From assembly GCA_964590195.1 (NCBI GenBank), contig CAZPWJ010000001.1, forward strand, positions 89,686-153,685: a stretch of 64,000 bases of DNA, written 5' to 3'. Both the position numbers and the translations under genes were made by a program. The notes under the pieces were generated by a model, which was given only the letters and a program-made list of their open reading frames with translations, did no database searches and was not told where the DNA came from. This DNA comes from an uncultured Rhodospirillaceae bacterium (GTDB lineage Bacteria > Pseudomonadota > Alphaproteobacteria > GCA-2731375). This document shows positions 1 to 64,000 of the stretch, piece by piece; position 1 is the first letter of the stretch, and the number at the start of each line of letters is the position of its first letter.

Positions 1-800
1 TCGCCCTGGCCAGAAAAGACGAGACGAGAAGCCGTACCCTATTGCAACGGGGCACGATCACGCGGACGCGCCATGAGCGGGACCAACAGAAGGTCGAGAG
101 CCTTGTGGCGCAGCTGCGCGAAGCCCAGGCCGGGGAACGCAAGGCGCGGGAACAACTGACGGCAGGCGGCAGCCGGATGCGGGCGGCACGCGAGAAATTG
201 ACCCAGGCGCGGTCAGAAGAACGGGAGGCGCGCCTGGCATTTGAATCTGAGAGCGGCGGCCTGAATCCGGAAGTTCGGCGTATTACCGCCCAGCTGGACA
301 GCAAGACCTGGGAACTGGCACAAACGGAGATAAAGGCACCGGCGGCGGGATATGTGACGCAAGTGGCCCTGCGCCCAGGTCAGATGGCCGTCCCCCTGCC
401 GTTGGCTCCGGTCATGATCTTTGTTCACGCCGAGCGCCCATTGTTGGCGGCGAGCTTCCCCCAGAATGTGATCACCGCGATCAAACCCGGACAGGAAGCC
501 GAGCTCGCCTTCAAGGCCTACCCAGGGCGCATTTTCAAGGCGAAAGTGGACCGCATTCTGCCGGTCATATCCCAGGGTCAGGCCACCGCCAGCGGCACCA
601 TCAGGTCCTTGCCGTCGGCAAAATCCCTGGGCCGGATACCGGTCGTGTTCGCATATGGCGACGATGTCGAAGCCCTGGACCTGCCCGCTGGCACCCTCGC
701 CTCCGTTGCGATCTATACGGAGCGGGTGCGGTTCCTGGCAATCCTGCGCAAAATTCTATTGCGGATAAGGAGCTGGGAGAACTATATCTTTATTCCCTAG
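1..800 (+). CDS. HlyD/EmrA-family efflux membrane-fusion (periplasmic adaptor) protein, C-terminal ~250 aa; 5' end lies outside the window
   Basis: Open frame from the window edge (frame of ORF 42..800) to TAG at 798-800; a coiled-coil stretch rich in E/R/A/Q followed by a beta-rich C-terminal domain, typical of HlyD-type adaptors. Assignment is by overall architecture, not a specific motif. Confidence 0.55.
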   Translation, partial: ALARKDETRSRTLLQRGTITRTRHERDQQKVESLVAQLREAQAGERKAREQLTAGGSRMRAAREKLTQARSEEREARLAFESESGGLNPEVRRITAQLDSKTWELAQTEIKAPAAGYVTQVALRPGQMAVPLPLAPVMIFVHAERPLLAASFPQNVITAIKPGQEAELAFKAYPGRIFKAKVDRILPVISQGQATASGTIRSLPSAKSLGRIPVVFAYGDDVEALDLPAGTLASVAIYTERVRFLAILRKILLRIRSWENYIFIP

Positions 801-830
801 GGAACATTTAGTGACAGGAAGGCGGCGATA

Positions 831-1451
831 ATGTCGGAACCTATCGTATTGGAAATATTCACCGATTACGTTTGACCGTGGTGTTATCTCAGTACCGGGC
901 GTATTGAAAAACTGAAGCGGAATTTCAACATCGAGGCGAAATGGGTGCATTTTCCCCTGCATCCCGAAACGCCCCAGGAGGGCCGCAGCCTGGAAGAGCT
1001 GTTCGCGGGCCGGGGCGTGGACCTGGATGCCATGTATACCCGCATGAAAGGCCTGATGGACGAAGAGGACCTGCCGTACAGTCACCGTACCCACACCTAC
1101 AACAGCCGCCTGGCCCAGGAACTGGGCAAATGGGCCGACACCCAACAGGGAGGCGAGGCCATCCATGACGCCCTTTACCGGGCCTATTTCGTCGATGGCG
1201 TGAACGTTGGCGATGTGGAGGCGTTGCTGAAAGTGGCCGCCGCCGTCGGCCTGGACGTGGAGGCGGCGCGAGAGGTTCTTGAATCCCGCAGCTTCTCGGA
1301 CGCGGTGGACGAGGATTGGGCGAAATCCAGGCAATATGGCGTTACCGGCGTTCCCACCTTTGTCGCCGGCCGCCAAGGCGTGGTTGGGGCACAGCCATAC
1401 GAAGCCTTGGAACAGTTTTTACAGCAGGCCGGGGTCGAGCGAAGAAGTTAA
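831..1451 (+). CDS. DsbA/FrnE-family thiol:disulfide oxidoreductase with an in-frame TGA (873-875) at the first Cys of the CxxC motif (reads U-P-W-C); candidate selenoprotein or point-mutation pseudogene
   Basis: ATG 831 follows an AGGAAGG SD (815-821). Translation is MSEPIVLEIFTDYV-TGA-PWCYLSTGRIEKL..., in the same frame as ORF 945..1451 (945-831=114). The N-terminal beta1 strand plus C-P-W-C-Y of the FrnE/DsbA fold is encoded except for TGA where the nucleophilic Cys belongs. The rest is a DsbA-like thioredoxin fold. Confidence 0.7.
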
Positions 1452-1468
1452 ACGAAGCGGGTTCTTGC

Positions 1469-2215
1469 TCAATGCACGGAATCGTCGGCGTTCGGCGCGC
1501 TCAATTGCGCATCCGCCGCGACCCAGAGGCCGGTTTGCGTGAAGCCGGGTTCGGCCAGGCGGATCATGGTCTCGGCGACATGTTCGGGCGGCGGCAGTTG
1601 CTCCGCGTCTTCGCCGGGGAAGGCGGCTGCCCGCATCTCGGATCGGGTTGGGCCCGGATTGACAATATTAACCCGCAGGGCCGTGTTCTGGGTTTCCTTG
1701 GCGTAGGTCTGGGCGATGGCATCCAAGGCCGCCTTGGTCGAGGCGTAGAGCGCCCAATAGGGCGGCAGGGATTGCCCCGCGCCGGAGCTGAGAAAGATCG
1801 CCCGTCCCGCATCGGACTGTCGCAACAGCGCATCCATGGAACGGATCAGGCGATAATTGGCGGTGACATTTAGGTCATAGGCGCGCTGCCAGACATCGGG
1901 GCGGATGTGGCCCACCGGCGACAGATCACCAAGAATAGCGGCGTTGCCAACCAGAATATCCAGCTTGCCCCAGCGCTTAAAGATCTGCCCGCCCAGATCG
2001 TCGATGGCGCCAAAATCGCTCAGGTCCATGGGTACCAGCGTGGCGCTGCCGCCTTGCGCCCGAATTTCGTCGTCCACTTCCTCCAGCGCGCCGGTGGTCC
2101 GCGCCACCAGAATGACGTGGGCGCCTTCGCCGGCATAGGCCTTGGCAATGGCGGCGCCAATGCCGCGGGAGGCGCCCGTGATCAGGGCGATACGGTCCTT
2201 TAAACGTTGGCTCAT
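1469..2215 (-). CDS. SDR-family short-chain dehydrogenase/reductase
   Basis: N-terminal TGASRGIG Rossmann motif; catalytic YASTK (YxxxK). Start assigned at ATG (MSQRLKDRIALITG...) rather than the upstream TTG at 2248. Confidence 0.85.
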   Translation of the reverse strand: MSQRLKDRIALITGASRGIGAAIAKAYAGEGAHVILVARTTGALEEVDDEIRAQGGSATLVPMDLSDFGAIDDLGGQIFKRWGKLDILVGNAAILGDLSPVGHIRPDVWQRAYDLNVTANYRLIRSMDALLRQSDAGRAIFLSSGAGQSLPPYWALYASTKAALDAIAQTYAKETQNTALRVNIVNPGPTRSEMRAAAFPGEDAEQLPPPEHVAETMIRLAEPGFTQTGLWVAADAQLSAPNADDSVH

Positions 2216-2244
2216 CGCACTATCCCGCCCATCACGCCGGCCCT

Positions 2245-3807
2245 TCAACCATGTTCCGCCAGCAGCGACAATTGCGCCGGCGACCGGCCCTGGGCCAGAT
2301 CAACCAACGACACCGGATAATCGTCGGTAAAACAGGCATCGCAATATTGCGGTTCATCACCGTCACGGTCCACTCCGCCAACCGCCTGATAGAGGCCATT
2401 GATGGAGATAAAGGCCAGGCTGTCGACGCCGATTTGCCGCGCCATGGTCGCCACATCCATATTGGCGGCCATCAGCTCTTCCCGGCTGGGCGTATCGACC
2501 CCGTAATAACAGGGATTGGCGGTGGGCGGTGAGGCGATACGCATGTGCACCTCGGTGGCGCCGGCATCGCGGACCATCTGCACGATCTTTTTCGAGGTGG
2601 TACCGCGCACGATCGAATCATCCACCAGCACCACGCGCCGGCCCTCGATCTCGGCCCGATTGGCGTTGTGCTTCAGCTTGACGCCGAAATTGCGGATATT
2701 CTGGGACGGCTCGATGAACGTCCGGCCCACATAATGGTTGCGGATAATACCCAATTCGAAGGGCACGCCTGCCTCTTCGGCATAGCCAATGGCGGCAGGC
2801 GTTCCGGAATCAGGCACCGGGATGACCACGTCCGCCGGCATCGCGCTTTCCTTGGCCAGCGCCGCGCCGATCGCCTTGCGCACGGAATAGATGGAGCGGC
2901 CCTGGGCGATGCTGTCGGGTCTGGAAAAATAGACATATTCGAATATGCAGGGCCGCGATTTGGCGGGCGGAAAAGGCGTCAGGCTTTCGATGCCCCGGCG
3001 GCTGCAGATGATCACTTCGCCCGGCGCCACCTCGCGCACCAGTTCGGCACCGATAATATCCAGGGCGCAACTTTCCGAGGTCAGGATCGGCGCCCCGTCC
3101 AGATGGCCCAACAACAGCGGCCGTACACCCATGGGATCACGCACGCCGATCAATTGATCCTCGGTCATGGCAACCAGGCTGTACGCCCCGACCACGGATT
3201 TCAGGGCATCGATGATACGGTCGATCAGGTCATGATAGCTGGAGGTGGCGATCAGGTGGATGATCACCTCGGTATCCATGGTCGATTGGAAGATACAGCC
3301 GCGCTTGACCAGTTCGCTGCGCAGGGTGCCGGCGTTGGTCAGATTGCCGTTATGGCCGATGGCGAAACCGCCAGTTTGCAACTCCGCGAACAAGGGCTGG
3401 ACGTTGCGTAATACGGTATCGCCCGTGGTGGCATAGCGATTGTGCCCCAACGCCACGTCGCCCGGCAGACGGCTGATCACCGCTTCCGAGTTAAAATTAT
3501 CGCCCACGTGCCCCAGGCTGCGGTGGGAATAGAACTGCCCGCCATCGTGAGTGACGATGCCGGCGGCTTCCTGGCCGCGGTGTTGCAGGGCATGCAGGCC
3601 CAAAACCGTGTGGGCGGCGGCATCGCTGCTGCCGAAAATACCGAAGACGCCGCATTCTTCGTGAAACTTGTCACCGTCCGCCCCAAGTCGGTCATGGGGA
3701 CGGGCAAATGGATGTGTGGTCAGATCCAAGGTCAGGTCCTTTGCGGGCACGGGGCCGGCGTCATTGATACAGTCGTCATTATGATCGTTTGGGGAGCGCT
3801 GCTTCAA
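2245..3807 (-). CDS. purF: Amidophosphoribosyltransferase
   Basis: N-terminal propeptide followed by CGVFGIFG (Ntn Cys); PRTase motif VVLVDDSIVRGTT; conserved cvpA-purF linkage. Confidence 0.95.
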   Translation of the reverse strand: MKQRSPNDHNDDCINDAGPVPAKDLTLDLTTHPFARPHDRLGADGDKFHEECGVFGIFGSSDAAAHTVLGLHALQHRGQEAAGIVTHDGGQFYSHRSLGHVGDNFNSEAVISRLPGDVALGHNRYATTGDTVLRNVQPLFAELQTGGFAIGHNGNLTNAGTLRSELVKRGCIFQSTMDTEVIIHLIATSSYHDLIDRIIDALKSVVGAYSLVAMTEDQLIGVRDPMGVRPLLLGHLDGAPILTSESCALDIIGAELVREVAPGEVIICSRRGIESLTPFPPAKSRPCIFEYVYFSRPDSIAQGRSIYSVRKAIGAALAKESAMPADVVIPVPDSGTPAAIGYAEEAGVPFELGIIRNHYVGRTFIEPSQNIRNFGVKLKHNANRAEIEGRRVVLVDDSIVRGTTSKKIVQMVRDAGATEVHMRIASPPTANPCYYGVDTPSREELMAANMDVATMARQIGVDSLAFISINGLYQAVGGVDRDGDEPQYCDACFTDDYPVSLVDLAQGRSPAQLSLLAEHG

Positions 3808-4514
3808 TTGTCCGTCCGGTTCTGAATAAGGCGGTTCATATCTTCGCGCGAGCCCGATGTATAGCCGCTTTCGCTCTGCTTGTCAGTTCCGCTCTTCGAA
3901 CCGCCAACTGCATCTTTTAGCTGTTCCGCCGAGCGCCCGGCCTTGATGGCATTGTCGAGAATGGAATCCAGGTTCTGGCCGCCCTCCTTGCCCAGTTCAC
4001 CGATCCCGGCAAGACCCTCGCGGACATTTTCAGGCGCCACGCCCGCCAGCATTTGGGCGCTGTATTTGATGGCCGGCATGGCCCGCGCCTGGCGCAACCA
4101 ATCGGGCTGGTCCTTGGCCGGCAGGAATTGCAACAGAACGATGTAAGCCAGCGCAATCACCACGACACCGCGCAATAAGCCAAACAAGAACCCGAGTGAG
4201 CGGTCCAGAATGCCGATTTCACTGCGTTGTACCCGCCGCGATATGGCCGATGACAGAAATGAAGCCGCGGTCAGCACGGCGACAAAGATGACCACCGTCG
4301 CGATGCTGCCGGCGATCAAGGGCTGATTGACATAGTTTTGTACCAGGGGCTGCACATGAGGGAACAATCCGATCGTGGCGACGGTCGCAATGACCCAGCC
4401 GCCGATGGACAGCACTTCCTTGACGAAACCACGGCTCAACGCCAGCAGGCCCGAAACCAGCAGGATCGCCAGGATCGCCAGATCCGTTACATTTATGGGC
4501 AAATCGCTTAACAT
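3804..4514 (-). CDS. cvpA: CvpA-family membrane protein (colicin V production protein homolog)
   Basis: Multi-TM N-terminal region (MLSDLPINVTDLAILAILLVSGLLALSRGF...), hydrophilic C-terminus, located immediately upstream of purF as in many Proteobacteria. Start taken at MLSDL. Confidence 0.8.
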   Translation of the reverse strand: MLSDLPINVTDLAILAILLVSGLLALSRGFVKEVLSIGGWVIATVATIGLFPHVQPLVQNYVNQPLIAGSIATVVIFVAVLTAASFLSSAISRRVQRSEIGILDRSLGFLFGLLRGVVVIALAYIVLLQFLPAKDQPDWLRQARAMPAIKYSAQMLAGVAPENVREGLAGIGELGKEGGQNLDSILDNAIKAGRSAEQLKDAVGGSKSGTDKQSESGYTSGSREDMNRLIQNRTDN

Positions 4515-4521
4515 GGCGGTT

Positions 4522-5913
4522 CTATACGGCCTCCACACCATGGGAGGCAAACAGTTCCACCAATTCCGGCAAACGGCTGATTTCGCTGATCGCCAGGGGA
4601 CTCTTGCGTTGTTTGCGGACGGTGGGCGTCAGGGCCCGGGTGAAGCCCAGTTTAGCCGCTTCCTTCATACGTAGTTCCGCCTGCGCAACGGCTCGCACCT
4701 CACCCGATAGGCTGATTTCACCGAACAAAACCGCTTCTTGCGGCACCGGCACTTCCATCAACGATGACACCAACGCGGCGGCCACCGCCAGATCCGCGGC
4801 TGGTTCATTGATGCGCAAACCGCCCGCCACGTTCAAATAGATGTCATGGCCGGCCATGCCCAGGCCACAGCGGGCATCAAGCACGGCCAGCACCATGGCC
4901 AGGCGGTTGCCGTCCCAGCCCACCACCGTGCGCCGCGGATTACCGGGGGGCGAGGGCGCGACCAGGGCCTGAATTTCCACCAGCACCGGGCGGCTGCCCT
5001 CCAGGCCGGCGAAGACGGCGCTGCCCGAGATATCGCCCGCCTCGCCACGATTGGCCAGAAACAGGGCGGAGGGGTTGCTGACTTCCATCAGGCCGGCATC
5101 GCTCATCTCGAACACGCCGATTTCGTCCGTCGGGCCATACCGGTTCTTCACGGCGCGCAGGATGCGAAACTGATGGCCGCGTTCGCCTTCGAAATACAGC
5201 ACGCTGTCGACCATATGCTCCAACACCCGTGGCCCGGCGATCTGGCCGTCCTTGGTCACATGGCCCACCAGCAGCAGGCAAATATCCTTGCGCTTGGCGG
5301 CGCGGATCAATTCCTGGGCCGAGGTACGGACCTGGCTGACGGTGCCGGGCGCCGATTCAATGCTGTCCACGTACATGGTTTGGATCGAGTCTATAACCAC
5401 CACCTTGGGGCTATCCGGGCCGTCCATGGTGGCGACAATGTCACGCACCGAGGTTGCCGCCGCCAGATCCAGCGGCGCGCCTTCCAGGCCAAGACGCCGT
5501 GCCCGCATACGAACCTGGGCCGGCGCCTCCTCACCCGAGATATAGGCGCAGGCGACACCCTGCTGGGCCAGACGGGCGACGACCTGCAACAAAATGGTGG
5601 ATTTGCCAATGCCCGGATCACCGCCGATCAAAATCGCCGAACCGGGTACCAGGCCGCCGCCGCAAACCCGGTCGAACTCACCCAGGCCCGAAACGGTACG
5701 CGGGCCTTCCATTTCGCCATGCTGGTTCAGCTTGCGAAAGTCCAGCACCCGGCCCTTCATGCGGCCCGAGCTTTCCAGGCCCTTCGGCGGTGCATCCCGC
5801 GCGGCTTCTTCCGTGATGGAGTTCCACTCGCCACAGCCCGAACAGCGCCCGGACCACTTGCCGTGAACCGCGCCACAGCTTTGACAGACAAAAGTTTCGG
5901 CTGCCTTGGCCAC
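4522..5913 (-). CDS. radA: DNA repair protein RadA/Sms
   Basis: N-terminal C4 zinc finger (CQSCG...CSGCGEW); Walker A GDPGIGKST; KNRYG motif; Lon-protease-like C-terminal domain. Confidence 0.95.
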   Translation of the reverse strand: MAKAAETFVCQSCGAVHGKWSGRCSGCGEWNSITEEAARDAPPKGLESSGRMKGRVLDFRKLNQHGEMEGPRTVSGLGEFDRVCGGGLVPGSAILIGGDPGIGKSTILLQVVARLAQQGVACAYISGEEAPAQVRMRARRLGLEGAPLDLAAATSVRDIVATMDGPDSPKVVVIDSIQTMYVDSIESAPGTVSQVRTSAQELIRAAKRKDICLLLVGHVTKDGQIAGPRVLEHMVDSVLYFEGERGHQFRILRAVKNRYGPTDEIGVFEMSDAGLMEVSNPSALFLANRGEAGDISGSAVFAGLEGSRPVLVEIQALVAPSPPGNPRRTVVGWDGNRLAMVLAVLDARCGLGMAGHDIYLNVAGGLRINEPAADLAVAAALVSSLMEVPVPQEAVLFGEISLSGEVRAVAQAELRMKEAAKLGFTRALTPTVRKQRKSPLAISEISRLPELVELFASHGVEAV

Positions 5914-5926
5914 CTGGTTCCTACTC

Positions 5927-6700
5927 TTAGGTTACTTCCAGGGCGAAGGGACCTTCCTCGCGCCCATGGATGAATTGATCAACGAACTCATTGCCACAAT
6001 GATCGATCTGATCGACCCCGCCGGCCCAGATGATCTGCCCGCCATACAGCATGGCGACCCGGTCGGCGATGGTGCGGGCGGACGACATATCATGGCTGAT
6101 GGTCAGGGTCGTCGCGCCCAGATCCTGTACGCATTCGGTAATCAAATTATTGATGATATCGCCCATGATCGGGTCCAGGCCGGTGGTTGGCTCGTCAAAA
6201 AAGATAATATCGGGCTCCGTGGCGATGGCGCGGGCCAGGCCGACCCGCTTGCGCATGCCGCCTGACAGGCCCGCCGGATCGGCCTCGGCCATATCCTCGC
6301 CCATGCCGACCTTGGCCAGTTTGTCGATGGCGATGATCCGGGCCGCCTCCCGCTCCATGCCCGCACCTTCGATCAGGCCAAAGGCCACGTTTTCCCAAAC
6401 CGTCAGGGAATCGAACAAAGCGGCGGATTGGAACAGCATGCCGAACTTGGTCAAAATCCGCTCCCGCTCGGCGCCGCGCAAATCGACGGTGTCTTCGCCG
6501 TCAATGAGGATGCGGCCCCGGTCGGGGTGCAACAGGCCCAGGATGCATTTCAACATCACCGATTTACCGGTGCCCGAACCGCCGATGACCACCACGGATT
6601 CGCCCTTGGCCAGTGCCAGGTTCAGGCCATTCAGCACCACTTTCGGGCCAAATGACTTGTGCACATCAATCAGTTCCAGGCGCGGTGTATCGGTCATCAT
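5927..6700 (-). CDS. mlaF: ABC transporter ATP-binding protein, MlaF/Ttg2A-like (phospholipid/toluene-tolerance type)
   Basis: Walker A GGSGTGKS, ABC signature LSGGMRKRVGLARA, Walker B IIFFDEPTTGLD; sits directly downstream of the MlaE-like permease. Confidence 0.85.
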   Translation of the reverse strand: MMTDTPRLELIDVHKSFGPKVVLNGLNLALAKGESVVVIGGSGTGKSVMLKCILGLLHPDRGRILIDGEDTVDLRGAERERILTKFGMLFQSAALFDSLTVWENVAFGLIEGAGMEREAARIIAIDKLAKVGMGEDMAEADPAGLSGGMRKRVGLARAIATEPDIIFFDEPTTGLDPIMGDIINNLITECVQDLGATTLTISHDMSSARTIADRVAMLYGGQIIWAGGVDQIDHCGNEFVDQFIHGREEGPFALEVT

Positions 6701-6708
6701 TCAAGTCA

Positions 6709-7485
6709 TCACTGCGAAAAGAAGGCTTCGGTGACGAAATAGTTCGAGATCAAGATCAGGATCAGCGACGAGACCACCGCATCCGTGGTCGCCTTGCCCA
6801 CGCCCTGGGCCCCGCCCTTGGAGTTGAAGCCGTGGTAGCAGCCCATCAGGGCGATCAGGAAACCGAACACCGCCGCCTTGACCAGGCCGGAGGTGACGTC
6901 CATGGCCTCGAGAAAATCGTAGGTGTTCTTCAGATAGACGGCGCTGTTGAAATCCAGGCGGTGAATGCCCACCAGATAGCCGCCCATGACACCGATGATG
7001 TCGGCGATCAGCACCAGGATCGGCGTGGTGATGGTGGCGGCGACCAATCGAGGAACGACCAGATAACGGAAAGGATTGGTCTGCAAGGTGATCAGGGCGT
7101 CCAACTGCTCGGTCACTTTCATGGTGCCCAGTTCCGCCGCGATCGCCGCGCCAACCCGGCCACCCAGCATCAGGCCCGCCAGGACAGGGCCCAGTTCGCG
7201 GGTCAGGCCCACGACAACAATATTCGGCACCGCGCTTTCGGCACCGAAACGGGCGGAGCCGAGATAGATTTGCAAGGCCAGCACCGCGCCCGTGAACAGC
7301 GCCGTCATGCCCACCACGGGCAGGGAATAATAGCCAATGGTCATCATCTGCTGCAGACACAGGCGCCAATAGAACGGCGGCGTCGCCACTGCCGACAATG
7401 ATCGGCCCGTGAACATGGACAGCCGCCCGACCGTGGCCAGAAAACTCAAAAAAATGCGGCCGACAGCCGCCAATGGATTACTCAT
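6709..7485 (-). CDS. mlaE: ABC transporter permease, MlaE family
   Basis: About 258 aa polytopic permease with the conserved MlaE core (…YYSLPVVGMTALFTGAVLALQ…), adjacent to mlaF. Start set at MSNPLAAV. Confidence 0.8.
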   Translation of the reverse strand: MSNPLAAVGRIFLSFLATVGRLSMFTGRSLSAVATPPFYWRLCLQQMMTIGYYSLPVVGMTALFTGAVLALQIYLGSARFGAESAVPNIVVVGLTRELGPVLAGLMLGGRVGAAIAAELGTMKVTEQLDALITLQTNPFRYLVVPRLVAATITTPILVLIADIIGVMGGYLVGIHRLDFNSAVYLKNTYDFLEAMDVTSGLVKAAVFGFLIALMGCYHGFNSKGGAQGVGKATTDAVVSSLILILISNYFVTEAFFSQ

Positions 7486-8590
7486 TTTGGCTGTTTCCCG
7501 GCACCTGACCCACATAGCGCCGGTGATAGCGCCGGCCTAGAGAAGTTAGAATTTCATAGCCGATGGTACCGGCGCGGGCGGCCACTTCGTCAATCGTATC
7601 GCCGCCGCCGCCGATCAGATCCACCAATGCCCCTGCCTGCGCTGCCTCTTCCGGCACCTCGGTGACATCCAGTGTGATCAGATCCATGGAAACGCGCCCC
7701 ACGATTGGTACCGAAATCCCGGCAAGACGGCCCATCCCCTGCCCGGATAATGAGCGCAAATAGCCATCGGCATAACCCACCGGGACCGTGGCGATGCGCC
7801 GGGGCCCCGTGGCCCGATGGGTGGCACCGTAGCCAACGCTCTGGGGGGTGTCAATTTCCCGCACCTGGATGATCCTGCCCGTCAGACGAACCACCTGGGC
7901 CATGGGGTTCGCGGTCCCTGGCGTGGGGTTGCCGCCATAGAGGGCGATGCCGGGCCGAACCAAGTCGTGGTGATAGCCGGGCCCAAGGAAAATGCCCGAG
8001 GAATTGGCCAAAGATGCCGGTTTTGCTGGCAGCTTGACGCGCAGGCGGTCAAACAATTGCCGCTGTTGTTCGTTCATTTCATGGCCGGCTTCATCGGCAC
8101 AGGCGAGGTGGCTGACGATCAAACGCAGGTCGATATTTTCAAACCGTCCTGGCGCGGCAGCCAGGGCGGCGGCATCATCCGGGCTCAATCCGAGGCGATT
8201 CATGCCTGTATCAAGATGCAGGGCTGCGGCGCCTGGGCAAATATCCAGTTGCGCCAATGTATTGAGTACCGGTCTTAGATCATGGGCCGCGAAATCACCT
8301 TCCGTGCCCGGCAGAATACCATTTAGAACATATATTGACGCTTCCCCGCCCAGCACCCGTCGCAGGGCAATACCCTCCATCAGATGGGCCACAAAGAAAG
8401 TTTCACAGCCCGCCGCCGCCAATACGGGCGCCACACGATCGGCGCCCAGGCCATAGGCATCGGCCTTTACCACGGCGGCGCATTCCGCAGGTGCCGCGCG
8501 CTGTTTCAGAATTTCATAATTCGCCACCAGGGCGGCCAGATCGACCTCAAGGATCGCAACAGCTTGTTCGATGCCGAGGCTAGTGGCCAT
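7478..8590 (-). CDS. alr: Alanine racemase
   Basis: PLP-lysine motif VVKADAYGLG near the N-terminus. Start placed at ATG 8588-8590 (MATSLGIEQAVAIL...) rather than the long upstream extension of the ORF track. Confidence 0.9.
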   Translation of the reverse strand: MATSLGIEQAVAILEVDLAALVANYEILKQRAAPAECAAVVKADAYGLGADRVAPVLAAAGCETFFVAHLMEGIALRRVLGGEASIYVLNGILPGTEGDFAAHDLRPVLNTLAQLDICPGAAALHLDTGMNRLGLSPDDAAALAAAPGRFENIDLRLIVSHLACADEAGHEMNEQQRQLFDRLRVKLPAKPASLANSSGIFLGPGYHHDLVRPGIALYGGNPTPGTANPMAQVVRLTGRIIQVREIDTPQSVGYGATHRATGPRRIATVPVGYADGYLRSLSGQGMGRLAGISVPIVGRVSMDLITLDVTEVPEEAAQAGALVDLIGGGGDTIDEVAARAGTIGYEILTSLGRRYHRRYVGQVPGNSQNE

Positions 8591-10097
8591 CGGGGTAGTG
8601 GCCCACCTCAAGGTTGGAGAACTTGGTGAATTCGCGCTCGAACTGCAGGCGCACGGTGCCTGTGGGGCCGTGGCGCTGTTTGCCGATGATGACCTCGGCG
8701 ATGCCGTGGATCTGATCCGCTTTTTCCAGCCATTTGGCATGATCGGGCGTATCGGGTTCGGGCTGTTTGCGCTCGTGATAATATTCTTCCCGGTAGACGA
8801 ACATCACCACGTCGGCATCCTGCTCGATGGAGCCCGATTCACGCAGATCCGACAGCAAGGGCCGCTTGTCCTCCCGCGCCTCCACCTGCCTGGACAGCTG
8901 CGACAGCGCCAATACGGGGATATCCAGTTCCTTGGCCAGCGCTTTCAGGCCCTGGGTAATCTCGGAGATTTCCTGTACCCGGTTTTCACCATGCCCGGTG
9001 CCGCGCAACAATTGCAGATAATCGACCACCACCAGACCCAGGTCGTGTTGCCGCATCAGGCGCCGGGCCCGGGTGCGCAGGGCCGAAACGGTCAGCGCCG
9101 GCGTATCGTCAATATACAGCGGCGCCTGTTCAATCGCCTGGGAGGCGGTGACAAGGCGGGAAAACTCATCGGAGGAGATTTCCCCACGGCGGATCTTTTC
9201 CGAGCTGATGCGGGCTTGCTCGGCCAGCAGACGGGTAGCCAATTGCTCGGCCGACATCTCGAGGCTGAAGAATGCCGCCACCGCGCCGTCGACGACGACC
9301 TCCTGGCCGTCTTCCTGGCGCTTGCGCTTGATGTTATGGGCTGCATGAAAGGCGATATTGGCGGCCAGGGCGGATTTGCCCATGGCGGGCCGGCCAGCCA
9401 GGATAATCAGATCCGACGGGTGCAACCCGCCCAGTTTCTGGTCCAGGTCCGCCAGGCCGGATGACACCCCCATCATCTGGCCATCGCGCTGGAATGCAGC
9501 AGCCGCCATCTCTATGGATTTGGCCAGGACGCTGTCAAAGGTTTGCGGCCCCTGATCCGTCTGACCATGCTCGGCCAATTGGAACAGATCCTGTTCCGCC
9601 GTCTCGATCTGATCGGTAGCCTCGATATCCACATCGGCCTCGTAGGCCTCGTTGACCATGGTTTCGCCGATCTGGATCAGGCCCCGGCGCAGGGCCAAAT
9701 CGAATATGGCGCGGCCATAATGCTGGGCGTTGATCACGGTCACGGCGGCGCCGGCCAGACGGGCCAAATATTGCGCCCCGCCCACTTCCGCCAGGGCCTC
9801 GTCCTGATCAAAGAAATACTTCAATGTCACCGGATTGGCGATCTGGCCCCGCTCGATCAATTTCAGGGCGGCGGCGAAAATGCGCTGATGGCCCGGTTCC
9901 ATGAAATGTTCCGGGCGCAGGAAATCCGTAACCCGGGCCGCAGCCTCATTATTGACCAGGATCGCGCCAAGCAGGGCTTGTTCGGCCTCCAGATTGGCGG
10001 GCGGGGTGCGGTATTCGGCGCCGGGGACCTCGTGCTCTTCGAGCGATGGATCGCCAATGGTGGCCAGAACCGGATTATTTGTGTTGTCTGCGTTCAT
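8580..10097 (-). CDS. dnaB: Replicative DNA helicase DnaB
   Basis: N-terminal LEAEQALLGAIL helicase-loader interaction domain; Walker A GRPAMGKSALAANIA; IDYLQL motif; no intein. Confidence 0.95.
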   Translation of the reverse strand: MNADNTNNPVLATIGDPSLEEHEVPGAEYRTPPANLEAEQALLGAILVNNEAAARVTDFLRPEHFMEPGHQRIFAAALKLIERGQIANPVTLKYFFDQDEALAEVGGAQYLARLAGAAVTVINAQHYGRAIFDLALRRGLIQIGETMVNEAYEADVDIEATDQIETAEQDLFQLAEHGQTDQGPQTFDSVLAKSIEMAAAAFQRDGQMMGVSSGLADLDQKLGGLHPSDLIILAGRPAMGKSALAANIAFHAAHNIKRKRQEDGQEVVVDGAVAAFFSLEMSAEQLATRLLAEQARISSEKIRRGEISSDEFSRLVTASQAIEQAPLYIDDTPALTVSALRTRARRLMRQHDLGLVVVDYLQLLRGTGHGENRVQEISEITQGLKALAKELDIPVLALSQLSRQVEAREDKRPLLSDLRESGSIEQDADVVMFVYREEYYHERKQPEPDTPDHAKWLEKADQIHGIAEVIIGKQRHGPTGTVRLQFEREFTKFSNLEVGHYPDGH

Positions 10098-10297
10098 CTG
10101 CGGGCAACCTATCACGTCGGACAGCGGCAATCCTCGTGGTGAATTTTTCAGGCCTTGTTAGCAACAAAACTCTTTTCCCCGGAAAGCCGTGGATAACTGC
10201 CCCCGAACCCCGAAAACAGGGCCGTCTATAGGACCGGTATTGGGGATAACTAGCGGGTAAAAAATTTTCGCCAACGGTAAAAATCCCGACCGCCGCA

Positions 10298-11545
10298 TCA
10301 AGCCGCGCGCGAATCAGATTTCACCGCCTGCCCAGACCGGCGTCTTTCGCCATCGAATATGTAGTCGCGTGTGTCTGGCACCGCGTCGGGGTTCTTGGCC
10401 AGTTGCACCTGGAAAACCACATGGCCGCCGTGGCGGAAGGCAACTTCCGCGCCGCACAGGTAGAAATCCCACATGCGTGCGAATCTTTCATCGAATAGGG
10501 CGGTAATCTGCTCCCTATTGGCATAAAAGCGTTGCCGCCAGTGCCGCAGTGTCTCGGCGTATTGCAGACGGAATATTTCCACGTCCGTGATGTACAGATC
10601 GGCCTTTTCCACGGCAGCGGAAATTTCCGACAGCGAAGGGCTATAGCCGCCGGGAAAGATGTATTTGTTGAGCCAGGGATTGGTCGCGCCGGGACCATCG
10701 GCCCGGCCAATGGTATGCAGAACGGCGATGCCGTCGTCGGTTAGAAGCTGCCGCACCTTTTCGAAATATTCCCGGTAATGGTTCAATCCCACATGCTCGA
10801 ACATTCCCACCGAGACAATGCGGTCGAACGGCCCCTCGACTGCCCTGTAGTCCTGCAACGCAAACGAGACAAAGCCCGCCAAGCCCGCCTCGACGGCCCG
10901 CTGGTTGGACAGCTTATGCTGTTCTTCCGATAACGTAACGCCGTGAACCATCACCTGCTCGGTCCGGGCCAGATACAGCCCCATGCCGCCCCAGCCCGAA
11001 CCAATGTCGAGAACTCTATGCCCCGGCTGCAACGCCAGCTTGGCCGCCAGGTGCCGCTTCTTGCGCAATTGTGCCGTTTCCAGATCATCCTCGGGAGATT
11101 GGAAATATGCACAGGAATATTGCCGGTCCGAATCCAGGAACAGATCGTACAATTCGGAGGTCAAATCGTAGTGATGGGCCACATTGGCACGGGCACGGTG
11201 CGCGGGATTGTATTGCCGCAAACGGCGGACAGCCTCCCGCAGGGGGGTAATGAGTTGCTTCTGCAGCCAATGGTCCGGCTGCCGCCAGCCGATATTCATG
11301 GATGTTAAATTCAGGAAGTCATAGAGCTCGGCATCTTCCACGGTCAGACTGCCGTTCATATAGGCCTCGCCTGTGTAAAGCATGGGATTGGTAAACAATT
11401 TCCAGTGTAAATCCCGCGTGTGCAGCCGGATCGTGACTTCCGGGCCATCCCTGACGCCCTTAAAGATGTGCCGGCGTCCCGTGGCGTCGATGACCGTCAA
11501 ACTGCCCGTATGGATTAAACTACGCAGAAAACTCGCCAAAATCAT
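10298..11545 (-). CDS. cfa: Cyclopropane-fatty-acyl-phospholipid synthase family SAM-dependent methyltransferase
   Basis: CFA-synthase length and layout; SAM-binding VLDIGSGWGG; conserved C-terminal region. Confidence 0.85.
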   Translation of the reverse strand: MILASFLRSLIHTGSLTVIDATGRRHIFKGVRDGPEVTIRLHTRDLHWKLFTNPMLYTGEAYMNGSLTVEDAELYDFLNLTSMNIGWRQPDHWLQKQLITPLREAVRRLRQYNPAHRARANVAHHYDLTSELYDLFLDSDRQYSCAYFQSPEDDLETAQLRKKRHLAAKLALQPGHRVLDIGSGWGGMGLYLARTEQVMVHGVTLSEEQHKLSNQRAVEAGLAGFVSFALQDYRAVEGPFDRIVSVGMFEHVGLNHYREYFEKVRQLLTDDGIAVLHTIGRADGPGATNPWLNKYIFPGGYSPSLSEISAAVEKADLYITDVEIFRLQYAETLRHWRQRFYANREQITALFDERFARMWDFYLCGAEVAFRHGGHVVFQVQLAKNPDAVPDTRDYIFDGERRRSGQAVKSDSRAA

Positions 11546-11683
11546 GACCTACCCCGCAGCAAATATCTCTTGTGATCGGTTCCTTTCAGTGTTCCCGCGG
11601 CCCGCGCCGTGGATGCTCAAAGGTTAACTCAAACCCGGTCCTGGGGTAAAGAAATTTCGATTATGACAAATATCGCCTCCGGA

Positions 11684-11718
11684 CAAAAAACAAGGCGGCC
11701 CGGATATCCGAGCCGCCC
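11684..11718 (-). terminator. Rho-independent terminator of rplI
   Basis: On the minus strand: GGCGGCUCGG-AUAU-CCGGGCCGCC (10-bp stem, one G.U) followed by UUGUUUUUU. It lies about 30 nt downstream of the rplI stop. Confidence 0.7.
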
Positions 11719-11746
11719 TGAATTTGTAATCGATAAGCTATCGAAA

Positions 11747-12373
11747 TCAGTCGTCTTCGGATTCCGAAACTTCCGCCTCGGCCACTTCGGCATCGGAGGC
11801 ATCGTCCGCGGCAGCTTCCTCGCCATCATCGGCGGCATCGTCCGCGTCGTCAAAGACCTCCATGGCCAGATCGTCTTCTTCCTCGGCGTTGATATCCTCG
11901 CCGGCGGCTTGACGCTCCGCCTCCGCACCCGAACGGGCCACATTGGCAATGACTTCGACGCTGACTTCCGGGTGCAAGTTGACCTGAACCGGATGCAGAC
12001 CAAGGGTCTTGATCGGCCGGGTCAGCACGATCTGATTGCGATCGACCTTGAAGCCGGCGCCATCCAGGCCCTCGGTCACGTCGCGGGCCTGCACGGAGCC
12101 ATAAAGCTGTCCGGACCCGCCTGCCTGCCGGATGACCACGAAGCTCACTTCCTCCATGGTTTTCGCGACCTTCTCGGCCTCGCCGCGACGTTCCAGGTTG
12201 CGCGCCTCCAACTCGCTCCGGCGGGCTTCGAACGCGGCCAGGTTTTCCGCCGTGGCGCGCTGGGCCTTGCCCTGGGGCAACAGATAGTTGCGGGCATAAC
12301 CGTTCTTGACACTGACCACATCGCCCATCTGGCCAAGTGACTCAATTCGTTCCATTAGGACGACGTCCATCAT
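11747..12373 (-). CDS. rplI: 50S ribosomal protein L9 with acidic C-terminal extension
   Basis: [36 protein letters not shown]… L9 N-domain; about 55 aa D/E/A-rich tail. Confidence 0.95.
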
Positions 12374-13320
12374 TCCTCCTTGTCGGCGCTACCGCCGCTA
12401 TCTCCGGCACCGCCGGTGGTGTCCAATTTATCGCCGCGCGCCAGGCGCAGCACCGCGTTGAAAAGGCCAAGGCCGGCAACCAGGACCGGCAGGGGCCACA
12501 AAAACAAAAGTCCATAAAACAAAATTAGCATGGCCAGGCGGCCTTTCCACGGTTTGAAAAAACCATGGACAACGCCCAAACCGAGCACGAAATACGGCAC
12601 AATGGCGATCGCTGCAAGGGTTTTACCAAAGACGCCCGTTAAACCGGTCAAGGACGCCAGCAGCAACGCCGCCAACAAGGTGCCGATCCAGGCCATCGGC
12701 AGGCGGATATCCGCCAATTCCGGGCTCGGCGCAATGTTGTAGCCGAACCGTACCAGCAGCCCCTGGGCCAGCACGCCGTTGAAGATCAGGCCCAAACTCC
12801 AGGACACGGCAAAGAACGCCGGCAGATACTCCACCAAGTTCATCAGCACTTCGCGCTGCCCAGGCTCTGGAAACTGATCCGCGAACGGCGTCATGACCGC
12901 ATTTAAATACGCCATCAGGCCATCGCCGAACAGGCTTAAACCGGCCAGGCCAAAAACCAGCCCCGCCACGGCCATGCCCGCCAGCCACAGCAACATATGG
13001 CCCGGCGGATACCAATGCACCTGGCCCTGATCATCAGTGCGCGACAATAGGGCCTGACGGCTGATGACGATCACCGGCAGGCCGTAAAACACTGCCTGGG
13101 TGGCGGCAAAGCCCGGTCCACCGAACAGCGTACCCAAGGCACCGGCTACCAGAACAGCAATGACGGCACCCCGCGCGCCCAGCCCCAAACCGGCCAGGAA
13201 CAGCGGCAGCGGCGCGATATAGGCCAGCAGCAGACCGCCCGCGGCAGGCAATGCCAGGGCGCCCTGCAACAGACCGCTGACCACGCCGGCCGCGATGGCG
13301 ATCAGATTAAAGTGCGACAT
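12370..13320 (-). CDS. Conserved polytopic inner-membrane protein (DUF2232-like) embedded in the rpsF-rpsR-rplI cluster
   Basis: 8-10 predicted TM helices, G/A/L-rich; position between rpsR and rplI is conserved in alphaproteobacteria; 4-nt overlap with the rplI start. Confidence 0.75.
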
Positions 13321-13400
13321 TTGTTCTGCAGCATGACAATTGGCCGCCGGTTATCGCCCGGCGGCCAATAATTCCGCCCGTCGGGCTATTGCGGAACGTC

Positions 13401-13658
13401 CTATTGCAGGACGAACGGCAACAATGCCAGGATCCGCGCCCGCTTGATGGCCCGGGCCAGTTCGCGCTGTTTCTTGGCCGAGACCGCGGTGATGCGGCTG
13501 GGCACGATCTTGCCCCGCTCGGACAGGTAACGTTGCAGCGTGCGCACGTCCTTGTAATCGATCTTGGGCGAATTGGCGCCCGAGAACGGGCAGGTCTTGC
13601 GCCGGCGGTAAAAAGGACGCCGCAGGGGCAGTTGGGAAATTCTCACATCCTGTGCCAT
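13401..13658 (-). CDS. rpsR: 30S ribosomal protein S18
   Basis: [12 protein letters not shown]…[43 protein letters not shown]. Confidence 0.95.
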
Positions 13659-13663
13659 TTGCC

Positions 13664-14128
13664 TTACTCCTCGACGCTAGCTGTGGCTTCGGTTTCGCCA
13701 CCGTCGGCAGCCGCGGTATCCGCCGGGGCATCCTCGCGGCCACGGCCTTCACGACCGCCATCACGGTCACGGCCACCTTCACGGGGGCGGCGGTCGCCGC
13801 GTCCGCCACGGGACTGCATCATCACGGAGGGGCCTTCTTCCAGCTCCTCGACGCGCACGGTCATATAGCGGATCACGTCTTCGTGCAGGCGCATGTTGCG
13901 TTCCAGCTCCTGCACCGCATCGGAGGGTGCATCCAGATTCAGCAGCACATAATGGCCCTTGCGGTTTTTCTTGATGCGGTATGTCAGGCCGCGCACGCCC
14001 CAATATTCGTTCTTGGGCACCGAACCGCCATTGTCCGTCACCAATTTGGTGAATTCCTCGGTCATGGCTTCGACTTGCTGGGATGAAACATCCTGGCGTG
14101 CAATAAACACGTTTTCGTATAACGGCAT
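13664..14128 (-). CDS. rpsF: 30S ribosomal protein S6 with RG-rich/acidic C-terminal tail
   Basis: [26 protein letters not shown]… S6 fold. Start set at MPLYE, with the ORF's upstream extension rejected. Confidence 0.9.
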
Positions 14129-14366
14129 TCTTGTCCGTCGCTCCTTCGGTATGGTCGGTGGCACCCCCCGTTGGGATGCCCTGCGGACGCGCGATTAAAC
14201 GCGGCCGACCGAATATGATAATCTCAAGCCCGGTGACCCAGGCAAGGCGCGGCATATATACACATATGCACTGCCCGTGCAATAGCCGTGCAAGCCGGCT
14301 TGACAGCACAAGGCGACCGGCTATGAAAGGCAGCAATTTTGGATGGTAACAGTAAGGGAGGCAGCC

Positions 14367-15308
14367 ATGGCGCGCGCCTTTGTATTTCCGGGTCAGGGTA
14401 GCCAGGCCGTTGGCATGGGCAAGGCACTGGCGGACGCCCTGCCGACCGCCCGTCAGGTGTTTGAAGAGGTCGATGAAGCATTGAGCCAAAACCTCTCGCG
14501 GCTGATGTTCGAAGGCCCGATCGAGGAACTGACGCTGACGGAAAACGCCCAACCCGCCCTGATGGCCATGAGCCTGGCCGTGGTCCGGGTATTGCGCGAT
14601 GACGGCGGGTTGGAGTTCGGCAAGCATTGCCAATTCGTCGCCGGGCATTCCCTGGGCGAATATTCCGCCCTCTGCGCGGCGGATGCCATCCCCCTGGATG
14701 TGACAGCGCGCCTGTTGAAAAAACGCGGCCAGGCCATGCAGCAGGCGGTGCCCGTCGGCGTCGGCGCCATGGCCGCCCTGCTGGGCCTTGATTTCGAGGC
14801 GGCCCAGGGTGTCGCCAACGATGCCGCGCAGGGCCAGGTCTGTGACACGGCCAATGATAACGCACCGGGCCAGGTCGTGGTCAGCGGCAATACAGAGGCG
14901 GTTGAACGCGCCGTGGAGCTGGCCAAGGAACGCGGCGCCCGGCGGCCCATGCTGCTGCCGGTCAGCGCACCGTTTCATTGCGCCCTGATGCAGCCGGCCG
15001 CCGAAGTCATGGCGGAAGCCTTGGCGGCGTCCCCCCCGGTGGCGCCGGCGGTGCCTCTAATCGCCAATGTCTCGGCCGAGGCCGTGAGCGACCCGGACGA
15101 AATCCGTGATCTGTTGGTGCAACAGGTCACGGCCATGGTGCGCTGGCGGGAAAGCGTGCTGTATCTGCGCGGCCAGGACGTGGATAATCTGGTCGAAGTC
15201 GGCGCCGGCAAGGTACTGACCACCATGCTGAAGCGCATCGATAAGGAGATTTCCGGTCTGGCGATCAACGAACCGGACCATATCGAAGCCTTCCTCAAAT
15301 CAATATAG
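14367..15308 (+). CDS. fabD: Malonyl CoA-ACP transacylase
   Basis: MARAFVFPGQGSQ start; active-site GHSLGEYSAL. Confidence 0.95.
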   Translation: MARAFVFPGQGSQAVGMGKALADALPTARQVFEEVDEALSQNLSRLMFEGPIEELTLTENAQPALMAMSLAVVRVLRDDGGLEFGKHCQFVAGHSLGEYSALCAADAIPLDVTARLLKKRGQAMQQAVPVGVGAMAALLGLDFEAAQGVANDAAQGQVCDTANDNAPGQVVVSGNTEAVERAVELAKERGARRPMLLPVSAPFHCALMQPAAEVMAEALAASPPVAPAVPLIANVSAEAVSDPDEIRDLLVQQVTAMVRWRESVLYLRGQDVDNLVEVGAGKVLTTMLKRIDKEISGLAINEPDHIEAFLKSI

Positions 15309-15341
15309 AATAAATCGATCTAGAATTGGGAACCGCAAGCC

Positions 15342-16079
15342 ATGTTTGATCTTTCCGGAAAATCCGCCCTTGTCACCGGCGCCTCGGGCGGTATCGGCGG
15401 CGCCATAGCGCGGCATCTGCATCAGGCCGGCGCCAACGTAGGATTGTCAGGCACACGTGTCGACGCCCTGGAAACCTTGGCCGGGGACTTGGGCGAGCGC
15501 TGTGCGGTGCTGCCCTGTGACCTGGGTGACGGTGACGCGGTCAGCGCCCTGATTGGGCAGGCCGACGAAGCGCTCGGCGCCGTTGATATCGTGATCAACA
15601 ACGCCGGCCTGACCCGGGACAATCTGGCCCTGCGTCTGAAGGACGAGGATTGGGAACAGGTCATGGCGGTGAACCTGACCGCCGCTTTTCGCCTGTCAAA
15701 GGCCGCCTTGCGCGGCATGATGAAGCGGCGCTGGGGCCGAATCGTCAATATCACCTCCATCGTCGGGGTAACCGGCAACGGCGGACAAACCAATTACGCC
15801 GCCTCGAAGGCCGGCATTATCGGCTTTTCCAAATCCCTGGCCCAGGAAGTCGCCTCGCGCAATATCACCGTCAATTGCCTGGCGCCAGGCTTTATCCAAA
15901 CCCCGATGACCGATGCCCTGGACGAAGGACAGCGGGAAAGCCTGTTGGCATCCATCCCCGCCGGGCGCCTTGGCGTGGTCGATGACATCGCCGCCGGCGT
16001 GCTCTATCTGGCCAGCGAGGAAGCCTCATATGTCACCGGTCAGACCTTGCATATCAATGGCGGCATGGCGATGATTTGA
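15342..16079 (+). CDS. fabG: 3-oxoacyl-ACP reductase
   Basis: TGASGGIGGAIAR; NYAASKAG (YxxxK); fab operon context. Confidence 0.95.
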   Translation: MFDLSGKSALVTGASGGIGGAIARHLHQAGANVGLSGTRVDALETLAGDLGERCAVLPCDLGDGDAVSALIGQADEALGAVDIVINNAGLTRDNLALRLKDEDWEQVMAVNLTAAFRLSKAALRGMMKRRWGRIVNITSIVGVTGNGGQTNYAASKAGIIGFSKSLAQEVASRNITVNCLAPGFIQTPMTDALDEGQRESLLASIPAGRLGVVDDIAAGVLYLASEEASYVTGQTLHINGGMAMI

Positions 16080-16274
16080 GGTGCTTTTCGGCAACTTGCC
16101 ATTCGTGGCATTGGGGTCTTGGCCTTTGTCAATGTTCATGGTACCAAGCCTCGCTTTTCCCGGTTGCCGATTGATTCGGTCGGCACGATACGGACAAAGG
16201 CAATGAACAGTGTTATGCAGAATAATGTTACGCAGACTAATTTTACAAACCAGACAGCGCGAAGGAATTAACAC

Positions 16275-16511
16275 ATGAGCGATACAGCCGATCGCGTAAA
16301 AAAGATCGTCGTTGAGCATCTCGGCGTGGAAGAAGACAAAGTTTCCGAGGGTGCTTCGTTTATTGACGACCTTGGCGCCGACAGCCTTGATACGGTTGAA
16401 CTGGTGATGGCATTCGAGGAAGAGTTCGGTATCGAAATTCCCGATGATGCCGCCGAAAAGATCGCCACCGTCAAGGACGCTATCACATTTATCGACGCCA
16501 ACGCTTCCTGA
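16275..16511 (+). CDS. acpP: Acyl carrier protein
   Basis: 78 aa; [15 protein letters not shown] phosphopantetheinylation site. Confidence 0.97.
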
Positions 16512-16601
16512 ACCGGCCCGCCACGGGGTTGCGCCGCGGCCACATTTCGGATGGGCCGTGGGGCGTTGGGTTAGAGTAAGCTGTGCCGACGGAGGCTGGA
16601 G

Positions 16602-17867
16602 ATGAGCGAACGCAGGGTCGTTGTCACCGGAATGGGTCTTGTCACGCCGCTGGGCGTGGGAGTTGATGCCGTCTGGGGACGTCTATTGAATAGCGAATCC
16701 GGCGCCGGGCAGATCAAAAAGATCGACACCACTGATCTGTCCGTGAAAATCGCCTGCGAGGTTCCCCTGGGCGACAGCGCGCCGGACTTCAATGCCGATG
16801 ACTGGATTCCGCCGAAGGAACAGCGGCGGATCGATGATTTCATCATCTTTGGCCTTTGCGCCATGGAGCAGGCCCTGACGGATGCTGGCTGGAAGCCCGA
16901 GGACGAGGAATCTCGTCTGCGCACGGGCGTATTGGTTGGCTCCGGCATCGGCGGTTTGCCCAGCATCGAGGCGGCCGCCATCACCCTGCACGAAAAGGGA
17001 CCGCGGCGGATCAGCCCGTTCTTTATTCCCGGCTCTCTGATCAATCTGCTTTCCGGCAACATCTCCATCAAGTACGGCTTCAAGGGACCGAACCATGCGG
17101 TGGTTACCGCTTGTTCCACCGGCGCACATGCGATCGGCGATGCAGCACGTCTGATTATGCTCGATGATGCCGACGTCATGATCGCGGGCGGGGCGGAGGC
17201 GGCGATCTCCCGCCTCGGCATGGCTGGATTCGCCGCCTGCAAGGCCCTTTCGACCGGCTTTCAGGACACGCCCGAAAAAGCCTCCCGCCCCTATGACAAA
17301 AACCGTGACGGCTTCGTCATGGGCGAGGGTTCGGGCATCGTGGTGTTGGAAGAACTGGAACATGCCAAGGCCCGCGGCGCCAAGATCTATGCCGAAGTAG
17401 CCGGCTATGGCCTGTCCGGCGATGCCCACCATATTACCGCCCCGGCACCGGACGGCGACGGCGGCTACCGCGCCATGCAGGGCGCCTTGCGCCGGGCCGG
17501 ATTGAACCCGGGCGACATTGATTACATCAATGCTCACGGCACCTCGACACCGCTGGGTGACGAGATCGAAGTCGGTGCGGTGAAGCGCCTGTTCGGCGAT
17601 GCGGTCAACCAACTGTCCATGTCGTCAACCAAATCAGCCATTGGCCATCTGCTGGGCGCGGCGGGCAGCGTGGAGGCAATTTTCTCCATCCTGGCAATGA
17701 ATCATAACGTAGCGCCGGCTACACTTAATCTGGACGATCCGTCGGACGGCCTGGATATGGATCTGGTGCCCCATACACCGAAGGAACGGCCGATCCGGGC
17801 CGCGTTGTCGAATTCCTTTGGCTTCGGCGGCACCAACGCCTCACTGGTGCTGACCCCGGCGCCATAA
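16602..17867 (+). CDS. fabF: Beta-ketoacyl-ACP synthase II
   Basis: Active-site Cys in ACSTGAHAIG; His in HGTSTPLGD; C-terminal NSFGFGGTNASL. Confidence 0.95.
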   Translation: MSERRVVVTGMGLVTPLGVGVDAVWGRLLNSESGAGQIKKIDTTDLSVKIACEVPLGDSAPDFNADDWIPPKEQRRIDDFIIFGLCAMEQALTDAGWKPEDEESRLRTGVLVGSGIGGLPSIEAAAITLHEKGPRRISPFFIPGSLINLLSGNISIKYGFKGPNHAVVTACSTGAHAIGDAARLIMLDDADVMIAGGAEAAISRLGMAGFAACKALSTGFQDTPEKASRPYDKNRDGFVMGEGSGIVVLEELEHAKARGAKIYAEVAGYGLSGDAHHITAPAPDGDGGYRAMQGALRRAGLNPGDIDYINAHGTSTPLGDEIEVGAVKRLFGDAVNQLSMSSTKSAIGHLLGAAGSVEAIFSILAMNHNVAPATLNLDDPSDGLDMDLVPHTPKERPIRAALSNSFGFGGTNASLVLTPAP

Positions 17868-17877
17868 AGTATCTGCC

Positions 17878-18864
17878 ATGGCGCGGCGCCTGGTCAGGTT
17901 TTTCCTTCTCTGTCTAACGCTCGGCCTGATCACCGCCGGCATCGCATTCGGCTGGGGCTATGCGCAATTCACCCGTCCCGGCCCCAACACCTTTGAGCAC
18001 GCGGTGGTCCTGGCCAAGGGCAGCGGCCTGCGTGACATCGCCGAACGTCTGGCCGGTGCCGGCATCATCAACCAGCCCCTGGTCTTTCGTCTCGGCGTGC
18101 GCCTGGGCGGGTGGTCGAGAGATTTGAAGGCCGGGGAATTCAACTTCCCGGCCCGGATCAGCATGCGCGGCGCCGTGGACATCCTGCGCCGAGGTGAAAC
18201 CGTGGTGCGCCGCGTTACCGTGCCGGAGGGGTTAAGCAGCGCGCAAATAGTCGCTTTGTTGCGGCAAACCGACGGTCTGCGTGGTGACATCGGCAATATT
18301 CCCGGCGAAGGCACGCTATTGCCGGAGACCTATCATTATTCATACGGCGACGAGAGGGCGGCGCTGCTGGACCGCATGACGGAGGCCATGCGCCAGACCT
18401 TGGCCAAGCTGTGGCGGGCGCGGCAGCAGGGACTGCCGCTGGCCAGTCAAGACGAAGCCTTGATCCTGGCCTCGATGGTGGAAAAAGAAACCTCTCTTGG
18501 CGAGGAACGGCCACGTGTTGCCGGCGTATTCATCAACCGCCTGCGAAAGGGCATGCGCCTGCAATCGGACCCCACCGTGGTCTATGGCATGACCCTGGGC
18601 CGCAAAGCCCTTGGCCGCCCCCTGAGCCGGGCCGATCTGGATCAGCACACAGCCTATAACACCTACCGGATTTCGGCCCTGCCGCCCGGACCCATAGCCA
18701 ATCCAGGGCGTGCCGCCCTGCACGCGGTGCTGCATCCAACCGCCAGCAAGGAACTATATTTTGTCGCCGACGGCACAGGCGGCCATGCCTTTGCCACCAC
18801 CTTTGCCCAACACCGCCGCAACGTCCAACGCTGGCGCCGGGCCAAGGCCGCGAAGAGCCGCTAA
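17878..18864 (+). CDS. mltG: Endolytic murein transglycosylase MltG (YceG-like)
   Basis: N-terminal TM anchor; YceG-like domain; conserved position after fabF. Confidence 0.85.
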   Translation: MARRLVRFFLLCLTLGLITAGIAFGWGYAQFTRPGPNTFEHAVVLAKGSGLRDIAERLAGAGIINQPLVFRLGVRLGGWSRDLKAGEFNFPARISMRGAVDILRRGETVVRRVTVPEGLSSAQIVALLRQTDGLRGDIGNIPGEGTLLPETYHYSYGDERAALLDRMTEAMRQTLAKLWRARQQGLPLASQDEALILASMVEKETSLGEERPRVAGVFINRLRKGMRLQSDPTVVYGMTLGRKALGRPLSRADLDQHTAYNTYRISALPPGPIANPGRAALHAVLHPTASKELYFVADGTGGHAFATTFAQHRRNVQRWRRAKAAKSR

Positions 18865-18966
18865 TGTTCTTGCCTCTAAATTTTGCCCTAAGGACCCTGA
18901 CATCTTATATAGTGCGCCAGGAATCGCTGGTGAACGGAAGGATATCATAAGGGTGGCAGTTTCCTC

Positions 18967-19840
18967 GATGACCGGCTTCGCACGGGCGGCAGGCGCGATA
19001 GGCGACTATTCCTGGGCTTGGGAAGTGAAAAGCGTCAACAGCCGCGGCCTTGACCTGCGCACGCGCCTGCAAGGCGGCCTGGATGGCCTGGATGTGGCGG
19101 TGCGCGCGGCGGCGGCCCGGCGCTTTCACCGGGGTCATTTGTCCTTGAACCTGACCTTGAACCGGGCCGGCAGCGAGCCAACGGCGCAAATCAACGAGGA
19201 TGTTCTGGCAACCGTGCTTGCCGTGGCCAACGATCTGGCGGCCCGCATCGATGCCGCGCCGCCGACGGTTGACGGCCTGCTTTCCCTGCGCGGCGTTGTC
19301 GAAACCGTGGAGCCGGAAGAATCCGAGGCCGAACGCAAGGCGCTGGAAGCCGGAGTACTGGCTAGCCTGGAAGAAACACTGGACTTGCTGGTCGCGGACC
19401 GGGAGGCCGAGGGTAGTCGCCTGGGCGAAATTGTCGGCGGTCAGGTCGACACCATCGCCCGGTTAACAAAGGACGCCGGCAAGCTGGCCGCCCTGCAACC
19501 GGCTGCTTTAAAGGCGCGCCTGCAACAGCAGGTCGCTGACATCCTGGGCGCCGCCGCCGGTTTGTCGGAGGAACGGCTGTTACAAGAAGCTGCCCTGCTG
19601 GCCACCAAGGCGGACGTACGGGAGGAACTGGACCGCCTGACGGCACACGTAGGCGCGGCGCGGGAACTTTTCGCCGATGACGGCGCCATCGGGCGGCGCT
19701 TGGATTTTCTGGCGCAGGAGTTCAACCGCGAGGCCAATACCCTGTGTTCCAAGTCCCAGGACGCCGCCTTGACGAACATCGGCATAGAGCTGAAAACCGT
19801 GATCGACCAATTCCGTGAACAGGCGCAGAATATTGAGTAA
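18967..19840 (+). CDS. yicC: YicC-family stress-induced protein
   Basis: MTGFARAAG…SWAWEVKSVNSRGLDLRTRL… YicC N-terminal domain plus C-terminal DUF1732-like region; located upstream of gmk. Confidence 0.85.
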
Positions 19841-20510
19841 TCCAAGCGAAGATCAGGCTCTCGACGACGACGCCGTTGCCGGCGGGATTTCCCGCCGTGG
19901 CCTGATGCTGGTGCTTTCGTCCCCGTCGGGAGCGGGCAAGACCACCCTGTCCCGCCGCCTTTTGGCGGAAGACCCCGGCCTGACCATGTCAGTGTCGGTC
20001 ACCACGCGGCCGAAACGGCCCGGTGAGCAGGAAGGCGTCGATTATATTTTCGTTGATGGCATCGAGTTTAATTTGATGGTGAACAAAGGGCAGTTGCTGG
20101 AGCATTTCAAAGTCTTCGATCACTATTACGGCACGCCATCGCAACCGGTCGAAGATGCCTTGAGCTCGGGCCGGGATGTGCTGTTCGATATCGATTGGCA
20201 AGGCACTCAGGATTTGAAGCAGGTAATGCGCGATGATGTCGCCAGCATCTTTATCCTGCCGCCATCGACCAGGGAATTGGAACGGCGCCTGAAAAACCGG
20301 GCCCAGGATAGTGACGACGTGGTCGCCCGGCGCATGGCGAAGGCGGCGGACGAAATCAGCCACTGGCCGGAATACGACTATGTCATCGTCAACAGGGATG
20401 CTGAGGCGGCCCTGGATCAAGTGCGCGCCATCTTGACGGCCGAGCGGTTAAAGCGGGCCCGCCAGGCAGGTCTGGGCGATTTCGTGAAACGTCTGCGTGA
20501 TGGGCAGTAA
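19815..20510 (+). CDS. gmk: Guanylate kinase
   Basis: P-loop SPSGAGKTTL. The start is uncertain; an alternative ATG is at ~19905 (MLVLSS…). Confidence 0.85.
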   Translation: MNRRRILSNPSEDQALDDDAVAGGISRRGLMLVLSSPSGAGKTTLSRRLLAEDPGLTMSVSVTTRPKRPGEQEGVDYIFVDGIEFNLMVNKGQLLEHFKVFDHYYGTPSQPVEDALSSGRDVLFDIDWQGTQDLKQVMRDDVASIFILPPSTRELERRLKNRAQDSDDVVARRMAKAADEISHWPEYDYVIVNRDAEAALDQVRAILTAERLKRARQAGLGDFVKRLRDGQ

Positions 20511-21159
20511 GGCCATGACAGCTTTCCCAACCGCGCTTCTGACGGGTTATCACGAGTTCAAGAAAAACAGATTGGCCAGCGAGACCGAGCGCTACCGCGT
20601 CCTGGCGGAGCAGGGCCAGACGCCTGAAACCCTGGTCATCGCCTGCTGCGATTCCAGGGCGGCGCCGGAAATAATCTTCAATGCCATGCCGGGCGAAATT
20701 TTCGTCATCCGCAATGTCGCCAACCTGGTGCCGTCGTACAATCCCGATGGCGAATATCATTCGACCTCCGCCGCCCTGGAATTCGCCGTCCAGAGCCTGA
20801 AGGTCAAGCATATCGTGGTTCTCGGCCATGGCCGCTGCGGCGGTATCATGGCGGCGCTGGACCCTGCGGCAGAGCCATTATCGCCAGGCGATTTCATCGG
20901 CAAATGGATGGGATTGCTCAACCCGGCGGTCGAGGCCATCTCAACCATACGCGGCATGACAAAGGCAGAGCGGCAGACCGCCCTGGAGCGCCATTCCATC
21001 GGCAACTCCATCGAAAACCTGCGCACCTTTCCCTGTGTCTCCATTCTGGAGGGAAAGAGCCGGTTAAGCCTGCACGGCGCCTGGTTTGATATATCCAGCG
21101 GCGAGCTATGGGTCATGGATCCCGAAACAGGCGTTTTCGATCATCCCGCCATCGAGTAG
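20497..21159 (+). CDS. Beta-class carbonic anhydrase
   Basis: CCDSRAAPE (CxDxR) and HGRCGG (HxxC) zinc-ligand motifs. Confidence 0.85.
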   Translation: MMGSKAMTAFPTALLTGYHEFKKNRLASETERYRVLAEQGQTPETLVIACCDSRAAPEIIFNAMPGEIFVIRNVANLVPSYNPDGEYHSTSAALEFAVQSLKVKHIVVLGHGRCGGIMAALDPAAEPLSPGDFIGKWMGLLNPAVEAISTIRGMTKAERQTALERHSIGNSIENLRTFPCVSILEGKSRLSLHGAWFDISSGELWVMDPETGVFDHPAIE

Positions 21160-21990
21160 TCAGACTGCGGCCCTGGCCAGGGCGCAGAACTGTTCGACGC
21201 TTAGATTTTCCGCCCGTAGGGTGGGCTCCAGCCCGGCGGCCTGCAACAGGCCCACCGGATCGGCGCTAAGCTGCCTGAGACTGCTGCGCAGCATTTTACG
21301 CCGCTGTCCAAAGGCGGCGGCAACAACCGCCTCCAGCCTTGCCGCATCCGCCGGTGCCAGGGGCTCGTTCCGCGGTTCCAGACCGATCACCGTGGAGGTT
21401 ACCTTGGGTGCCGGGGTAAAGGCGCGCGGCGGCAGGTCGAACAGGGCAGCGGCGCGGCAACGCCATTGCACCATCACCGACAGGCGGCCATAGGCCTTGC
21501 CGCCCGGCTGCGCGGTAATGCGTTGGGCGACCTCTTTCTGGAACATCAGGGTCAGGCCTTCGAACAATTCCAGCCGGTCCAGCCATTTGAACAGCAGCGG
21601 CGTTGAAATGTTGTAAGGCAGATTGGCGACGATCCGGCTGGGCCGGGGGGACAGGCTATATTCGTCGATCTCCAGGGCGTCGGCTTCCACCAAGGTCAGG
21701 CGCCCGGGCACGGCGGCGGCAAGTTCCTCCAGCGCGGCAAGGCAGCGGCGGTCCCGCTCCACCGCGACCACGTGTGCCGCGCCCTCGGCTAGCAGCGCCC
21801 TGGTCAGGCCGCCGGGCCCAGGCCCGATTTCCAGCACGGTTTGACCACCAAGCGGGCCGCCGGCGCGGGCGATCTTGCGGGTCAGATTCAGATCGAGCAG
21901 AAAGTTTTGTCCCAGTGTCTTGCTGGCCCGGATTTCGTGTTGGGCGAGAACCTCGCGTAGCGGCGGCAGTTCGGCGAGGGCATCCGTCAC
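21160..21990 (-). CDS. rsmA: 16S rRNA (adenine1518/1519-N6)-dimethyltransferase
   Basis: TLGQNFL motif; SAM-binding LEIGPGPGGLT; pdxA-ksgA linkage. Confidence 0.92.
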   Translation of the reverse strand: MTDALAELPPLREVLAQHEIRASKTLGQNFLLDLNLTRKIARAGGPLGGQTVLEIGPGPGGLTRALLAEGAAHVVAVERDRRCLAALEELAAAVPGRLTLVEADALEIDEYSLSPRPSRIVANLPYNISTPLLFKWLDRLELFEGLTLMFQKEVAQRITAQPGGKAYGRLSVMVQWRCRAAALFDLPPRAFTPAPKVTSTVIGLEPRNEPLAPADAARLEAVVAAAFGQRRKMLRSSLRQLSADPVGLLQAAGLEPTLRAENLSVEQFCALARAAV

Positions 21991-21991
21991 G

Positions 21992-23104
21992 TCAAATTGC
22001 GCCTTGGGCCGTGCCCTGGGGCGCCCCGGCTGTTTGGGCCCGGTACCTTGCGATCAGCCCGGCGTATGCCACGGCGGAGGTCAAGCTCAGGGAATTGGCC
22101 CGGCCCTTGCCGGCAATATCCAGCGCCGTGCCATGATCGGGCGAGGTGCGGACGATGGGCAGGCCAAGGGTCACGTTGATGCCGTATTCAAAACCCAGAG
22201 CCTTGACCGGGATCAGCGCCTGATCGTGGTACATGCAGATCGCTACATCGTAGGTATCCCGGGCCGCTTCGTGGAACATGGAATCCGATGCCATGGGTCC
22301 AATCACCGAAATACCCCTGGCCCGCAGTTGCTCGATGGCCGGCTGGATGATCTCTATCTCCGCCCGGCCCATATCGCCGGCCTCGCCCGCATGGGGGTTC
22401 AATCCAGCGATGGCCAGGCGCGGCGGCCTGAAACCAAGGTCCCGGTCCAGGGCCTCGGCGGTGATTACGGCCTGTTCCACAATCATCTCGGTCGTCAGAG
22501 CGGCAATGGCATCCTCCAACGCCAGGTGAATGGTCACCGGCACGGTTTTCAAGCCGGGGCAGCTCAACATCATCACTGGCGGATGCTCGGCCCCGCAGAG
22601 TTCGGCCAGGTATTCCGTGTGGCCTGGATGCCCGAAGCCGGCCTCGTGCAAAACCGATTTTTGGATCGGGTTGGTGACAATGGCGGCGGCCTGGCCAGAG
22701 CGCACATGCTCGACCGCCGTCTCAATGGCGCCCAGCACGGCCGCCGCATTGGCTTTGTTCAACACGCCGGGCACGGGCTTTTCAGCCAGGGGCCGCGGCA
22801 ACACCGGCAAGCCCTGTTCGAAATGATCGATGCACTGCGCCGGCGAAGCGATTTCGATCACCTTCAATGTCTTGCCGCGCGTTGGCGCCATTGCCGCGGC
22901 CAAGACCGCCGCCGCTTCCCGCACCAGATCCAGATCGGCGATCAGATAAAATGGCTGCAAATCATAAATCGCCCGCCGGCTCCAGGCCTTCAGAGCGATC
23001 TCCACCCCGATGCCGGCCGGCTCGCCCATGGTCATTGCGATCGGCTGTTGAGCAATCAACGGCGGGGCAATGGGGCGCTGGAGGTCGGAATGGGTTTGGG
23101 CCAT
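21992..23104 (-). CDS. pdxA: 4-hydroxythreonine-4-phosphate dehydrogenase
   Basis: PdxA family throughout (…GEPAGIGVEI…, …GLNPHAGE…); surA-pdxA-rsmA operon context. Confidence 0.9.
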   Translation of the reverse strand: MAQTHSDLQRPIAPPLIAQQPIAMTMGEPAGIGVEIALKAWSRRAIYDLQPFYLIADLDLVREAAAVLAAAMAPTRGKTLKVIEIASPAQCIDHFEQGLPVLPRPLAEKPVPGVLNKANAAAVLGAIETAVEHVRSGQAAAIVTNPIQKSVLHEAGFGHPGHTEYLAELCGAEHPPVMMLSCPGLKTVPVTIHLALEDAIAALTTEMIVEQAVITAEALDRDLGFRPPRLAIAGLNPHAGEAGDMGRAEIEIIQPAIEQLRARGISVIGPMASDSMFHEAARDTYDVAICMYHDQALIPVKALGFEYGINVTLGLPIVRTSPDHGTALDIAGKGRANSLSLTSAVAYAGLIARYRAQTAGAPQGTAQGAI

Positions 23105-24411
23105 TAACGCAATTCCACGACCGCCGAGCGCCGTAAATCCCGCAAATAGCGCTGCGCCAGCATGGCCAGGCGCTGTTGCGTAAGATTTTTTGTAATACTC
23201 TCCCGGCTCGGCCCCTGGCCTTTGATTTTCTCACGTTTGCAAACCATCAACAGCATGACCGAGCCCTTGCCCCGGATCGGCCCGCTAAAGCTGCCGACGG
23301 CCAGGTCCTTAACAGCCGCGGCTATGTTCGCGGGTAGATCGGTCAATTTCACACTGCCCAGATCTCCGGCGCTGGCCGCCTGCTGTTCCTTTGCGGCAGC
23401 CTCGACATTGCCGCAACCCTTGGTGCTTTCCGCCACGGTTCGGGCCAATGTCTCCTGGGCCTTATAATCCGCTTCCTTCGCATCCTGGTCCAAGGACAGT
23501 ACGATCTGCTTCAAATCCAGCTTCATGCTGCTCTGGGCCGCCGCTGTGATCTTTCTCCGCTCATGCAGCTGGACCAAGTAATAGCCGCCCGCCGCCTCGA
23601 TAGGTTCGGAAATCGCACCCAGCTGTAGTTTGCCGATTGCCTGATCCAGGGCGGTGGAAAGTTGCCCCGGCTGCACCCAGCCCACCGCGCCGCCCTGGGC
23701 CGCCGTGGCACCACGGCTGAATTGCCGGGCCATGGCGGCAAAGGAGGCGCCTTCGCGAAGCTGCCGCAACAAGGCGATACTGGCGCGGCGTACTTCTTCG
23801 ACCTGATCCGGCGAATCGATGGGCAAGAATATCTCTGAAATCCGCTGCTCCGACCGCCCGGCATTGGCCTGCAACCGCGCCAGGGCCTCATCGACCTCTT
23901 CATCACCAATTTGCACATTGCGGCTAAGCCGGCGGCGCACCAGTTTGGACCAGGAAATTTGCGCCCGCAGCTGCACTTCCAAGGCCGGCTTGGGAATCCC
24001 CGTTTGCCGCATGTAGCGTTCCAGGCCGCCCATGGGCACCTTGTTCTGCTTTTCAATAAAGCGGAAGGCATGCTCCAAATCGGACTTGCGGACCCGTATG
24101 GAATGGCGCTTGGCGGCTTGCAGCTGCAGGCTTTCATCGATCAGGCCGCGCAAAACCTGTTGGCGAAGACGGCGCCGCGTCCGCGCGCTGTCCTGCAGGC
24201 GCGAGGTGGCGATCACCAAGCGGATGCGCTGTTCCACATCATAGCGCGAGATCACCTCGTCATTGACGATGGCGGCGATGCGCTGAACATCCTGGGCCAA
24301 CACCGGCGCCGCGAAGACAGCCGCCGTCGCGATGATCAGGGGAAAGACAAATCCACGCCGACGGAAACCCGAGGAGAGCCCGGCACAATGCAAATTCTTA
24401 AGAGGCGATAC
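23104..24411 (-). CDS. surA: Periplasmic chaperone / peptidyl-prolyl isomerase SurA
   Basis: Signal peptide (…FVFPLIIATAAVFAAPVLAQ), SurA N-domain, parvulin-like domain. Start taken at MVSPLKNL (ATG 24409-24411). Confidence 0.85.
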   Translation of the reverse strand, partial: VSPLKNLHCAGLSSGFRRRGFVFPLIIATAAVFAAPVLAQDVQRIAAIVNDEVISRYDVEQRIRLVIATSRLQDSARTRRRLRQQVLRGLIDESLQLQAAKRHSIRVRKSDLEHAFRFIEKQNKVPMGGLERYMRQTGIPKPALEVQLRAQISWSKLVRRRLSRNVQIGDEEVDEALARLQANAGRSEQRISEIFLPIDSPDQVEEVRRASIALLRQLREGASFAAMARQFSRGATAAQGGAVGWVQPGQLSTALDQAIGKLQLGAISEPIEAAGGYYLVQLHERRKITAAAQSSMKLDLKQIVLSLDQDAKEADYKAQETLARTVAESTKGCGNVEAAAKEQQAASAGDLGSVKLTDLPANIAAAVKDLAVGSFSGPIRGKGSVMLLMVCKREKIKGQGPSRESITKNLTQQRLAMLAQRYLRDLRRSAVVELR

Positions 24412-24570
24412 CATTCGGCGACTTTCTAATGAGCTGGCTAATGACCTGGCTAATGACCCGGAAATACTCCTACTGCAAAATAGAGGCTCGGCGTCCGCAA
24501 TTGAAGTGCAATAGAGCCCTTTTTTTGCCGTCATCGCGGCAATAAGCCGCCGTACCGCCGCATTGGCGCG

Positions 24571-25860
24571 CTATGGCTGCGTCTTGCGCCGGGTCATGGG
24601 AATAATAACGGCAACCAATGCCGCAACCAGCATGCTTATGGGTCCGAACCAGAACAACAGGCGCGGCTCTCCCTGATCCAGCAGCCAGCCAAAAAACACC
24701 GGCGTCGCCGCGCCGCCAATATTAAGGCCGGTGGAGACGAAGCCAAATACCTTGCCCATGGAGCCTTCCGGCGTCACCGCGCGCACCAGCATGTCCCGGG
24801 CCGGCATGATGGCGCCAAAGGTCATGCCGCCCAGGGCCATGGCCGCGATCACCCAGCCCGCCGACAGCAGGACATTGCCGACCGTGAATATCACCACCGC
24901 TGTCGCAATGAAGGACAGCGCCGCCACCCATTCGTGACGCCGCGTGCGGTCGGCGATCTGGCCGCCGACCAGGACGCCCAGGGCACTGCCGACCAGAAAT
25001 GCCGTCAGGGCCATCTGCGCCCCTTCCAGGGAAATATCCTGGATCGAAACGAACGCCGCGACAGCGAATGTGGACAAGCCGTTCTGGGATACGGAAAGCA
25101 GAATGAAAAACAGGAAACACATGAAAACCGGCAAGGACAGCAACAGCGCGATACCGCTTTTTTCCGGCGCCTGGCCCGGTGTTGCCCCGGCGTCGTCCTG
25201 GCGCGCGGGCCTGGACGCGTTGCTGGAGGCGCCATTCGACAGGGCGCGCCGGTTCAGCAGCAGGGACAGCCAGATCGCCGTACCCAGAATGCCGGTCAGC
25301 ATCAGGCCGGCGCGCCAACCCCATTGGATCGAGACATAGGCCATGACCATCGGTGCCACGGCGCCGCCAGCGAAACCGGCGAACGTATGCAGGGAAAAGG
25401 CGCGCCCGATCCGCCGGTTCGAGACCGTGGCGGACATAATTGCGTAGTCAGCCGGGTGGTAAACACTGTTGGCGACACCGGCAACGGCCGCCAGAACCAA
25501 AATGGCCGTGTAGCCGGCGAAGGCCCCCATGCCGACATATGTCAATGTCGATACGGCAACGCCGACGATCAACAAGCGCCGGGCGCCAAACCGATCGACC
25601 GCGAAGCCCATGGGCACATGGGTCAAGGCCGAGGTCAGGTTAAAAATCGTCATGATCAAACCCAGGGCGGCGTAACTGACGTTGAAGTCGGCTTTCATCA
25701 ACGGCAGGATCGGCGGTAACAAATAAATCAGATAGTGGCTGAGAAAATGCGCCCCGCTGATCAAGCCGATAACCCGGCCGTCAGCGCGCGGACCCGCCAT
25801 CCTGGGCGCGGCCGATTCTCCATTGTCGGCCTTGGCGCCGCTTCGCATGGTGACTGTCAT
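24571..25860 (-). CDS. MFS transporter
   Basis: 12 predicted TM helices; MFS loop motif GFAVDRFGARR. Confidence 0.8.
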   Translation of the reverse strand: MTVTMRSGAKADNGESAAPRMAGPRADGRVIGLISGAHFLSHYLIYLLPPILPLMKADFNVSYAALGLIMTIFNLTSALTHVPMGFAVDRFGARRLLIVGVAVSTLTYVGMGAFAGYTAILVLAAVAGVANSVYHPADYAIMSATVSNRRIGRAFSLHTFAGFAGGAVAPMVMAYVSIQWGWRAGLMLTGILGTAIWLSLLLNRRALSNGASSNASRPARQDDAGATPGQAPEKSGIALLLSLPVFMCFLFFILLSVSQNGLSTFAVAAFVSIQDISLEGAQMALTAFLVGSALGVLVGGQIADRTRRHEWVAALSFIATAVVIFTVGNVLLSAGWVIAAMALGGMTFGAIMPARDMLVRAVTPEGSMGKVFGFVSTGLNIGGAATPVFFGWLLDQGEPRLLFWFGPISMLVAALVAVIIPMTRRKTQP

Positions 25861-25950
25861 GGCGTTGTACTAACCGGTTTCCCCTCTCCTGTCACTGATG
25901 GTTTAAAAGCCGCGCGCCATGGGCTAGGATCGGTCGGCCGCCAGGCGGGG

Positions 25951-26511
25951 ATGGCGGCCTTGCCGACGATCACTTTGATTCATAAATGGGAATTTCTCTT
26001 GTCCGAGGTATCGAACACATCTGCTGATGAGACATCCGAAGCACCGTTGCGCACGACGCCTCTAAAGGCGTTGTTGCTACGGGTCGGCACGACGGACCGG
26101 ATAGCCTTGGGGAGCGTATTATCAATCAGGACAACGCAGTCGGCGGAGGCGGCAATGGCTGCCTTGCGGGAATTTCCCGCCGATGTCCTGGTCGCGGACA
26201 CAAGCACATCGGACTACGAGACCATGGCCTTGTTGGAAGGGCTGCGCAGTCCCACCGCCACGCCACGCAAGGGCCTGGCGGTGATATGCCTGTTGGCGGA
26301 AAGCAGCCCCGAGCGGGTCCGCGGCCTGGTCAAGGCGGGTGTTGACCATGTCATGATCAAGCCGATTTCAGCCACCGCCCTGTCCGATTTGGCCCAGCAC
26401 CTGTCTGAAAATCCCATGACGCAGATTGCCGTACCGCGATATGTCGGCCCGGACCGGCGGCGCCTGCCCGATGACGCCTACACCGGTCCCAAACGGCGCG
26501 GCAGCGAATAG
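25951..26511 (+). CDS. Single-domain response-regulator receiver (CheY-like) protein with short basic C-terminal tail
   Basis: Receiver-domain pattern: …ALLLRVGTTD…, phospho-acceptor context DVLVAD, TSDYETMALLEGLRS, VMIKPISATAL; C-terminal GPDRRRLP… tail. Start chosen at ATG 25951. Confidence 0.6.
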   Translation: MAALPTITLIHKWEFLLSEVSNTSADETSEAPLRTTPLKALLLRVGTTDRIALGSVLSIRTTQSAEAAMAALREFPADVLVADTSTSDYETMALLEGLRSPTATPRKGLAVICLLAESSPERVRGLVKAGVDHVMIKPISATALSDLAQHLSENPMTQIAVPRYVGPDRRRLPDDAYTGPKRRGSE

Positions 26512-26515
26512 GCCT

Positions 26516-28720
26516 CTAACCGAGTGCGCCGGAGGTACGGAGAGCGGTGATTTCCCCCGCCGAGAGCGACAACACATCGTTGAGCACCGCATCCGTGTCA
26601 GCGCCATGCCCTGGGGCCGGACCGTTCTTGCGCCCAAAGCTGGCAAGCCACGGCAGACCCGGCAAGACGCCAGCATCGTTTTCCTGCCAAAAGCCGCGCG
26701 CGTGAAGATGCCCGCTCGCCTTGAGATCAAGCGACGAGGCCAGCGCCGCCGCTGGAATGCCCGCCGCCAGAAGTCTTTCCGTGGCAGCAGCAGCCGAGCG
26801 GGCGCGCGTCCATTCCGTCAAGGTTCGCTCGATCTCGGCACCTCGTTGGCGCCGGGCGTCGAGGTCGAGGCCGCGCAATGGGCCCAACGCCTCGACCACG
26901 GCGCACAGGGCGCGCCAGCGCTCGTCATCGGGTATCGCGATCCCGACCCAGGCATCGTCGCCATTAGCAGGAAAAATACCGTGCGGCGCGAAGGCGCCAT
27001 CGCCATTGCCCTGGGGCTTGGGCGGGCCTTGAAGCTGCGCCGCCAGCAACGGTTCCGCCATGGTCCAGAGCAATGCCTCCATCATCGAGAAGTCGATGCG
27101 CATGCCGCTGCCGGTGTGCCGCCGATGCCAGATTCCGGCTGCCGCGATAAAGGCCAGCTTCAGGCCGCACATGGGATCAAGCCAGGCCATGCCGACACGG
27201 GGCGGTTTGCCCGGATGGCCGTTCAGGCCCGCGAAACCGGCATAGCATTGCAACAGGGTGCCATAGGCCACCGCGCCCGCTTCCGGGCCGCTGCGGCCAT
27301 GCCCCGAGGCCGAGAGGTAGAGCAATTCCGGGTTTTCCCGGGCCAGATCCTCGGGCCCAAGGCCAAGACGCTCCATGACGCCGGTGCCGAAATTTTCGAT
27401 CACGATATCGGCGCGGGCCGCCAACGCCTTGGCGACGGCAACCGCCTTGGGCTGTTGCAGATCAAGGGTGATGCCGCGCTTGGCCTGGCCAAGCACTTCA
27501 TGCAATCCCATACCCCGCCCCGGATCGCCACGCCCCGGAGCTTCAACCTTGACAACCTCGGCGCCCATGGCGGCCAGATAGCGCGTCGTGGTGGGCCCGG
27601 CGATAACCCAGGAAAAATCAAGCACGCGTATGCCCGATAGGGGCAGCGGCCCACCAGCGCCGGCGGCCTTCTCGATGTTGTCGGGCGTTTGCTTGTCCCA
27701 GGGGATAGCGTGGATAGGCGATCCCGGCGCCATCATGCTCTTGCCCCCGACCTGCATCGGCCTGAAAAATTGCCGATGCGCCAGCTGGGCAGAGGCAAAT
27801 TGTTCAGCCGGTTCCTGCAAGGGAAAGCTGGGGACGCGCGCGGCCTGGGCGGCGTCGGCAATCCACTGTTTATCGTGCTCCCGGCTCCAATCGGACATCA
27901 GGGCATGCAATGCATCCCAATTCTCGATCCGGTCCGGCTTACTCGCGAACCGCGCTTCCTGGCCCCAATCGGGCGAACCCATGACTTGCAGCCAGGCGGC
28001 CCATTGATGATTTTCGCGCGGTGAAATCGCCACATAGCCATCCCTGGCCGGCAGAATGGTCACTGTCGCGCCATTGCCGTCGGTCAGGCGCCGGCGTGAC
28101 CAGACCTTGCCCTGCATGCCGACCCGCGTCAGCTCGGTCATCGCCAGGGTCGCCAATGCTTCCTGGATCGATATGTCGATACTGGCGCCGGTTCGATCCG
28201 CCGGCTCATCCAGCAACAGGGCATGCATGGCGGCGGCGGCCGCCGCCAGACCGCCGATGAAGGCTGATTGAGTGCCAACGGCACGGGTCGGCGGTTCCGA
28301 TAGATCGTCGACCTGGCCGGTCAGCATGCGCGCGATGCCGCTGGCGCAGAACAGGGTAAGGTCGGAGGCCGGGCGGTTGGCGTCCGGCCCAGTTTGGCCA
28401 AAAGGCGAGATCAGGACGATAACCGCCGCCTCATTGAGCCTGCGCAGGGCGGGGCCATCGACGCCGCGTGCCGCCAGATCCTCCGGTCCGCCTTCAACGA
28501 TCACAAGGTCAGCCGTGGCGGCATGTTCCGCCAACGCGGCTGGTGTGCAATCCGGCGCCGCACGATGTTTGCCGTCATTGAGGAAATCCGCCAACGGCAT
28601 ATGGTCATCGGCAGCGATGCAGCCGACCGTGGCGCCGACATCGGCAAAGGCGCGCCCGCATGCCGCCGCCGCCAGGCCGGGCCCGATCTGGAGTACCCGC
28701 AGACCCGCCAAAATTTGCAT
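26516..28720 (-). CDS. CoA-transferase family III (CaiB/BaiF) protein; two tandem CoA-transferase domains fused in one 734-aa protein
   Basis: The N-terminal half (MQILAGLRVLQIGPGLAAAA…) and the second half (…GIRVLDFSWVIAGPTTTRYLAAMGAEVVKVE…) each match the family III CoA-transferase fold. Confidence 0.8.
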   Translation of the reverse strand: MQILAGLRVLQIGPGLAAAACGRAFADVGATVGCIAADDHMPLADFLNDGKHRAAPDCTPAALAEHAATADLVIVEGGPEDLAARGVDGPALRRLNEAAVIVLISPFGQTGPDANRPASDLTLFCASGIARMLTGQVDDLSEPPTRAVGTQSAFIGGLAAAAAAMHALLLDEPADRTGASIDISIQEALATLAMTELTRVGMQGKVWSRRRLTDGNGATVTILPARDGYVAISPRENHQWAAWLQVMGSPDWGQEARFASKPDRIENWDALHALMSDWSREHDKQWIADAAQAARVPSFPLQEPAEQFASAQLAHRQFFRPMQVGGKSMMAPGSPIHAIPWDKQTPDNIEKAAGAGGPLPLSGIRVLDFSWVIAGPTTTRYLAAMGAEVVKVEAPGRGDPGRGMGLHEVLGQAKRGITLDLQQPKAVAVAKALAARADIVIENFGTGVMERLGLGPEDLARENPELLYLSASGHGRSGPEAGAVAYGTLLQCYAGFAGLNGHPGKPPRVGMAWLDPMCGLKLAFIAAAGIWHRRHTGSGMRIDFSMMEALLWTMAEPLLAAQLQGPPKPQGNGDGAFAPHGIFPANGDDAWVGIAIPDDERWRALCAVVEALGPLRGLDLDARRQRGAEIERTLTEWTRARSAAAATERLLAAGIPAAALASSLDLKASGHLHARGFWQENDAGVLPGLPWLASFGRKNGPAPGHGADTDAVLNDVLSLSAGEITALRTSGALG

Positions 28721-28854
28721 GTCGCCTCCGTATTCGCGGATGGTTTCGCACCACCTCTAATCGTGTAAACCGATATCCCTAGTGCCCGGTGATGATATAA
28801 TTACCGGAACTCAACCGCGAGACAAACAATTGCGCCAAGGGAGGCCGCCACGGG

Positions 28855-30039
28855 TTGGCGTCGAATTCACCGTTGCAGGAACAAATATTCGATTTCGTCA
28901 TTATCGGCGCCGGCATGGCGGGCGCCTCCGCCGCCTACTTCCTTGCCCAGGAGGGCGAGGGGGCGGGGGAAAACCGCGTGCTGCTGCTGGAGATGGAGGC
29001 GCAACCCGGCTACCACACCACGGGCCGCTCCGCCGCCCTGTATACGGAAGCCTATGGCAATGCCGCGATCCGCGCCCTGACCTCCGCCGGGAGGGATTTT
29101 CTTATGAACCCCCCAGAAGGCTTCAGCGAGATGCCGCTGTTGACGCCCCGTGGCGTCATGTTCATTGGCCGCGAGGATCAACAGGCAGTCCTGGACGAGG
29201 TCTATACCTCCGCCGCCCAGCTTGTGGAAACCATGCAGCGCTTAAGCGAGGCGGAGGTGCGCGGGCGCATACCAGCGGTGCGCCCCGGTTACGCCGCCGC
29301 CGGGGTACTGGAAGCGGACGCTATGGATATGGATGTGAACGCCCTGCATCAGGGCTTTCTGCGCGGTGCGCGCCGCAACGGTGCTGAATTGAGGACGAAT
29401 GCGCGGGTTGATAATCTGATCCGGGTCGATGATGTCTGGCGGATCAGCATTGGCGATGCCGAGATCATGGCCAGAGTGGTGATCAACGCCGCCGGGGCTT
29501 GGTGCGATGAAATCGCCGCTTTGGCCGGCGCCGAAACGGTTGGTCTGGTGCCAAAACGGCGCACGGCCATTTTGTTCGACGGGCCGGCGGAAGAGGCTTT
29601 CGCCGCCTGGCCGGCCTTGATCGATGCCGACGAGGAATTCTATGCCCGGCCCGAAAGCGGCGCCCTGATGGGCTCGCCGGCGGACGAGACACCAATGGAG
29701 CCATGCGATGTGCAGCCCGACGAACTGGACATCGCCATTGCGGTGGACCGTCTGCAACAGGCGACCAGCCTGGAAATTCCCCGGATAATCCGCAGCTGGG
29801 CGGGTCTGCGGTCCTTCGTGGACGATAAGACGCCGGTGGTCGGCTTCGATGCAAAGGTGGATGGCTTTTTCTGGCTGGCGGGCCAGGGCGGCTATGGCAT
29901 TCAGACGGCGCCATCCATGGGGCGGGTCACGGCGGCCCTGGCACTGGGCCGGGAAATTCCCGACGACCTGAAAACATTCGGCGTTGCGGCGGGTGATCTG
30001 TCGCCGGCGCGGGCTACGCTGCGCAACGGAAAGAAATAA
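28855..30039 (+). CDS. FAD-dependent oxidoreductase (DAO / D-amino-acid-oxidase-like)
   Basis: N-terminal FDFVIIGAGMAGASAAYFLA dinucleotide-binding motif; DAO-family length. Confidence 0.8.
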   Translation: MASNSPLQEQIFDFVIIGAGMAGASAAYFLAQEGEGAGENRVLLLEMEAQPGYHTTGRSAALYTEAYGNAAIRALTSAGRDFLMNPPEGFSEMPLLTPRGVMFIGREDQQAVLDEVYTSAAQLVETMQRLSEAEVRGRIPAVRPGYAAAGVLEADAMDMDVNALHQGFLRGARRNGAELRTNARVDNLIRVDDVWRISIGDAEIMARVVINAAGAWCDEIAALAGAETVGLVPKRRTAILFDGPAEEAFAAWPALIDADEEFYARPESGALMGSPADETPMEPCDVQPDELDIAIAVDRLQQATSLEIPRIIRSWAGLRSFVDDKTPVVGFDAKVDGFFWLAGQGGYGIQTAPSMGRVTAALALGREIPDDLKTFGVAAGDLSPARATLRNGKK

Positions 30040-30041
30040 GC

Positions 30042-31502
30042 ATGAAGACCTTCATTGCCTGCCTAGGCACGGAAACCAATACCTTCTCGCCAATCCCAAC
30101 GGGTCTGCAGAACTTTCAGGACACCATGCTGCATCATGGCGATGCCACCCAGGCGCCGGCGGACCTGCACACCGCGCCCCTGATCGTCTGGCGCGATTTA
30201 GCCGAAGCCGATGGCGGCGAGGTGGTGGAAAGCCTGGCTACCTTTGCCCAGCCCGCCGGCATCACGGTGCGCAAGGTCTATGAAGCCCTGCGCGATGAGA
30301 TTTTAGCGGACCTGAAGGCCGCCCTGCCAGTGGATCTGGTGCTGTTGAACATGCATGGCGCCATGGTCGCCGACGGCTACGACGACTGCGAGGGCGACCT
30401 GCTGGCCTGCTGCCGGGAGCTTGCCGGGCCGGATGCGGTGATTGGCGGCGAGTTGGACCTGCATTGTTCCATCACGCCCGAGATGCTGGCGGCGGCGGAT
30501 GCCTTGATCACCTACAAGGAATATCCCCATATCGACACCAAGGAACGGGCAGCCGAGCTGTACGCCCTCTGCCGCGATGCCAAGCTGGGCAAGACCGCCC
30601 CGGTAATGGCCGTGCATGACTGCCGCATGGTCAGCACCTGGCGCACCCCGGTGGAGCCCATGAAGGCCTTTGTCGCCCGCATGCAGGCCCTGGAAGGCAG
30701 GGATGGCATTCTATCGGTCTCGTTCGGGCATGGCTTTCCCTGGGGCGATGTGCCCTGCGTCACGGCCCGGATGCTGGTCATCGCCGATGGCGACGGGGAA
30801 AAGGCCAAGGACCTGGCACGGCAATTGGGGCAGGAGATCTGGGGTCTGCGCCATGAAACCGCGCCCATCACCATGCCGTACCAAGACGCCCTGCGCCGGG
30901 CGGCGGCGGCGGCGTCGGGCCCGGTGGTGGTGGCGGATATCGCGGACAACGCCGGCGGCGGCGCACCATCGGATTCGACTTTCCTGTTGCGGGAAATTCT
31001 CGACACCGGCCTGACCGACAATATCAGCGGCCTGTATTGGGACCCCTTGGCGATCCGCCTGTGCAAGGAGGCAGGCACCGGCGCGCGGCTGAACCTGCGC
31101 ATCGGCGGCAAATGTTGCCGGGAATCCGGCGCCCCCGTGGACCTGGATGTCGAGGTAAAGGGCATCATCGAAAATGCCACGCAGCCGTTCGGCAGCGTCA
31201 CCCAGCAGATGGGCGATGCGGTCTGGCTGCGGGCGGCGGACAATGTCAATCTGGTCCTGAACTCCATCCGGGGCCAGACCTTTCACCCGGACGCCTTCAG
31301 CCAGTTCGGCATTGACCTGGCCAGCCTGAAGATCATCATCCCGAAATCGTCACAGCATTTCCATGCCGGTTTCGCGCCGATCGCGGCGCAGGTCCTCTAT
31401 GCCACCTCCCCCGGTACCTTGAACATGGATTTCGCCGCTATGGGGTTCAGCAAGCTGGCGACGCCGTTCTGGCCCAACGTGGACGATCCGTACGATAGCT
31501 AG
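30042..31502 (+). CDS. M81-family metallopeptidase-like protein (MlrC / microcystinase C-like, DUF1485+DUF1446)
   Basis: N-terminal MKTFIACLGTETNTFSP typical of MlrC-like proteins; about 486 aa; start 3 nt after the upstream stop (operon with the FAD oxidoreductase). Confidence 0.75.
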   Translation: MKTFIACLGTETNTFSPIPTGLQNFQDTMLHHGDATQAPADLHTAPLIVWRDLAEADGGEVVESLATFAQPAGITVRKVYEALRDEILADLKAALPVDLVLLNMHGAMVADGYDDCEGDLLACCRELAGPDAVIGGELDLHCSITPEMLAAADALITYKEYPHIDTKERAAELYALCRDAKLGKTAPVMAVHDCRMVSTWRTPVEPMKAFVARMQALEGRDGILSVSFGHGFPWGDVPCVTARMLVIADGDGEKAKDLARQLGQEIWGLRHETAPITMPYQDALRRAAAAASGPVVVADIADNAGGGAPSDSTFLLREILDTGLTDNISGLYWDPLAIRLCKEAGTGARLNLRIGGKCCRESGAPVDLDVEVKGIIENATQPFGSVTQQMGDAVWLRAADNVNLVLNSIRGQTFHPDAFSQFGIDLASLKIIIPKSSQHFHAGFAPIAAQVLYATSPGTLNMDFAAMGFSKLATPFWPNVDDPYDS

Positions 31503-31506
31503 ACAT

Positions 31507-31621
31507 TTTCGAGATTGAGCGAACCGACCCCGCCCCTCCCCCCAAGAGCTTTGTGGCACCCACAGGGTACCATTAACAGGTGGCCGGGAGAGGGCGGGGG
31601 CGGGTCGCTCAATCTCGAGAA
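31507..31621. repeat. Large GC-rich imperfect palindrome (arms about 36 nt, loop about 42 nt with inner TGTGG/CCACA hairpin) filling the mlrC-like/rimI convergent gap; probable bidirectional terminator or REP-like element
   Basis: Left arm TTTTCGAGATTGAGCGAACCGACCCCGCCCCTCCCC (31507-31542). Right arm GGGAGAGGGCGGGGGCGGGTCGCTCAATCTCGAGAA (31586-31621). 17 perfectly complementary outer bp plus a G/C-rich imperfect inner stem; the right arm overlaps the last codons of rimI. Confidence 0.6.
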
Positions 31622-32097
31622 TAGCCTAGGGACCGGCGCATGATTATGGCGTCCGTCCCGTCATCGGGCCCTTCGCCTTTTGTCCCTCGATAATAACCCT
31701 TCCTTCGCCCAACGGGGATGAAGGCGGCGGAGTGGTAGAGTGCGATCGCCGGCGCGTTGTCCGCGGCAACCTCAAGCAACAAATCCTCGACACACAGCGA
31801 TCGGGCCTGCGCCACGATCGCATCCAAAAGAGCGGCGCCGGCGCCCAAATTGCGTCTGGCAGGCACGACGCCCAGGGTGATGACTTCGCATTCGCCGCCG
31901 CCCGCCCGCGCCAAGGCAAAGCCGGCGGGTATCGGCTGTTCCAACTCGTAGCTGTTGGCAACGAAGGCAAAGGCGCCGGGCATGGCCAAAAGCGCGGCGA
32001 ACGCATCCTCCGTCCAGGCTTCGGAAAAGCACAGGCCGTGCAGCCTGGCCAGCAAGGCGCAACTGCTTGGTCCCGCAGGGTTGATTTCAGGGATCAT
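31609..32097 (-). CDS. rimI: Ribosomal-protein-alanine N-acetyltransferase (GNAT)
   Basis: GNAT motif A RRNLGAGAALL; 4-nt overlap with tsaB (typical tsaB-rimI arrangement). Confidence 0.85.
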   Translation of the reverse strand: MIPEINPAGPSSCALLARLHGLCFSEAWTEDAFAALLAMPGAFAFVANSYELEQPIPAGFALARAGGGECEVITLGVVPARRNLGAGAALLDAIVAQARSLCVEDLLLEVAADNAPAIALYHSAAFIPVGRRKGYYRGTKGEGPDDGTDAIIMRRSLGYSRD

Positions 32098-32789
32098 TTT
32101 GGTGCTGGGTCTGGCAGGCGGGCATCGGGCGCCCGCAAGTATAGCGGCGCCGGCGGTTGGCGGCTGGCCCGCTGGCGCCATGCTTCCGCCGCCACGGCCA
32201 GAACCGCCGCATCGGGCTGTTCGCTACCCTCGGCGGCCCGCCAGCTAGGCATTTCGGCCTGCAACAGGGCCGCGCCGGTACCGACGATCAGGCCAGGTGT
32301 CAGATCGGGGGCGGCGTCGGATATGGCGGCGAGCGGTATGATTTCGCTGCCAAGCTTTCTTGCCGCGGCGTCGGTCAAAGGTTGGCCGCCGGCATCGAAA
32401 ACCTGGGTATAGAGCTCACCACGGCGGGCGTCGATCGCGGCAATGATGCCGTTGCCGTCGAATGCCGGCTGTGTGCGAACGGCGCCCTGGGCCAACAGTT
32501 CCAAGGTGCCGACGCCGAGGATCGGCAACTCGTGCACCAGGGCCAGGGCACGGGCCGCCGCCAGGCCGACGCGAACGCCGGTAAAGGTGCCAGGGCCAAT
32601 GGTCACGGCAAGCAAGTCCAGTTCCGCGAAATCTACCCCCGCCTGCTGCCGCACCGCCTCGATTATGGGCAGCAATTGTTCGGCGTGGCCACGTTGCATC
32701 AATACATGGCGCTGGGCCAGCAATGTACCGCCGTGGGAAATCGCGGCGGAACAGGCCTGTTGCGTGGTGTCAAAAGCCAGAATGGGCAT
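32094..32789 (-). CDS. tsaB: tRNA threonylcarbamoyladenosine biosynthesis protein TsaB (YeaZ)
   Basis: MPILAFDTTQQACSAAI… Kae1/YeaZ fold without metal-binding His pair; coupled to rimI. Confidence 0.85.
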   Translation of the reverse strand: MPILAFDTTQQACSAAISHGGTLLAQRHVLMQRGHAEQLLPIIEAVRQQAGVDFAELDLLAVTIGPGTFTGVRVGLAAARALALVHELPILGVGTLELLAQGAVRTQPAFDGNGIIAAIDARRGELYTQVFDAGGQPLTDAAARKLGSEIIPLAAISDAAPDLTPGLIVGTGAALLQAEMPSWRAAEGSEQPDAAVLAVAAEAWRQRASRQPPAPLYLRAPDARLPDPAPK

Positions 32790-32832
32790 GGCCCGAATGC
32801 CTCGCGTCCCTTTGCCGGACCGGATGGCGGAT

Positions 32833-33426
32833 CTAGATCACTTCGGCGGCGTCGTCGAAGGCCAGCCGCGGCTTGCGCGGCGGCAAGGCGGCGGGGTCGC
32901 CATGGCCCAGATTGCACAGAAAATTCACCCGCAGGCTGCTGTCGGCGAAGAACTCATTGTTGACCCCATCCGCATCAAAGCCGGACATCGGTCCGCAATC
33001 CAGACCCAGGGCGCGGGCGGCAATAATCATGTAGGCGCCCTGCAGGGTACTGTTGCGAAACGCCGTTTCCAGCAATTTTTCGTCGTTGCCCTCGAACCAG
33101 GTGCGGACTTCGTCGTTGCCTGGCCATAGGGTCTCGAACTTGTCGCAGAAGGCGAGGTCATAGGCAACAATGGCGACGACGGGGGCGGTCATGGTCTGTG
33201 TCAGGTTGCCGGCGCTTAGGTGAGGGCGCAACCGTTCCTTCGCCTCGTCGGAGCGTAGAAACAGGAAGCGTCCCGGTGAACCATTGGCCGACGTTGGTCC
33301 CAGGCTCAATAGTTCATAGAGCGCCTGCAAGGTAATTTCCGACACCGGCCGGTCTAGCCAAACCCCATGGGTGCGCCCGTCGCGGAAAATGATGTCGAAG
33401 CTCTTGTCGTTTACAATTCCGCTCAT
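32833..33426 (-). CDS. Nitroreductase-family protein (RutE/YdjA-like malonic semialdehyde reductase type)
   Basis: About 197 aa; nitroreductase fold; RutE-like N-terminus (…GVWLDRPVSEITLQALYELL…). Confidence 0.75.
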   Translation of the reverse strand: MSGIVNDKSFDIIFRDGRTHGVWLDRPVSEITLQALYELLSLGPTSANGSPGRFLFLRSDEAKERLRPHLSAGNLTQTMTAPVVAIVAYDLAFCDKFETLWPGNDEVRTWFEGNDEKLLETAFRNSTLQGAYMIIAARALGLDCGPMSGFDADGVNNEFFADSSLRVNFLCNLGHGDPAALPPRKPRLAFDDAAEVI

Positions 33427-33558
33427 CTTGCCTTCCTCGCTGTCCCGCCGGGATATCCGGTTTCGCTATCTTTCCACTGGCCATTTTTACAGTGATAAGA
33501 ATAAATTGGAATTAAGATACTTTGGTCTAATTAGGCAAACGCCTTAAACACATCTATC

Positions 33559-34662
33559 ATGCAATTTATGTGCGGCAAATATCGACTCTCGATCATTGGG
33601 GCCTGGACTGGCAAAAAGCTGATTTGTCCGGGCCTAATTCTGCTTTTTATACTGTTGGGCGGTTTTAATCCGGGCCTGATGGCACGGCGTGCCCAGGCGG
33701 GCGAGATGGTCTCGTCGGCGGTCATATTCATGTACCACCGCTTTGGCGAAGCAGACTATCCCTCGACCAATGTCAGAATAGAGCAATTCGCGGCCCATCT
33801 GGCCGAGATCAAGGCGGGCGGCTACAATGTCATGCCTTTGCCGGATATCATCGCTACGTTTCGCCGCCAGGAAACCCTGCCCGAGCGCACCATCGCATTG
33901 ACCATCGACGATGCCTTTCTCTCGGTGCACGACCGGGCCTGGCCCATGCTGGCCAAGGCGGGCCTGCCCTTTACCCTGTTCGTGGCCACCAACGCCATTG
34001 ATGCCAAACGGCCGGGGCACATGACTTGGGCGCAGTTGCGGGCCATGGCGGCGGCGGGCGTAAGCATTGGCAACCATACCGGCAGTCACGGCCATTTGCC
34101 CGATGCCAGCCAGGAGCGCCTGGAGGAGGAACTGACCCGCTCCAACGCACGCTTTCGTGCCGAACTGGGCTTCGCGCCGAAATTGCTGGCCTATCCCTAT
34201 GGCGAATTCGGCCTGCGCGAGAAAAAGGCGGCCCAGGCGGCGGGTTTCATCGCGGCCTTTGGCCAGCATTCGGGCGTTGCCCACAGCGGCGAGGATCTTT
34301 ACGGCTTGCCCCGGTTTGCCTTAAACGAACGTTTTGCCGGGGTCGAGCGCTTTCGCCTTGCGGGCAACGGCCTGCCGTTGCCGGTCAGCGATGTGCTGCC
34401 CGCTGATACGGTATTGCGCGGCGACAATCCGCCGGCCTTTGGCTTCACCGTGGCGGAAAGCATCGGCAGCCTGCGAACCCTGGCCTGTTTCGCCTCCAAT
34501 CAAGCAACCGCGGCGCAATTGGAGCGTTTGGGCAGCCGTCGTTTCGAAGTCCGCCTGGAAAAGCCCTTCGCTCCCGGCCGGGGCAGAATCAATTGTACAC
34601 TGCGGGCAAAAGACGCGCGCTGGCGCTGGTTCGGAACACCATTCTATATTCCCAAGAAATAG
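33559..34662 (+). CDS. Polysaccharide deacetylase (NodB-homology, PgaB/peptidoglycan deacetylase-like) with N-terminal signal/anchor
   Basis: NodB motifs TIDDAF (TFDDG-like) and HTGSHGH. Hydrophobic N-terminus; start uncertain. Confidence 0.75.
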   Translation: MQFMCGKYRLSIIGAWTGKKLICPGLILLFILLGGFNPGLMARRAQAGEMVSSAVIFMYHRFGEADYPSTNVRIEQFAAHLAEIKAGGYNVMPLPDIIATFRRQETLPERTIALTIDDAFLSVHDRAWPMLAKAGLPFTLFVATNAIDAKRPGHMTWAQLRAMAAAGVSIGNHTGSHGHLPDASQERLEEELTRSNARFRAELGFAPKLLAYPYGEFGLREKKAAQAAGFIAAFGQHSGVAHSGEDLYGLPRFALNERFAGVERFRLAGNGLPLPVSDVLPADTVLRGDNPPAFGFTVAESIGSLRTLACFASNQATAAQLERLGSRRFEVRLEKPFAPGRGRINCTLRAKDARWRWFGTPFYIPKK

Positions 34663-34730
34663 GCATTCCCAAGAAATAAGCATCCCCGGGACATGGCCGC
34701 CAGGCAAGGTCGCGCTTCATTTCGATATTA

Positions 34731-35828
34731 TTAAGACGGCTGGCGACCGCCGCTTAGACCTGTATCGGCGGGCAGCAACCGCACATCGTCGAAATCGTGC
34801 AGGCGGTTGGCCCGCATGATTACGCGGATGGTCTTGATATACTTATGACCCCGTTCGGAATAGCGTTCCAAGGCCCCGGTTAAGGCATAACCACTCAATG
34901 GTTTGCCACTGTCACGCAAGGCCGCGCGCTTACTGCGCAATGTTTTGTAAGCGAAATGAGTATTTAGGTTCCAAACATAGGACCGTACCGAGGTGTACAG
35001 GCTGTTGAACGCCTTGACCTCATAGCGCTGTCCCTGTGCCCGGCGTAGAGGCACCAGACCAGCGCCTTTGCGGAAGGTTCGTTGACCGAATACCGCGTTG
35101 CCCTGGCGGGCAAAGCGCGAAGTGCCCCAGCCGGACTCTTCCGCCCCCTGGGCCAGGGCCAGCGAGGCCGGGATAACATCGACCCGTTGGCGCAGCTCGT
35201 CCAGATCGCCTTCGGGCGCTTCGTACTGCGCCGCCAAATGAACCAGAAATGCCTTTTCGCTGGGCAATAGTTTGTTTTGCCTGCCTTTCCGTGCGAGCAG
35301 AGATAGCATGCGCTGGCGTTCCGCCCGCACCTCTTCATTGGCGCGCAGAACGAGGGGCAGCACGGTCTTGATAAAAATTTCCTTGCGCAGCTTGGGCGAG
35401 CGCAACTTCGCCAGTTTCGCCGGGAAGCGGCTCAAATACACCGGCGGCACCGCCGCTTTGCCCCGTCGCAAAGCTGTCAGGGACAAGTCCAGCAATTCCT
35501 GACTGTTGAAGCGCCGGCCATGGCGCCAATCAAGGCGTTGTCCGGGCAGGGCCGCCAAACTGGCCAGCTGCAATGGTTTATCATTGCCTTGGCCCAGATG
35601 GGGCATTTCCAATGCGGGCATGGATGCGATCCCACTGATCGCGGGATGAAAAGCGGGCGTGGCGAACAAATTTATCTCGCTGACGCCAAATGCCGCGCCG
35701 CGCACCATTTTCGCCACGGCGAAAGATGGGCCTGAAAGGGTCGGACCCACAAAAACCTGACCGGCACAGACAACGGCAAGTGCGGCGGCCATGACAGCCT
35801 GATTTCCAATCTTCATCGTCAACGCCAT
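34731..35828 (-). CDS. Bax-family protein with glucosaminidase (mannosyl-glycoprotein endo-beta-N-acetylglucosaminidase-like) domain
   Basis: Signal-like N-terminus; EESGWGTSRFA glucosaminidase motif (FlgJ/Bax-like). Start uncertain (35816-35894). Confidence 0.7.
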   Translation of the reverse strand: MALTMKIGNQAVMAAALAVVCAGQVFVGPTLSGPSFAVAKMVRGAAFGVSEINLFATPAFHPAISGIASMPALEMPHLGQGNDKPLQLASLAALPGQRLDWRHGRRFNSQELLDLSLTALRRGKAAVPPVYLSRFPAKLAKLRSPKLRKEIFIKTVLPLVLRANEEVRAERQRMLSLLARKGRQNKLLPSEKAFLVHLAAQYEAPEGDLDELRQRVDVIPASLALAQGAEESGWGTSRFARQGNAVFGQRTFRKGAGLVPLRRAQGQRYEVKAFNSLYTSVRSYVWNLNTHFAYKTLRSKRAALRDSGKPLSGYALTGALERYSERGHKYIKTIRVIMRANRLHDFDDVRLLPADTGLSGGRQPS

Positions 35829-36371
35829 TCCCGATTGGCGGCTAGCCGCCAATCCCCTTACACCCGGCCGTTCAAACCATTGTTCGTCGGCCATTTAGTT
35901 TTGTGATCCGGCACATTCAACACACCTCGGCCCGATCCTTACGCTTACGCCCTACATCACAGATTTAATTTTTCTTAACAGTTTATTCATACACTGTTCG
36001 TTATTATCGCAACTGACTGCCGAAGTGTTTTCAAATTCTGGGCCGTTATGTCGGACCTTAACCCCAAATTGGTGACACCAGTTGGGTCGATTTGAAAAAA
36101 TTTTGGCGATTCTGCTTGGCTTTTGACGCTTAAGTCGAATTAAACGAGACTATGCGCCATACCGGTTTCCGGTGGCCGGACCGGCCATTCTAGCCGGCGT
36201 CTTTGCTTCTTCACGCCCTTGGTTACGCCAAAAATAAAAAATAATCAAGCCGAGTCATGCCGTTATGTTGGCGCCCAAAGCAATCCAAATATCACCAGAT
36301 TTGACCTCCGCCAGATTTAACCTCCAATTTTCATGGCCACGGTTCGCTGCCGCATTATATCAGACCGCAAA

Positions 36372-36956
36372 TCAGACTGCGCGAACTTCCGTTACCTCCG
36401 GGACGAAGTGCAGCAGCATCCTTTCGATGCCGTTTTTCAGGGTAATGGTAGCGCTGGGACAGCCGGCGCAGGCGCCGCGCATGTGCAGATAAACCACGCC
36501 CTCTTCGAAGGAATGAAAGACAATATCGCCGCCGTCCTGGGCCACCACGGGCCGCACGCGGGTTTCCAGCAGCTCGTTGATTTGCGCCACCACCTCACCG
36601 TCGGCTCCGTTCGCCCCGGCCCCTTCCAGAATTTTTTCAGCACCGGTTGATGCGTCGTCGTTGTCTACTAACGCATTGATAATAACCGGTAATCCCTGGC
36701 TGAAATGCGCCATCAATGCGCCCAGGATCAAGGGCTTCAGATGAAACCACTCGGCCTCGTCCTTGGTAACCGAAACGAAATCATGGCCCAGGAATACGCC
36801 ACTTACGCCTTCGATGGCGAATAGGCTCTGCGCCAGGGGCGAGGCCTGCGCTTCCCCTTCGCTGCGATAATCAAAAGTGCCCGAAGGCAGCACGGTTACG
36901 CCAGGCAGAAATTTCAAGGTTTCAGGATTTGGTGTGGGTTCAGTTTGAATGAACAT
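36372..36956 (-). CDS. NifU-like Fe-S cluster assembly protein (Nfu)
   Basis: C-terminal Nfu domain with GACAGCPSA CxxC motif; N-terminal Nfu_N-like domain. Confidence 0.85.
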   Translation of the reverse strand: MFIQTEPTPNPETLKFLPGVTVLPSGTFDYRSEGEAQASPLAQSLFAIEGVSGVFLGHDFVSVTKDEAEWFHLKPLILGALMAHFSQGLPVIINALVDNDDASTGAEKILEGAGANGADGEVVAQINELLETRVRPVVAQDGGDIVFHSFEEGVVYLHMRGACAGCPSATITLKNGIERMLLHFVPEVTEVRAV

Positions 36957-37089
36957 TTCGCTACCCCGTCACTGCCCTAATTGCCGGTCCCCTTCGGTCA
37001 GGTGTGGCAATTAGGACAGTCCCGAGGTCTGACGTCAAGTTCAAGGGTATGCGGCGATTCGTCGCCGCATTACACCACTGCTTCTAATT

Positions 37090-38160
37090 TTATCCGGCTC
37101 CTTCGCGCCGCTCCCGCTCCGCCGCGATCAGGGCCGCCTTGCGTTCCAGTCCCCAGCGGTAACCGCCCAGCCCGCCGTCGCCCCGCACCACCCGGTGACA
37201 GGGAATAATCAGGGATACCGGGTTGGTGGCGCAGCCCCGGGCCACGGCGCGCCGGGCCGTGGCCTTGCCGCTGATCTGCTCGGCCAACTCGCTATAGGTC
37301 CTGGTTACGCCGCTGGGAATTTGCATCAGTTCCTGCCAGACCCGGCGTTGAAAAGCGGTGCCCTGCACATCAAGGGGCAGATTGGGATGGGGTATGGCGC
37401 CTTCCAGATAGGCCACCACCGTGCGCACCCAGTCCCCCAGTACGATTTCGTCGGCAACGATTTCGGCCAGGGGATATTCCCGGTGCAATTCGGCAATCAG
37501 ATGCGCATCCTCGCCCAGGGACAGAAAACAGACGCCCCGCGCCGTCGCCGCCACCATCAGACGGCCCAGGGGCGATGGGGTAATGGTATAGCCCATGCGC
37601 GCGCCCTTGCCCCCCTTGGCGTAGCTGGCCGGCGTCATGCCCAGCTGGCTGTTGGAGCGTTCATACAGGCGCGAGGCGGCGCCATAGCCCGCGTCATACA
37701 TGGCGTTGGTCACGCTTTCGCCTTGTTTCAGGCCGGCTTTCAGGCGCGACAGGCGGCGGGCATCGCCGTACTGCGCCGGCGTCACGCCCAGCAGGCGCTT
37801 GAAGGTGCGTTGCAGATGATGCGGGCTGCCACCGACGCGCTGGGCGATAGCGGCCAGCGAGGGGCTGCCGTCGGCGCCCTGCTCCAGTTCCTCCTCGATA
37901 AAGCCGCAGATCGCCCGTACCTTTTGCACGGCTGCATCCGGGCTGACGCTTTCCGTCGGTTTGCAGCGCTTGCAGGGGCGGAAACCCTCCTGTTCGGCGG
38001 CCTCGGGCAGATCGAAAAAACGCACGTTGCGGCGTAGGGGCCGGCGCGAGGCGCAGGTCGGGCGGCAATAGATGCCGGTGGAGGTTACGGCGTAAACGAA
38101 GCGGCCATCGGCGGCGCCATCGCGCCCTTGTACGGCCTGCCAGCGGCTTTGATCGGTCAT
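37090..38160 (-). CDS. ada: Bifunctional transcriptional activator / methylated-DNA-protein-cysteine methyltransferase Ada
   Basis: N-terminal Cys4 zinc methylphosphotriester-repair domain (CRPTCASRRP…CKRCKP), AraC-type HTH, C-terminal MGMT domain with PCHRVV active site. Confidence 0.88.
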   Translation of the reverse strand: MTDQSRWQAVQGRDGAADGRFVYAVTSTGIYCRPTCASRRPLRRNVRFFDLPEAAEQEGFRPCKRCKPTESVSPDAAVQKVRAICGFIEEELEQGADGSPSLAAIAQRVGGSPHHLQRTFKRLLGVTPAQYGDARRLSRLKAGLKQGESVTNAMYDAGYGAASRLYERSNSQLGMTPASYAKGGKGARMGYTITPSPLGRLMVAATARGVCFLSLGEDAHLIAELHREYPLAEIVADEIVLGDWVRTVVAYLEGAIPHPNLPLDVQGTAFQRRVWQELMQIPSGVTRTYSELAEQISGKATARRAVARGCATNPVSLIIPCHRVVRGDGGLGGYRWGLERKAALIAAERERREGAG

Positions 38161-38293
38161 GGTGCTGTTCCTTTTGTCTATCATCAACACCCTCCTTTTA
38201 GAAAGCCCGGCAAAACGCCGCTATCCGCCGCTTGCGCTCGATATTATAGTTCATTCCGTAACAGAGTGCATTTGCTGGAACAGGATTGCCGTC

Positions 38294-39160
38294 ATGTTGA
38301 AAAGAGTTGACCGGGTACAGCTCGCCGTACCTGACCGCGCCGCCGCCGTTGAACGCTGGATCGCCCTGCTGGGCGCCGAAGCCGCGGGCGAGGACCGCAT
38401 CGCCGCCCTGGGCGCGCGGCGCAGCCGCCTGCGCCTGGGCACGGGCTATATCGAGATACTGGAACCCGATGGCACCGGCGCCGTGGCCGATGCCATTGCC
38501 CAGCGCGGTAGCCATCTGTTCGCCGCCGGTTTGTCGACCGACGATGTCGCCGCCCTGACCGCGCATCTGGACAGCCTTGGCGTTGCCGCCGTGGCCGAGA
38601 ACGGCCAAGCCTATGTTGATCCGAGCAGCATGGGGGTGCCGGGTTTGCGTGCGGTGTTGAGCGCGGAGGAAACCCTGCCCCCCGTTGGCGCCATCGATTT
38701 TCTTTACGAGGCGACCTTGCTGGTTGACGAGCCAAAGGCGGCCATTGCCCGTTGCGCGGAAATCTTTGCCCTGAATACGGAGATCTTCGTGCCCATCGGG
38801 TCGGAGGAATTTGGCTATGACGGCAGTCTGACCCTGTTTCAGCCGAACCAGCTGTTTCGCTTCGAGGTCATCACCCCGACGGATGCGGAGAAAACCCTGG
38901 GCCGTTTTTTCGCCAGAACGGGCCCCAGCTATTACATGGCTTTCGCCGAATGCGGTCAGTTGGACGCGGTGGCGGAACGGGCGCGGGAGCGCGGCGACGG
39001 TTTCACGCCGGTGCCTTCCCCAGACGCCAAAGATAACGGCACAGCGGAGACGATCTTTCTGCATCCGCCGGCCTTGGGCGGTATGATGTTGGGATTATCA
39101 CGGCCAACCTTGGCCTGGCGCTGGTCTGGCGCCCCTGAACGCGTGGAGGCGATGTCATGA
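38294..39160 (+). CDS. VOC-family (glyoxalase/bleomycin-resistance/dioxygenase-fold) protein, two tandem domains
   Basis: MLKRVDRVQLAVPDRAAAVERW… betaalphabetabetabeta modules repeated twice. Start taken at ATG 38294. Confidence 0.65.
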   Translation: MLKRVDRVQLAVPDRAAAVERWIALLGAEAAGEDRIAALGARRSRLRLGTGYIEILEPDGTGAVADAIAQRGSHLFAAGLSTDDVAALTAHLDSLGVAAVAENGQAYVDPSSMGVPGLRAVLSAEETLPPVGAIDFLYEATLLVDEPKAAIARCAEIFALNTEIFVPIGSEEFGYDGSLTLFQPNQLFRFEVITPTDAEKTLGRFFARTGPSYYMAFAECGQLDAVAERARERGDGFTPVPSPDAKDNGTAETIFLHPPALGGMMLGLSRPTLAWRWSGAPERVEAMS

Positions 39161-39939
39161 GTGAACTAGTCAAAATCAAGGATCGAAACCGGGTCCGTCT
39201 GTTGACCCTGAACCGGCCGGATGCGTTGAACGCCTTCAACGACGATGTCTATGACGCGGCCACGGCGGCTTTGACGGAAGCGGCGGAAGATCCTGATCTG
39301 GCCGTGGTCGTGATCACCGGCCAGGACAAGGCCTTCTCCGCCGGACAGGATTTGGGTGAGCTGGGCAGCCCGCGGGTGCATGATGATGGCCTGCGCCATG
39401 GCTTCCAACCTTTTATCGAGGTGGTGGAGGCGTTTCCCAAACCTTTGATCGCCGCCGTCAATGGCATCGGCGTGGGTATCGGCCTGACCTTGCTGCCGCA
39501 CTGCGATCTGGTTCTGATGGCCGAGGAGGCGCGCCTGAAGGCACCTTTCGTGGATCTTGGCGTCACCACCGAGGCCGGCAGCAGTTTCCTGTTGCCCGCC
39601 CTGATCGGCTGGGCCGCGACGGCGCATATTCTCTATACCGCGCCCTGGATCGATGCCGATTACGCGGTGGAGATCGGCCTGGCCTGGCGGCAGGTGCCCG
39701 ATGAGCAACTGATGGAAGAGACCATGGAGATGGCCGAATTCATCGCGCAAAAACCGATCCCTTCCCTGGTCGCGACCAAGCAGTTGCTGTTGGCGGCCCG
39801 CCTGGATGCCACCCGTCACGCCCGCGAGCGCGAGAACGAAGCCTTTGGCCGCCTGGTCGGGGCGCCTGCCAACCGCGAGGCCATCGCCGCCTTCAAGGAG
39901 AAACGGCCGGCGGATTTCACCAACCTGCCGGCGGAATAG
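39157..39939 (+). CDS. Enoyl-CoA hydratase/isomerase family protein
   Basis: Crotonase fold: LNRPDALNAF, …ITGQDKAFSAGQDLGE…; 4-nt overlap with the upstream gene. Confidence 0.85.
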   Translation: MSELVKIKDRNRVRLLTLNRPDALNAFNDDVYDAATAALTEAAEDPDLAVVVITGQDKAFSAGQDLGELGSPRVHDDGLRHGFQPFIEVVEAFPKPLIAAVNGIGVGIGLTLLPHCDLVLMAEEARLKAPFVDLGVTTEAGSSFLLPALIGWAATAHILYTAPWIDADYAVEIGLAWRQVPDEQLMEETMEMAEFIAQKPIPSLVATKQLLLAARLDATRHARERENEAFGRLVGAPANREAIAAFKEKRPADFTNLPAE

Positions 39940-39959
39940 GACGCGCCGTTGGAAATACG

Positions 39960-41189
39960 CTAGGTCTCCGCCGTCTTTGCTTTGGCCGACAGGGGTAGGA
40001 ACACCAGGGCCATATTGGCTGCCAGCAGGCCGCCGGCCAGGAAATAGAACACTGAGACCAGGCCCCAGGTATCGGCAATCATGCCGCCCACGATCGGCGC
40101 CGTGGTGGCCAGGATCGCCTGGCTGCCGAACATCAACGAGGTGGCGGAGCCGCCCAGGTTCGGCGGCGTCAGATCCATCATCCAAGAATGGATCACCGGG
40201 CGGACCGCGAACAGGACAAAGCCCAGTACCGAAATGCCGGCAACGAAAACCTCCGTGTTGCCGATCAGCACCAGCGAGGCGACGACCACGGTCGAGGCGG
40301 ACAGGCCCGCCAGGACGATGGGCCGGCGCCCGATGCGGTCCGACCAGGTGCCCGCGATGGGCGCGGCCACCACGCCTGATGCCTGCATCGCCGCCAAGGC
40401 CACGCCCAGATACAACGGCCCGGCGCCCAGATCGTTGCTTAGATACAAAGGCAGGAAAGCCAACAGGCCGGCTTGGGTCATGGTGCGCAGGGCGGCCACC
40501 AGGCACAGGCTCAATACGGACCGGTTTCGGACCAAAGAGGTCAGGCCGCTCCAATAGGCCGCCAGGCTCATGCCCTCACTGGCACTGCTGCCTTGCTGCT
40601 GGGCCGTGCTGCGCGGCAGGGCGATGAACAATATCAAGGCCACGACCAAGGTCGGCACACAGGCGGCCATGGCGGCCTGGGACCAGCTCAACCATAACAG
40701 GGCGGCGCCGATGGCAAGGGGGGCCAGGGCATCACCGCCGTTGGCACCCAGGGCGTGGATCGACAGGGCATAGCCCCGGGTTTCGGGAAATCGGCGGGAG
40801 AGATAAGAGATCGCGGCCGGATGCCACAGATTGTTGGTGCAGCCGATCAGAACCACCAGGGGCAACAGGCCCAAAACGCCATTTGCCGTGCCGAAGCCGC
40901 CCATGGCCAGGGCGCCGACACTTAACGAGACGACCAGGATCGGTACCCGCCGGCCCGTGACATCCACCACCAGGCCGGAAAACAAATTCGTGCCGAAAGA
41001 GCTGATATGCACGGCGGAGACCAGCAAGCCGGCTTCGGTGTAGCTCAAGTCCAATTGCCGCGCGATAAAGGGCAGCAGGATATAAAAGGTGCCCAACAAC
41101 CAGTGCGTGGCGCCATGGCCCATGCCGACCAGCACGACGGGCCCCTGTTCGCGCCAATGCAGGCCGGTCAGGCGTTGAACCAAGGACAT
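39960..41189 (-). CDS. MFS transporter
   Basis: 12 TM helices; MFS motif …VVDVTGRR… in loop 2-3. Confidence 0.8.
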   Translation of the reverse strand: MSLVQRLTGLHWREQGPVVLVGMGHGATHWLLGTFYILLPFIARQLDLSYTEAGLLVSAVHISSFGTNLFSGLVVDVTGRRVPILVVSLSVGALAMGGFGTANGVLGLLPLVVLIGCTNNLWHPAAISYLSRRFPETRGYALSIHALGANGGDALAPLAIGAALLWLSWSQAAMAACVPTLVVALILFIALPRSTAQQQGSSASEGMSLAAYWSGLTSLVRNRSVLSLCLVAALRTMTQAGLLAFLPLYLSNDLGAGPLYLGVALAAMQASGVVAAPIAGTWSDRIGRRPIVLAGLSASTVVVASLVLIGNTEVFVAGISVLGFVLFAVRPVIHSWMMDLTPPNLGGSATSLMFGSQAILATTAPIVGGMIADTWGLVSVFYFLAGGLLAANMALVFLPLSAKAKTAET

Positions 41190-41350
41190 ATGCGGGCTGC
41201 TCTCGATAATTGCGGGGCGATAGATTCAACGCGATCATCGCACACCTTGGCAATGGGTGAAACCGAGGCCCGGATTCTGGTCGTTGTTCAGCGCTCAAAT
41301 CATATTGCAAATCCACGGCAGCCGGCCTATTGTCCCGCCGCCTTTCGGGC

Positions 41351-41440
41351 TATAATACTGCCCTAGAGCAATTCCGATCTAATGTGAACCGCCCGATCGC
41401 CTTGGGCGATTCACATTAGATCGGAAAAATTGCTCTATTT
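41351..41440 (+). promoter_or_regulatory. TATAAT hexamer (41351-41356) followed by a long hairpin (arms about 25 nt, 41364-41388 / 41410-41437) and a TTTT tract; candidate small-RNA unit or tRNA-Thr leader/terminator element
   Basis: Left arm TAGAGCAATTCCGATCTAATGTGAA; right arm TTCACATTAGATCGGAAAAATTGCTCTA (one 3-nt bulge); inner loop holds its own TCGCC/GGCGA hairpin; followed by TTTTAAG. Confidence 0.35.
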
Positions 41441-41450
41441 TAAGTATCGG

Positions 41451-41473
41451 AGCATTTCCAATTCGGAAATGCT
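41451..41473 (+). repeat. Perfect 9-bp inverted repeat AGCATTTCC-aattc-GGAAATGCT immediately 5' of tRNA-Thr
   Basis: Seen directly in the sequence; ends 4 nt before the tRNA 5' end. Confidence 0.5.
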
Positions 41474-41477
41474 TTAG

Positions 41478-41553
41478 GCCGCCTTAGCTCAGTTGGTAGA
41501 GCATCGCATTCGTAATGCGGAGGTCGGGTGTTCGAGTCACCCAGGCGGCACCA
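41478..41553 (+). tRNA. tRNA-Thr (anticodon CGT), CCA encoded
   Basis: Cloverleaf by hand: acceptor GCCGCCT/AGGCGGC, D-arm GCTC-AGTTGGTA-GAGC, anticodon stem TCGCA/TGCGG with loop TTCGTAA (anticodon CGU), T-arm GGGTG-TTCGAGT-CACCC, 3' ACCA. Confidence 0.9.
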
Positions 41554-41613
41554 CATCTTAATCTTCTGGTGATTTCAATACAGTGCCGGATGCGGCATGC
41601 GGAGGGCACGTCC

Positions 41614-42558
41614 ATGATCGATCTGTTGCAGGTTTCCCAATTGCCGCCTTTTCTGGTGGAGCGCCTGGAAAAGGAATTCACCCTGCATGACTTTGTCGAT
41701 CCGGCCGATCCCGACAAGCTGCTGGACGAAATCGGACCGCGCATTCGCGGCATTTTGGCGGGCGGCATGAAAGGTCCAAACGCCAATCTGATCAACCGGC
41801 TGGAAAACCTGGAGATCATCTCGTCGTTCAGCGTCGGTTACGACGCCACGGACGTGGCGGCGGCCCAGGCCCGCGGCGTGATCGTTACCCATACGCCGGA
41901 GGTGCTGACCGGCGACGTCGCCGATCTGGCCATGACCTTCATCCTGATGGCGCCGCGCCGCATTGGCGAGGCGGAACGTTATCTGCGCAGCGGCAAATGG
42001 CTGGGCGGGCGCATGGACCTGGGCACCACGGTGCGGGGCAAGCGGCTGGGCATTCTCGGTCTGGGCCGTATCGGCAAGGCGGTGGCGCGCCGGGCCGAGG
42101 TTTTCGGCCTGCACATCGCCTATCACGACATTAAGCCCATGGGCGATCTGGTCTATCGTTCCTATCCAAGCCTGCTAGACCTGGCCGATGCCTCCGACAT
42201 ACTTCTGGTCGCCTGTGAAGGCGGCGAGGCCAACCGCGGGCTGGTCGATGCGGCGGCGCTGAAGGCCCTGGGGCCGGACGGTTTCCTGATCAACGCCGCC
42301 CGGGGGCCAATTATTGATCAGCCAGCCTTGATCGCGGCGTTGCGCGACGGTGGCATCGCCGGTGCGGCAATGGATGTTTTCGATAGCGAACCGGAGGTGC
42401 CGGCGGAACTGATGGCCATGGAAAACGTGGTTTTGACGCCGCATATCGCCAGCTCAACCCACGAAACCCGCCGCGCCATGGCCGATCTGGTCTATGACAA
42501 CATCCGCGCGCATTTCGACGGCAAGCCGGTCCTCACGCCCGTGCCGCCGCAGATTTAG
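41614..42558 (+). CDS. D-isomer-specific 2-hydroxyacid dehydrogenase (glyoxylate/hydroxypyruvate reductase GhrA-like)
   Basis: NAD-binding GILGLGRIGKAVARRA; catalytic R/E/H context (…TPHIASSTHETR…). Confidence 0.85.
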   Translation: MIDLLQVSQLPPFLVERLEKEFTLHDFVDPADPDKLLDEIGPRIRGILAGGMKGPNANLINRLENLEIISSFSVGYDATDVAAAQARGVIVTHTPEVLTGDVADLAMTFILMAPRRIGEAERYLRSGKWLGGRMDLGTTVRGKRLGILGLGRIGKAVARRAEVFGLHIAYHDIKPMGDLVYRSYPSLLDLADASDILLVACEGGEANRGLVDAAALKALGPDGFLINAARGPIIDQPALIAALRDGGIAGAAMDVFDSEPEVPAELMAMENVVLTPHIASSTHETRRAMADLVYDNIRAHFDGKPVLTPVPPQI

Positions 42559-42560
42559 CG

Positions 42561-43256
42561 TTAGCTCAAGAGATCAAAGCGGGTGTTGTGCAGCACAAGG
42601 TTCCGCGTCACCCGGTAGTTTCCCGACAGGTGCTTGCGCAAATAGCGCACCGTGTCATGGCGGCCATCGACAACCATGGTAAATCCGGGTTCGAAACGAT
42701 CCTCTAAATACATAGCGTCAAAACAGATCTTCCGCTTCGGCTGCAAGGCCGGGCCGTCCACATAGAGAAAGTCCGGCCTGCCTTCGGGCAATTCCTCGTA
42801 GCGGTAGCCCAGGTCCAAATTCGGGCGCTGACCCCGGTCCTCTTCCATCGCCGGCACGTAACGAACCCCGCAATAGGGTGCGAGGTGCGCGGGTAGGGAT
42901 TCGCGGGTGACGTCGGCCCATTCCGCCAGGCCGTCAACGCTGATAATCCGTCCGGCTTTTTCCGGGTCGTCCTGAGCGTTGTCATGCAGGGCCTGGGCAA
43001 AGATCACCGTGGAGCAGCCACTGCCCAACTCTATCACCAGGCGCGGCTTGAGTTGCCGTATCAGGCGATAGAGGAACCACAGATCGCCGCCCTGGGGCGC
43101 CAATGCGCCTGCCGGGCGCGCTTCAACGAAATCGAGATAGCCCAGGCGGCGCAAACGCCAGCCGCCATGGATATTGGCCATGGTGCGGGCCAGGCCCAGC
43201 AAGGGCCGGGCCACCATCCAGGCAAGTTTGCGCCAAAGGGGGGGCGAAGAGCTCAA
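42561..43256 (-). CDS. Class I SAM-dependent O-methyltransferase, Methyltransf_24 (TylF/CmcI-like) family; paralog of 51357..52016
   Basis: SAM-binding PRLVIELGSGCSTVIFAQAL; acidic DFLYVDGPAL motif; about 40% identity to the second copy over the full length. Confidence 0.65.
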   Translation of the reverse strand: MSSSPPLWRKLAWMVARPLLGLARTMANIHGGWRLRRLGYLDFVEARPAGALAPQGGDLWFLYRLIRQLKPRLVIELGSGCSTVIFAQALHDNAQDDPEKAGRIISVDGLAEWADVTRESLPAHLAPYCGVRYVPAMEEDRGQRPNLDLGYRYEELPEGRPDFLYVDGPALQPKRKICFDAMYLEDRFEPGFTMVVDGRHDTVRYLRKHLSGNYRVTRNLVLHNTRFDLLS

Positions 43257-43409
43257 AAGATCAGATCACTTGTGTTGTAGTGCGGGCGTTGGTACGTGAG
43301 TTCGGGGAGCATTATCATTGGCCGTCCGCTCTGTCTATCATGGCGCTGATGGTCTTAGCGGATTATGGTGCGGCCAAACGGAAACCCACGAACAGGAATT
43401 TATTTCAGC

Positions 43410-44351
43410 GTGTCCAAACCCACAATTATCTACGTCGGCGCTCCCGAAGGTTTCGAAGCACTGGCCGAAACCGCAACTGCCGCGGACTGCATCCATGTTG
43501 AAGCCGAACACGATGCCCTGACGGCGGCGCTGAAGGATGCCCATGGCCTGCTGGACGCCTCCATGAAGGTGCGCATCGATGATGCCATGGTCGCCGCCGC
43601 GCCCAATCTACAGGTCATATCCTGTGCCACCACGGGTTCAGACCATATCGCGCGCGGCGAGGTCGGCAGCCGGGGCATCAACGTCCATACCCTGCGCGAG
43701 GACGGCGATCTATTGCAGGGCATCACACCGGCGGCAGAATTGAGCTGGGCTCTGGTCCTGGCCTGTGCCCGCCGCCTGCCCGCCGCCGCCGGCCATACCA
43801 AATCCGGGCAGTGGGTGCGGGAGGAATTTCCCGGCACCATGTTGAATGGCCGCACCCTGGGCCTGGTCGGCTGCGGCCGCCTGGGGCAATGGATGTCCCG
43901 CTACGGTGCGGCGTTCGGCATGCGCGTGCTGGGTCACGACCCCTATATGGAGCCATGGCCCGACGGTATCGAGAAAATGGAACTGGCCGAGATGATGGCC
44001 CAGTCGGACGTTGTTTCCGTGCACGTGCATCTGAGCGAGGAAACCACCGGCCTGCTGTCGCCCGAATTGCTGGCGGGCATCAAGCCCGGCGCCATTGTCA
44101 TCAATACCTCGCGCGGCGCCATCATCGACGAGGCGGCCTTGCTGGCCGGTCTGGAAAGCGGCCGTATCGGCGCCGCCGGGCTGGACGTGCTGGATGGCGA
44201 GCCGGAGATCGACCAGCACCCTCTGATCGTTTATTCCCGTAATCATGACAATCTGATCGTGACGCCGCATATCGGCGGCTTCAGTCCGGATGCGGTGCGC
44301 GTGGTCTGCCGCCGGGCGGCGGAAAAGATCATGGCGAAGCTGGGGTTATAG
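43410..44351 (+). CDS. D-isomer-specific 2-hydroxyacid dehydrogenase (phosphoglycerate-dehydrogenase-like), first gene of a four-gene operon
   Basis: NAD-binding GLVGCGRLGQWMSR; catalytic …NTSRG…, …VTPHIGG…. The start is either GTG 43410 (AGGAA 12 nt upstream) or ATG 43365. Confidence 0.8.
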   Translation: MSKPTIIYVGAPEGFEALAETATAADCIHVEAEHDALTAALKDAHGLLDASMKVRIDDAMVAAAPNLQVISCATTGSDHIARGEVGSRGINVHTLREDGDLLQGITPAAELSWALVLACARRLPAAAGHTKSGQWVREEFPGTMLNGRTLGLVGCGRLGQWMSRYGAAFGMRVLGHDPYMEPWPDGIEKMELAEMMAQSDVVSVHVHLSEETTGLLSPELLAGIKPGAIVINTSRGAIIDEAALLAGLESGRIGAAGLDVLDGEPEIDQHPLIVYSRNHDNLIVTPHIGGFSPDAVRVVCRRAAEKIMAKLGL

Positions 44352-44354
44352 ACC

Positions 44355-45890
44355 ATGCCAATCCAAGCCTTGGCCACATCTGCCGCCAAGAACGGCCCCG
44401 GCCACGCCTTTGGGGTGCCTGGATCGGGGCAGAGCCTGGACCTTATCCATGCCCTGGAAGGTAATGGCGTTGCCTTTCATTCCGTGCACCACGAAGGTGC
44501 CGCCGCGATCATGGCCGGTACCGTTGGGCGTCTGACGGGAAAAGCCGGCATGGCCATCGCCATCAAGGGGCCGGGCCTGGCCAACATGGTTGGCGGCATG
44601 GCGGCCTGCACCTACGAGAACCTGCCCATGTTGGCCGTGACCGAGGCTTACGGCCTGAACGTGCCCCTGGCCAAGGCGCACAAGCGGCTGGACCAAGGGG
44701 CGCTGACCGCTGCCGTATCGAAAGGCCGGCGCTATCTGGCCACGAATGGTCCCGGCTATGACGAACTGGCTGGCTGGGCTGGGCAAGAGGCTCCTGGCCC
44801 GGTGTTCCTGGAACTGGCGGGAGCCATCGACCTGGCCGACGCCGTACCCAAAGCCGGGGCCTTGCCCGATCAGGGCGATGTTCCGGGTCTGATCGAACAG
44901 GCGGAACGGCCCATCGTCATTGCCGGCACTCTGGCGTTGCGACTTGGTCTGTCGCCGGATCTGAACCGTTTGCAAATTCCGGTGTTCTCCACTGCCGCCG
45001 CCAAGGGCGCGGTGCATGAAGCTCTGCCCCACGCCGCCGGTGTCTACACCGGCGTCGGCCAGGAACTGTCGCCCGAAGCCGACCTGATCCAACGCGCGGA
45101 CTTGATCGTCGGCATCGGCCTGCGGCCCGGCGAGGTACTGGGCGCCGGGCCATTCCCGTGCGATGCGGTCAATCTTGATCCTATTGATGCGCCGGGCCAT
45201 GACGGCTTTGCCTTTGCCGGTGTCCTGCGGGATTCTGCACCCGCCTTGGAACGTTTGGCGCAAAAGGCCTGGGGGGTGGAAGAATGCGCGCGCGCCGTGG
45301 GCAAGTTGCGCCAGCATTTGCTGCGACCGGGCGACTTCCTGCCCGCCCATGCCTTTGCCGCCATTGCCCAGGCCTTTCCCGACGGCGTCCGCATGGTCAT
45401 CGACACCGGTTATTTCTGCACCGTCGGCGAACATATCTGGCAGGCCCCGAAAGGGAACTGGTGTCTGTCCTCGGGCTCGGGCCGCTATATGGGCATGGGC
45501 CTGCCGCAAGCCATCGCCGCCGCCGTACATGACCCATCGGTGCCGACTATCTTGGCGGTGGGCGACGGCGGCATTGCGCCGTTCCTGGCCGAGGCCCGCC
45601 TGGCCCGCCGTTTGAACCTGCCGCTGGCGGTCTTGCAGATGTCCGATGGCGGCTATGGCTCGGTCCGCACCCGGGCCATTGCCGACGGCCTGACCCAGGC
45701 GCCCATGCTGGAACCGGGCGCGTCATGGCGAGGCGCCTTCGACGGTATGGGGTTTGCCGGCGCCGAGGCAGGCAGCGCCGATGCCCTGGCGGCGGCTTTG
45801 ACGGATTGGCGGCCAAACGACGGCCCGATGTTTGCTCTGCTGCCCATGGAGAGTGAGCCCTATCAAGACATGATCCGAGGCGTCCGATGA
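44355..45890 (+). CDS. Thiamine-pyrophosphate-dependent enzyme (acetolactate-synthase-like / ketoacid decarboxylase superfamily)
   Basis: Three-domain ALS-like architecture; TPP/Mg-binding GDG motif in LAVGDGGIAPF…; 3-nt gap to the upstream gene and 4-nt overlap with the downstream gene. Confidence 0.8.
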   Translation: MPIQALATSAAKNGPGHAFGVPGSGQSLDLIHALEGNGVAFHSVHHEGAAAIMAGTVGRLTGKAGMAIAIKGPGLANMVGGMAACTYENLPMLAVTEAYGLNVPLAKAHKRLDQGALTAAVSKGRRYLATNGPGYDELAGWAGQEAPGPVFLELAGAIDLADAVPKAGALPDQGDVPGLIEQAERPIVIAGTLALRLGLSPDLNRLQIPVFSTAAAKGAVHEALPHAAGVYTGVGQELSPEADLIQRADLIVGIGLRPGEVLGAGPFPCDAVNLDPIDAPGHDGFAFAGVLRDSAPALERLAQKAWGVEECARAVGKLRQHLLRPGDFLPAHAFAAIAQAFPDGVRMVIDTGYFCTVGEHIWQAPKGNWCLSSGSGRYMGMGLPQAIAAAVHDPSVPTILAVGDGGIAPFLAEARLARRLNLPLAVLQMSDGGYGSVRTRAIADGLTQAPMLEPGASWRGAFDGMGFAGAEAGSADALAAALTDWRPNDGPMFALLPMESEPYQDMIRGVR

Positions 45891-46903
45891 GCAGTTCTTC
45901 TTCCGTGCCACACATATTGATCGTCGGTGCCGGCAGTGTCGGCCTGCGCCATGGCCGTAATCTTTCTGAACTGGGTTGCCGCGTCTCGGGCATGGACCCG
46001 CGCCAGGACCGGCGCGAGGCTTTCGCCGACGAATTTAGCTGCTTTGCCTATGAGGATCTGGAAACGGCCCTGGCGGCAGGCGGCCTGGATGGCGTCGCGG
46101 TTTGTTCGCCCACCCGCTTTCATGTGGAACAATGCCTGCCCGCGTTGGAAGCCGGCCTGCCGGTGCTGTTGGAAAAGCCCGTGTCCAAAACCCTGGCCGA
46201 GGCCGAGATCCTGGCCCAGGCCATCGAACGTACCGGCACGCCGCTGCTGCTGGGCTATACTTGGCGCTGGTGGCCGCCCCTGGCCAAGGTCCGCGCGTTA
46301 TTGGCGGAGAATGCCATCGGCGCCATTCGTTACGTGGATTTCACCATGTCGGCGCATCTGGCGGACTGGCATCCGGGCGAGCCGCTGGAGGAATTCTTCA
46401 TGTCGTCCGCCGAACTGGGCGGCGGTGCCCTGCTGGACGAAAGCCACTGGGTCGATCTGATGCTGTGGTTCTTTGGCATGCCGGAAAGCCTCTCGGCGCG
46501 GGTGGAGAAGATCTCCGATCTGGACATCACCTCGGACGACAACGTGGACATGATGATCAATTTCGCCGACGGCCTTCGCGCCAACCTGCATCTGGATCTA
46601 TATGGCCGGCCGCACCGCAAATCGATCCGCTTCATTGGCGAGGGCGGGACTATTCTATGGTCGGAAGCTCCAAACCAGATCGCGGTCTGTGTGGAGGCCG
46701 GCGAGAACTGGAACGAGGAACGCTTTGACTGCGAACGCAATGATATGTTCATGGGCGTGGCCAGGGAATATCTGGCGGTTCTGGCCGGCGCGCCCGTCGA
46801 CACCTGTGCCATTGCTGACGGCCTTGGCGTGATGACCTTATTGGAGGCGGCCCGGCAAAGTCATGCCGAGGGCCGCCGCATCGAGCCGGGATCGTCAGCA
46901 TGA
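45887..46903 (+). CDS. Gfo/Idh/MocA-family NAD(P)-dependent oxidoreductase
   Basis: N-terminal ILIVGAGSVGLRH Rossmann motif; EKP motif in LLEKPVSKTL. Confidence 0.85.
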   Translation: MSSSSSVPHILIVGAGSVGLRHGRNLSELGCRVSGMDPRQDRREAFADEFSCFAYEDLETALAAGGLDGVAVCSPTRFHVEQCLPALEAGLPVLLEKPVSKTLAEAEILAQAIERTGTPLLLGYTWRWWPPLAKVRALLAENAIGAIRYVDFTMSAHLADWHPGEPLEEFFMSSAELGGGALLDESHWVDLMLWFFGMPESLSARVEKISDLDITSDDNVDMMINFADGLRANLHLDLYGRPHRKSIRFIGEGGTILWSEAPNQIAVCVEAGENWNEERFDCERNDMFMGVAREYLAVLAGAPVDTCAIADGLGVMTLLEAARQSHAEGRRIEPGSSA

Positions 46904-47619
46904 GCATAGCGGGACAAACGGTTTTGGCCGTGGTGCCGGCGCGGGGCGGTTCTAAATCCATACCGCGCAAGAATCTGGCCAAGGTGGGCGGCATCTCTCT
47001 GGTGGGCCGGGCCGGCGAACTGGCCGCCTCCATGCCCTGGATCGACCGGGCGATCATCTCCACGGACGATGTTGAAATCGCGGCGGAAGCCACGCGCCAT
47101 GGGTTGGAGGCGCCGTTTCAGCGGCCCGAGGAGCTTGCCGCCGACAAATCCACCTCCACCGATATGTGGCGCCACGCCTGGCTGGCGGCGGAGGAACATT
47201 ACGGCATGCGCTTTGATCTTTCCATTTTGTTGGAGCCGACCTCGCCCATGCGCCGGGCCGAGGATCTGACCCGCTGTGTCGAAACTCTGCTGGACAGCGG
47301 CCACAAGGCGGCGGCGACCCTCAGCCCGACACCGGCCCATTTCACGCCGCATAAAACCCTGAAGCTGGATGATAGCGGCAACCTCGCGCCCTATCTGGCT
47401 GAGGGACGCAAGGCCCTGCGTCAAGGCATTCCCGACTATTATCATTGCAACGGCATCTGCTATGCCCTGCGCCGCGCCACCCTGGTGGACGAGGGCCACA
47501 TCATGGAAGACGACTGCATCGGCGTCGTCATCGACCGGCCCATCGTCAATATCGACGAGCCGTTCGAGCTGGAATTGGCGGAATGGCTGCTGGCGCGGGA
47601 AGCCGCCACGCGTTCGTAG
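46900..47619 (+). CDS. Acylneuraminate-type cytidylyltransferase (CTP_transf_3 family: CMP-NeuAc/CMP-Kdo/CMP-nonulosonate synthetase-like)
   Basis: N-terminal AVVPARGGSKSIPRKNL signature of NeuA/KdsB-type CMP-sugar synthetases; about 239 aa; last gene of the overlapping operon. Confidence 0.85.
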   Translation: MSIAGQTVLAVVPARGGSKSIPRKNLAKVGGISLVGRAGELAASMPWIDRAIISTDDVEIAAEATRHGLEAPFQRPEELAADKSTSTDMWRHAWLAAEEHYGMRFDLSILLEPTSPMRRAEDLTRCVETLLDSGHKAAATLSPTPAHFTPHKTLKLDDSGNLAPYLAEGRKALRQGIPDYYHCNGICYALRRATLVDEGHIMEDDCIGVVIDRPIVNIDEPFELELAEWLLAREAATRS

Positions 47620-47769
47620 CGGACAATAAGCAATACCCCACGCAAGAATCTCCACACCATGACCGACCCTGCGATCGTCAGAGCAGTTGGATGTTCCGAA
47701 TAGTGGTGGTGCGGGCCACCAGGCCGGCGCCGCCGAAGGCAGGGCGGGCCGGCCATTGTCGGGCCTCGG

Positions 47770-49353
47770 TTACTGTGCGCCGGACGGCCGCATCATCTTT
47801 TCCATCACTTTCTCGAGGCTGAAACTTGCCGGCTTTTGACGCGGCGGGAATTCCTTGAAAGTTTTCAGGAAATTACCCACATAGACCTGCGCTGGAACCA
47901 GGAGGTAAACCCGGTCAACCAGCCAGTCGTAGTAGGTGTTCGAGGTGGAATAAGCCCGTTCATAGGGATCGCGGCGCAGGTTGAATATCAACGGCACCCG
48001 AAGCGGCGTCCATGGCTCGACCCACGCGCGGAAGGTGGCTTCTGCCTTTTGCTCCATGAATATGGCCTTCCAATCACCGTACCGCAAAGCCGTGAGGTCA
48101 CCGTCGTCGGAGAAATAGAATATCTCCTTGCGCGGACCTTCCTTGGTTTCTCCTTTCAGATAGGGCAGGAAGTTGTAGCCATCGAGATGGACTTTGTAGC
48201 TACGCCCAATTGCCTCCACGCCGCCTTTCTTGAGCTTTTCCTTGATATTGGAATCTCCGGCGGCGGCCAGATAGGTTGGCAACCAGTCCATGTGGTGCAT
48301 GATTTCGTTCGACACCTGGCCGGACTTGATCCTGCCAGGCCAGCGCACCATGGACGGCACCCGCCAGCCGCCTTCCCAATTGGTGTTCTTCTCACCACGG
48401 AAGGGTGTCATCCCGGCATCCGGCCAGGTGTTCATATGGACGCCGTTGTCGGTCGAATAATGCACGATTGTGTTGTCGGCAATGCCAAGCTCGTCCAATT
48501 TGGCGAGCAGCTTGCCCACATGCATGTCATGTTCGACCATGCCATCGGCGTATTCGTCCTGGCCCGAGATGCCCCGTAGTTCCTTTTTCACGTGGGTGCG
48601 GAAATGCATCCGCGTGCCATTCCACCAGACATAGAAGGGTTTGCCGGCCTTGTGCGCCCGTTCGATAAAGCCCAGTGCAGCCTCTAGGGTTTCATCGTCC
48701 ACGGTCTCCATGCGTTTCTTGGTCAGGGCACCCGTATCCTCAACCGCACCGCCCGCCGATGACTTAATGACGCCGCGTGGGCCGAAACGTTTCCGGAAGG
48801 CGGGGTTCTTGGGATAATCCTCGTTCTCCGGCTCTTCCTCGGCGTTCAGGTGGTAAAGGTTGCCAAAGAACTCGTCGAAGCCATGATTGCTCGGCAACAT
48901 CTCGTCCCGGTCACCAAGATGGTTCTTTCCGAACTGGCCGGTGACATAGCCCTGCGCTTTAAGCAGGCCGGCAATGGTCGGGTCTTCCTTTTTCATGCCT
49001 TCCTTGGCGCCCGGCAGGCCGACTTTGGAAAGACCGGTGCGGAATACGCTCTGGCCCATGATGTAGGAGGAGCGGCCGGCGGTGCAGGATTGTTCGCCAT
49101 AATAATCAGTGAACATCATGCCCTCTTTTGCGATGCGGTCGATGTTTGGTGTCTTGTAGCCAACCAAGCCCATTGTGTAAGCGCTGATATTGGTCAAACC
49201 GATATCGTCGCCCCAGATCACCAGAATATTGGGCTTTTTATTCTGCGCCTGTGCTGACGCCCCCACGCCAATAATTCCAAGACTTACGACGCTTGCCATT
49301 GTCCAAGACAACAGTGTTGCGAATTTCCATTTATATTGACCCTGCCACGGCAT
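47770..49353 (-). CDS. Arylsulfatase (type I sulfatase, formylglycine-dependent)
   Basis: Signal peptide; GDDIG metal-binding start; formylglycine motif variant C-T-A-G-R (SCTAGRSSYIMG); sulfatase N-terminal domain throughout. Confidence 0.85.
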   Translation of the reverse strand: MPWQGQYKWKFATLLSWTMASVVSLGIIGVGASAQAQNKKPNILVIWGDDIGLTNISAYTMGLVGYKTPNIDRIAKEGMMFTDYYGEQSCTAGRSSYIMGQSVFRTGLSKVGLPGAKEGMKKEDPTIAGLLKAQGYVTGQFGKNHLGDRDEMLPSNHGFDEFFGNLYHLNAEEEPENEDYPKNPAFRKRFGPRGVIKSSAGGAVEDTGALTKKRMETVDDETLEAALGFIERAHKAGKPFYVWWNGTRMHFRTHVKKELRGISGQDEYADGMVEHDMHVGKLLAKLDELGIADNTIVHYSTDNGVHMNTWPDAGMTPFRGEKNTNWEGGWRVPSMVRWPGRIKSGQVSNEIMHHMDWLPTYLAAAGDSNIKEKLKKGGVEAIGRSYKVHLDGYNFLPYLKGETKEGPRKEIFYFSDDGDLTALRYGDWKAIFMEQKAEATFRAWVEPWTPLRVPLIFNLRRDPYERAYSTSNTYYDWLVDRVYLLVPAQVYVGNFLKTFKEFPPRQKPASFSLEKVMEKMMRPSGAQ

Positions 49354-49517
49354 TAGGCTCTCCCATCGAGCTGATTTGCAATTAAGACTGAATCGTAGAT
49401 AGAGTTTTCGCTACAGTTGTCCAGCCCAGTTGCAATGACCAAAAAATCTGCGATGTCGGCAGTTATTAGGGGCTATCAAATATTAGGGGCTATCAAAAAT
49501 CGGCTGCCGCGGCATTG

Positions 49518-49625
49518 GGCCCGACAGCGGCGCATTTTGCGCCGCACAAATCCCTGAAGCTGGACGATGCCGGCAATCGCGCACCCTATTTGGCAGAATG
49601 GCTATTGGCGGGCGAAGCCGTGCTC
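49518..49625 (+). pseudogene. Decayed remnant of a paralogous cytidylyltransferase gene (internal deletion; about 80% nt identity to 47323-47405 and 47580-47615)
   Basis: …PTAAHFAPHKSLKLDDAGNRAPYLAE|WLLAGEA… aligns to …PTPAHFTPHKTLKLDDSGNLAPYLAEG… and the C-terminal …AEWLLAREAATRS of the intact gene. No start, no N-terminal domain. Preceded by an 18-bp tandem repeat (49464-49500). Confidence 0.7.
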
Positions 49626-49632
49626 CAAGGCC

Positions 49633-50703
49633 TCAGGGCGGCAGGAATCGGCCGGAGGAGAAAAAGCCGTCGATTACCGGCTTCGGACTGCGCCGGGACA
49701 TCTCGGCACGGGATTTTATGGGCGATTGCAGGAACATGTTGGCGGGATAAATCTCGTCGCTGTAGAGGCCGTCGAACATCTCGGAGCGGATCTGCGCCAG
49801 GAAGTTTCGCCGCGGTTCCTGCCGCCGCGCCCGCAAAGCCTTCAGATTGATTTCCGAGGCCACGACGGTCTCGCCAGGGTACGGCGCCCGACCCATGATG
49901 ACGCCTTTATAATCAACGATCATGCTGTCGCCCGGCGTGAAGTCGGCGGGAAGTTCATCCGTGATCAGGCCGCCGGTGTTCGGCGCGATGACATAGGCGA
50001 TGTTTTCATGCGCCCGGACCCGGTTCTGTATCTCCCAGGTATTCATCAGCGGCGAGACCAGCGGCTCGGGATAGGCCGTCGGACGCAGAAGTATCTCAGC
50101 CCCCTGAAAGGTCAGGGCCCGTGTGACTTCGGGAAAATGGCCGTCCATGCAAATGAAGGTACCCAGCCGGCCGACCTTGGTCTCGGTGACCGGAAAGAAG
50201 GTCTCCAGCTTGCTCTTGCCCTTGCCATACAGCTCCATATAGCGGTCCATCATGTCGTGGGGGCTCATGGCCATTTCCGCATGAATGGCCGGAATGGCCT
50301 TGCGGTATTTATGGACGATTTCACCGCTCGGGCTGATGACGAAGGCGCAATTGAAATAGTATTCGGGCAATTCCGGATCATATTCCAGGGCGCAGCCGGA
50401 GATGTAGACATCAAGCTCCCGCGCTTTTTGCGCCAGCGCGTCGCTTTCCTTGCCGGGCAGGGTGATCAGGATTTCCCGGCGGCAATAATCCATGTCCACG
50501 TCGTGCCGGGTGGTGAAGCCTTGGAGAAAGAATTCCGGAAACGCGAACAATTTCAGCGGCGCGGCCACCTCGCCGAAACGGCGCATGCAGCCATCCATGA
50601 TGCCCAGATATTTTTCCAGGTTTTCGGCGATGTCTTCGCGCTTGTAGGCCCATTTGAGAATTGGCTGGAAAATGCACGCCGTGTACGTCTCATAATAACT
50701 CAT
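49633..50703 (-). CDS. Carbon-nitrogen hydrolase family amidase (aliphatic amidase/formamidase-like)
   Basis: Nitrilase-superfamily E-K-C triad context: FPEFF (Glu), EIVHKYRKAIP (Lys), FICMDGHFPE (Cys). Confidence 0.8.
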   Translation of the reverse strand: MSYYETYTACIFQPILKWAYKREDIAENLEKYLGIMDGCMRRFGEVAAPLKLFAFPEFFLQGFTTRHDVDMDYCRREILITLPGKESDALAQKARELDVYISGCALEYDPELPEYYFNCAFVISPSGEIVHKYRKAIPAIHAEMAMSPHDMMDRYMELYGKGKSKLETFFPVTETKVGRLGTFICMDGHFPEVTRALTFQGAEILLRPTAYPEPLVSPLMNTWEIQNRVRAHENIAYVIAPNTGGLITDELPADFTPGDSMIVDYKGVIMGRAPYPGETVVASEINLKALRARRQEPRRNFLAQIRSEMFDGLYSDEIYPANMFLQSPIKSRAEMSRRSPKPVIDGFFSSGRFLPP

Positions 50704-50800
50704 CGGACCACATCCAATAGTTCAACTGCCCGTCAAGCATATCGCGCCTGGACGAGATTTATCAAACCGGATTTGCCTGACGAATCAACTGCCGATGGGG

Positions 50801-51199
50801 CTACTTGCGCACAGCCGACCATTTACCGTCGCAGTAAGTCCGCGACGTTTCCTTCCAGGTGCCATTTCCGCCAGCCTTGAACAGCTTGCCGGTTATCATT
50901 CCTTCCACGCTATTGCCGGCACCCTTTGCGGTGAAGGCGCCATCCGCCGTGACCTCTCCCGACAAATACACCGGTCCCCTCTCACTGTGGTTCAGGATGC
51001 CGGTAACCTTGCCAGCCTTGACCACCAAAGGATCCGGAAACAGATAACCGGCACAATGGGGACTGCTCGAAGAACGCTTGGAGTACTCAATCGTAACCTT
51101 CCATTCGCCACTCAATGAGGATTGTGCGGCGGCTTGCCAAACAGGCGCCATGAAAATCATCATCAGCGCCGTCATCGTGGTTATCGTGCTAATTTTCAT
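50801..51199 (-). CDS. Small secreted protein of unknown function (signal peptide, 2 Cys)
   Basis: MKISTITTMTALMMIFMAPVWQAAAQS signal peptide; about 110-aa mature G/K/T-rich domain; no recognisable motif. Confidence 0.55.
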   Translation of the reverse strand: MKISTITTMTALMMIFMAPVWQAAAQSSLSGEWKVTIEYSKRSSSSPHCAGYLFPDPLVVKAGKVTGILNHSERGPVYLSGEVTADGAFTAKGAGNSVEGMITGKLFKAGGNGTWKETSRTYCDGKWSAVRK

Positions 51200-51231
51200 G
51201 CGGCAATCTTCCAATTTGCAGCCAAAATGAT

Positions 51232-51273
51232 CTTTCGATTCGTGACCCATATGGTCTCATCGAATCGAAACAA
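51232..51273. promoter_or_regulatory. Operator-like palindrome TTTCGATTCG-N18-CGAATCGAAA (inner GACCCATATGGTC near-palindrome) about 35-75 bp upstream of the secreted-protein gene start
   Basis: Perfect 10-bp inverted half-sites read directly; located in an AT-rich intergenic stretch. Confidence 0.35.
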
Positions 51274-51356
51274 TGACTTAATCGGAAATAGTTTTTACCC
51301 AGCGTTTGTCCAGGCACCGAGTTCGGCGAAACCGCAATAGCAGCCGGAAAAATGGC

Positions 51357-52016
51357 TCAGTCCGGCAGCAGGTCGTAGGTCGTACTTTTTAGAATGGGAC
51401 GATGTTTCCTTTGGTAGCGGCGCTTGAAGTACTTTTCCAGCAAGCTGCGGTTAAAGCTGCGTCCGTCCACCAGCAGGCGAAAGCCCGGCGGGAAATCCGC
51501 TTCCATATCCAGGACATCGATGGCGGCGCGGCGTTCCGGCGTCAGGGCCGGGCCGTCCAGATAGATCATGTCGGCCACCACGTCCGGCACGTTGGCAAAG
51601 CGCCATACCGGGGTGCCGTCAAGATCGTCCTCCACCCGCTCGGTCAGCGTCACCGTGCAAAACAGGCGCAGATGCTCGGGCATGCTGTCAATTGTTACCT
51701 GGCCCCAATGGGCGTCGGCATCCAGGGAATGCAGGAAACCAGGTGCGCCCTCGGCCGCATTGTCGGCCAGGGCCTGAGCGAAAATGATCGTCGAGCAGCC
51801 GCTGCCGAATTCCAATAGCACCTTTGGCCGGCGCGCCCGAACCTGGCTGTAGATAGCCCACAGGTCCGACCAGACCGGCGGCTTGGCCGTCGGCGGGCGA
51901 GCATCGAACAGCGCAAGGTAGCCGCGCTTTTTCAGTTGCCGCCAGCCACGGAAATTCAGGATGGCCACACCGATCTTGCGATAAATGATAGCGAGTTTTT
52001 GCTTGATCCAAGACAT
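51357..52016 (-). CDS. Class I SAM-dependent O-methyltransferase, Methyltransf_24 family; paralog of 42561..43256
   Basis: PKVLLEFGSGCSTIIFAQAL; DMIYLDGPAL. Start set at ATG 52014-52016 (MSWIKQKLAII…) by alignment with the paralog. The 144-codon upstream extension of the ORF is rejected. Confidence 0.65.
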   Translation of the reverse strand: MSWIKQKLAIIYRKIGVAILNFRGWRQLKKRGYLALFDARPPTAKPPVWSDLWAIYSQVRARRPKVLLEFGSGCSTIIFAQALADNAAEGAPGFLHSLDADAHWGQVTIDSMPEHLRLFCTVTLTERVEDDLDGTPVWRFANVPDVVADMIYLDGPALTPERRAAIDVLDMEADFPPGFRLLVDGRSFNRSLLEKYFKRRYQRKHRPILKSTTYDLLPD

Positions 52017-52067
52017 GGCACTATATAGTCCGAAACTCTCCTCCGGTGCATCAAGAAGATATCGCCC

Positions 52068-52907
52068 ATGGACAATACCATACCAATTTTTATCGGCGGC
52101 CTGATGCGCTCGGGCACCACGCTGCTGCGTGCCATGCTGGCGCAGCATTCGGCCATCGCCTCGGGCCTGGAAACCCATTGGTTCGACATCGACTGGCCGG
52201 CCCAACAGGCCAGGGGCGGGGAGCCGTTGCGGGACTATCTGCACCGCATAGGTGAATTCTTCGCTGTTGGCGGCGAAGCGGTCGATACCCAGATGGCGGC
52301 GGCGGATAGCGCGGCGGCCTTTCTGGATCTGTTCATGGGCGCCGTCACAATGGCGGCGGGCAAGCGGCGCTGGGCCGAAAAGACCACCGGCAATATCCGC
52401 CACCTGGATGCCATCCTGGCCCACTGGCCCCAGGCAATGATCATTCATGTGCTGCGCGACCCCCGGGACATCTTCGCCTCGTTCCGGCGCAGTAAGAAAT
52501 ACGGCGGCATTGATGACTTTGCCAACCTATGGTGCGACTACCTGGGCGATGTGGAGCGTTTCAAGGGCGCGCTGCCGCTCAACGACGGCAATTATCTTGA
52601 ACTGCGCTATGAGGCTCTGGTCCGCGACCCCATTGGTCAGATGCAGGCGGTGATCAGCTTTCTGGGCGAGGACTGGGAAGACGCCGTGGGCCGCTTCGAC
52701 GGCAAGGCGGACGAGCATGACCGGGTCCTCGGCCTGACCGGGCATTCCTCAACCACCCTGGAGCAGATCGCGCATCCGCTAAGCCAGAACCGTGTCGGTC
52801 TGGGACAGGACAGTATCAGCGACGAGGAAATGGCCATCGCCCGCACGGTGGCGGCGGAACGCGGCCTGGGCGAGCTGTTCGCCCGGATCGAGCGGGAGGC
52901 GCGCTAA
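52068..52907 (+). CDS. Sulfotransferase-family protein (PAPS-dependent)
   Basis: 5'-PSB motif RSGTTLL near the N-terminus; 3'-PB motif RDPRD; about 279 aa. Confidence 0.8.
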   Translation: MDNTIPIFIGGLMRSGTTLLRAMLAQHSAIASGLETHWFDIDWPAQQARGGEPLRDYLHRIGEFFAVGGEAVDTQMAAADSAAAFLDLFMGAVTMAAGKRRWAEKTTGNIRHLDAILAHWPQAMIIHVLRDPRDIFASFRRSKKYGGIDDFANLWCDYLGDVERFKGALPLNDGNYLELRYEALVRDPIGQMQAVISFLGEDWEDAVGRFDGKADEHDRVLGLTGHSSTTLEQIAHPLSQNRVGLGQDSISDEEMAIARTVAAERGLGELFARIEREAR

Positions 52908-52917
52908 ACAGCCTGCG

Positions 52918-53961
52918 CTAGCCGTCCGGCGAAACCACCACTTTCATGCACTCGCGCCGTTCCAGAAGCGTGAAGGCCCGGTCAATCTCGGCAAAGGGCA
53001 GAACATGGGTCACCAGCTGGCGCAACTCGCCCGCCAGCGCGCCGGCCAGGGTTGTGCTGCGGACCCAGGTACCCCGGTTATAGGCGCGGCAGCCGATCAG
53101 CTCTTTTTCATCCAGGGCCAGGGGCAGGGAATGGAAAGGTGCCGCGGCATGACAGTAGCCGACGATGCCCAGCCGCCCGCCACGGCGCAGGGCCGGCAGG
53201 GCCGCGGCAAGGGCATCGTGATGGCCGCTGGCATCGTAGGCGACATCGGCGCCCCTTGGTGCTACGCGGCGAACGGCGGCAGCAAGATCTTCGCTGTCCT
53301 GATCCACCGTGACGGCGCCAAGCTTTCGGGCCAGGGCCAGGCGGGAGGCATCGGCGGCGACGCCGGCGACGATCACTTCCGATGCGCCGGCGGCGCGGGC
53401 GACCAACAGATGCAGCAGACCCACCGGCCCCGCGCCCATGACCAGTGCCACATCACCGGCGCCCATGGGCACCCGTTCGAGGACGGCATGACTAGCAACG
53501 GTCAACGGCTCTATCACCGCGGCCACGAGAGGATCGGTGCCGTCGGGCAGGACGAATGCATTGTCGGCAGGTACGGCAATCCGTTCCGCCAGGCCGCCGG
53601 GGGCGTGGCAGCCCATGATGCTGCGCTGGGTGCACAGCGCGTGGCGGCCGCTGTTGCAATAGAAGCAGCGGCCGCAATTGAGGTGCGGCGTAACGGCGGC
53701 CAGGGCACCGACGGCGATGCCTTCCACACCAGGGCCCACAGCTTCGATGCGGCCGGCGAATTCGTGGCCCAGGACATGGGGAAAGGCCGGCGCATATTCC
53801 GCCGCGATATCGTCATCCCAGCGCCGGATCGCCAGATCGGTGCCGCACAGGCCGCCGCCATTGACCCGAAGCAGCACCTGGCCCGCAGCCAGCGTCGGCT
53901 CCGCCACCTCGATCTCCGTGATATGGCCCGGAGCCGGCTCTGTTTTAGCTATTGCGCGCAT
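52918..53961 (-). CDS. Zinc-dependent alcohol dehydrogenase family (sorbitol/threonine dehydrogenase-like MDR)
   Basis: GHEFAGRIEAVG catalytic-zinc motif; structural-zinc CGRCFYCNSG; NAD-binding LVMGAGPVGLL. Start at MRAIAKTEP. Confidence 0.85.
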   Translation of the reverse strand: MRAIAKTEPAPGHITEIEVAEPTLAAGQVLLRVNGGGLCGTDLAIRRWDDDIAAEYAPAFPHVLGHEFAGRIEAVGPGVEGIAVGALAAVTPHLNCGRCFYCNSGRHALCTQRSIMGCHAPGGLAERIAVPADNAFVLPDGTDPLVAAVIEPLTVASHAVLERVPMGAGDVALVMGAGPVGLLHLLVARAAGASEVIVAGVAADASRLALARKLGAVTVDQDSEDLAAAVRRVAPRGADVAYDASGHHDALAAALPALRRGGRLGIVGYCHAAAPFHSLPLALDEKELIGCRAYNRGTWVRSTTLAGALAGELRQLVTHVLPFAEIDRAFTLLERRECMKVVVSPDG

Positions 53962-54043
53962 GCCGGCCAGCTTGCACGACGAAGGCGTATCAGGCAACCT
54001 GGATGCCAGGACGCGCCTTGGCGGACCGCCAATCAGCAGGAGT

Positions 54044-54868
54044 ATGACCGTGATCGACATGAACGGCTTTGCCGTCAACACCTACGCCTATACCTTTTCC
54101 CACAGTGCTGGCGACTGCATCGAGACCTACGCCGGCACCGGCGCCCAGGGGCTCGAGGTCATGATGTATCCGGGCCATGCCTGGCCTGACGACCTGGACC
54201 AGGGCGCCCGCCGCGCCCTGGCGAAACAAAGCCGCGATGCCGGCTTGCCCATTATCAGCCTGAACATGCCGAACATAGACATCAACATCGCCGCCGCGAC
54301 GCCGGACATGCGTGCCTACAGTATTGATACCCTGTGCCGCATCCTTGCCCTGGCGGGCGATCTGGAGGTGCCGGGCGTGGTGATCGGTCCCGGCAAACAA
54401 AATCCCCTGATGCCGGCGCCCAGAGATGTTCTGCTCGGCCATTTTCACAAGGCCATGGAAACCCTGGTGCCCGCCGCCCGTGCCGCCGGCACAAGATTGC
54501 TGGCGGAGAACATGCCCTTTGCCTTCCTGCCCGGCGCCGAAGAGATGATGGCGGCGCTGGAGCCATACGCCGTCGAGGATGTGGGCGTGGTTTACGATAT
54601 CGCCAACGGCCATTTTTGTGGCGAGGATCTGGCGATAGGCTTTCGCGCCGTGGCGCCGCGCCTGGCCCTGGTGCATGTTTCGGACACACCGACCGACGTC
54701 TACCTGCATGCGGCGGTGGGGCAAGGTTCGGTGCCGTTTGCCCATGGCGCCAAGGCCTGCCGGGCGGCAGGCTATGACGGCCCGACCATGCTGGAAATCA
54801 TCTGCGACGATCCCGACCGGGAGATCCCGGCCTCCGCCGAAGCCTTGTCGGAAATGGGCTGGCGCTAG
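54044..54868 (+). CDS. Sugar-phosphate isomerase/epimerase (xylose-isomerase-like TIM barrel) family protein
   Basis: AP-endonuclease-2/xylose-isomerase TIM-barrel pattern (…NMPNIDINIA…, …HVSD…). Start at ATG 54044 (MTVIDMNG). Confidence 0.7.
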   Translation: MTVIDMNGFAVNTYAYTFSHSAGDCIETYAGTGAQGLEVMMYPGHAWPDDLDQGARRALAKQSRDAGLPIISLNMPNIDINIAAATPDMRAYSIDTLCRILALAGDLEVPGVVIGPGKQNPLMPAPRDVLLGHFHKAMETLVPAARAAGTRLLAENMPFAFLPGAEEMMAALEPYAVEDVGVVYDIANGHFCGEDLAIGFRAVAPRLALVHVSDTPTDVYLHAAVGQGSVPFAHGAKACRAAGYDGPTMLEIICDDPDREIPASAEALSEMGWR

Positions 54869-54897
54869 GAATTAACTTGCGAAGGGAAGCTAGAACC

Positions 54898-55533
54898 ATG
54901 ATTTACGAACTGCGCACCTACACCATGAAACCCGGTACGGCGGCCCAGGCGGCGGCCCATTCAGCCACCGTGGGCCGGGATGTCCGCGGCGACGAATACG
55001 GCAGGCTGGAAGGTTATTGGATGACCGAGATCGGGCCGTTGAACCAGGTCATGCATCTGTGGAGCTATGCCGACCTCAACGAACGGGCCCGCCTGCGTGC
55101 CGCGCTATCGACCAACGAACGCTGGAACAAGGAATACCTGCCGGCGATGCGGCCCAACCTGCTGCGCCAGGATATTCGCCTGTTGAACTGTGTTATCGGC
55201 CCGAACGCGCCCGAGAGCGAGGGCAATCTGTACGAATTCAGAAACTATCGCCTGCGCCCCGGCGCCATGAAGGAATGGCTGGGCCTGTTCATGGATGCCC
55301 TGCCCGCGCGGGAGAAATATTCCCGCATCGTCGGTCTGTGGTCGACCGAGGCCGGACAGCCCAACGAGGTCTGCCATATCTGGTCCTATCCAAGTTTCGA
55401 GGCCCGCCTGGAGGTCCGGGGCAAGGTGGCGGAAGATCCGGCCTGGCAGGCTTTTCTGCCCAAGGCGGGTGGGCTGATCGAGGAAATGCATTCCACCCTG
55501 ATGTTGCCCGCGCAGCATTCGAAATTGCAATAA
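54898..55533 (+). CDS. NIPSNAP-family protein (two tandem NIPSNAP/dimeric alpha+beta-barrel domains)
   Basis: MIYELRTYTMKPG… and a second repeat …LYEFRNYRLRPGAMKEW…. Confidence 0.75.
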   Translation: MIYELRTYTMKPGTAAQAAAHSATVGRDVRGDEYGRLEGYWMTEIGPLNQVMHLWSYADLNERARLRAALSTNERWNKEYLPAMRPNLLRQDIRLLNCVIGPNAPESEGNLYEFRNYRLRPGAMKEWLGLFMDALPAREKYSRIVGLWSTEAGQPNEVCHIWSYPSFEARLEVRGKVAEDPAWQAFLPKAGGLIEEMHSTLMLPAQHSKLQ

Positions 55534-55616
55534 CGAAAGTCAGTTTATCTTAAGCCTTGACGGTGGGCCATCCGTGGTACCATCGGGCAATTATTTTCAA
55601 AGGAAAGAACAGCAAC

Positions 55617-56321
55617 ATGGATGTCGCAGGCAAGAAAGCATTGGTATTTGGGGGAACGTCGGGGATCGGCCTGGCCACGGTGGAACAGTTGGTGGCCCTG
55701 GGCGCCAACGTGGTCGCCATAGGCCGCAGCCCGGAAAAAGCCAGCGAACTGCCGGCGGGCGTGGAATTCAGGCAGTGCGACGTACGCGACCGTGATGCGT
55801 TGGAGGCCCTGTTCGCGGACTGTGCCCCCTATGACATTCTGGTCACGGCGGCGACCGGGGGCGATCGCGCCGCCGGCCCGTTCATGGAGATGGACCTGGA
55901 CGGCTATCAGGCGTCATTCGACAAACTGTGGGGCTATGCCAATGTCGTTCGCCTGGGCGGGGGTCGGTTAAGCGAGAGCGGCGGTATTGTCCTGGTCAGC
56001 GGCTCGCCGGCGCGCAAGGCCAAACCGGGCCAGGTCGCCCTGGCCTCGGTCGGTGGCGCGGTGGAGGCTCTGGCCCGCGCGGTGGCGCCGGAAATCGTGC
56101 CCAAGCGCCTGAATGTGGTGTCGCCCGGCCTTATCAATACGAACATGTTCGGCCCGGCCAGCGAAAAGCGCGACGAAATGGTCGCGGCCAATTCGGCCAA
56201 GAATCTGATCCCGCGCGGCGGCACGGCGAACGAAGTGGCACAAGCCATCCTGTTCGTCATTCAGAACGACTTCGTCACCGGCACCACGGTCGACGTGGAC
56301 GGCGGCTGGTTGTTGTCTTAG
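55617..56321 (+). CDS. SDR-family oxidoreductase
   Basis: ALVFGGTSGIGLA Rossmann motif; about 235 aa. Confidence 0.8.
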   Translation: MDVAGKKALVFGGTSGIGLATVEQLVALGANVVAIGRSPEKASELPAGVEFRQCDVRDRDALEALFADCAPYDILVTAATGGDRAAGPFMEMDLDGYQASFDKLWGYANVVRLGGGRLSESGGIVLVSGSPARKAKPGQVALASVGGAVEALARAVAPEIVPKRLNVVSPGLINTNMFGPASEKRDEMVAANSAKNLIPRGGTANEVAQAILFVIQNDFVTGTTVDVDGGWLLS

Positions 56322-56344
56322 AGCATTTTCAGTACGGGCTAAAC

Positions 56345-56414
56345 CGCCCACGCCCCCTCCCGGCCACCCATTGATCATCGTCCCGTGGGTGGCCGGGAGG
56401 GGGCGTGGGTGGCG
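56345..56414. repeat. GC-rich perfect 23-bp-stem hairpin (CCACGCCCCCTCCCGGCCACCCA / TGGGTGGCCGGGAGGGGGCGTGG, 15-nt loop) between convergent SDR and TPP-enzyme genes; bidirectional terminator-like / REP-like
   Basis: Read directly; shares the CGCCCC(C)TCCC core with the 31507-31621 palindrome. Confidence 0.65.
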
Positions 56415-56430
56415 TGGCAACAGACAGCCG

Positions 56431-58089
56431 TCACCGCGCCTCGATCTCGTCGATGCGGGCGCTGGGCGAGATGTGATTGAGGCTGATCCGGGTCTCGATC
56501 ACGGCTGGGCCGTCGTGGGCCATGGCCTCGGCCACCACCTGTTCGACCTCGCTTTCCGCCGTGATGCAATATCCCTTGGCGCCGAAGGATTCGCCCCAGG
56601 CGGCAAAGTCAGGGTTCTGCAATGCCGTGGAGGTGACACGGCCCGGAAAGCTGCGGGCCTGATGCATCCGAATGGTGCCATAGGCGCTGTTGTTGGCGAC
56701 GAAAATCTTCAGCGGCACGCCATACTGCACCGCCGTCGCCAGCTCGTTGCCGGTCATCATGGCGCCGCCATCGCCGACGAACACCACGATCTGCCGGCCC
56801 GGCGTCGATAACCCCGCAGCCACGCCCGACGGCACACCCGGCCCCATAGCCCCAACAGTGGCGCCAATGAACATGTTCTCCTGACCCAGATGAAGATATC
56901 GCGCCGGCCAGCTGGAAAAATTGCCGGCGTCCGTGGTGACGACCGCATCCTTGTCCAAATGGTTGTTAATGGCGGCGACCACATGGCCAAAGACCACGCC
57001 GTCATTGGCCGACACAGGGCTCCAGGTCATCACCGCGCGATGCGCCGTATTCAAACGTTCGACCCAACCGGACCGCGCCGCCGAGGTTTCTTCGGGCCCC
57101 ATGGCCAGCATGGCCTTTATGAATTCATGGGGGTCGCAGCCCAAACCAAGGGCCGGCTCGAACACCCGGCCGACTTCTTCGGGGTCGGGCCAGACATGGA
57201 TCATCGGCTGTTCCGGTACAGGCGCGCGGGGGAATTTAAAACCCTGACTCATGGACGGGCCGATCCGTTCGCCCAGTATCAGCAGCAGATCGCATTCCCG
57301 CATCACATCCAGCAACTCGCCCGGCGCCCGGTTGATCAGCCTGCCAGCGCTGTTTGGATGCTGGCTGTCAAAAACATGAAAGCGTCGCTGCGGCGTCGCC
57401 ACGGGCAGCGCGAAACTTTCGGCAAATGTGGTCAGGTCGGCCAGGGCCGCCGGGCCGTGCAGCCGCCCGCCGGCGATCACCAAAGGCTGCTTGGCCGCGC
57501 GTAACATTTCGACCGCCGCCGCCGCGTCCTCCGGGGTTGGCGCTGTGACTGCCTTTTTTCTGGGGCCCAGCACCTCTGCCTCGCAAGGGCCGTAAAGCAG
57601 ATCTTCAGGCAGCACGACCACGACCGGGCCCGGCGTGCCGGCCTGGGCCACATGAAAGGCGCGGGCGATGGACTCGCTGATCCGGCTTGGCTCGATCACC
57701 TCGATGACCATCTTGGCGGTTTCCGAAAAGGCCCTGGCATAATTCATTTCCTGCAAGGCCATGCGGCCCAATTCGTCGCGCTCTGCCTGGCCAACCAGAA
57801 AGATCAACGGCTCGGCGTCGTGGTAGGCGACATGCAAGGCGATGGCGGCGTTCATGGCGCCTGGTCCCCGGCTGATGATACAGACACCGGGTTCGTTGCG
57901 CAGGCGGGCATGGGCCACGGCCATGAAACCGGCGCCGCCTTCATGGCGGCAAACCACCAGCTTCATATCGGGGAAGTCGATCAGGGCGTCGGTCAACGGC
58001 AGATAGCTTTCACCGGGCACGCAATAAGCGGTATCGACACCATGGGCCTGCAACGAGGCGGCCAGGACTTGGGCGGCGGATTTGCTCAC
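56431..58089 (-). CDS. Thiamine-pyrophosphate-dependent enzyme (ALS-like/benzoylformate-decarboxylase-like)
   Basis: TPP-binding GDG motif in VFVGDGGAMMTGNEL; ALS-like three-domain length (552 aa). Confidence 0.8.
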   Translation of the reverse strand: MSKSAAQVLAASLQAHGVDTAYCVPGESYLPLTDALIDFPDMKLVVCRHEGGAGFMAVAHARLRNEPGVCIISRGPGAMNAAIALHVAYHDAEPLIFLVGQAERDELGRMALQEMNYARAFSETAKMVIEVIEPSRISESIARAFHVAQAGTPGPVVVVLPEDLLYGPCEAEVLGPRKKAVTAPTPEDAAAAVEMLRAAKQPLVIAGGRLHGPAALADLTTFAESFALPVATPQRRFHVFDSQHPNSAGRLINRAPGELLDVMRECDLLLILGERIGPSMSQGFKFPRAPVPEQPMIHVWPDPEEVGRVFEPALGLGCDPHEFIKAMLAMGPEETSAARSGWVERLNTAHRAVMTWSPVSANDGVVFGHVVAAINNHLDKDAVVTTDAGNFSSWPARYLHLGQENMFIGATVGAMGPGVPSGVAAGLSTPGRQIVVFVGDGGAMMTGNELATAVQYGVPLKIFVANNSAYGTIRMHQARSFPGRVTSTALQNPDFAAWGESFGAKGYCITAESEVEQVVAEAMAHDGPAVIETRISLNHISPSARIDEIEAR

Positions 58090-58112
58090 GGGCGGTTCCT
58101 TTCGGTTCTTTT

Positions 58113-59051
58113 TCAGTTTTCGTGGCCGGCCACGACATCGCGCCAGTCGCCTTGCGGTTGCCAGCCCAGGCCATCGCGGGCATGACGGTTATCCAGCGCG
58201 GAGGCATGCGGGTCGGCCTGGTAACGCGCGGGATCGCGCAGCTCCGGGCAGGTGCCATAGACGGCGGCCATCCGTTCCAGTGTATTGACCCGGCCAATAG
58301 AGTCATCGGCGGCAAGGGTGAAGATATCGAACGGGCGCGCCTGGTAATCCAGGGCGGCGACAAAACCCCGCGCCGCATCGCGGGAGCGGACGTAGGTCCG
58401 GATCGCGGAAAGCGCGCCATAGGGCTGCACGCCATCGCCATCCAATTGCGTCGGCGGCTCGCTGTCCGGGTCGGGCAAGCGGAGCTGCGCCAGAATTTGC
58501 GCTTCCTTTTCCGGGCGGACGATCAAGGTCGGCCTCAAGCAGACAATGCTCATCGAGCCGCGCGCCACGTAATGCCGCGCCATGGTTTCGATCACCTGCT
58601 TGCTTAGGGCATAGGCGCCGATGGGGCGCAGGGGATGGGCTTCATCAATGGGCAAATAATCAGGCGCACGGTCGTGGTACAGGCCAAGCGCAGCGGTGCT
58701 GGAAGCGACCACCAGGTGGCGCACGCCCGCATCCTCGGCGGCCTGAAAGACATTCCAGGCGCCTTGCACATTGGTTGCCATATAGGCCTGTTCATTGGGC
58801 GCCTGGCCGTCGTCATAACCGGCCAGATGGATCACCGCATCCTGGCCCTGGAATGCCTTGGTCAGGGCCGGCAGATCGAGGATGTCGGCGGCAATGAAGG
58901 GGAAATCTTCGCGCGGCTGTGCGATATCCAGCGCGGTTGCCGCATGGTTTGCCCTCAGGGCCCGCATCACATGGGTACCCAGGCGCCCGCTGCCGCCGGT
59001 CACGGCCACTTTCTCGGGTCTCAAATCCGCTCTCCTCTTGTGCCCCGGCAT
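58113..59051 (-). CDS. NAD-dependent epimerase/dehydratase family protein
   Basis: VAVTGGSGRLG Rossmann motif; catalytic YALSK. Start at ATG 59049-59051. Confidence 0.8.
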   Translation of the reverse strand: MPGHKRRADLRPEKVAVTGGSGRLGTHVMRALRANHAATALDIAQPREDFPFIAADILDLPALTKAFQGQDAVIHLAGYDDGQAPNEQAYMATNVQGAWNVFQAAEDAGVRHLVVASSTAALGLYHDRAPDYLPIDEAHPLRPIGAYALSKQVIETMARHYVARGSMSIVCLRPTLIVRPEKEAQILAQLRLPDPDSEPPTQLDGDGVQPYGALSAIRTYVRSRDAARGFVAALDYQARPFDIFTLAADDSIGRVNTLERMAAVYGTCPELRDPARYQADPHASALDNRHARDGLGWQPQGDWRDVVAGHEN

Positions 59052-59155
59052 GCGCTGGGATGATAGCAATAGCACATTGCCGGCCCCGCCCAAATCCGGC
59101 AGCATGTACTGGCTTGAAATACGGGCATAAGAACAAAAGGCGAGGAGACTACGTT

Positions 59156-59884
59156 ATGGCGCCAACCAGGCCATCGGCGACGCCCGGTGCGAAGATGATG
59201 TATCTGATCAAGCGCAAGGCAACAACCACACGCGAAGAGTTGATCGCGCATTGGTTCGCCAATCACATGCCCGATGTCATTGCGCGCGCCGAACAGGCCG
59301 CCGCCGCCGGCAAGTTGCACGCGGAGCACTATGTGGCGACATTGTTCAACCCCAAACACAGTAAGTCGCAGACCTGGGATGGGGTTGCGCAGCTGTGGTA
59401 TGGCAAGCCGTTGCCCCGGCCCTATTCGGCCCACGGCATGGAACCCACCGATACCTTTCAGGAAAAGGCGGAACCTTATATGCCATGGGCAACGCGCGAG
59501 TACGTCGTCATGGACGGCGCCCTGCCCCTGAACCCACCGACCTTGAATCCCCCCTTTCCCTGCACCCGAAGCGGCTTTTTCAAGGTCACGTTTCTGGTCG
59601 GCATCAAGCAGGGCGGCGATCACGGCGCGCTGTTTGATCATTGGCTGGATGTGCATGTGCCCAACGTAACCCGGACGATGGAGGCCGTGGGCGGTTTCCG
59701 CTATGTGATCAGTCATGGTCTGGAGCCGGAGGGAGACAGCTATGCCGGCATGGCGGAACTATACTTTCCCGATGCCTCCGGTTGGGACCGCTACCGGGAA
59801 CAAATCAAACCGGATGGCATGCAGCATTTGATCGTTGATCCGGAAGTATTTTACAGCGGCACCGAAATGGTCGGGATCGCCTGA
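59156..59884 (+). CDS. EthD-domain protein (two tandem EthD/dimeric alpha+beta-barrel domains)
   Basis: MMYLIKRKATTTREELIAHWFANHMP… and a second repeat …FFKVTFLVGIKQGGDHGALFDHWLDVHVP…. Confidence 0.65.
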   Translation: MAPTRPSATPGAKMMYLIKRKATTTREELIAHWFANHMPDVIARAEQAAAAGKLHAEHYVATLFNPKHSKSQTWDGVAQLWYGKPLPRPYSAHGMEPTDTFQEKAEPYMPWATREYVVMDGALPLNPPTLNPPFPCTRSGFFKVTFLVGIKQGGDHGALFDHWLDVHVPNVTRTMEAVGGFRYVISHGLEPEGDSYAGMAELYFPDASGWDRYREQIKPDGMQHLIVDPEVFYSGTEMVGIA

Positions 59885-59893
59885 TCGCGAAGG

Positions 59894-60787
59894 TCAAAGG
59901 ATCGGCACCGGTTTGTTTCGCAGTCCCGACAACGCGTTGCCGGCGATTGCGGCCATCAGCACAGCGCCGCCCAGCAACGTAAAGACCCCCGCCGTTTCGC
60001 CCAGGAACAGCCAGACCCAGAACGGGCCCAGCACGACTTCCGTCATGGACAGAAGGGCTAGTTCCGCCGCCGGGACGGCGCGTGAACCGGTGGTATAGAT
60101 CACCATTCCCGCGCCAACCTGGAATACTCCCAAGGCGGCGGCGATCAGGACATCCCGTATCGGCAGGACCAGCGAATAGCCGGCCGATAGGCAAACCCCC
60201 GCCGCTATGACGATCGCAAAGAGGCCGGCCAGGAAAACCGTTGGCATCATATCCTCGACCTTGCGCCAGCGCAGCGTGATGGTGAAGACGGCAAACCCCA
60301 AGGCAGAGATCAGTGCCGCTATGTTGCCGGCCATATGGCCCAGCGAGATGCCTTCCCAGACCATGATGGCGATACCGGCGCTGGCGGCGACCATCGCCCA
60401 CCAGGTCGCGGTGCGCACCCGTTCGCGCAATATGAACAGGCCGAGCAACGCAGCCATGAACGGTGCCGCGGCAAACAGGAACATGGCATTGGCCACCGTC
60501 GTCTCCTGTATGGCCAGAATACCGCCCGTAAAGGCAAAGACCAGCGCCACGCCGCCGATAAGACCGGCCATGCCAACCTTGCGAACCACCTGAAACGGTT
60601 TGCCGCCCGAACGCAGCGCAATGACCAGAAGCAGAAACGGTGCCAGGAACAACGAACGGTAAAACAGGATCTGCCAGACATTGGCGGTCTCGATAAAGCG
60701 TATACCAAGGCCCATGGACGACCAGCAGACGCCGGCGAACAAAACCAGGAATACGCCGTGGCGATAGCTAGGGGTGGAAAACAGCAT
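59894..60787 (-). CDS. DMT-superfamily (EamA-like) transporter
   Basis: 10 predicted TM helices in two EamA repeats. Start at MLFSTPSYR. Confidence 0.75.
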   Translation of the reverse strand: MLFSTPSYRHGVFLVLFAGVCWSSMGLGIRFIETANVWQILFYRSLFLAPFLLLVIALRSGGKPFQVVRKVGMAGLIGGVALVFAFTGGILAIQETTVANAMFLFAAAPFMAALLGLFILRERVRTATWWAMVAASAGIAIMVWEGISLGHMAGNIAALISALGFAVFTITLRWRKVEDMMPTVFLAGLFAIVIAAGVCLSAGYSLVLPIRDVLIAAALGVFQVGAGMVIYTTGSRAVPAAELALLSMTEVVLGPFWVWLFLGETAGVFTLLGGAVLMAAIAGNALSGLRNKPVPIL

Positions 60788-60891
60788 TTCCAGGAAACCT
60801 TCCGAGCAGCGATGATCCCTACACCTTGGTGTGCTATGATCCGTTAGGAGAGGCCCATCGCCAGGATCGGGCCGGTTGAGGGGAGTAGACC

Positions 60892-62544
60892 ATGAACGGC
60901 ATCGACTACATAACGCAAATTTTGAAGCAAGAAGGCGTCGAATGGCTGTCCTGTTTCCCATCCAACCCGTTGATTTCAGCGGCGGCGCGGGAGGGTATCC
61001 GTCCCATCGCCTTTCGCCACGAGCGCGGCGCGGTCATGGCCGCCGACGGCTACAGCCGTATCAGTGACCGGCAACGCTTTGGCGTGGTCGCGGTGCAGGC
61101 CCAGGCCGGGGCGGAAAATGTCATGGGCGGGCTGTCCCAGGCCTATGCGGACAATATTCCCATTCTGGTCATGTTGGGCGGCAACAATCTGAACCAGATC
61201 TCGGTGCGGCCGAATTTCTCCGCCGTGCAGAAATACCAGGGCTGGGCCAAACAGATCGAGGCAATCTATACGCCAGATCAGGTCGGCGATGTCATGCGCC
61301 GTGCCTTTCATGCCCTGCGCAACGGCACCCCGGGCCCGGTGGTGGTGGAACTGACCGGCGATGTCTGCGCCCAAGAGGTTCCCGAAGCCGCGCAAAATTA
61401 CCAATCGCCAAAACTAGCCCGGCAGGCACCCGAGGGCGGCGACATCGCGGCGGCGGCCAAGGCCTTGCTCGACGCCAAGAAGCCAATGATCTGGGCCGGT
61501 GCCGGAGTGCTGTTCTCGGGCGCCACGGATGCCCTGCGGGAACTGGCTGAGCTAACCGCCACGCCCGTCTTCACCACGATGCCCGGCAAGTCGGCCATTG
61601 ACGAACGCCACCCCCTGGCTCTGGGCGCGGGCAGCGGCGCCACCACCCTGGCGGCGCACCGCTGGCTGACCGACAGCGATGTTTTGCTGGCCCTGGGTTC
61701 CAGCCTGACGCGCACGCCCTACGGCCAGCGGGTCAAGCCCGGCAAGTTCCTGATCCACAACTCCATCAATCCCGATGACATCAACAAGGATGAAGCGGCG
61801 GATATCGGCTTAATCGGCGACACTCTGTTGACCATCCAGGCTCTGATCGAGGCGGTTAAGGCCCAGACGGGCGGCAAGGGCGCCGAAGATAGAGCGCAAG
61901 TCGAAGGAGAGGTCGCCGCCGTCAAGGCCGAATGGATGGCGGAATGGACACCGGCCCTGACCTCGGATGACGAGCCATTGACCTATTACCGGGTCATTCA
62001 CGAAATCAATCAAAACCTGGATCTGGAAAACAGCATCGTTACCCACGATGCCGGCGCGCCGCGTGATTCCATCGTGCCGTTCCATAACGCCACCACGCCG
62101 CACAGCTTTATCGGCTGGGGCAAGACCACCCATCTTGGTTTCGGTATACCTCTGATGATCGGCGCCAAGATGGCCCAACCTGATAAATTCTGCCTCAATC
62201 TGATGGGCGACGGCGCGTTCGGCATGTCCGGCACCGACATTGAAACGGCGGCCCGCTCGGGCGCCGCCATTACCACGGTGCTACTCAACAACAGCGCCAT
62301 GGCGACCTATTCCGGCCCGACCCAGGGCGCCATCGGGCCTGAGGCGCGGGAGCGTTACGGTGTATCCCACATGCAGGGCGATTATGCCAAGATTGCCGAG
62401 GGCATGGGCGCCGTCGGCATCAAGGTCAGCAAGGTCGGCGAAATGGCGGCGGCGCTGAAGGAAGCGCAACGCCTGAACGCCGATGGCAAAACCGTGCTGA
62501 TCGACGTGGATGCCAACGTGGAAGACCGCCGCTCTAGATTTTAG
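60892..62544 (+). CDS. Thiamine-pyrophosphate-dependent enzyme (ALS-like; sulfoacetaldehyde-acetyltransferase/acetolactate-synthase superfamily)
   Basis: TPP-binding NLMGDGAFGMSG; 550 aa. Confidence 0.8.
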   Translation: MNGIDYITQILKQEGVEWLSCFPSNPLISAAAREGIRPIAFRHERGAVMAADGYSRISDRQRFGVVAVQAQAGAENVMGGLSQAYADNIPILVMLGGNNLNQISVRPNFSAVQKYQGWAKQIEAIYTPDQVGDVMRRAFHALRNGTPGPVVVELTGDVCAQEVPEAAQNYQSPKLARQAPEGGDIAAAAKALLDAKKPMIWAGAGVLFSGATDALRELAELTATPVFTTMPGKSAIDERHPLALGAGSGATTLAAHRWLTDSDVLLALGSSLTRTPYGQRVKPGKFLIHNSINPDDINKDEAADIGLIGDTLLTIQALIEAVKAQTGGKGAEDRAQVEGEVAAVKAEWMAEWTPALTSDDEPLTYYRVIHEINQNLDLENSIVTHDAGAPRDSIVPFHNATTPHSFIGWGKTTHLGFGIPLMIGAKMAQPDKFCLNLMGDGAFGMSGTDIETAARSGAAITTVLLNNSAMATYSGPTQGAIGPEARERYGVSHMQGDYAKIAEGMGAVGIKVSKVGEMAAALKEAQRLNADGKTVLIDVDANVEDRRSRF

Positions 62545-63404
62545 GTGACGACGTAGTTCGGAATGCCGCTTGAAATAGTGGTGCGCTGCATCAGGCGTTG
62601 ATGCTGCGCCGTATCGTATGCGGTGGCTCGATGTACGGTGGCCTGGTTATCCCAGACGATGACATCTCCCGCGCGCCATTCATGGCGATAGCTGTTTTCG
62701 GGCCGCGTCGCCCGCGCCAGCAGATCATCCAACAGGGCGCGGCTTTCGTCTTCCGGCCAGCCCACGACGCATTTGGCGTGAACGCCAATCATTACGGATT
62801 TTTCGCCGCCTGCCTGGTTGCTGCGCACCAGACGATGGCGGACGGGGGCCATATGGGCCAATTCCTCCGCCGTGAAGGTGAAGCCGGCCAGGCTGCGGGA
62901 ATAGGCAAAATCGTGCTCGATTTCCAGATCCTCGATCTCAGCCTTTTGCCTTTCACTGAGCGAGGCATAGGCGGCCCTGGTAGAGGCGAATTCCGTCGCG
63001 CCGCCCTCGGGCGGCACGATGCGCGCGGTCAGCACCGAACATAACGAGGGCACCGCCTTGAAGGTGCTGTCGGCGTGCCAGAACATATTGGCCTTTTGAT
63101 AGAACATACGCCGGTCATTCGCCGGAATGACCTCGCCGGATTTGATGTCCAGATTCGATTGCCGCGCGAAGGGCGTGCCCGAGCCCGGATTGACGCCCCG
63201 CGTACCTTCCAATGGCCCGAACCATTCGCTGAATTCGATCTGCTGTTCGTCGGTCATCGCCTGACCGGAAAATACCAGGACAAGATGTTCATCAAAGGCC
63301 GCCCGAATTTCCGCGAAAGCAGCTTCATCAAGCGGCTGATTGATATCGACGCCGGAGATCCGGGCGCCGAACACGGGCGATATGGGGTCAATGGTCAGGG
63401 GCAT
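62541..63404 (-). CDS. TauD/TfdA-family Fe(II)/2-oxoglutarate-dependent dioxygenase
   Basis: HADSTF (HxD) metal-binding motif; distal His in …ATVHRAT…; about 287 aa. Confidence 0.85.
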   Translation of the reverse strand: MPLTIDPISPVFGARISGVDINQPLDEAAFAEIRAAFDEHLVLVFSGQAMTDEQQIEFSEWFGPLEGTRGVNPGSGTPFARQSNLDIKSGEVIPANDRRMFYQKANMFWHADSTFKAVPSLCSVLTARIVPPEGGATEFASTRAAYASLSERQKAEIEDLEIEHDFAYSRSLAGFTFTAEELAHMAPVRHRLVRSNQAGGEKSVMIGVHAKCVVGWPEDESRALLDDLLARATRPENSYRHEWRAGDVIVWDNQATVHRATAYDTAQHQRLMQRTTISSGIPNYVVT

Positions 63405-63746
63405 GGGATCTCTTTCCGGCTAGGTGCGTGTATGGTCGGGACCGCGGGCGGCACAATTCTATCAGGATCCTGTAACAGTTCGATATTTTCCTGTTTCGAT
63501 ACCACAAGGCGGCGCCGGTTTTACCTTCGGCATCGGGCGCGCTATAGGCAAATGTTGGCAGGCTGAAGTTGACCCGGAGCGGACTCTATGAAAGTACATT
63601 GTCCATGGCGCAACTCTGCCGCTTACTTTCCATGCGCGCATTGCCCTATAAAGGCACGCTGTAAAAAGCGCCGGGCCGGTCATCCGGGCGCTGTCCACGG
63701 CGCCGACGGCCCCGCTTCGATAGGAACAACACTAGAGGTTTAACCA

Positions 63747-64000
63747 TGCGACCCAACAAGATCAAACAGATGTGGCAAGACGGTAAGCACGCGAGCCTGG
63801 GTTGGCTCTCCATATCCCATGGCTTCACGGCCGAGGTTATGGCGCGTCAGGGTTTTGACGCCCTGTGTGTCGACTTGCAGCACGGCACAAACGAAATGAG
63901 CGATGTCTGGCCCCTGCTGCAGGCAATCTCACAGACGGATACGACCCCGTTCGTGCGCGTCGCATGGAACGAGCCGGCAGCCATTATGAGGGCCCTGGAC
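63747..64000 (+). CDS. HpcH/HpaI-family aldolase (2-keto-3-deoxy-sugar-acid aldolase-like), N-terminal 84 aa; continues beyond window
   Basis: MRPNKIKQMWQDGKHASLGWLSISHGFTAEVMARQGFDALCVDLQHG… matches the N-terminus of HpcH/HpaI class II aldolases. Confidence 0.7.

Follow-up and report, generated by a model that had tools for sequence, protein, structure and literature searches.

A probable FrnE/DsbA-family selenoprotein, with a covarying SECIS hairpin, in an uncultured marine alphaproteobacterium

Results

The locus and its reading frame

The window – the whole stretch of DNA analysed here, 64,000 nucleotides from an uncultured Rhodospirillaceae bacterium – contains on its forward strand a coding sequence (831..1451) of 206 codons, counting a putative selenocysteine (Sec) at residue 15, that ends at TAA 1449-1451 and whose product, judged from its translation, its Pfam and FrnE matches and its orthologs, appears to be a DsbA/FrnE-like selenoprotein. 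An earlier note on this DNA had set the gene beside an SDR gene and an HlyD-type adaptor. Both are present, although the details need amending: the adaptor, of the HlyD/YiaV type and represented by its C-terminal part, is the upstream ORF at 42-800 (forward strand), while the SDR gene is downstream and convergent (1469-2248, minus strand). The minus-strand genes over 1469-5913 are the SDR gene, a purF-like amidophosphoribosyltransferase gene (520 aa), CvpA (Colicin_V) and RadA (463 aa).

The frame that opens at ATG 831-833 reads MSEPIVLEIFTDYV, meets TGA at 873-875 and proceeds through PWCYLSTGRIEKL, remaining open as far as the terminal TAA; the TGA is the one internal stop among the 206 codons. 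ATG 831 is the sole start codon between an in-frame stop upstream (798-800) and the TGA, and 8 nt to its 5′ side there lies a Shine-Dalgarno-like AGGAAGG on the forward strand, read directly from the sequence, which the earlier note had recognised but placed at 815-821, one base to the left of its actual position, 816-822. The TGA would encode residue 15, the first position of a U-P-W-C motif (873-884). Two further claims, that a single in-frame TGA falls at the first Cys of CPWC and that the frame continues into a 168-aa ORF with a GTG start (945..1451, forward strand), were both borne out: that ORF, which figures in the ORF list and is what gene callers report, is the tail of the 831 frame.

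Translated with Cys at the stop, the gene product matches the Pfam DSBA domain (PF01323) at E = 2.2e-37, residues 7-198 aligning with positions 2-191 of the 191-position profile. Among solved structures, the nearest in sequence is that of Deinococcus radiodurans FrnE, a DsbA-family disulfide isomerase (PDB 5cnw, 5cp1; E = 1.5e-28, with residues 2-203 aligned to FrnE 9-221). The CPWC of FrnE aligns exactly with the motif at residue 15, in keeping with the FrnE/DsbA-type CxxC placement given in the earlier note; the loop G-(V/I)-T-G-V-P is conserved, and neither protein has a signal peptide. FrnE differs in having Cys where the window protein would have Sec and in its length of 260 aa, of which residues 222-260 are without counterpart in the window protein, which ends at 206. 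The C-terminal tail of FrnE carries a second redox pair, CxxxxC. Such a pair is absent from the translation of the window gene, in which Cys18 is the only cysteine besides Sec15, and for want of the C-terminal extension we call the protein FrnE-like rather than a FrnE ortholog.

The position of the redox motif, already at residue 15 and straight after the first beta strand (MSEPIVLEIFTDYV), leaves no room for a signal peptide, suggesting that the 206-residue product is probably cytoplasmic, as is FrnE. Chains of periplasmic DsbA match weakly (4pwp, E = 2.5e-4); identity with the periplasmic E. coli type, which has a signal peptide and the motif CPHC, was ruled out because the window protein has no signal peptide and carries U-P-W-C.

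Conservation of the TGA

A scan of species-representative genomes returned 80 ortholog loci, 79 of which cover the TGA site. The codon at this site is TGA in 77 of the 79 and TGC in the other two (L058, L077). The TGA-bearing orthologs, with protein identities to the window protein of 63-96%, are spread over Alpha-, Beta- and Gammaproteobacteria, Methylomirabilota/Rokubacteria and one Acidobacteria MAG; the Alphaproteobacteria among them, marine as well as soil, include Rhodospirillaceae, Defluviicoccus and Stellaceae. The closest loci (L015, L001) belong to uncultured Rhodospirillaceae-type MAGs, several of which bear ocean-sampling names (SI072, ETNP). The full-length homologs P0045, P0048, P0051, P0070 and P0072 have Cys at the Sec column.

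All 77 TGA genes are otherwise intact (202-215 codons, with no further stops or frameshifts), and purifying selection is apparent on both sides of the TGA. Across the 14 codons 5′ of the TGA variation falls mostly at third positions (entropy 1.24 bits there versus 0.36 bits at second positions, 77 genes), which indicates that these codons are translated and are not a leader. The recurrence of the same codon, TGA, in 77 of 79 independent species-level genomes argues that it is no chance event; moreover, neither a nonsense mutation nor a base-call error can yield a pattern that combines a conserved TGA, intact genes and coding-type codons upstream.

At the Sec position, two homologs have Arg instead (DYV-R-PWC). 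One of them (P0036, L087:456-1091) uses CGA, a single transition away from TGA, and retains an intact SECIS hairpin downstream, identical to that of the window; the explanation is either a TGA-to-CGA change of very recent date, which would kill the redox centre, or an error in assembling the 1.2-kb contig. The second case, P0087, is a more divergent homolog.

A conserved hairpin downstream of the TGA

The earlier note had looked to an alignment of orthologs to show whether the position holds Cys or a TGA with a conserved downstream hairpin: in 77 of the 79 loci it is the latter. The hairpin was defined from an alignment of the TGA and the next 45 nt in 63 distinct sequences. The putative bacterial SECIS element occupies 883..912 on the forward strand and comprises an upper stem of 7 bp, 889-895 (UCAGUAC) pairing with 901-907 (GUAUUGA), an apical loop at 896-900 (CGGGC), and a lower helix of 3 bp, 883-885 (GUU) with 910-912 (AAC), separated from the upper stem by an internal loop and identified by RNAalifold. 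The upper stem begins 13 nt, and the apical loop 20 nt, past the UGA. In the apical loop the consensus is C-G-K-G-C, and both G residues (alignment columns G25 and G27) are invariant in the 63 sequences; an eighth basal pair, 888/908, is possible only where the codon is GAG.

Covariation in the alignment supports this structure. Of the cells tested, 89.9% are paired, a figure that falls to 17-51% in controls with the 3′ arm shifted by 1-3 columns. Compensatory double changes occur in four of eight stem pairs – U-A to C-G in four sequences, A-U to U-A in three, C-G to G-C or U-A in two, and A-U to G-C or U-A in two – and none of 500 shuffles reached the observed covariation score. RNAalifold found the same upper stem independently along with the lower helix, in which pair 12-39 shows 17 double changes: here the wobble base of the second-Cys codon covaries with that of a Lys codon (UA 24, CG 17, UG 16).

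The same region is marked by a loss of synonymous freedom. Codons 20-25 are frozen (CTC 74/77, AGT 69/73, ACC 75/75, GTG 48/48, CGT 75/77 and ATT 63/73) in genomes where other four-fold sites vary freely, and over the whole gene third-position entropy reaches its minimum in the 8-codon window 17-24. In all four readable Cys-form genes (L058, L077, L088, L089), by comparison, the hairpin is unable to form: similar amino acids are encoded there by other codons, for example CTC AGC ACG CCG CGC ATC.

The hairpin alone has a predicted energy of about -5.9 kcal/mol. The stability of single-sequence folds is indistinguishable from that of shuffles (z = 0.16 for 873-940 and 0.30 for 860-990); the minimum free energy fold of the shorter stretch includes the conserved upper stem. 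No Rfam family matched the hairpin, either in the window at the gathering threshold or in 840-960 at E <= 10, a negative of little weight; apart from a tRNA-Thr, the Rfam output contained only Moco-II and Ysr251, both chance hits. The stems put forward in the earlier note (880-883/893-896 and 904-909/923-928) were not recovered by RNAalifold, the conserved one being 889-895/901-907, and were rejected since they overlap the conserved stem out of register.

Selenocysteine machinery

The 64-kb window yielded no tRNA-Sec in the RNA-gene scan and, when queried by tblastn with the E. coli proteins SelA, SelB and SelD from L081 and L082, no selA, selB or selD; the single RNA gene detected in it is a tRNA-Thr (anticodon CGT, 41478-41553, forward strand). 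When the same queries were run against the window and the 80 ortholog loci together, matches were confined to one ortholog locus, L079, from a Nitrosovibrio MAG. This locus carries selA (1623-2990; PF03841, E = 2.5e-158), selB (2987-4906, with GTP_EFTU, SelB beta-barrel and SelB winged-helix domains) and a tRNA-SeC with anticodon tca (4859-4954), and directly 3′ of these the TGA-containing DsbA-like gene, which starts at 5001 (whole region 1623-5620); selD was not found in the 10 kb of this locus that was covered. The DsbA-like gene and the Sec-decoding apparatus are here in direct physical linkage.

A crude search of the window for further coding frames broken by a TGA listed 112 candidates; judged by the surrounding peptides only, none but that at 873 had a recognisable redox motif in a coding-like context.

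Annotation of the family in public databases

Among the matches listed, the closest database proteins (75-100% identity) are nearly all 168, 171, 184 or 189 aa long and cover 80-89% of the query, and full-length entries appear only at or below 72% identity. Short entries at high identity are what a conserved TGA, taken for a stop by gene callers, would produce. Indeed, the short calls begin at the first GTG, ATG or TTG past the TGA and lack the first 17-38 residues together with the active site. Those of 168 aa are either nameless or bear the JGI name 'predicted DsbA family dithiol-disulfide isomerase'; on the metagenome contigs L083-L086 the JGI call is of this length, with the product of 945-1451 unchanged. 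The 168-aa ORF at 945-1451 is an annotation artefact and not a real product.

No NCBIfam model matched the full-length protein at its cut-off, and automatic pipelines are for that reason likely to go on missing the selenoprotein. The best model, NF041057, scored 39.8 bits against a cut-off of 190; identity with it was rejected, the match being a partial one to a different seleno-lipoprotein family and far under the cut-off.

Discussion

The TGA at 873-875 is almost certainly a genuine selenocysteine codon and not a defect. The TGA is conserved, a covarying SECIS hairpin lies behind it, Cys forms have lost that hairpin, and one ortholog is adjacent to selA-selB-tRNA-Sec; together these findings support the reading of 831-1451 as a selenoprotein of the FrnE/DsbA family, its UGA recoded by way of the element at 883-912; on these comparisons of sequence we put the probability of this reading at roughly 0.93. 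The same lines of evidence support the original suggestion that Sec stands at the nucleophilic Cys of the CxxC.

A critical issue is whether some other process could account for an in-frame UGA at this position. The account that fares best, although it is very improbable, is that the UGA is read through without Sec, either by near-cognate Trp or Cys or because UGA has been reassigned, and that the hairpin is a generic stimulator of read-through. The small size of the hairpin would suit such an account. UGA is, however, the ordinary stop of other genes in the window, so the genetic code is not reassigned; moreover, exchange between Sec and Cys is the documented pattern at the catalytic Cys position, which is where the UGA lies, the hairpin has the published feature of bacterial SECIS elements in its small G-containing apical loop, and the ortholog at L079 sits directly behind selA-selB-tRNA-Sec. 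Even less probable is that the gene is decaying, its redox centre lost through a recent change of TGC or TGT to TGA, or that the TGA is a miscall – the alternative that the earlier note had itself allowed for. TGA is one base from TGC and TGT, the 64-kb window holds no sel genes, and gene callers treat the codon as a stop; but the ortholog survey effectively refutes this account, given that TGA recurs in 77 of 79 independent species-level assemblies, at identities as low as 63%, without other stops or frameshifts, with purifying selection on either side and with a conserved covarying hairpin that is missing from the Cys forms. Just as improbable is a CxxC-less product of 168 aa translated from GTG 945 (or of 184 or 189 aa, starting just past the TGA), with the upstream 38 codons as a leader: ORF 945-1451 does have a GTG start and does match public gene calls, but codons 1-38 are conserved as protein with coding-type substitutions, which contradicts the start at 945 entertained in the earlier note, and they hold strand beta-1 and the CxxC helix, aligning with FrnE from residue 9 onward, while a start at 945 would lose the thioredoxin-fold core and active site, the Pfam DSBA match begins at residue 7, and a good Shine-Dalgarno sequence precedes ATG 831.

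If the UGA is decoded as Sec, then a scheme for synthesis and catalysis can be proposed. The hairpin at 883-912, which lies inside the coding sequence, would recruit SelB-GTP-Sec-tRNA(Sec) as the ribosome meets the UGA at 873-875, and Sec15 would be inserted co-translationally in place of termination. The product would be a cytoplasmic thiol-disulfide oxidoreductase of 206 residues (about 23 kDa), devoid of a signal peptide and with U15-P-W-C18 as its redox centre. The selenolate of Sec15 may attack a substrate disulfide, with Cys18 resolving the adduct via a selenenylsulfide, so that the enzyme would alternate between selenolate/thiol and Sec15-Cys18 selenenylsulfide forms while reducing or isomerising disulfides, as does the CPWC of FrnE. 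The integrity of the gene, the conservation of its TGA, a hairpin that is both conserved and covarying, and homology to FrnE as well as to published DsbA-like selenoproteins are matters of observation; we infer that the window organism possesses the Sec machinery and does insert Sec, and likewise the cytoplasmic location, the substrate and the redox direction outlined here.

The family to which the gene belongs is not new. A survey of the Sargasso Sea selenoproteome (Zhang, Fomenko and Gladyshev 2005, PMC1088965) described nine sequences of a DsbA-like selenoprotein family (COG2761) with the motif UxxC, and later surveys extended the family to cultured bacteria. In a 2026 review (PMC13188914) it appears as 'DsbA-like protein form 1' (PF01323, UxxC, representative NIP15863.1), among selenoproteins that were found bioinformatically and whose functions are largely uncharacterised. 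One of the Sargasso Sea sequences, AACY01473751 (supplement to PMC1088965; protein MVQVEIFTDYVuPWCFLSTVRIEKLKKNF..., DNA TGACCGTGGTGTTTTCTCAGTACCGTGCGTATTGAAAAG), has the same motif, the same hairpin and the same SECIS nucleotides (CTCAGTACCGTGCGTATTGA) as the window gene, with 72% identity over 89 aa (E = 2e-50); a full-length member from the same supplement, AACY01028493, is 57% identical over 192 aa (E = 7e-85). With DsbA-like form 1 the window protein shares the PF01323 domain, the Sec position, the peptide F-T/I-D-Y-V/I-U-P-W-C-Y/F-L-S-T and a marine origin, and all the sequence-level features of that form – domain, UGA at the CxxC, SECIS-like stem-loop and overall similarity – are found at the locus. 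Nothing of substance differs: the apical loop is CGGGC in the window gene and CGUGC in the published form, and the host is another uncultured marine Rhodospirillaceae-like alphaproteobacterium. On sequence grounds, then, the gene is an ordinary member of the family published in 2005 and was in that sense already known.

The hairpin, too, has recognisable relatives. Bacterial SECIS elements are characterised by a stem-loop just 3′ of the UGA whose apical loop is small and contains G (PMC1088965). The window element resembles the fdhF-type SECIS of E. coli, a hairpin directly behind the UGA to which SelB binds, in being a hairpin internal to the coding sequence, at a fixed short distance past the UGA and with a conserved G in a small loop; it differs in primary sequence, in its shorter upper stem (7 bp) and in its lower helix of 3 bp.

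No new kind of system is revealed by these data, and their value is chiefly one of annotation: a genuine selenoprotein gene whose active site is missing from public calls. Recognition of the gene marks an uncultured marine alphaproteobacterium as a probable user of selenium, and adds one well-supported SECIS element (883-912), with covariation, to the DsbA-like family. With 77 of 79 species carrying the TGA, the orthogroup is nearly fixed for Sec, and the SECIS sequence is almost identical across Proteobacteria, Methylomirabilota and Acidobacteria. A speculative and rather doubtful extension is that the gene spreads horizontally, sometimes with a compact Sec cassette, and is the main or only client sustaining the Sec trait in many aerobic marine and soil bacteria. 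Were this so, it would be an unusually Sec-dependent thiol oxidoreductase and not one of a facultative Sec/Cys family.

The genes around the ortholog loci form no informative operon, and a conserved neighbourhood was rejected as a guide to function. The order SDR-purF-cvpA is kept only in the closest relatives (L001-L008, L010, L012, L013 and L015), adjacency to radA only on the JGI contigs L083 and L084, and an HlyD-type adaptor next to the selenoprotein gene only in the window lineage and L009; since gene order is kept only among closest relatives, the neighbours offer no functional clue. The upstream pairing of a DUF3302 gene with an HlyD-type membrane-fusion adaptor (L083:5424-7086; 42-800 in the window) corresponds to yiaW-yiaV of E. 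coli. In E. coli K-12 (L082) about 4 kb separates yiaV and yiaW from selB-selA, and the presence of such a pair near sel genes there is probably a coincidence.

Follow-up and report, generated by a model that had tools for sequence, protein, structure and literature searches.

The region 42561–52907 of the 64-kb stretch of DNA analysed here (the window) contains a plus-strand operon for a 2-hydroxyacid dehydrogenase (HacidDH), a TPP enzyme, a Gfo/Idh/MocA oxidoreductase (GFO) and a NeuA-like cytidylyltransferase. Upstream lies a methyltransferase-like gene (MT-like 1) and downstream, beyond a sulfatase gene, a neuA remnant, an amidase gene and a 149-aa ORF, a second such gene (MT-like 2) and a sulfotransferase (SulfoT) gene. 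All ORFs were found at the positions reported in a preliminary description of this DNA, and they agree with independent gene calls on metagenome contigs sharing 100% identity over 47000–52100; for MT-like 1, the calls on identical contigs set the start at 43217, giving a protein of 218 aa. Profile-HMM annotation with Pfam upheld most of the family assignments made previously, including those of the sulfotransferase and the sulfatase. About 100 related loci (labelled L007, L008 and so on) were taken into the comparison.

The first gene of the operon encodes a D-isomer 2-hydroxyacid dehydrogenase similar to PGDH and glyoxylate reductase (43365..44351, plus strand), which scores 173 bits against 2-Hacid_dh_C and has D-3-phosphoglycerate dehydrogenases as its best PDB relatives (158 bits). 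It is followed by a TPP enzyme of the acetolactate synthase (ALS) superfamily (44355..45890, plus strand) with TPP_enzyme_N, TPP_enzyme_M and TPP_enzyme_C domains, in which neither the catalytic Glu47 nor the GDG motif varies; its closest PDB relative, a catabolic acetolactate synthase, scores only 107 bits. A genome scan returned 16 orthologues of this enzyme at 68–96% identity, after which identity falls below 30%, and more than 100 homologues at 46% identity or above were found in metagenomes. The third gene (45887..46903, plus strand), whose start and stop overlap the neighbouring genes, encodes a Gfo/Idh/MocA NAD(P) oxidoreductase with a GFO_IDH_MocA domain (71 bits) and C-terminal domains; the GFO_IDH_MocA, 2-Hacid_dh_C and three TPP_enzyme domains all score above the Pfam threshold. 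The last gene (46900..47619, plus strand) encodes a NeuA-like CMP-nonulosonate synthetase (CTP_transf_3, 48.7 bits, GA 22.6). This protein aligns over its full length with N. meningitidis NeuA, has CMP-Neu5Ac synthetases as its best PDB relatives (81–87 bits) and belongs to a group in which the motifs ARGGSK..KN, EPTSP.R, RQ..P, NG..Y and N-I-D are kept in 66 loci. Against NCBIfam models it reaches 113 bits for PseF, which is below the cut-off of 205.7, and at most 37 bits for KdsB. The operon ending in a cytidylyltransferase that had been described earlier is therefore real; however, it is not of a generic CMP-sugar type but couples a specific module of three enzymes to a NeuA-like enzyme. 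No description of this HacidDH-TPP-GFO module in nonulosonic acid (NulO) biosynthesis was found in our literature search.

MT-like 1 (42561..43256, minus strand) is divergent from the operon, and MT-like 2 (51357..52016, minus strand) forms a divergent pair with the SulfoT gene across a gap of 51 bp. The two proteins, both of the class I SAM O-methyltransferase fold, are true paralogues as had been proposed (40% identity, E 2e-48). Their placement in Methyltransf_24 stood only in part, as the scores of 25.5 bits for MT-like 1 and 19.3 bits for MT-like 2 are just below the gathering score of 26.3, although the O-methyltransferase fold is assigned with confidence. The AlphaFold model of MT-like 2 (pLDDT 95.9) has cation-dependent catechol-type O-methyltransferases as its top Foldseek matches (probability 1.0, TM 0.5–0.6), its motif I LEFGSGCST and the YLDGP motif are invariant, and homologues of the protein are located in NeuB/NeuC/NeuA clusters. 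The PAPS-type sulfotransferase (52068..52907, plus strand; Sulfotransfer_3, 134 bits, GA 27) carries the 5'-PSB motif MRSGTTLL and the 3'-PB motif LRDPRD in its translation, and among solved structures it is related to the CurM sulfotransferase domain and to tyrosylprotein sulfotransferases (PDB, 32–35 bits).

These seven genes form a unit under purifying selection, and the order MT-like 1, HacidDH-TPP-GFO-NeuA, MT-like 2, SulfoT is found across at least 16 species-level MAG loci. In 10 clade loci the gene immediately upstream of the operon is an orthologue of MT-like 1, and the MT-like 2–SulfoT pair, like SulfoT orthologues of 66–89% identity, is present in seven. Every core gene has a dN/dS of 0.04–0.25 (HacidDH 0.04–0.23, MT-like 1 0.05–0.20, SulfoT 0.10–0.25), with dS saturated. 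The synteny comparison suggested in the preliminary description thus marks the cytidylyltransferase operon, both MT-like genes and the SulfoT gene as a co-conserved surface-glycan unit.

The context of this unit is seen in a distant set of 77 metagenomic loci with a TPP enzyme identity below 66%, for which the denominators vary by the gene counted. In 54/56 of these loci the TPP gene is immediately preceded by HacidDH, the oxidoreductase gene follows in 48/55 and the NeuA-like gene in 47/55, and within 8 kb NeuC is encoded in 29/35 and NeuB in 26/35. Within the clade, its most distant member, L019, has the complete cassette NeuB-NeuC-HacidDH-TPP-GFO-NeuA, as do L088, L089, L091, L092 and L093 outside it. 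NeuC of the relatives passes the NCBIfam model TIGR03568 (373 bits, cut-off 236), and their NeuB is closest to NeuB_NnaB (TIGR03569, 271–286 bits). The cassette is often followed by genes for a sulfotransferase, a polysaccharide deacetylase, methyltransferases and putative NulO transferases: SulfoT homologues come after the NeuA-like gene in 12/42 loci, usually with Polysacc_deac_1 (15/42) next, and methyltransferase genes lie beside HacidDH in 21/44. Glycosyltransferase, Wzy_C and WecA-like genes complete the cluster context, together with the putative NulO transferases. In the 64-kb window there are no genes for NeuB, NeuC, NulO transferases, glycosyltransferases or PAPS synthesis; the prediction that the missing sugar-backbone genes would be found elsewhere was borne out in two relatives, in which NeuB and NeuC are encoded at a second locus. 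Contig ctg123368 has NeuB-NeuC at 87–109 kb and the operon at 239–261 kb, the latter with its own Methyltransf_11 gene, a sulfotransferase-like gene, AsnB, GT4 and Wzy_C, and in MAG JABIRL01 the NeuB-NeuC half and the operon half are on separate contigs. Because the same genes form a NeuB-NeuC-trio-NeuA cassette in distant relatives, we assign the block to a sialic-acid-type (NulO) glycan cluster, and we estimate a probability of about 70% that it represents the 'late' half of a split cluster whose product is a surface glycan containing such a sugar. The earlier proposal, that an acidic sugar is activated with CMP, methylated and sulfated, is, from the NeuB/NeuC context in distant relatives, still the best reading.

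The capsule and LOS loci of E. coli K1, N. meningitidis and group B Streptococcus have the canonical order neuB-neuC-(neuD)-neuA. The relatives carry NeuB, NeuC and a NeuA-like enzyme in that order; however, the HacidDH, the ALS-like TPP enzyme and the Gfo/Idh/MocA protein fill the neuD position, NeuB and the NeuA-like enzyme are below the NCBIfam equivalog cut-offs, the clade of the window has NeuB/NeuC at another locus, and a sulfotransferase and several methyltransferases are attached. Our search gave a single precedent linking a TPP enzyme to NulO glycans, a likeness at the family level: the flagellin-glycan modification operon sfmABCDE of Shewanella oneidensis, in which a NeuB-domain protein works in concert with an ilvB-like TPP enzyme, a reductase and a SAM methyltransferase and the first four genes are all required for a methylated 236–264 Da appendage on the flagellin nonulosonic acid (PMC3765264). 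In contrast to the system described here, the sfm reductase is an SDR and not a 2-Hacid_dh or Gfo/Idh/MocA protein, the operon encodes an ATP-grasp protein and has neither NeuA nor a sulfotransferase, and its context is flagellar. An ALS-superfamily TPP enzyme and an oxidoreductase are also combined in YerE/YerF, where a C–C bond is formed in the branched-chain sugar yersiniose A, and in IolG/IolD, where a C–C bond is cleaved in inositol catabolism. In these pairs the TPP enzyme acts by a sugar or cyclitol carbonyl that an NAD(P) oxidoreductase makes or reduces, and they may serve as a mechanistic template for the trio, with no membership claimed; their substrates are CDP-hexoses or cyclitols and not NulOs. 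The immediate succession of a PAPS-type sulfotransferase gene and a NodB-type deacetylase gene, present in L014, L015, L019, L088, L089 and many metagenomic loci, resembles the deacetylase–sulfotransferase pairing of NDST (heparan sulfate) and NodH/NoeE (rhizobial Nod factor), although the proteins here are separate and small, the window has an amidase and not a deacetylase, and the NCBIfam score for NoeE is only 27.6 bits against a cut-off of 500. Finally, two to three paralogues of the Tannerella-type NulO transferases (NCBIfam BFO_1060 family, TIGR04396, 'surface carbohydrate biosynthesis' protein; 375 bits, cut-off 125) accompany the cassette in 22/42 distant loci, whereas none is encoded in the window.

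It seems unlikely that the trio and the cytidylyltransferase instead make a CMP-activated non-sugar, such as a glycerate-, lactate- or phosphonate-like head group, whose link with NulOs would reflect shared use in one polymer. The combination of a HacidDH, a TPP decarboxylase, a reductase, a cytidylyltransferase and a methyltransferase does parallel fosfomycin-type phosphonate pathways, and the trio can stand apart from NeuA, since in the clade members L009 and L021 the retained HacidDH-TPP-GFO has no NeuA-like gene beside it. In addition, an MBOAT O-acyltransferase takes the place of the oxidoreductase in L141 and L149, a hint that the HacidDH-TPP pair may supply an acyl donor. However, no PEP mutase or kinase is encoded in any locus examined, the cytidylyltransferase is NeuA-like by sequence and motifs, and the trio lies between NeuC and NeuA, the position in canonical clusters of neuD, which modifies free sialic acid.

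The genes between the operon and MT-like 2 have a different history. A lineage-specific insertion of 2.0 kb (47607..49624), whose boundaries were set by blastn against L007, L008, L010 and L022, stands in place of 34 bp of L007, the closest relative, and has a GC content of 0.556 and a GC3 of 0.70, its neighbours being higher (GC3 0.74–0.79). It carries an accessory gene for a secreted S1-family arylsulfatase (47770..49353, minus strand; Pfam Sulfatase, 167 bits; PDB 7aj0 arylsulfatase, 205 bits), in which a signal peptide precedes SCTAGRS, a formylglycine motif of the variant form CxAxR. In the locus comparison this gene, which lies outside the conserved unit, was absent from L007, L008, L010, L015, L019 and L022; as non-orthologous sulfatases occupy the same junction in the window, L013, L014 and L016, sulfatases may nevertheless be functionally linked to the locus. 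The insertion also carries a divergent neuA-like remnant (49502..49625, plus strand), which had been reported as 49518–49625 and proved real and slightly longer. Its positions 49502–49597 share 78% DNA identity with 47307–47402 inside the cytidylyltransferase gene, and because this match continues straight into the neuA-like C-terminal AEWLLA.EA ending at 49625, the remnant has an internal deletion that joins residues ~137–168 to the last ~9 codons. It is 84% identical in nucleotides to the L008 orthologue, and its 3' end is collinear with that of the gene adjoining the amidase in L010. The amidase, a carbon-nitrogen hydrolase (49633..50703, minus strand; CN_hydrolase, 115 bits; dN/dS 0.03–0.05), has orthologues in the locus comparison only in L007, L008, L010 and L022, the subclade of the window, and beside MT-like 2 and SulfoT it and Polysacc_deac_1 are mutually exclusive. 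It is an older, subclade-specific insertion in the deacetylase's place and may have taken over the function of the NodB-type deacetylase. The 149-aa ORF (50801..51250, minus strand; GC 0.538, GC3 0.64), in which an internal Met is followed by a signal-peptide-like stretch ending in AAAQS, is a species-specific insertion without a family match in Pfam or NCBIfam, and is missing from L008, L010 and L022, whose amidase gene abuts MT-like 2. By this comparison two recent insertions lie outside the conserved machine, one with the sulfatase gene and the neuA remnant and one with the gene for the 149-aa secreted protein. The earlier inclusion of the sulfatase and the small secreted protein in the locus is thus not upheld, as they are absent from the closest relatives, nor is that of the amidase, which is confined to one subclade.

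These findings also bear on a catabolic or scavenging role, in which the sulfatase and amidase would remove sulfate and acyl groups from sulfated glycans or sialic acids in the environment, degradation of the products would fall to the dehydrogenases and the TPP enzyme, and the NeuA-like enzyme would salvage sialic acid. The exported sulfatase resembles carbohydrate and aryl sulfatases, further redox and TPP enzymes and TauD are encoded downstream, NeuB and NeuC are missing from the window, and a Gfo/Idh/MocA protein with an ALS-like TPP enzyme recalls IolG/IolD, although the oxidoreductase reaches 100 bits against the NCBIfam IolG model, below its cut-off of 355, and an IolD model was not among the best 25 of 46 NCBIfam matches. 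We regard this role as distinctly improbable: the nearest relatives have no sulfatase, the trio is nearly always between biosynthetic NeuB/NeuC and NeuA, no homologue of a sialic-acid lyase, kinase, epimerase or transporter was present among the neighbours examined, and the PAPS sulfotransferase and methyltransferases are biosynthetic.

The preliminary description had found the block consistent with a horizontally assembled or rearranged accessory locus beginning at a tRNA gene; in its strong form this reading is a horizontally acquired island built from unrelated accessory genes. A tRNA-Thr(CGT) gene (41478–41553) is indeed upstream; however, the adjacency is loose, with ~1 kb and a conserved 2-hydroxyacid dehydrogenase gene (41614–42558) in between. 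The remnant and the two clear insertions would fit an island, as would the fall in GC to 0.56–0.57 over 48–52 kb, but the low GC is mainly limited to the sulfatase gene and the 149-aa ORF. Both the tRNA gene and the dehydrogenase gene that follows are retained in L008 and L010, no repeat or second copy of the tRNA 3' end occurs in the window, no integrase or transposase families were found among the flanking ORFs scanned, and the surrounding 40 kb is core housekeeping (e.g. dnaB, fabDGF, pdxA and surA). With the vertical conservation of the core genes in at least 16 MAGs, at saturated dS and low dN/dS, an island origin is very improbable. A chance neighbourhood of unrelated housekeeping enzymes can hardly be upheld, for although each family is common alone and several members are below equivalog cut-offs, about 100 loci, spread over many environments and lineages, share this gene set and its order, and start and stop codons overlap inside the operon.

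The proposed late half of a split NulO cluster, which this uncultured marine alphaproteobacterium carries in its core chromosome, could function as follows. NeuC and NeuB, which from the relatives we infer to be encoded elsewhere in this genome, would convert UDP-GlcNAc and PEP into a nine-carbon sugar of the Neu5Ac type. The tightly coupled HacidDH-TPP-GFO trio, as far as its enzyme families suggest, would then either remodel the free sugar through a keto intermediate with TPP-mediated making or breaking of a C–C bond, or build a non-acetyl substituent for the sugar out of a 2-hydroxy acid, and the NeuA-like enzyme would, in keeping with its family, activate the product as a CMP-sugar. Family, fold and conserved linkage suggest that the two COMT-fold methyltransferases and the PAPS sulfotransferase would decorate the sugar or its acceptor glycan, and the amidase might perhaps perform the de-N-acylation done by the NodB-type deacetylase in sister lineages. 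In the literature searched we found no case of a sulfated bacterial NulO. The K-antigen of Sinorhizobium fredii, as cited in PMC9000132, contains 5-O-methyl-Kdn, an O-methylated NulO, and alphaproteobacterial surface products of the methylated kind that this block would help to make therefore exist.

Judged from sequence and gene order, the block at positions 42561-52907 is part of a surface-glycan system of the sialic-acid (nonulosonic acid, NulO) type, because its relatives are linked to NeuB, NeuC and NeuA, and because of the identities of the partner families and the relatives and motifs of its cytidylyltransferase. At its centre, on the + strand, lie four translationally coupled genes encoding a 2-hydroxyacid dehydrogenase (43365-44351), an acetolactate-synthase-like TPP enzyme (44355-45890), a Gfo/Idh/MocA oxidoreductase (45887-46903) and a CTP_transf_3 cytidylyltransferase (46900-47619), the last referred to here as the NeuA-like protein and the first three as the trio. 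This operon is preceded by the - strand gene for the methyltransferase-like protein MT-like 1 (42561-43256) and followed, also on the - strand, by genes for an S1 sulfatase (47770-49353), a C-N hydrolase (amidase; 49633-50703), a 149-aa ORF with a signal-like peptide (50801-51250) and MT-like 2 (51357-52016), and on the + strand by a Sulfotransfer_3 gene (52068-52907). All were placed with the ORF list and, apart from the 149-aa ORF, assigned by profile searches, in which every assignment but the two MT-like proteins exceeded its Pfam gathering score. Over the block, metagenome contigs of several samples show 100% identity, and independent gene calls agree; the genes named in the preliminary description, and most of its family assignments, are therefore confirmed. 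The sulfotransferase scores 134 bits against a Sulfotransfer_3 gathering score of 27, which places it in the PAPS-dependent family; its translation contains the 5'-PSB motif MRSGTTLL and the 3'-PB motif LRDPRD, and the CurM sulfotransferase domain aligns with it over the PAPS-binding regions.

Decisive for identifying the unit was the genomic context of distant members of the MT-like family. In two distant loci, L088 and L089, the MT-like gene lies within a long array that runs NeuB, UDP-GlcNAc 2-epimerase, (methyltransferase), 2-hydroxyacid dehydrogenase, TPP enzyme, Gfo/Idh/MocA, CTP_transf_3 and then Sulfotransfer_3, Polysacc_deac_1, methyltransferases, MT-like and three proteins of 455-482 aa; in L089 further genes follow, for a methyltransferase, GT4, Wzy_C, a transferase resembling WecA and a dehydratase resembling PglF. 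In a third, L087, the MT-like gene sits in a NeuB-NeuC-NeuA cluster together with an ABC transporter that has a Wzt_C domain. The same six-gene cassette (NeuB, NeuC, the trio and NeuA) was found in three further loci through distant homologues of the TPP enzyme (46-58% identity), and L019, which of all members of the window's clade is the most distant, has it as well. The relatives' epimerase passes the NeuC model TIGR03568 (373 bits against an NCBIfam cut-off of 236), NeuB_NnaB is the closest NCBIfam model for their synthase, and of the 455-aa proteins one passes the model TIGR04396 ('surface carbohydrate biosynthesis protein') and shows a relationship to the BFO_1060 family of glycosyltransferases.

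A metagenome scan with the TPP-family alignment yielded 80 loci, and counts were taken in the 77 loci whose TPP enzyme is less than 66% identical to that of the window (74 of the 80 plus L091-L093). The dehydrogenase is directly upstream of the TPP gene in 54 of 56 loci, and downstream of it are found a Gfo/Idh/MocA oxidoreductase (48/55) and a NeuA-like gene (47/55). NeuC lies within 8 kb in 29 of 35 loci and NeuB in 26 of 35, and among 42 loci a sulfotransferase homologue occurs in 12, a NodB-type deacetylase in 15 and TIGR04396-like genes in 22. Further methyltransferase families recur in cassette loci. Many loci have genes for an HTH_24 regulator and a NusG-like protein (RfaH/LoaP-type) ahead of M20-NeuB-NeuC (for example L091, 4202-5364, and upstream of NeuB in L174, L175 and L178), which suggests antitermination control of a long glycan operon.

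When species-representative genomes were scanned for the TPP enzyme, 16 orthologues at 68-96% identity were returned, with the next matches below 30%. All come from MAGs of uncultured marine alphaproteobacteria that bear the label Rhodospirillaceae or Alphaproteobacteria, recovered from Saanich Inlet, from oxygen-minimum zones of the tropical Pacific and Arabian Sea and from deep water. Mapping the window's proteins onto these loci revealed a conserved core, namely MT-like 1 (-), dehydrogenase-TPP-oxidoreductase-cytidylyltransferase (+), MT-like 2 (-) and sulfotransferase (+). MT-like 2 and the sulfotransferase directly follow the cytidylyltransferase in L015 and L019, and in L007, L008, L010 and L022 the amidase alone stands between them. 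Pairwise dN/dS was 0.03-0.25 for every core gene and for the amidase against eight relatives, and because this indicates strong purifying selection, the reduced locus is predicted to be functional and not decaying. Two clade loci (L009 and L021) keep the trio and have no adjacent NeuA-like gene, so that the trio is a separable module. Seven of the ten genes are thus a clade-wide unit; of the other three, the amidase is specific to a subclade, and the genes for the sulfatase and the 149-aa ORF are passengers of recent arrival. The seven-gene unit belongs to a variant of sialic-acid-type glycan biosynthesis that is widespread and conserved, is apparently uncharacterised and includes a thiamine-dependent module.

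Among known systems the canonical neuBC(D)A cluster comes closest, and the window differs from this cluster in that it lacks three of the four defining genes in cis and its fourth, the NeuA-like gene, stays below the equivalog cut-off. The NeuA-like protein exceeds the gathering score for Pfam CTP_transf_3, and its best NCBIfam model, PseF, reaches 113 bits against a cut-off of 205.7. The nearest solved structures are CMP-Neu5Ac synthetases, and the nucleotide- and sugar-binding motifs are kept across 66 loci, with the first Asp of the DxD pair being Asn family-wide. For the TPP enzyme only superfamily membership holds (three TPP domains, the catalytic Glu and the GDG motif), its best NCBIfam score of 137 bits lying below the equivalog cut-off of 509 and its best PDB match reaching 107 bits. 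A NeuB-type synthase gave no tblastn match within the 64-kb window and is found beside the operon in L019; NeuC is likewise absent from the 64-kb window, as are genes for PAPS synthesis. The TIGR04396-like, GT4, Wzy_C and WecA-like proteins present in relatives also have no match in the window.

The sugar-backbone genes had been expected outside the block, and NeuB and NeuC, found nowhere in the window, do occupy a second locus in two relatives belonging to the clade. On a 279-kb contig of one relative (TPP enzyme 81% identical), HTH-NusG-M20-NeuB-NeuC-M20 is located at 87-109 kb and dehydrogenase-TPP-oxidoreductase-NeuA-methyltransferase-sulfotransferase-AsnB-GT4-Wzy_C at 239-261 kb; in the MAG of L014, NeuB-NeuC is on another contig than the operon. 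We infer that the window's genome has the same split between NeuB-NeuC and the operon. In L176, a locus of the L012 type, the position of MT-like 2 and the sulfotransferase is taken by a non-orthologous pair, Methyltransf_11 (-) and Sulfotransfer_1-like (+), at 13459-19315, followed by AsnB, GT4 and Wzy_C. As this pair comes from other families, the function beside the NeuA-like gene appears to be conserved while the gene families are exchanged.

MT-like 1 and MT-like 2 are genuine paralogues with 40% identity. Their Methyltransf_24 scores of 25.5 and 19.3 bits are both below the Pfam gathering score of 26.3, no NCBIfam model matches them, and the family, which has 291 cluster representatives at E<=1e-30 in an exhaustive profile search, carries 'hypothetical' as its sole annotation. 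Since a PDB profile search with the family returned marginal matches alone (E 0.04-0.7), a fold search was needed. An AlphaFold model built with 40 homologues (pLDDT 95.9) matched in Foldseek, with probability 1.0, cation-dependent catechol-type and related O-methyltransferases holding SAM or SAH as its best solved structures, at a TM of just 0.5-0.6 and 12-16% identity. No variation is seen in motif I (E-x-G-x-G-x-S), in YLDGP or in VDGR. The predicted fold and cofactor site support the MT-like proteins being methyltransferases, with SAM binding predicted.

The accessory genes have a different history. A DNA alignment places the sulfatase and a gene remnant in a 2.0-kb insertion (47607-49624) that replaces 34 bp of L007, and the 149-aa ORF in a second insertion of about 0.6 kb. 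Both genes are absent from L007, L008, L010, L015, L019 and L022, and their GC and GC3 are below those of their neighbours. The remnant (49502-49625) comes from the 3' part of a divergent neuA-like gene and has lost an internal stretch; because it is 74-84% identical to every orthologue compared, no donor can be named for the sulfatase insert. A tandem 18-nt duplication (TTATTAGGGGCTATCAAA / TATTAGGGGCTATCAAAAA; ~49463-49500) lies precisely where the remnant has its left edge and may be a scar that recombination left when the sulfatase segment was inserted. With a Pfam Sulfatase score of 167 bits, a CTAGR motif, an N-terminal signal-like peptide and 205 bits to the arylsulfatase 7aj0, the enzyme is a predicted secreted arylsulfatase of the S1 family and a recent arrival. 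A different S1 sulfatase, 27% identical to the window's, lacking a signal peptide and with a CVPSR motif, directly follows the NeuA-like gene on the same strand in three clade loci (L013, 13495-14736; L014, ~13155-14432; L016, 13968-15194), and the L014 order NeuA-sulfatase-MT2-SulfoT-deacetylase mirrors the window. Two unlike sulfatases at one junction mean that sulfatase genes entered it at least twice; we treat the sulfatase as accessory, and it may be linked to sulfate editing. Beside MT-like 2 and the sulfotransferase, the amidase (four species and L007) and a NodB-type deacetylase (L014, L015 and L019) are mutually exclusive. The amidase could functionally replace the deacetylase as another de-N-acylase, a weak case because the exclusivity reflects a single evolutionary event. 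Elsewhere in the window, at 33559-35894, a Polysacc_deac_1 gene (33559-34662) adjoins a glucosaminidase-domain gene; tblastn shows no similarity between it and the deacetylase of the cluster type, and it probably serves peptidoglycan or cell wall remodelling.

The preliminary description had read the block as a putative glycan-modification island that begins right after a tRNA gene and is consistent with horizontal assembly or rearrangement. The glycan part of this reading stands for the seven genes, in sialic-acid-type biosynthesis; the island does not, and three genes fall outside the conserved unit. There is no second copy of the 3' end of tRNA-Thr(CGT) (41478-41553, +; tRNA scan) in the window and no integrase among the flanking ORFs scanned, and relatives have both the block and the tRNA, the tRNA and its next gene being kept in L008 and L010. 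Nor is the tRNA immediately adjacent to the block. Between them a further 2-hydroxyacid dehydrogenase (41614-42558, +; ORF list and profile searches) shares 30% identity with the operon dehydrogenase and 45-46% with a dehydrogenase that relatives encode near NeuB-NeuC, an identity at which its membership in the cluster is not established. A 23-nt inverted repeat (96% complementary, 9-nt loop; 41372-41426) between an MFS transporter gene and the tRNA may be a terminator or operator. The upstream 40 kb contain purF, radA, mlaEF, dnaB, fabDGF, mltG, gmk, ksgA, pdxA and surA. Directly downstream, at 52918-63404 and partly conserved in L010, is a cluster of redox and related enzymes with Zn-ADH, an AP_endonuc_2 TIM barrel, NIPSNAP, SDR, NAD-epimerase, EthD, an EamA transporter, TauD and two further acetolactate-synthase-like TPP enzymes (552 and 550 aa).

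We propose that NeuC and NeuB would supply a Neu5Ac-type sugar. In canonical clusters neuD modifies free sialic acid, and as the trio is at the neuD position and is translationally coupled to the NeuA-like gene, it would act on the free sugar, or supply a substituent for it, before CMP-activation; the methyltransferases and the sulfotransferase would decorate the sugar or the finished glycan. We slightly favour a chemistry in which the Gfo/Idh/MocA enzyme would oxidise a hydroxyl to a ketone and the TPP enzyme would form or cleave the adjacent C-C bond, followed by reduction; YerE/YerF and IolG/IolD are templates for such an oxidation and subsequent TPP-dependent C-C step. Alternatively, a 2-hydroxy acid would be converted to a 2-oxo acid, and its TPP-dependent decarboxylation would provide an acyl or alkyl donor. 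This is hinted at by L141 and L149, where an MBOAT O-acyltransferase stands in place of the oxidoreductase (in L149, 11503-13984, an MBOAT of 115 bits and a 323-aa protein without a family match lie between the TPP and NeuA-like genes), and by the methyltransferase found directly upstream of the dehydrogenase in 21 of 44 distant loci. A phosphonate/sulfonate pathway (no PEP mutase seen, NeuB/NeuC link consistent) and membership in IolG/IolD inositol catabolism (scores far below cut-offs) were both rejected. We give a chance of roughly one in three to the NeuB-NeuC-trio-NeuA cassette being an undescribed route to a NulO with a modified carbon skeleton (C-branched, chain-extended or side-chain-truncated), which would then be O-methylated and N-/O-sulfated through the methyltransferases, the sulfotransferase and the deacetylase or amidase.

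A single precedent was found in which a TPP enzyme is linked to NulO glycans, the sfmABCDE genes of Shewanella oneidensis; a methylated flagellin-NulO appendage there requires a protein with a NeuB domain, a TPP enzyme resembling ilvB, a reductase and a methyltransferase (PMC3765264). As cited in PMC9000132, 5-O-methyl-Kdn of Sinorhizobium fredii is an O-methylated NulO. A full-text literature search, with subscription journals largely outside its coverage, returned neither a description of the cassette nor, within this incomplete coverage, a report of a bacterial sulfated NulO, and its Fusobacterium and Leptospira matches were irrelevant to the cassette. Between the synthesis of the sialic acid and its CMP-activation the cassette places two dehydrogenases and a C-C enzyme that depends on thiamine, and it recurs with sulfotransferases and methyltransferases; this points to a bacterial sugar chemistry that we did not find described. 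The annotations 'acetolactate synthase', 'phosphoglycerate dehydrogenase' and 'inositol dehydrogenase' for the trio are probably wrong in hundreds of genomes. With six genes the cassette is compact, and conservation among its members is high, which makes it directly accessible to heterologous expression and mass spectrometry.

On many microbial surfaces the outermost sugars, which bear charge, are nonulosonic acids, and these shape recognition by phages, grazers and hosts. If our proposal is true, the cassette would contain the first TPP-dependent step in NulO biosynthesis and would lead to the first bacterial sulfated sialic-acid analogue, by a route that would be widespread in environmental bacteria and held as a split locus in the window's marine alphaproteobacterial clade.

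Follow-up and report, generated by a model that had tools for sequence, protein, structure and literature searches.

We analysed a stretch of 64,000 nucleotides (the window) from an uncultured Rhodospirillaceae bacterium. The window contains a cassette of four intact genes on the plus strand, which code in order for a 2-hydroxyacid dehydrogenase (HADH), an acetolactate synthase (ALS)-like thiamine-diphosphate (ThDP) enzyme, a Gfo/Idh/MocA oxidoreductase (GFO) and a cytidylyltransferase (CTP) (Table 1). An earlier model-made reading (the sequence-only reading) had described four coupled genes at these positions, and the open reading frames, Pfam domains and junction sequences bear this out. The stop codon of HADH (TAG, 44349-44351) is followed by ACC and the ATG of the ThDP gene at 44355, leaving a gap of 3 nt, and the two following junctions are ATGA overlaps of 4 nt each (45887-45890 for ThDP/GFO, and 46900-46903 for GFO/CTP). 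The start of HADH had been placed at ATG 43365, which gives a protein of 328 aa. As the homologues and some gene calls have 313-314 aa, the start is probably GTG 43410 (313 aa).

Table 1. Features of the cassette and its conserved neighbours in the window
Feature	Position	Strand	Remarks
MT24a, Methyltransf_24-like, divergent	42561..43256	-	weak Pfam Methyltransf_24 match, E 2.5e-5, just under the family cut-off
Upstream intergenic region, probable promoter region	43257..43409	+	between the operon and the divergent methyltransferase-like gene
HADH, D-isomer 2-hydroxyacid dehydrogenase	43410..44351	+	Pfam 2-Hacid_dh_C, E 4e-51
ALS-like ThDP enzyme	44355..45890	+	511 aa; Pfam TPP_enzyme_N, M and C
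GFO, Gfo/Idh/MocA NAD(P) oxidoreductase	45887..46903	+	338 aa; Pfam GFO_IDH_MocA and C-terminal domains
CTP, NeuA/PseF-like CMP-nonulosonate-type cytidylyltransferase	46900..47619	+	239 aa; Pfam CTP_transf_3
MT24b, Methyltransf_24-like	51357..52019	-	57-72% identity to the gene directly downstream of CTP in loci L001, L007, L021 and L024
Sulfotransferase, conserved cluster neighbour	52068..52907	+	Pfam Sulfotransfer_3, E 1e-38

The intergenic region upstream of HADH is the probable promoter region of the operon. Between 42900 and 48000, only two sigma-70-like matches were found, at 43289-43341; they did not exceed the expectation from shuffled sequences and are therefore weak evidence for a promoter. 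No terminator-like site above chance was found inside the operon. Purifying selection acts on all four genes (dN/dS 0.04-0.19), and their proteins all retain the catalytic motifs.

The best NCBIfam match of HADH was PGDH, with 190 bits against a cut-off of 454 bits. The catalytic triad (Arg235/Glu264/His287) is retained in the alignment with the human and Mycobacterium tuberculosis PGDH, a GxGxxG motif is present, and dN/dS against the sister loci is 0.05-0.19. The positions aligned to R54 and R75 of human PHGDH, which we take to be the phosphate-binding arginines, are Ala and Cys in HADH. The score and these two replacements do not fit a D-3-phosphoglycerate dehydrogenase. The retained catalytic Arg is presumably the residue that binds the carboxylate of the 2-oxoacid in the 2-oxoacid dehydrogenase family.

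The ThDP enzyme is the defining member of the gene set described below. Its NCBIfam matches were all far under the cut-offs (the best was PRK08322, with 137 bits against 509), and its nearest solved relatives are catabolic ALSs (107 bits with the single sequence, and 177-187 bits with the family profile), followed by carboxyethylarginine synthase. The family profile gave 117 bits to PDB 5AHK, which we take to be PpYerE and which is the one putative YerE-like structure there, and about 95-115 bits to lyases and hydrolases, among them benzaldehyde lyase and 2-hydroxyacyl-CoA lyase. With 242 representatives at 50% identity (E<=1e-30), the enzyme appears by sequence to form its own family, nearer to catabolic ALS, in which Glu47, GDG403-405 and D431, corresponding to the catalytic Glu and the GDG...N/D cofactor motif, are invariant. 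The AlphaFold model (pLDDT 87, pTM 0.90) predicts the full three-domain ALS fold, with a TM score of 0.82 and 26% identity to Klebsiella pneumoniae ALS. An acetolactate or acetohydroxyacid synthase was rejected, as the best ALS models gave at most 137 bits against cut-offs of at least 509 and the gene lies in a glycan cluster. The central TPP_enzyme_M domain and the three-domain ALS fold rule out phosphonopyruvate or sulfopyruvate decarboxylase; no PEP mutase or sulfolactate genes were found among the annotated neighbours of the ThDP gene.

GFO has a Rossmann motif (GAGSVG, residues 14-19) and an EKP motif (residues 96-98). Its solved relatives are weak and generic (at most 68 bits), and it has a weak match of 70 bits to an archaeal UDP-GlcNAc 3-dehydrogenase. 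Judged by sequence, it is not an orthologue of ElaA, the Gfo/Idh/MocA enzyme discussed below, because it is only about 26% identical to the Gfo/Idh/MocA protein of a canonical nonulosonate cluster that is also present in the Desulfovibrio locus L084. The GFO gene adjoins CTP even in loci with a permuted gene order.

The cytidylyltransferase carries the motif PARGGSKSIPRKN. It scored 113 bits with the NCBIfam PseF model (cut-off 205.7) and 27-37 bits with the KdsB models, which matched its N-terminal 70 residues only. The best matches in PDB were 6IFD (87 bits), 1EYR NeuA (81 bits) and 9FTB NeuA (80 bits). The entry 6IFD was deposited as a CMP-N-acetylneuraminate synthetase and is treated as PseF of Aeromonas caviae in PMC13656337. 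The protein is thus classed from its sequence, at the family level only since it stays under the PseF cut-off, as a CMP-nonulosonate synthetase of the NeuA/PseF/LegF type. KdsB (CMP-Kdo synthetase), whose models reach at most 37 bits against 113 for PseF, was rejected. The sequence-only reading had called this protein a CMP-sugar-type cytidylyltransferase and the ThDP enzyme ALS-like, and both assignments agree with these results: the best solved relatives of the former are the PseF 6IFD and the NeuA 1EYR, and the three domains of the latter set it apart from the two decarboxylases.

Several genes around the cassette recur with it in other genomes. In most loci of the window's clade, MT24a is found on the upstream side of the cassette; it is a paralogue of MT24b (40% identity) and is 42% identical to a homologue adjoining the cassette in L001. 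MT24b is a conserved neighbour of the cassette in the alphaproteobacterial versions of the cluster. The copy in the window has no Pfam or NCBIfam match, and only the L001 homologue has a weak precomputed match to Methyltransf_24. These methyltransferase-like neighbours have 218-231 aa. Many loci, from several lineages, have a homologue of the sulfotransferase (40-65% identity) downstream of the cassette. Of the neighbouring sulfation and methylation enzymes that the operon was proposed to feed, the sulfotransferase and the methyltransferase-like genes are conserved neighbours, and the sulfatase at 47770-49353 is a lineage-specific insertion. The nearest SDR gene in the window, at 55557-56321, is outside the conserved neighbourhood.

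In a comparison of gene neighbourhoods, we mapped 81 related loci. The order HADH-ThDP-GFO-CTP is repeated in most of them, far beyond chance. In 42 of the 45 more distant loci (under 72% identity of the ThDP enzyme, with enough flanking sequence), the cassette is adjoined by genes for the synthase NeuB and for a NeuC-type hydrolysing UDP-GlcNAc 2-epimerase, and the usual order is NeuB-NeuC-HADH-ThDP-GFO-CTP. The hosts of this linked form belong to the Alpha-, Beta-, Gamma- and Deltaproteobacteria, Acidobacteriota, Nitrospira and Marinimicrobia, together with one Prochlorococcus single-cell genome and one archaeal MAG (Methanoregula). Nearly all members come from uncultured organisms, and they include marine, soil and sediment bacteria. 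Within this six-gene module, conservation is no less strict for the ThDP gene than for the other five genes. In three permuted loci (L083, L084 and L085), the pairs HADH-ThDP, GFO-CTP and NeuB-NeuC stay together, which suggests that HADH is the partner of the ThDP enzyme and GFO that of the cytidylyltransferase.

The module NeuC scored 376 bits with NeuC_NnaA (TIGR03568, cut-off 235.9), and its best PDB match was the epimerase domain of human GNE (247 bits, against 180 for a legionaminic-type epimerase). The module NeuB was closer to Neisseria meningitidis NeuB (193 bits) than to PseI (128 bits); its score, like that of the cytidylyltransferase, is under the NCBIfam equivalog cut-off. Among the mapped loci, the module has no conserved dehydratase, aminotransferase or acetyltransferase, and this points to a core of the Neu5Ac type. 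In most organisms the module is in a surface-glycan cluster, together with an MsbA/PglK-like ABC exporter, putative nonulosonate glycosyltransferases, a sulfotransferase, methyltransferases, a deacetylase and MarR/NusG-type regulators. An M20 deacylase accompanies it in the alphaproteobacterial versions. Our literature search found no publication on the HADH-ThDP-GFO-CTP set or on the six-gene module. The pathway is widespread yet uncharacterised.

In the window itself, tblastn searches with the NeuB, NeuC and M20 proteins of relatives gave no match. In the clade of the window, which consists of marine Rhodospirillaceae, 12 loci were mapped, and none has NeuB/NeuC within 10 kb of the cassette. 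The link to NeuB/NeuC in this clade rests on two sister MAGs, with 74-78% identity of the ThDP enzyme. In the first, contig CAYFPL010000005.1 has the cassette near 116 kb (L020) and HTH_24-NusG-M20-NeuB-NeuC near 176-177 kb on the other strand (L087), with NeuB/NeuC about 59 kb from the cassette. In the second (JABIRL01), the cassette is on contig 320 (L015) and the NeuB locus is on contig 162 (L089). The second locus in these MAGs includes the MarR/NusG-type regulators of the cluster. NeuB and NeuC were not located in the window's own genome: the ThDP protein of the window is encoded on contigs of 396-401 kb, and none of the close NeuB homologues was found on a contig of such length.

From this gene context, the cassette very probably belongs to a NeuB/NeuC-dependent nonulosonate pathway. 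As the loci of the clade have no NeuB/NeuC nearby and the sister MAGs have both elsewhere, we also think it likely that a cluster for a modified nonulosonic acid of the sialic-acid type has been split here and that the operon in the window is the half responsible for tailoring and activation, by a mechanism such as that proposed below. The sequence-only reading had held that the four genes act in one pathway and that the route is not a textbook one; the conservation of the block across phyla and our literature search support both statements. Its remark that synthase, aminotransferase and acetyltransferase are missing is correct within the 64-kb window but does not hold as a feature of the gene set, being a peculiarity of the clade. 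It had also stated that the same genes in a known nonulosonate cluster, with the missing partners encoded nearby, would speak against it. This is half the case: the partners have been found in NeuB and NeuC, but the six-gene pathway itself is uncharacterised.

We propose the following mechanism. NeuC would convert UDP-GlcNAc to ManNAc by hydrolytic epimerisation, NeuB would condense ManNAc with PEP to a Neu5Ac-type 2-keto-3-deoxy acid, and the cytidylyltransferase would convert this to the CMP-sugar. GFO would then turn one of the hydroxyls of the (CMP-)sugar into a carbonyl, in line with the oxidation that ElaA may carry out on CMP-legionaminic acid, and the ThDP enzyme would decarboxylate a 2-oxoacid and join the resulting acyl anion to this carbonyl, in the way of YerE and ErwE on CDP-keto-sugars. 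HADH would supply the 2-oxoacid donor from a D-2-hydroxyacid (for example, hydroxypyruvate from glycerate) or, less likely, reduce the product. These steps would lead to a CMP-activated ulosonic acid whose skeleton is C-branched or extended, and this acid would be transferred to a sulfated and methylated glycan.

Two precedents are available for this chemistry. In Acinetobacter baumannii, C8 oxidation of CMP-Leg5,7Ac2 by ElaA, which is encoded beside the CMP transferase ElaB, has been proposed from structures and docking (PMC13656337), and ThDP enzymes add acyl groups derived from 2-oxoacids to nucleotide keto-sugars (PMC9306805, PMC12247030). The nearest solved relatives of the ThDP enzyme, catabolic ALS and then carboxyethylarginine synthase, are carboligases. 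We infer the substrate and regiochemistry of each tailoring step by analogy, and oxidation followed by carboligation is offered as a tentative scheme. It is possible, to the same limited degree, that the six genes make a new class of CMP-activated ulosonic acid, whose skeleton gains a branch or an extension through a ThDP-dependent C-C bond formed on an oxidised sialic acid. In Magnetospirillum gryphiswaldense, mass spectrometry has revealed CMP-activated ulosonic acids that have an extended C10 backbone, and the available text of that report assigns no genes to them (10.64898/2026.04.20.719630). If our scheme is true, the module could be the kind of route behind such 'higher-carbon' ulosonic acids.

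The same six conserved genes would also be accounted for if tailoring came before the synthase. GFO would then oxidise UDP-GlcNAc or ManNAc, the ThDP enzyme and HADH would branch or extend the hexosamine, and NeuC and NeuB would follow, with the cytidylyltransferase last and the modification at the distal C6-C9. Nucleotide-hexoses are the substrates of YerE-type enzymes (PMC9306805, PMC12247030), and the 70-bit match of GFO to the UDP-GlcNAc 3-dehydrogenase fits this order. We nevertheless regard it as unlikely, as the constant adjacency of GFO and CTP and the ElaA/ElaB precedent favour a CMP-sugar as the substrate, and NeuC and NeuB resemble enzymes for unmodified UDP-GlcNAc and ManNAc; neither point is decisive.

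ThDP enzymes can also cleave or simply decarboxylate, and the ALS-like superfamily includes the lyases and hydrolases mentioned above, which reach about 95-115 bits with the family profile. GFO might therefore produce a keto-nonulosonate (for example, an 8-keto compound with a ketose-like ketol end) from which the ThDP enzyme removes C2 as a transketolase or lyase, or the enzyme might decarboxylate a 2-oxoacid, with HADH ending the redox sequence and a shortened ulosonic acid as the product. This seems improbable, because the nearest relatives, at 177-187 bits, are carboligases, and the model matches the structure of K. pneumoniae ALS. An aldehyde product would leave HADH with no obvious role, and we know of no precedent for a ThDP-dependent truncation of a nonulosonate.

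The sequence-only reading had itself preferred a self-contained pathway with no aldolase-type synthase: a keto- or hydroxy-acid would be made by HADH, the ThDP enzyme and GFO and then activated by the cytidylyltransferase. In the window's clade, such a pathway would run independently of NeuB. It would make chemical sense for HADH to feed a 2-oxoacid to the ThDP enzyme, purifying selection acts on the four genes in the clade, and NeuB/NeuC are missing from the window and from the 10 kb around all 12 clade loci. This pathway is now very improbable: the sole cytidylyltransferase of the module is of the NeuA/PseF type and goes with NeuB and NeuC in 42 of the 45 other loci, and the two sister MAGs, which hold NeuB/NeuC elsewhere with MarR/NusG-type regulators, have the pattern of a split cluster.

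The least probable explanation is a simple epimerisation, in which oxidation by GFO is followed by re-reduction from the opposite face by HADH while the ThDP enzyme is accessory, supplying for example an acyl unit for an N- or O-substituent; HADH has kept its presumably carboxylate-binding Arg and is paired with the ThDP gene rather than with GFO, no acyltransferase is conserved in the module, and the ThDP gene shows the same strict conservation as the five others. Such a scheme would have its precedent in ElaA/ElaB/ElaC (PMC13656337) and would give a place to the M20 deacylase of the alphaproteobacterial versions.

The split nonulosonate cluster with oxidation and carboligation, which we prefer, can be compared with four known systems. 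The flagellin-modification operon sfmABCDE of Shewanella oneidensis, described as needed for a fully functional flagellar filament and motility (PMC3765264), also encodes an IlvB-like ThDP enzyme alongside a NeuB-domain protein, a reductase and a methyltransferase. It is set apart by its gene content, having an SDR of the 3-oxoacyl-ACP-reductase type, a ThDP protein of 581 aa, and no Gfo/Idh/MocA protein, 2-hydroxyacid dehydrogenase or cytidylyltransferase.

The NeuC-NeuB-NeuA route to CMP-Neu5Ac in N. meningitidis and Escherichia coli K1 resembles the full module of the relatives in its NeuC_NnaA-type epimerase, NeuB-type synthase and NeuA/PseF-type cytidylyltransferase. In contrast, the module has three additional, strictly co-conserved enzymes (HADH, ThDP and GFO) between NeuC and CTP, and in the two sister MAGs of the window's clade NeuB/NeuC are at a separate locus.

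In the ElaA/ElaB/ElaC system of A. baumannii KL49, which makes CMP-8-epi-legionaminic acid (PMC13656337), a GFO likewise adjoins the CMP-nonulosonate synthetase, and tailoring through a keto intermediate is what we propose here. However, neither the operon nor the six-gene module has an SDR ketoreductase such as ElaC, and HADH and the ThDP enzyme are present instead. The core of the module looks Neu-type rather than legionaminic, and its GFO is distant, as seen from the L084 comparison.

YerE/YerF and ErwE/ErwF, which branch CDP-4-keto-3,6-dideoxyglucose with acyl groups on the way to yersiniose and erwiniose (PMC9306805, PMC12247030), similarly place an ALS-superfamily ThDP enzyme with NAD(P) oxidoreductases in a sugar-nucleotide pathway. 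The sugar of the module would be a CMP-nonulosonate and not a CDP-hexose, and its keto group would come from a dehydrogenase and not from a dehydratase route; neither a glucose-1-phosphate cytidylyltransferase nor a 4,6-dehydratase is among the conserved genes of the module. The logic we propose for the module is the same as theirs: a keto-sugar and a 2-oxoacid donor would give a new C-C bond.

The ThDP enzymes (acetolactate synthase (ALS)-like thiamine-diphosphate enzymes) related to that of the cassette form a distinct family, with 242 representatives at 50% identity (E<=1e-30). We studied 79 loci from species-representative genomes, as well as metagenome loci, and mapped the neighbouring homologues by tblastn. 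A NeuB synthase and an Epimerase_2 protein (NeuC) were both present in 42 of the 45 loci with less than 72% ThDP identity and enough flanking sequence, counted as presence anywhere in the locus and not within strict positional windows. The two genes mostly lie directly upstream of the cassette, giving the six-gene module NeuB-NeuC-HADH-ThDP-GFO-CTP, where HADH is the D-2-hydroxyacid dehydrogenase, GFO the Gfo/Idh/MocA oxidoreductase, and CTP the cytidylyltransferase. Loci with the module were found in Alpha-, Beta-, Gamma-, and Deltaproteobacteria, Acidobacteriota, Nitrospira, Marinimicrobia, a Prochlorococcus single-cell genome, and a Methanoregula MAG. The three exceptions retain a truncated Epimerase_2 fragment (L039), have an inserted MBOAT gene and no NeuB within 10 kb (L064), or have an SDR gene and regulators upstream (L032), and no alternative synthase was found in these three loci.

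In the window's clade, NeuB and NeuC were absent within 10 kb of the cassette in all 12 loci (at least 72% identity), and no homologue of either was found anywhere in the window. Two sister MAGs carry them at a second locus. In GCA_964344935.1 (contig CAYFPL010000005.1), the cassette lies near 116 kb, and HTH_24-NusG-M20-NeuB-NeuC occupies the opposite strand near 176-177 kb, at a distance of about 59 kb. In JABIRL01, the cassette is on contig 320 and the NeuB locus is on contig 162. The layout of regulators, M20, NeuB, and NeuC followed by unrelated genes recurs on other related contigs. Therefore, the ancestral cluster was split in this clade, and we infer from the sister genomes that NeuB and NeuC probably lie at a second locus of the window's own genome. 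Among the close NeuB homologues retrieved, none was on a contig of the length (396-401 kb) of those encoding the window's ThDP protein. The half seen in the window comprises HADH-ThDP-GFO-CTP, two Methyltransf_24-like genes, and a sulfotransferase gene. The sequence-only reading had proposed a synthase-free pathway, and this part did not hold, given NeuB and NeuC in the distant loci and at the second locus of the sister MAGs. Its other parts stood: the four genes recur as a block across lineages, as expected of one pathway; the activated compound is a CMP-sugar acid, the cytidylyltransferase being of the PseF/NeuA type and not KdsB; and the route is not a textbook one. Judged from sequence, the cassette is best described as one half, responsible for tailoring and activation, of an uncharacterised sialic-acid-type pathway that is widely conserved and here split. 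A single-window reading may thus suggest a 'synthase-free' pathway where a cluster is merely split.

The four plus-strand ORFs were confirmed, with the domains and junctions first reported for them. Domain searches gave 2-Hacid_dh and 2-Hacid_dh_C (HADH), TPP_enzyme_N, M, and C (ThDP), GFO_IDH_MocA with its C-terminal domains (GFO), and CTP_transf_3 (cytidylyltransferase). HADH probably starts at a GTG codon and has 313 residues, because its homologues have 313-314. Promoter-like matches in 42900-48000 occurred only in the upstream intergenic region and did not exceed the shuffled expectation, and no terminator above chance was found inside the operon. The catalytic motifs are all intact: GxGxxG and the Arg235/Glu264/His287 triad in HADH, Glu47 and GDG403-405 in ThDP, GAGSVG and EKP in GFO, and PARGGSKSIPRKN in the cytidylyltransferase. 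Compared with the sister loci, all four genes are under purifying selection (dN/dS 0.04-0.19), which together with the intact motifs rules out a decaying remnant. Coordinates are collected in the table.

Positions of the features discussed in the text (window coordinates)
Feature	Position	Strand	Remark
GhrB/glyoxylate-reductase-like D-2-hydroxyacid dehydrogenase gene	41515-42558	+	directly precedes the cassette in the window's clade
Probable HADH start (GTG)	43410	+
HADH/ThDP junction	44349-44357	+	TAG-ACC-ATG, 3-nt gap
ThDP/GFO junction	45887	+	ATGA overlap
GFO/CTP junction	46900	+	ATGA overlap
Part of the cytidylyltransferase gene resembling the relic	47307-47402	+
Insertion of roughly 2 kb	47607-49624		compared with L008, L009, and L011 (sister loci)
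Arylsulfatase-like gene	47770-49353	-	within the insertion
Tandem duplication, 17 nt	49465-49481 and 49482-49497		right edge of the insertion
Relic of about 100 nt	49502-49597
Long ORF, 437 aa	49567-50880	+	Pfam-negative
CN_hydrolase gene	49633-50703	-	overlapped by the 437-aa ORF
Long ORF, 465 aa	52792-54189	+	Pfam-negative
Zn-ADH gene	52918-53961	-	overlapped by the 465-aa ORF
Second ThDP enzyme gene	56431-58089	-	PRK08199 subfamily

Proteins with 100% identity to the window's ThDP protein are encoded on marine metagenome contigs as long as about 400 kb, and the nearest named relatives are from 'Rhodospirillaceae' and alphaproteobacterial MAGs. The surroundings of the operon are ordinary chromosome, with purF-like, radA-like, alr, dnaB, fabF, and surA genes, and not a large glycan island. 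No match to plasmids was found by megablast with the operon or by tblastn with the ThDP protein. Each of the two Pfam-negative ORFs overlaps a gene that has better support on the other strand, and both are probably shadow ORFs of GC-rich DNA. The second ThDP enzyme is assigned to the PRK08199 'thiamine pyrophosphate protein' subfamily (its 581 bits exceed the cut-off), has NIPSNAP, SDR, xylose-isomerase-like TIM-barrel, and Zn-ADH genes as neighbours, and is unrelated to the cassette ThDP (only 31% identity over 90 residues).

The arylsulfatase-like gene lies in a segment absent from the sister loci, and therefore is outside the conserved cluster. Without the insertion, the spacing between the aligned cytidylyltransferase and CN_hydrolase regions is about 35 nt in the closest sister (L008) and under about 150 nt in L009, and the regions are contiguous in L011. 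The duplicated sequence at the right edge is ATTAGGGGCTATCAAA(T). The adjacent relic shares 78% identity with an internal stretch of the cytidylyltransferase gene, and about 79-84% with the corresponding region of L008, L009, and L022. Together, they look like a scar left when the cassette recombined with a diverged second copy of itself.

The enzymes of the module were placed by comparison with family models and solved relatives. NeuC scored 376 bits against the NeuC_NnaA model (cut-off, 235.9) and was closest to the human GNE epimerase domain (247 bits, versus 180 bits for the legionaminic-type hydrolysing epimerase). NeuB was closest to that of N. meningitidis (193 bits, versus 128 bits for PseI). 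No conserved dehydratase, aminotransferase, or acetyltransferase was found in the module loci. Thus, the core looks like Neu5Ac.

ThDP has three domains and belongs to the ALS-like superfamily, and it scored far below the cut-off of every NCBIfam model, which excludes a true ALS. Its closest solved relatives are the catabolic ALSs, followed by carboxyethylarginine synthase, BbmA/CsmA, and AHAS, and K. pneumoniae ALS can be superposed on its AlphaFold model (pLDDT 87) with a TM score of 0.82 at 26% identity. A phosphonopyruvate or sulfopyruvate decarboxylase, which the sequence-only reading had considered, was rejected on the three-domain architecture and the lack of partner genes. HADH resembles PGDH by score, far below the cut-off for a true PGDH. 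Its residues aligned with two PHGDH arginines, which we take to be phosphate-binding, are not conserved, and it keeps the catalytic Arg, presumably the carboxylate binder; we read it as a putative D-2-hydroxyacid/2-oxoacid dehydrogenase. KdsB was also below the cut-off for the cytidylyltransferase. GFO is a generic family member by its solved relatives, and shares about 26% identity with its counterpart in a canonical nonulosonate cluster that the Desulfovibrio locus L084 also carries.

The gene order of the six is permuted in the Nitrospira, Desulfovibrio, and Prochlorococcus versions (L083, L084, and L085). The pairs NeuB-NeuC, HADH-ThDP, and GFO-CTP are adjacent in L084 and L085; in L083, HADH-ThDP and GFO-CTP are adjacent and NeuB and NeuC are apart. 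Part or all of a second nonulosonate gene set lies near the module in L084, L063, L073, and L028, most completely in L084 and L073.

In Acinetobacter baumannii KL49, the Gfo/Idh/MocA enzyme ElaA adjoins the CMP transferase ElaB; structures and docking led to the proposal that ElaA oxidises C8 of CMP-legionaminic acid, which an SDR then re-reduces (PMC13656337). YerE and ErwE, ThDP enzymes of the ALS superfamily, put 2-oxoacid-derived acyl groups onto nucleotide keto-sugars, and a reductase acts next (PMC9306805, PMC12247030). Our literature search found no paper linking PDB entry 5AHK with YerE. The adjacency in the permuted loci is consistent with a GFO that acts on the CMP-sugar and with an HADH that supplies ThDP with a 2-oxoacid. 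By analogy with these systems, we favour a sequence in which the acid would be made by NeuC and NeuB and activated by the cytidylyltransferase, GFO would make a keto-CMP-sugar, and ThDP would perform carboligation with the 2-oxoacid from HADH, yielding a C-branched or extended CMP-ulosonic acid. In the main alternatives, tailoring would take place at the hexosamine stage, ThDP would catalyse a cleavage, the pathway would be self-contained, or the outcome would be epimerisation only.

A second D-2-hydroxyacid dehydrogenase, GhrB-like (223 bits to PRK13243), is encoded directly before the cassette in the window's clade, and another paralogue, of 331 aa, directly downstream of the relocated NeuB-NeuC in sister organisms (L089, 14199-15194; L101, 12944-13939). 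Their presence may be coincidental or may be related to hydroxypyruvate/glycerate supply. The relocated NeuB-NeuC (L087, L089, L094, and L101) is ringed by up to four M20/M28 metallopeptidase/deacylase genes, one of which (PRK07079 type) shows translational coupling to NeuB; these neighbours hint that the sugar may undergo de-N-acylation or amino-acid chemistry. In three alphaproteobacterial loci (L001, L007, and L021), the module is inside a larger cluster with a MarR_EPS-type regulator, a NusG paralogue, an MsbA/PglK-like ABC exporter, an M20 deacylase, a 218-aa methyltransferase-like gene, a sulfotransferase, a polysaccharide deacetylase, further methyltransferases, and 450-480-aa proteins weakly like nonulosonate-associated glycosyltransferases.

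The carriers in the species-representative scan were MAGs and one single-cell genome, and no cultured strain was found among the representatives with retrievable names; nearly all module members are uncultured organisms. The Methanoregula sp. MAG (NZ_JALOCH010000007.1) has the full six-gene module, with HADH, GFO, and CTP 57-63% identical to the window's proteins, which suggests inter-domain transfer or a binning error.

Nonulosonic acids cap bacterial surface glycans and shape phage, immune, and cell-cell recognition. To our knowledge, the established routes to these acids (Neu, Leg, and Pse, with their epimers) alter stereochemistry and N-substituents, never the carbon skeleton. The strict co-inheritance of ThDP with NeuB, NeuC, and NeuA in many phyla points to a tailoring chemistry new for nonulosonic acids, and a concrete six-gene set is now defined for expression and assay. 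In full-text literature searches, we found no account of a NeuB/NeuC/NeuA module that also includes a ThDP enzyme and a 2-hydroxyacid dehydrogenase. CMP-activated C10 ulosonic acids are reported from Magnetospirillum gryphiswaldense in a preprint of 2026, in whose accessible text no genes are assigned to them (10.64898/2026.04.20.719630); the module is a candidate for the type of explanation for such acids seen by mass spectrometry, and only a lead. The other of the two nearest themes is the Shewanella sfm operon, in which a NeuB-domain protein is paired with an IlvB-like ThDP enzyme (PMC3765264).
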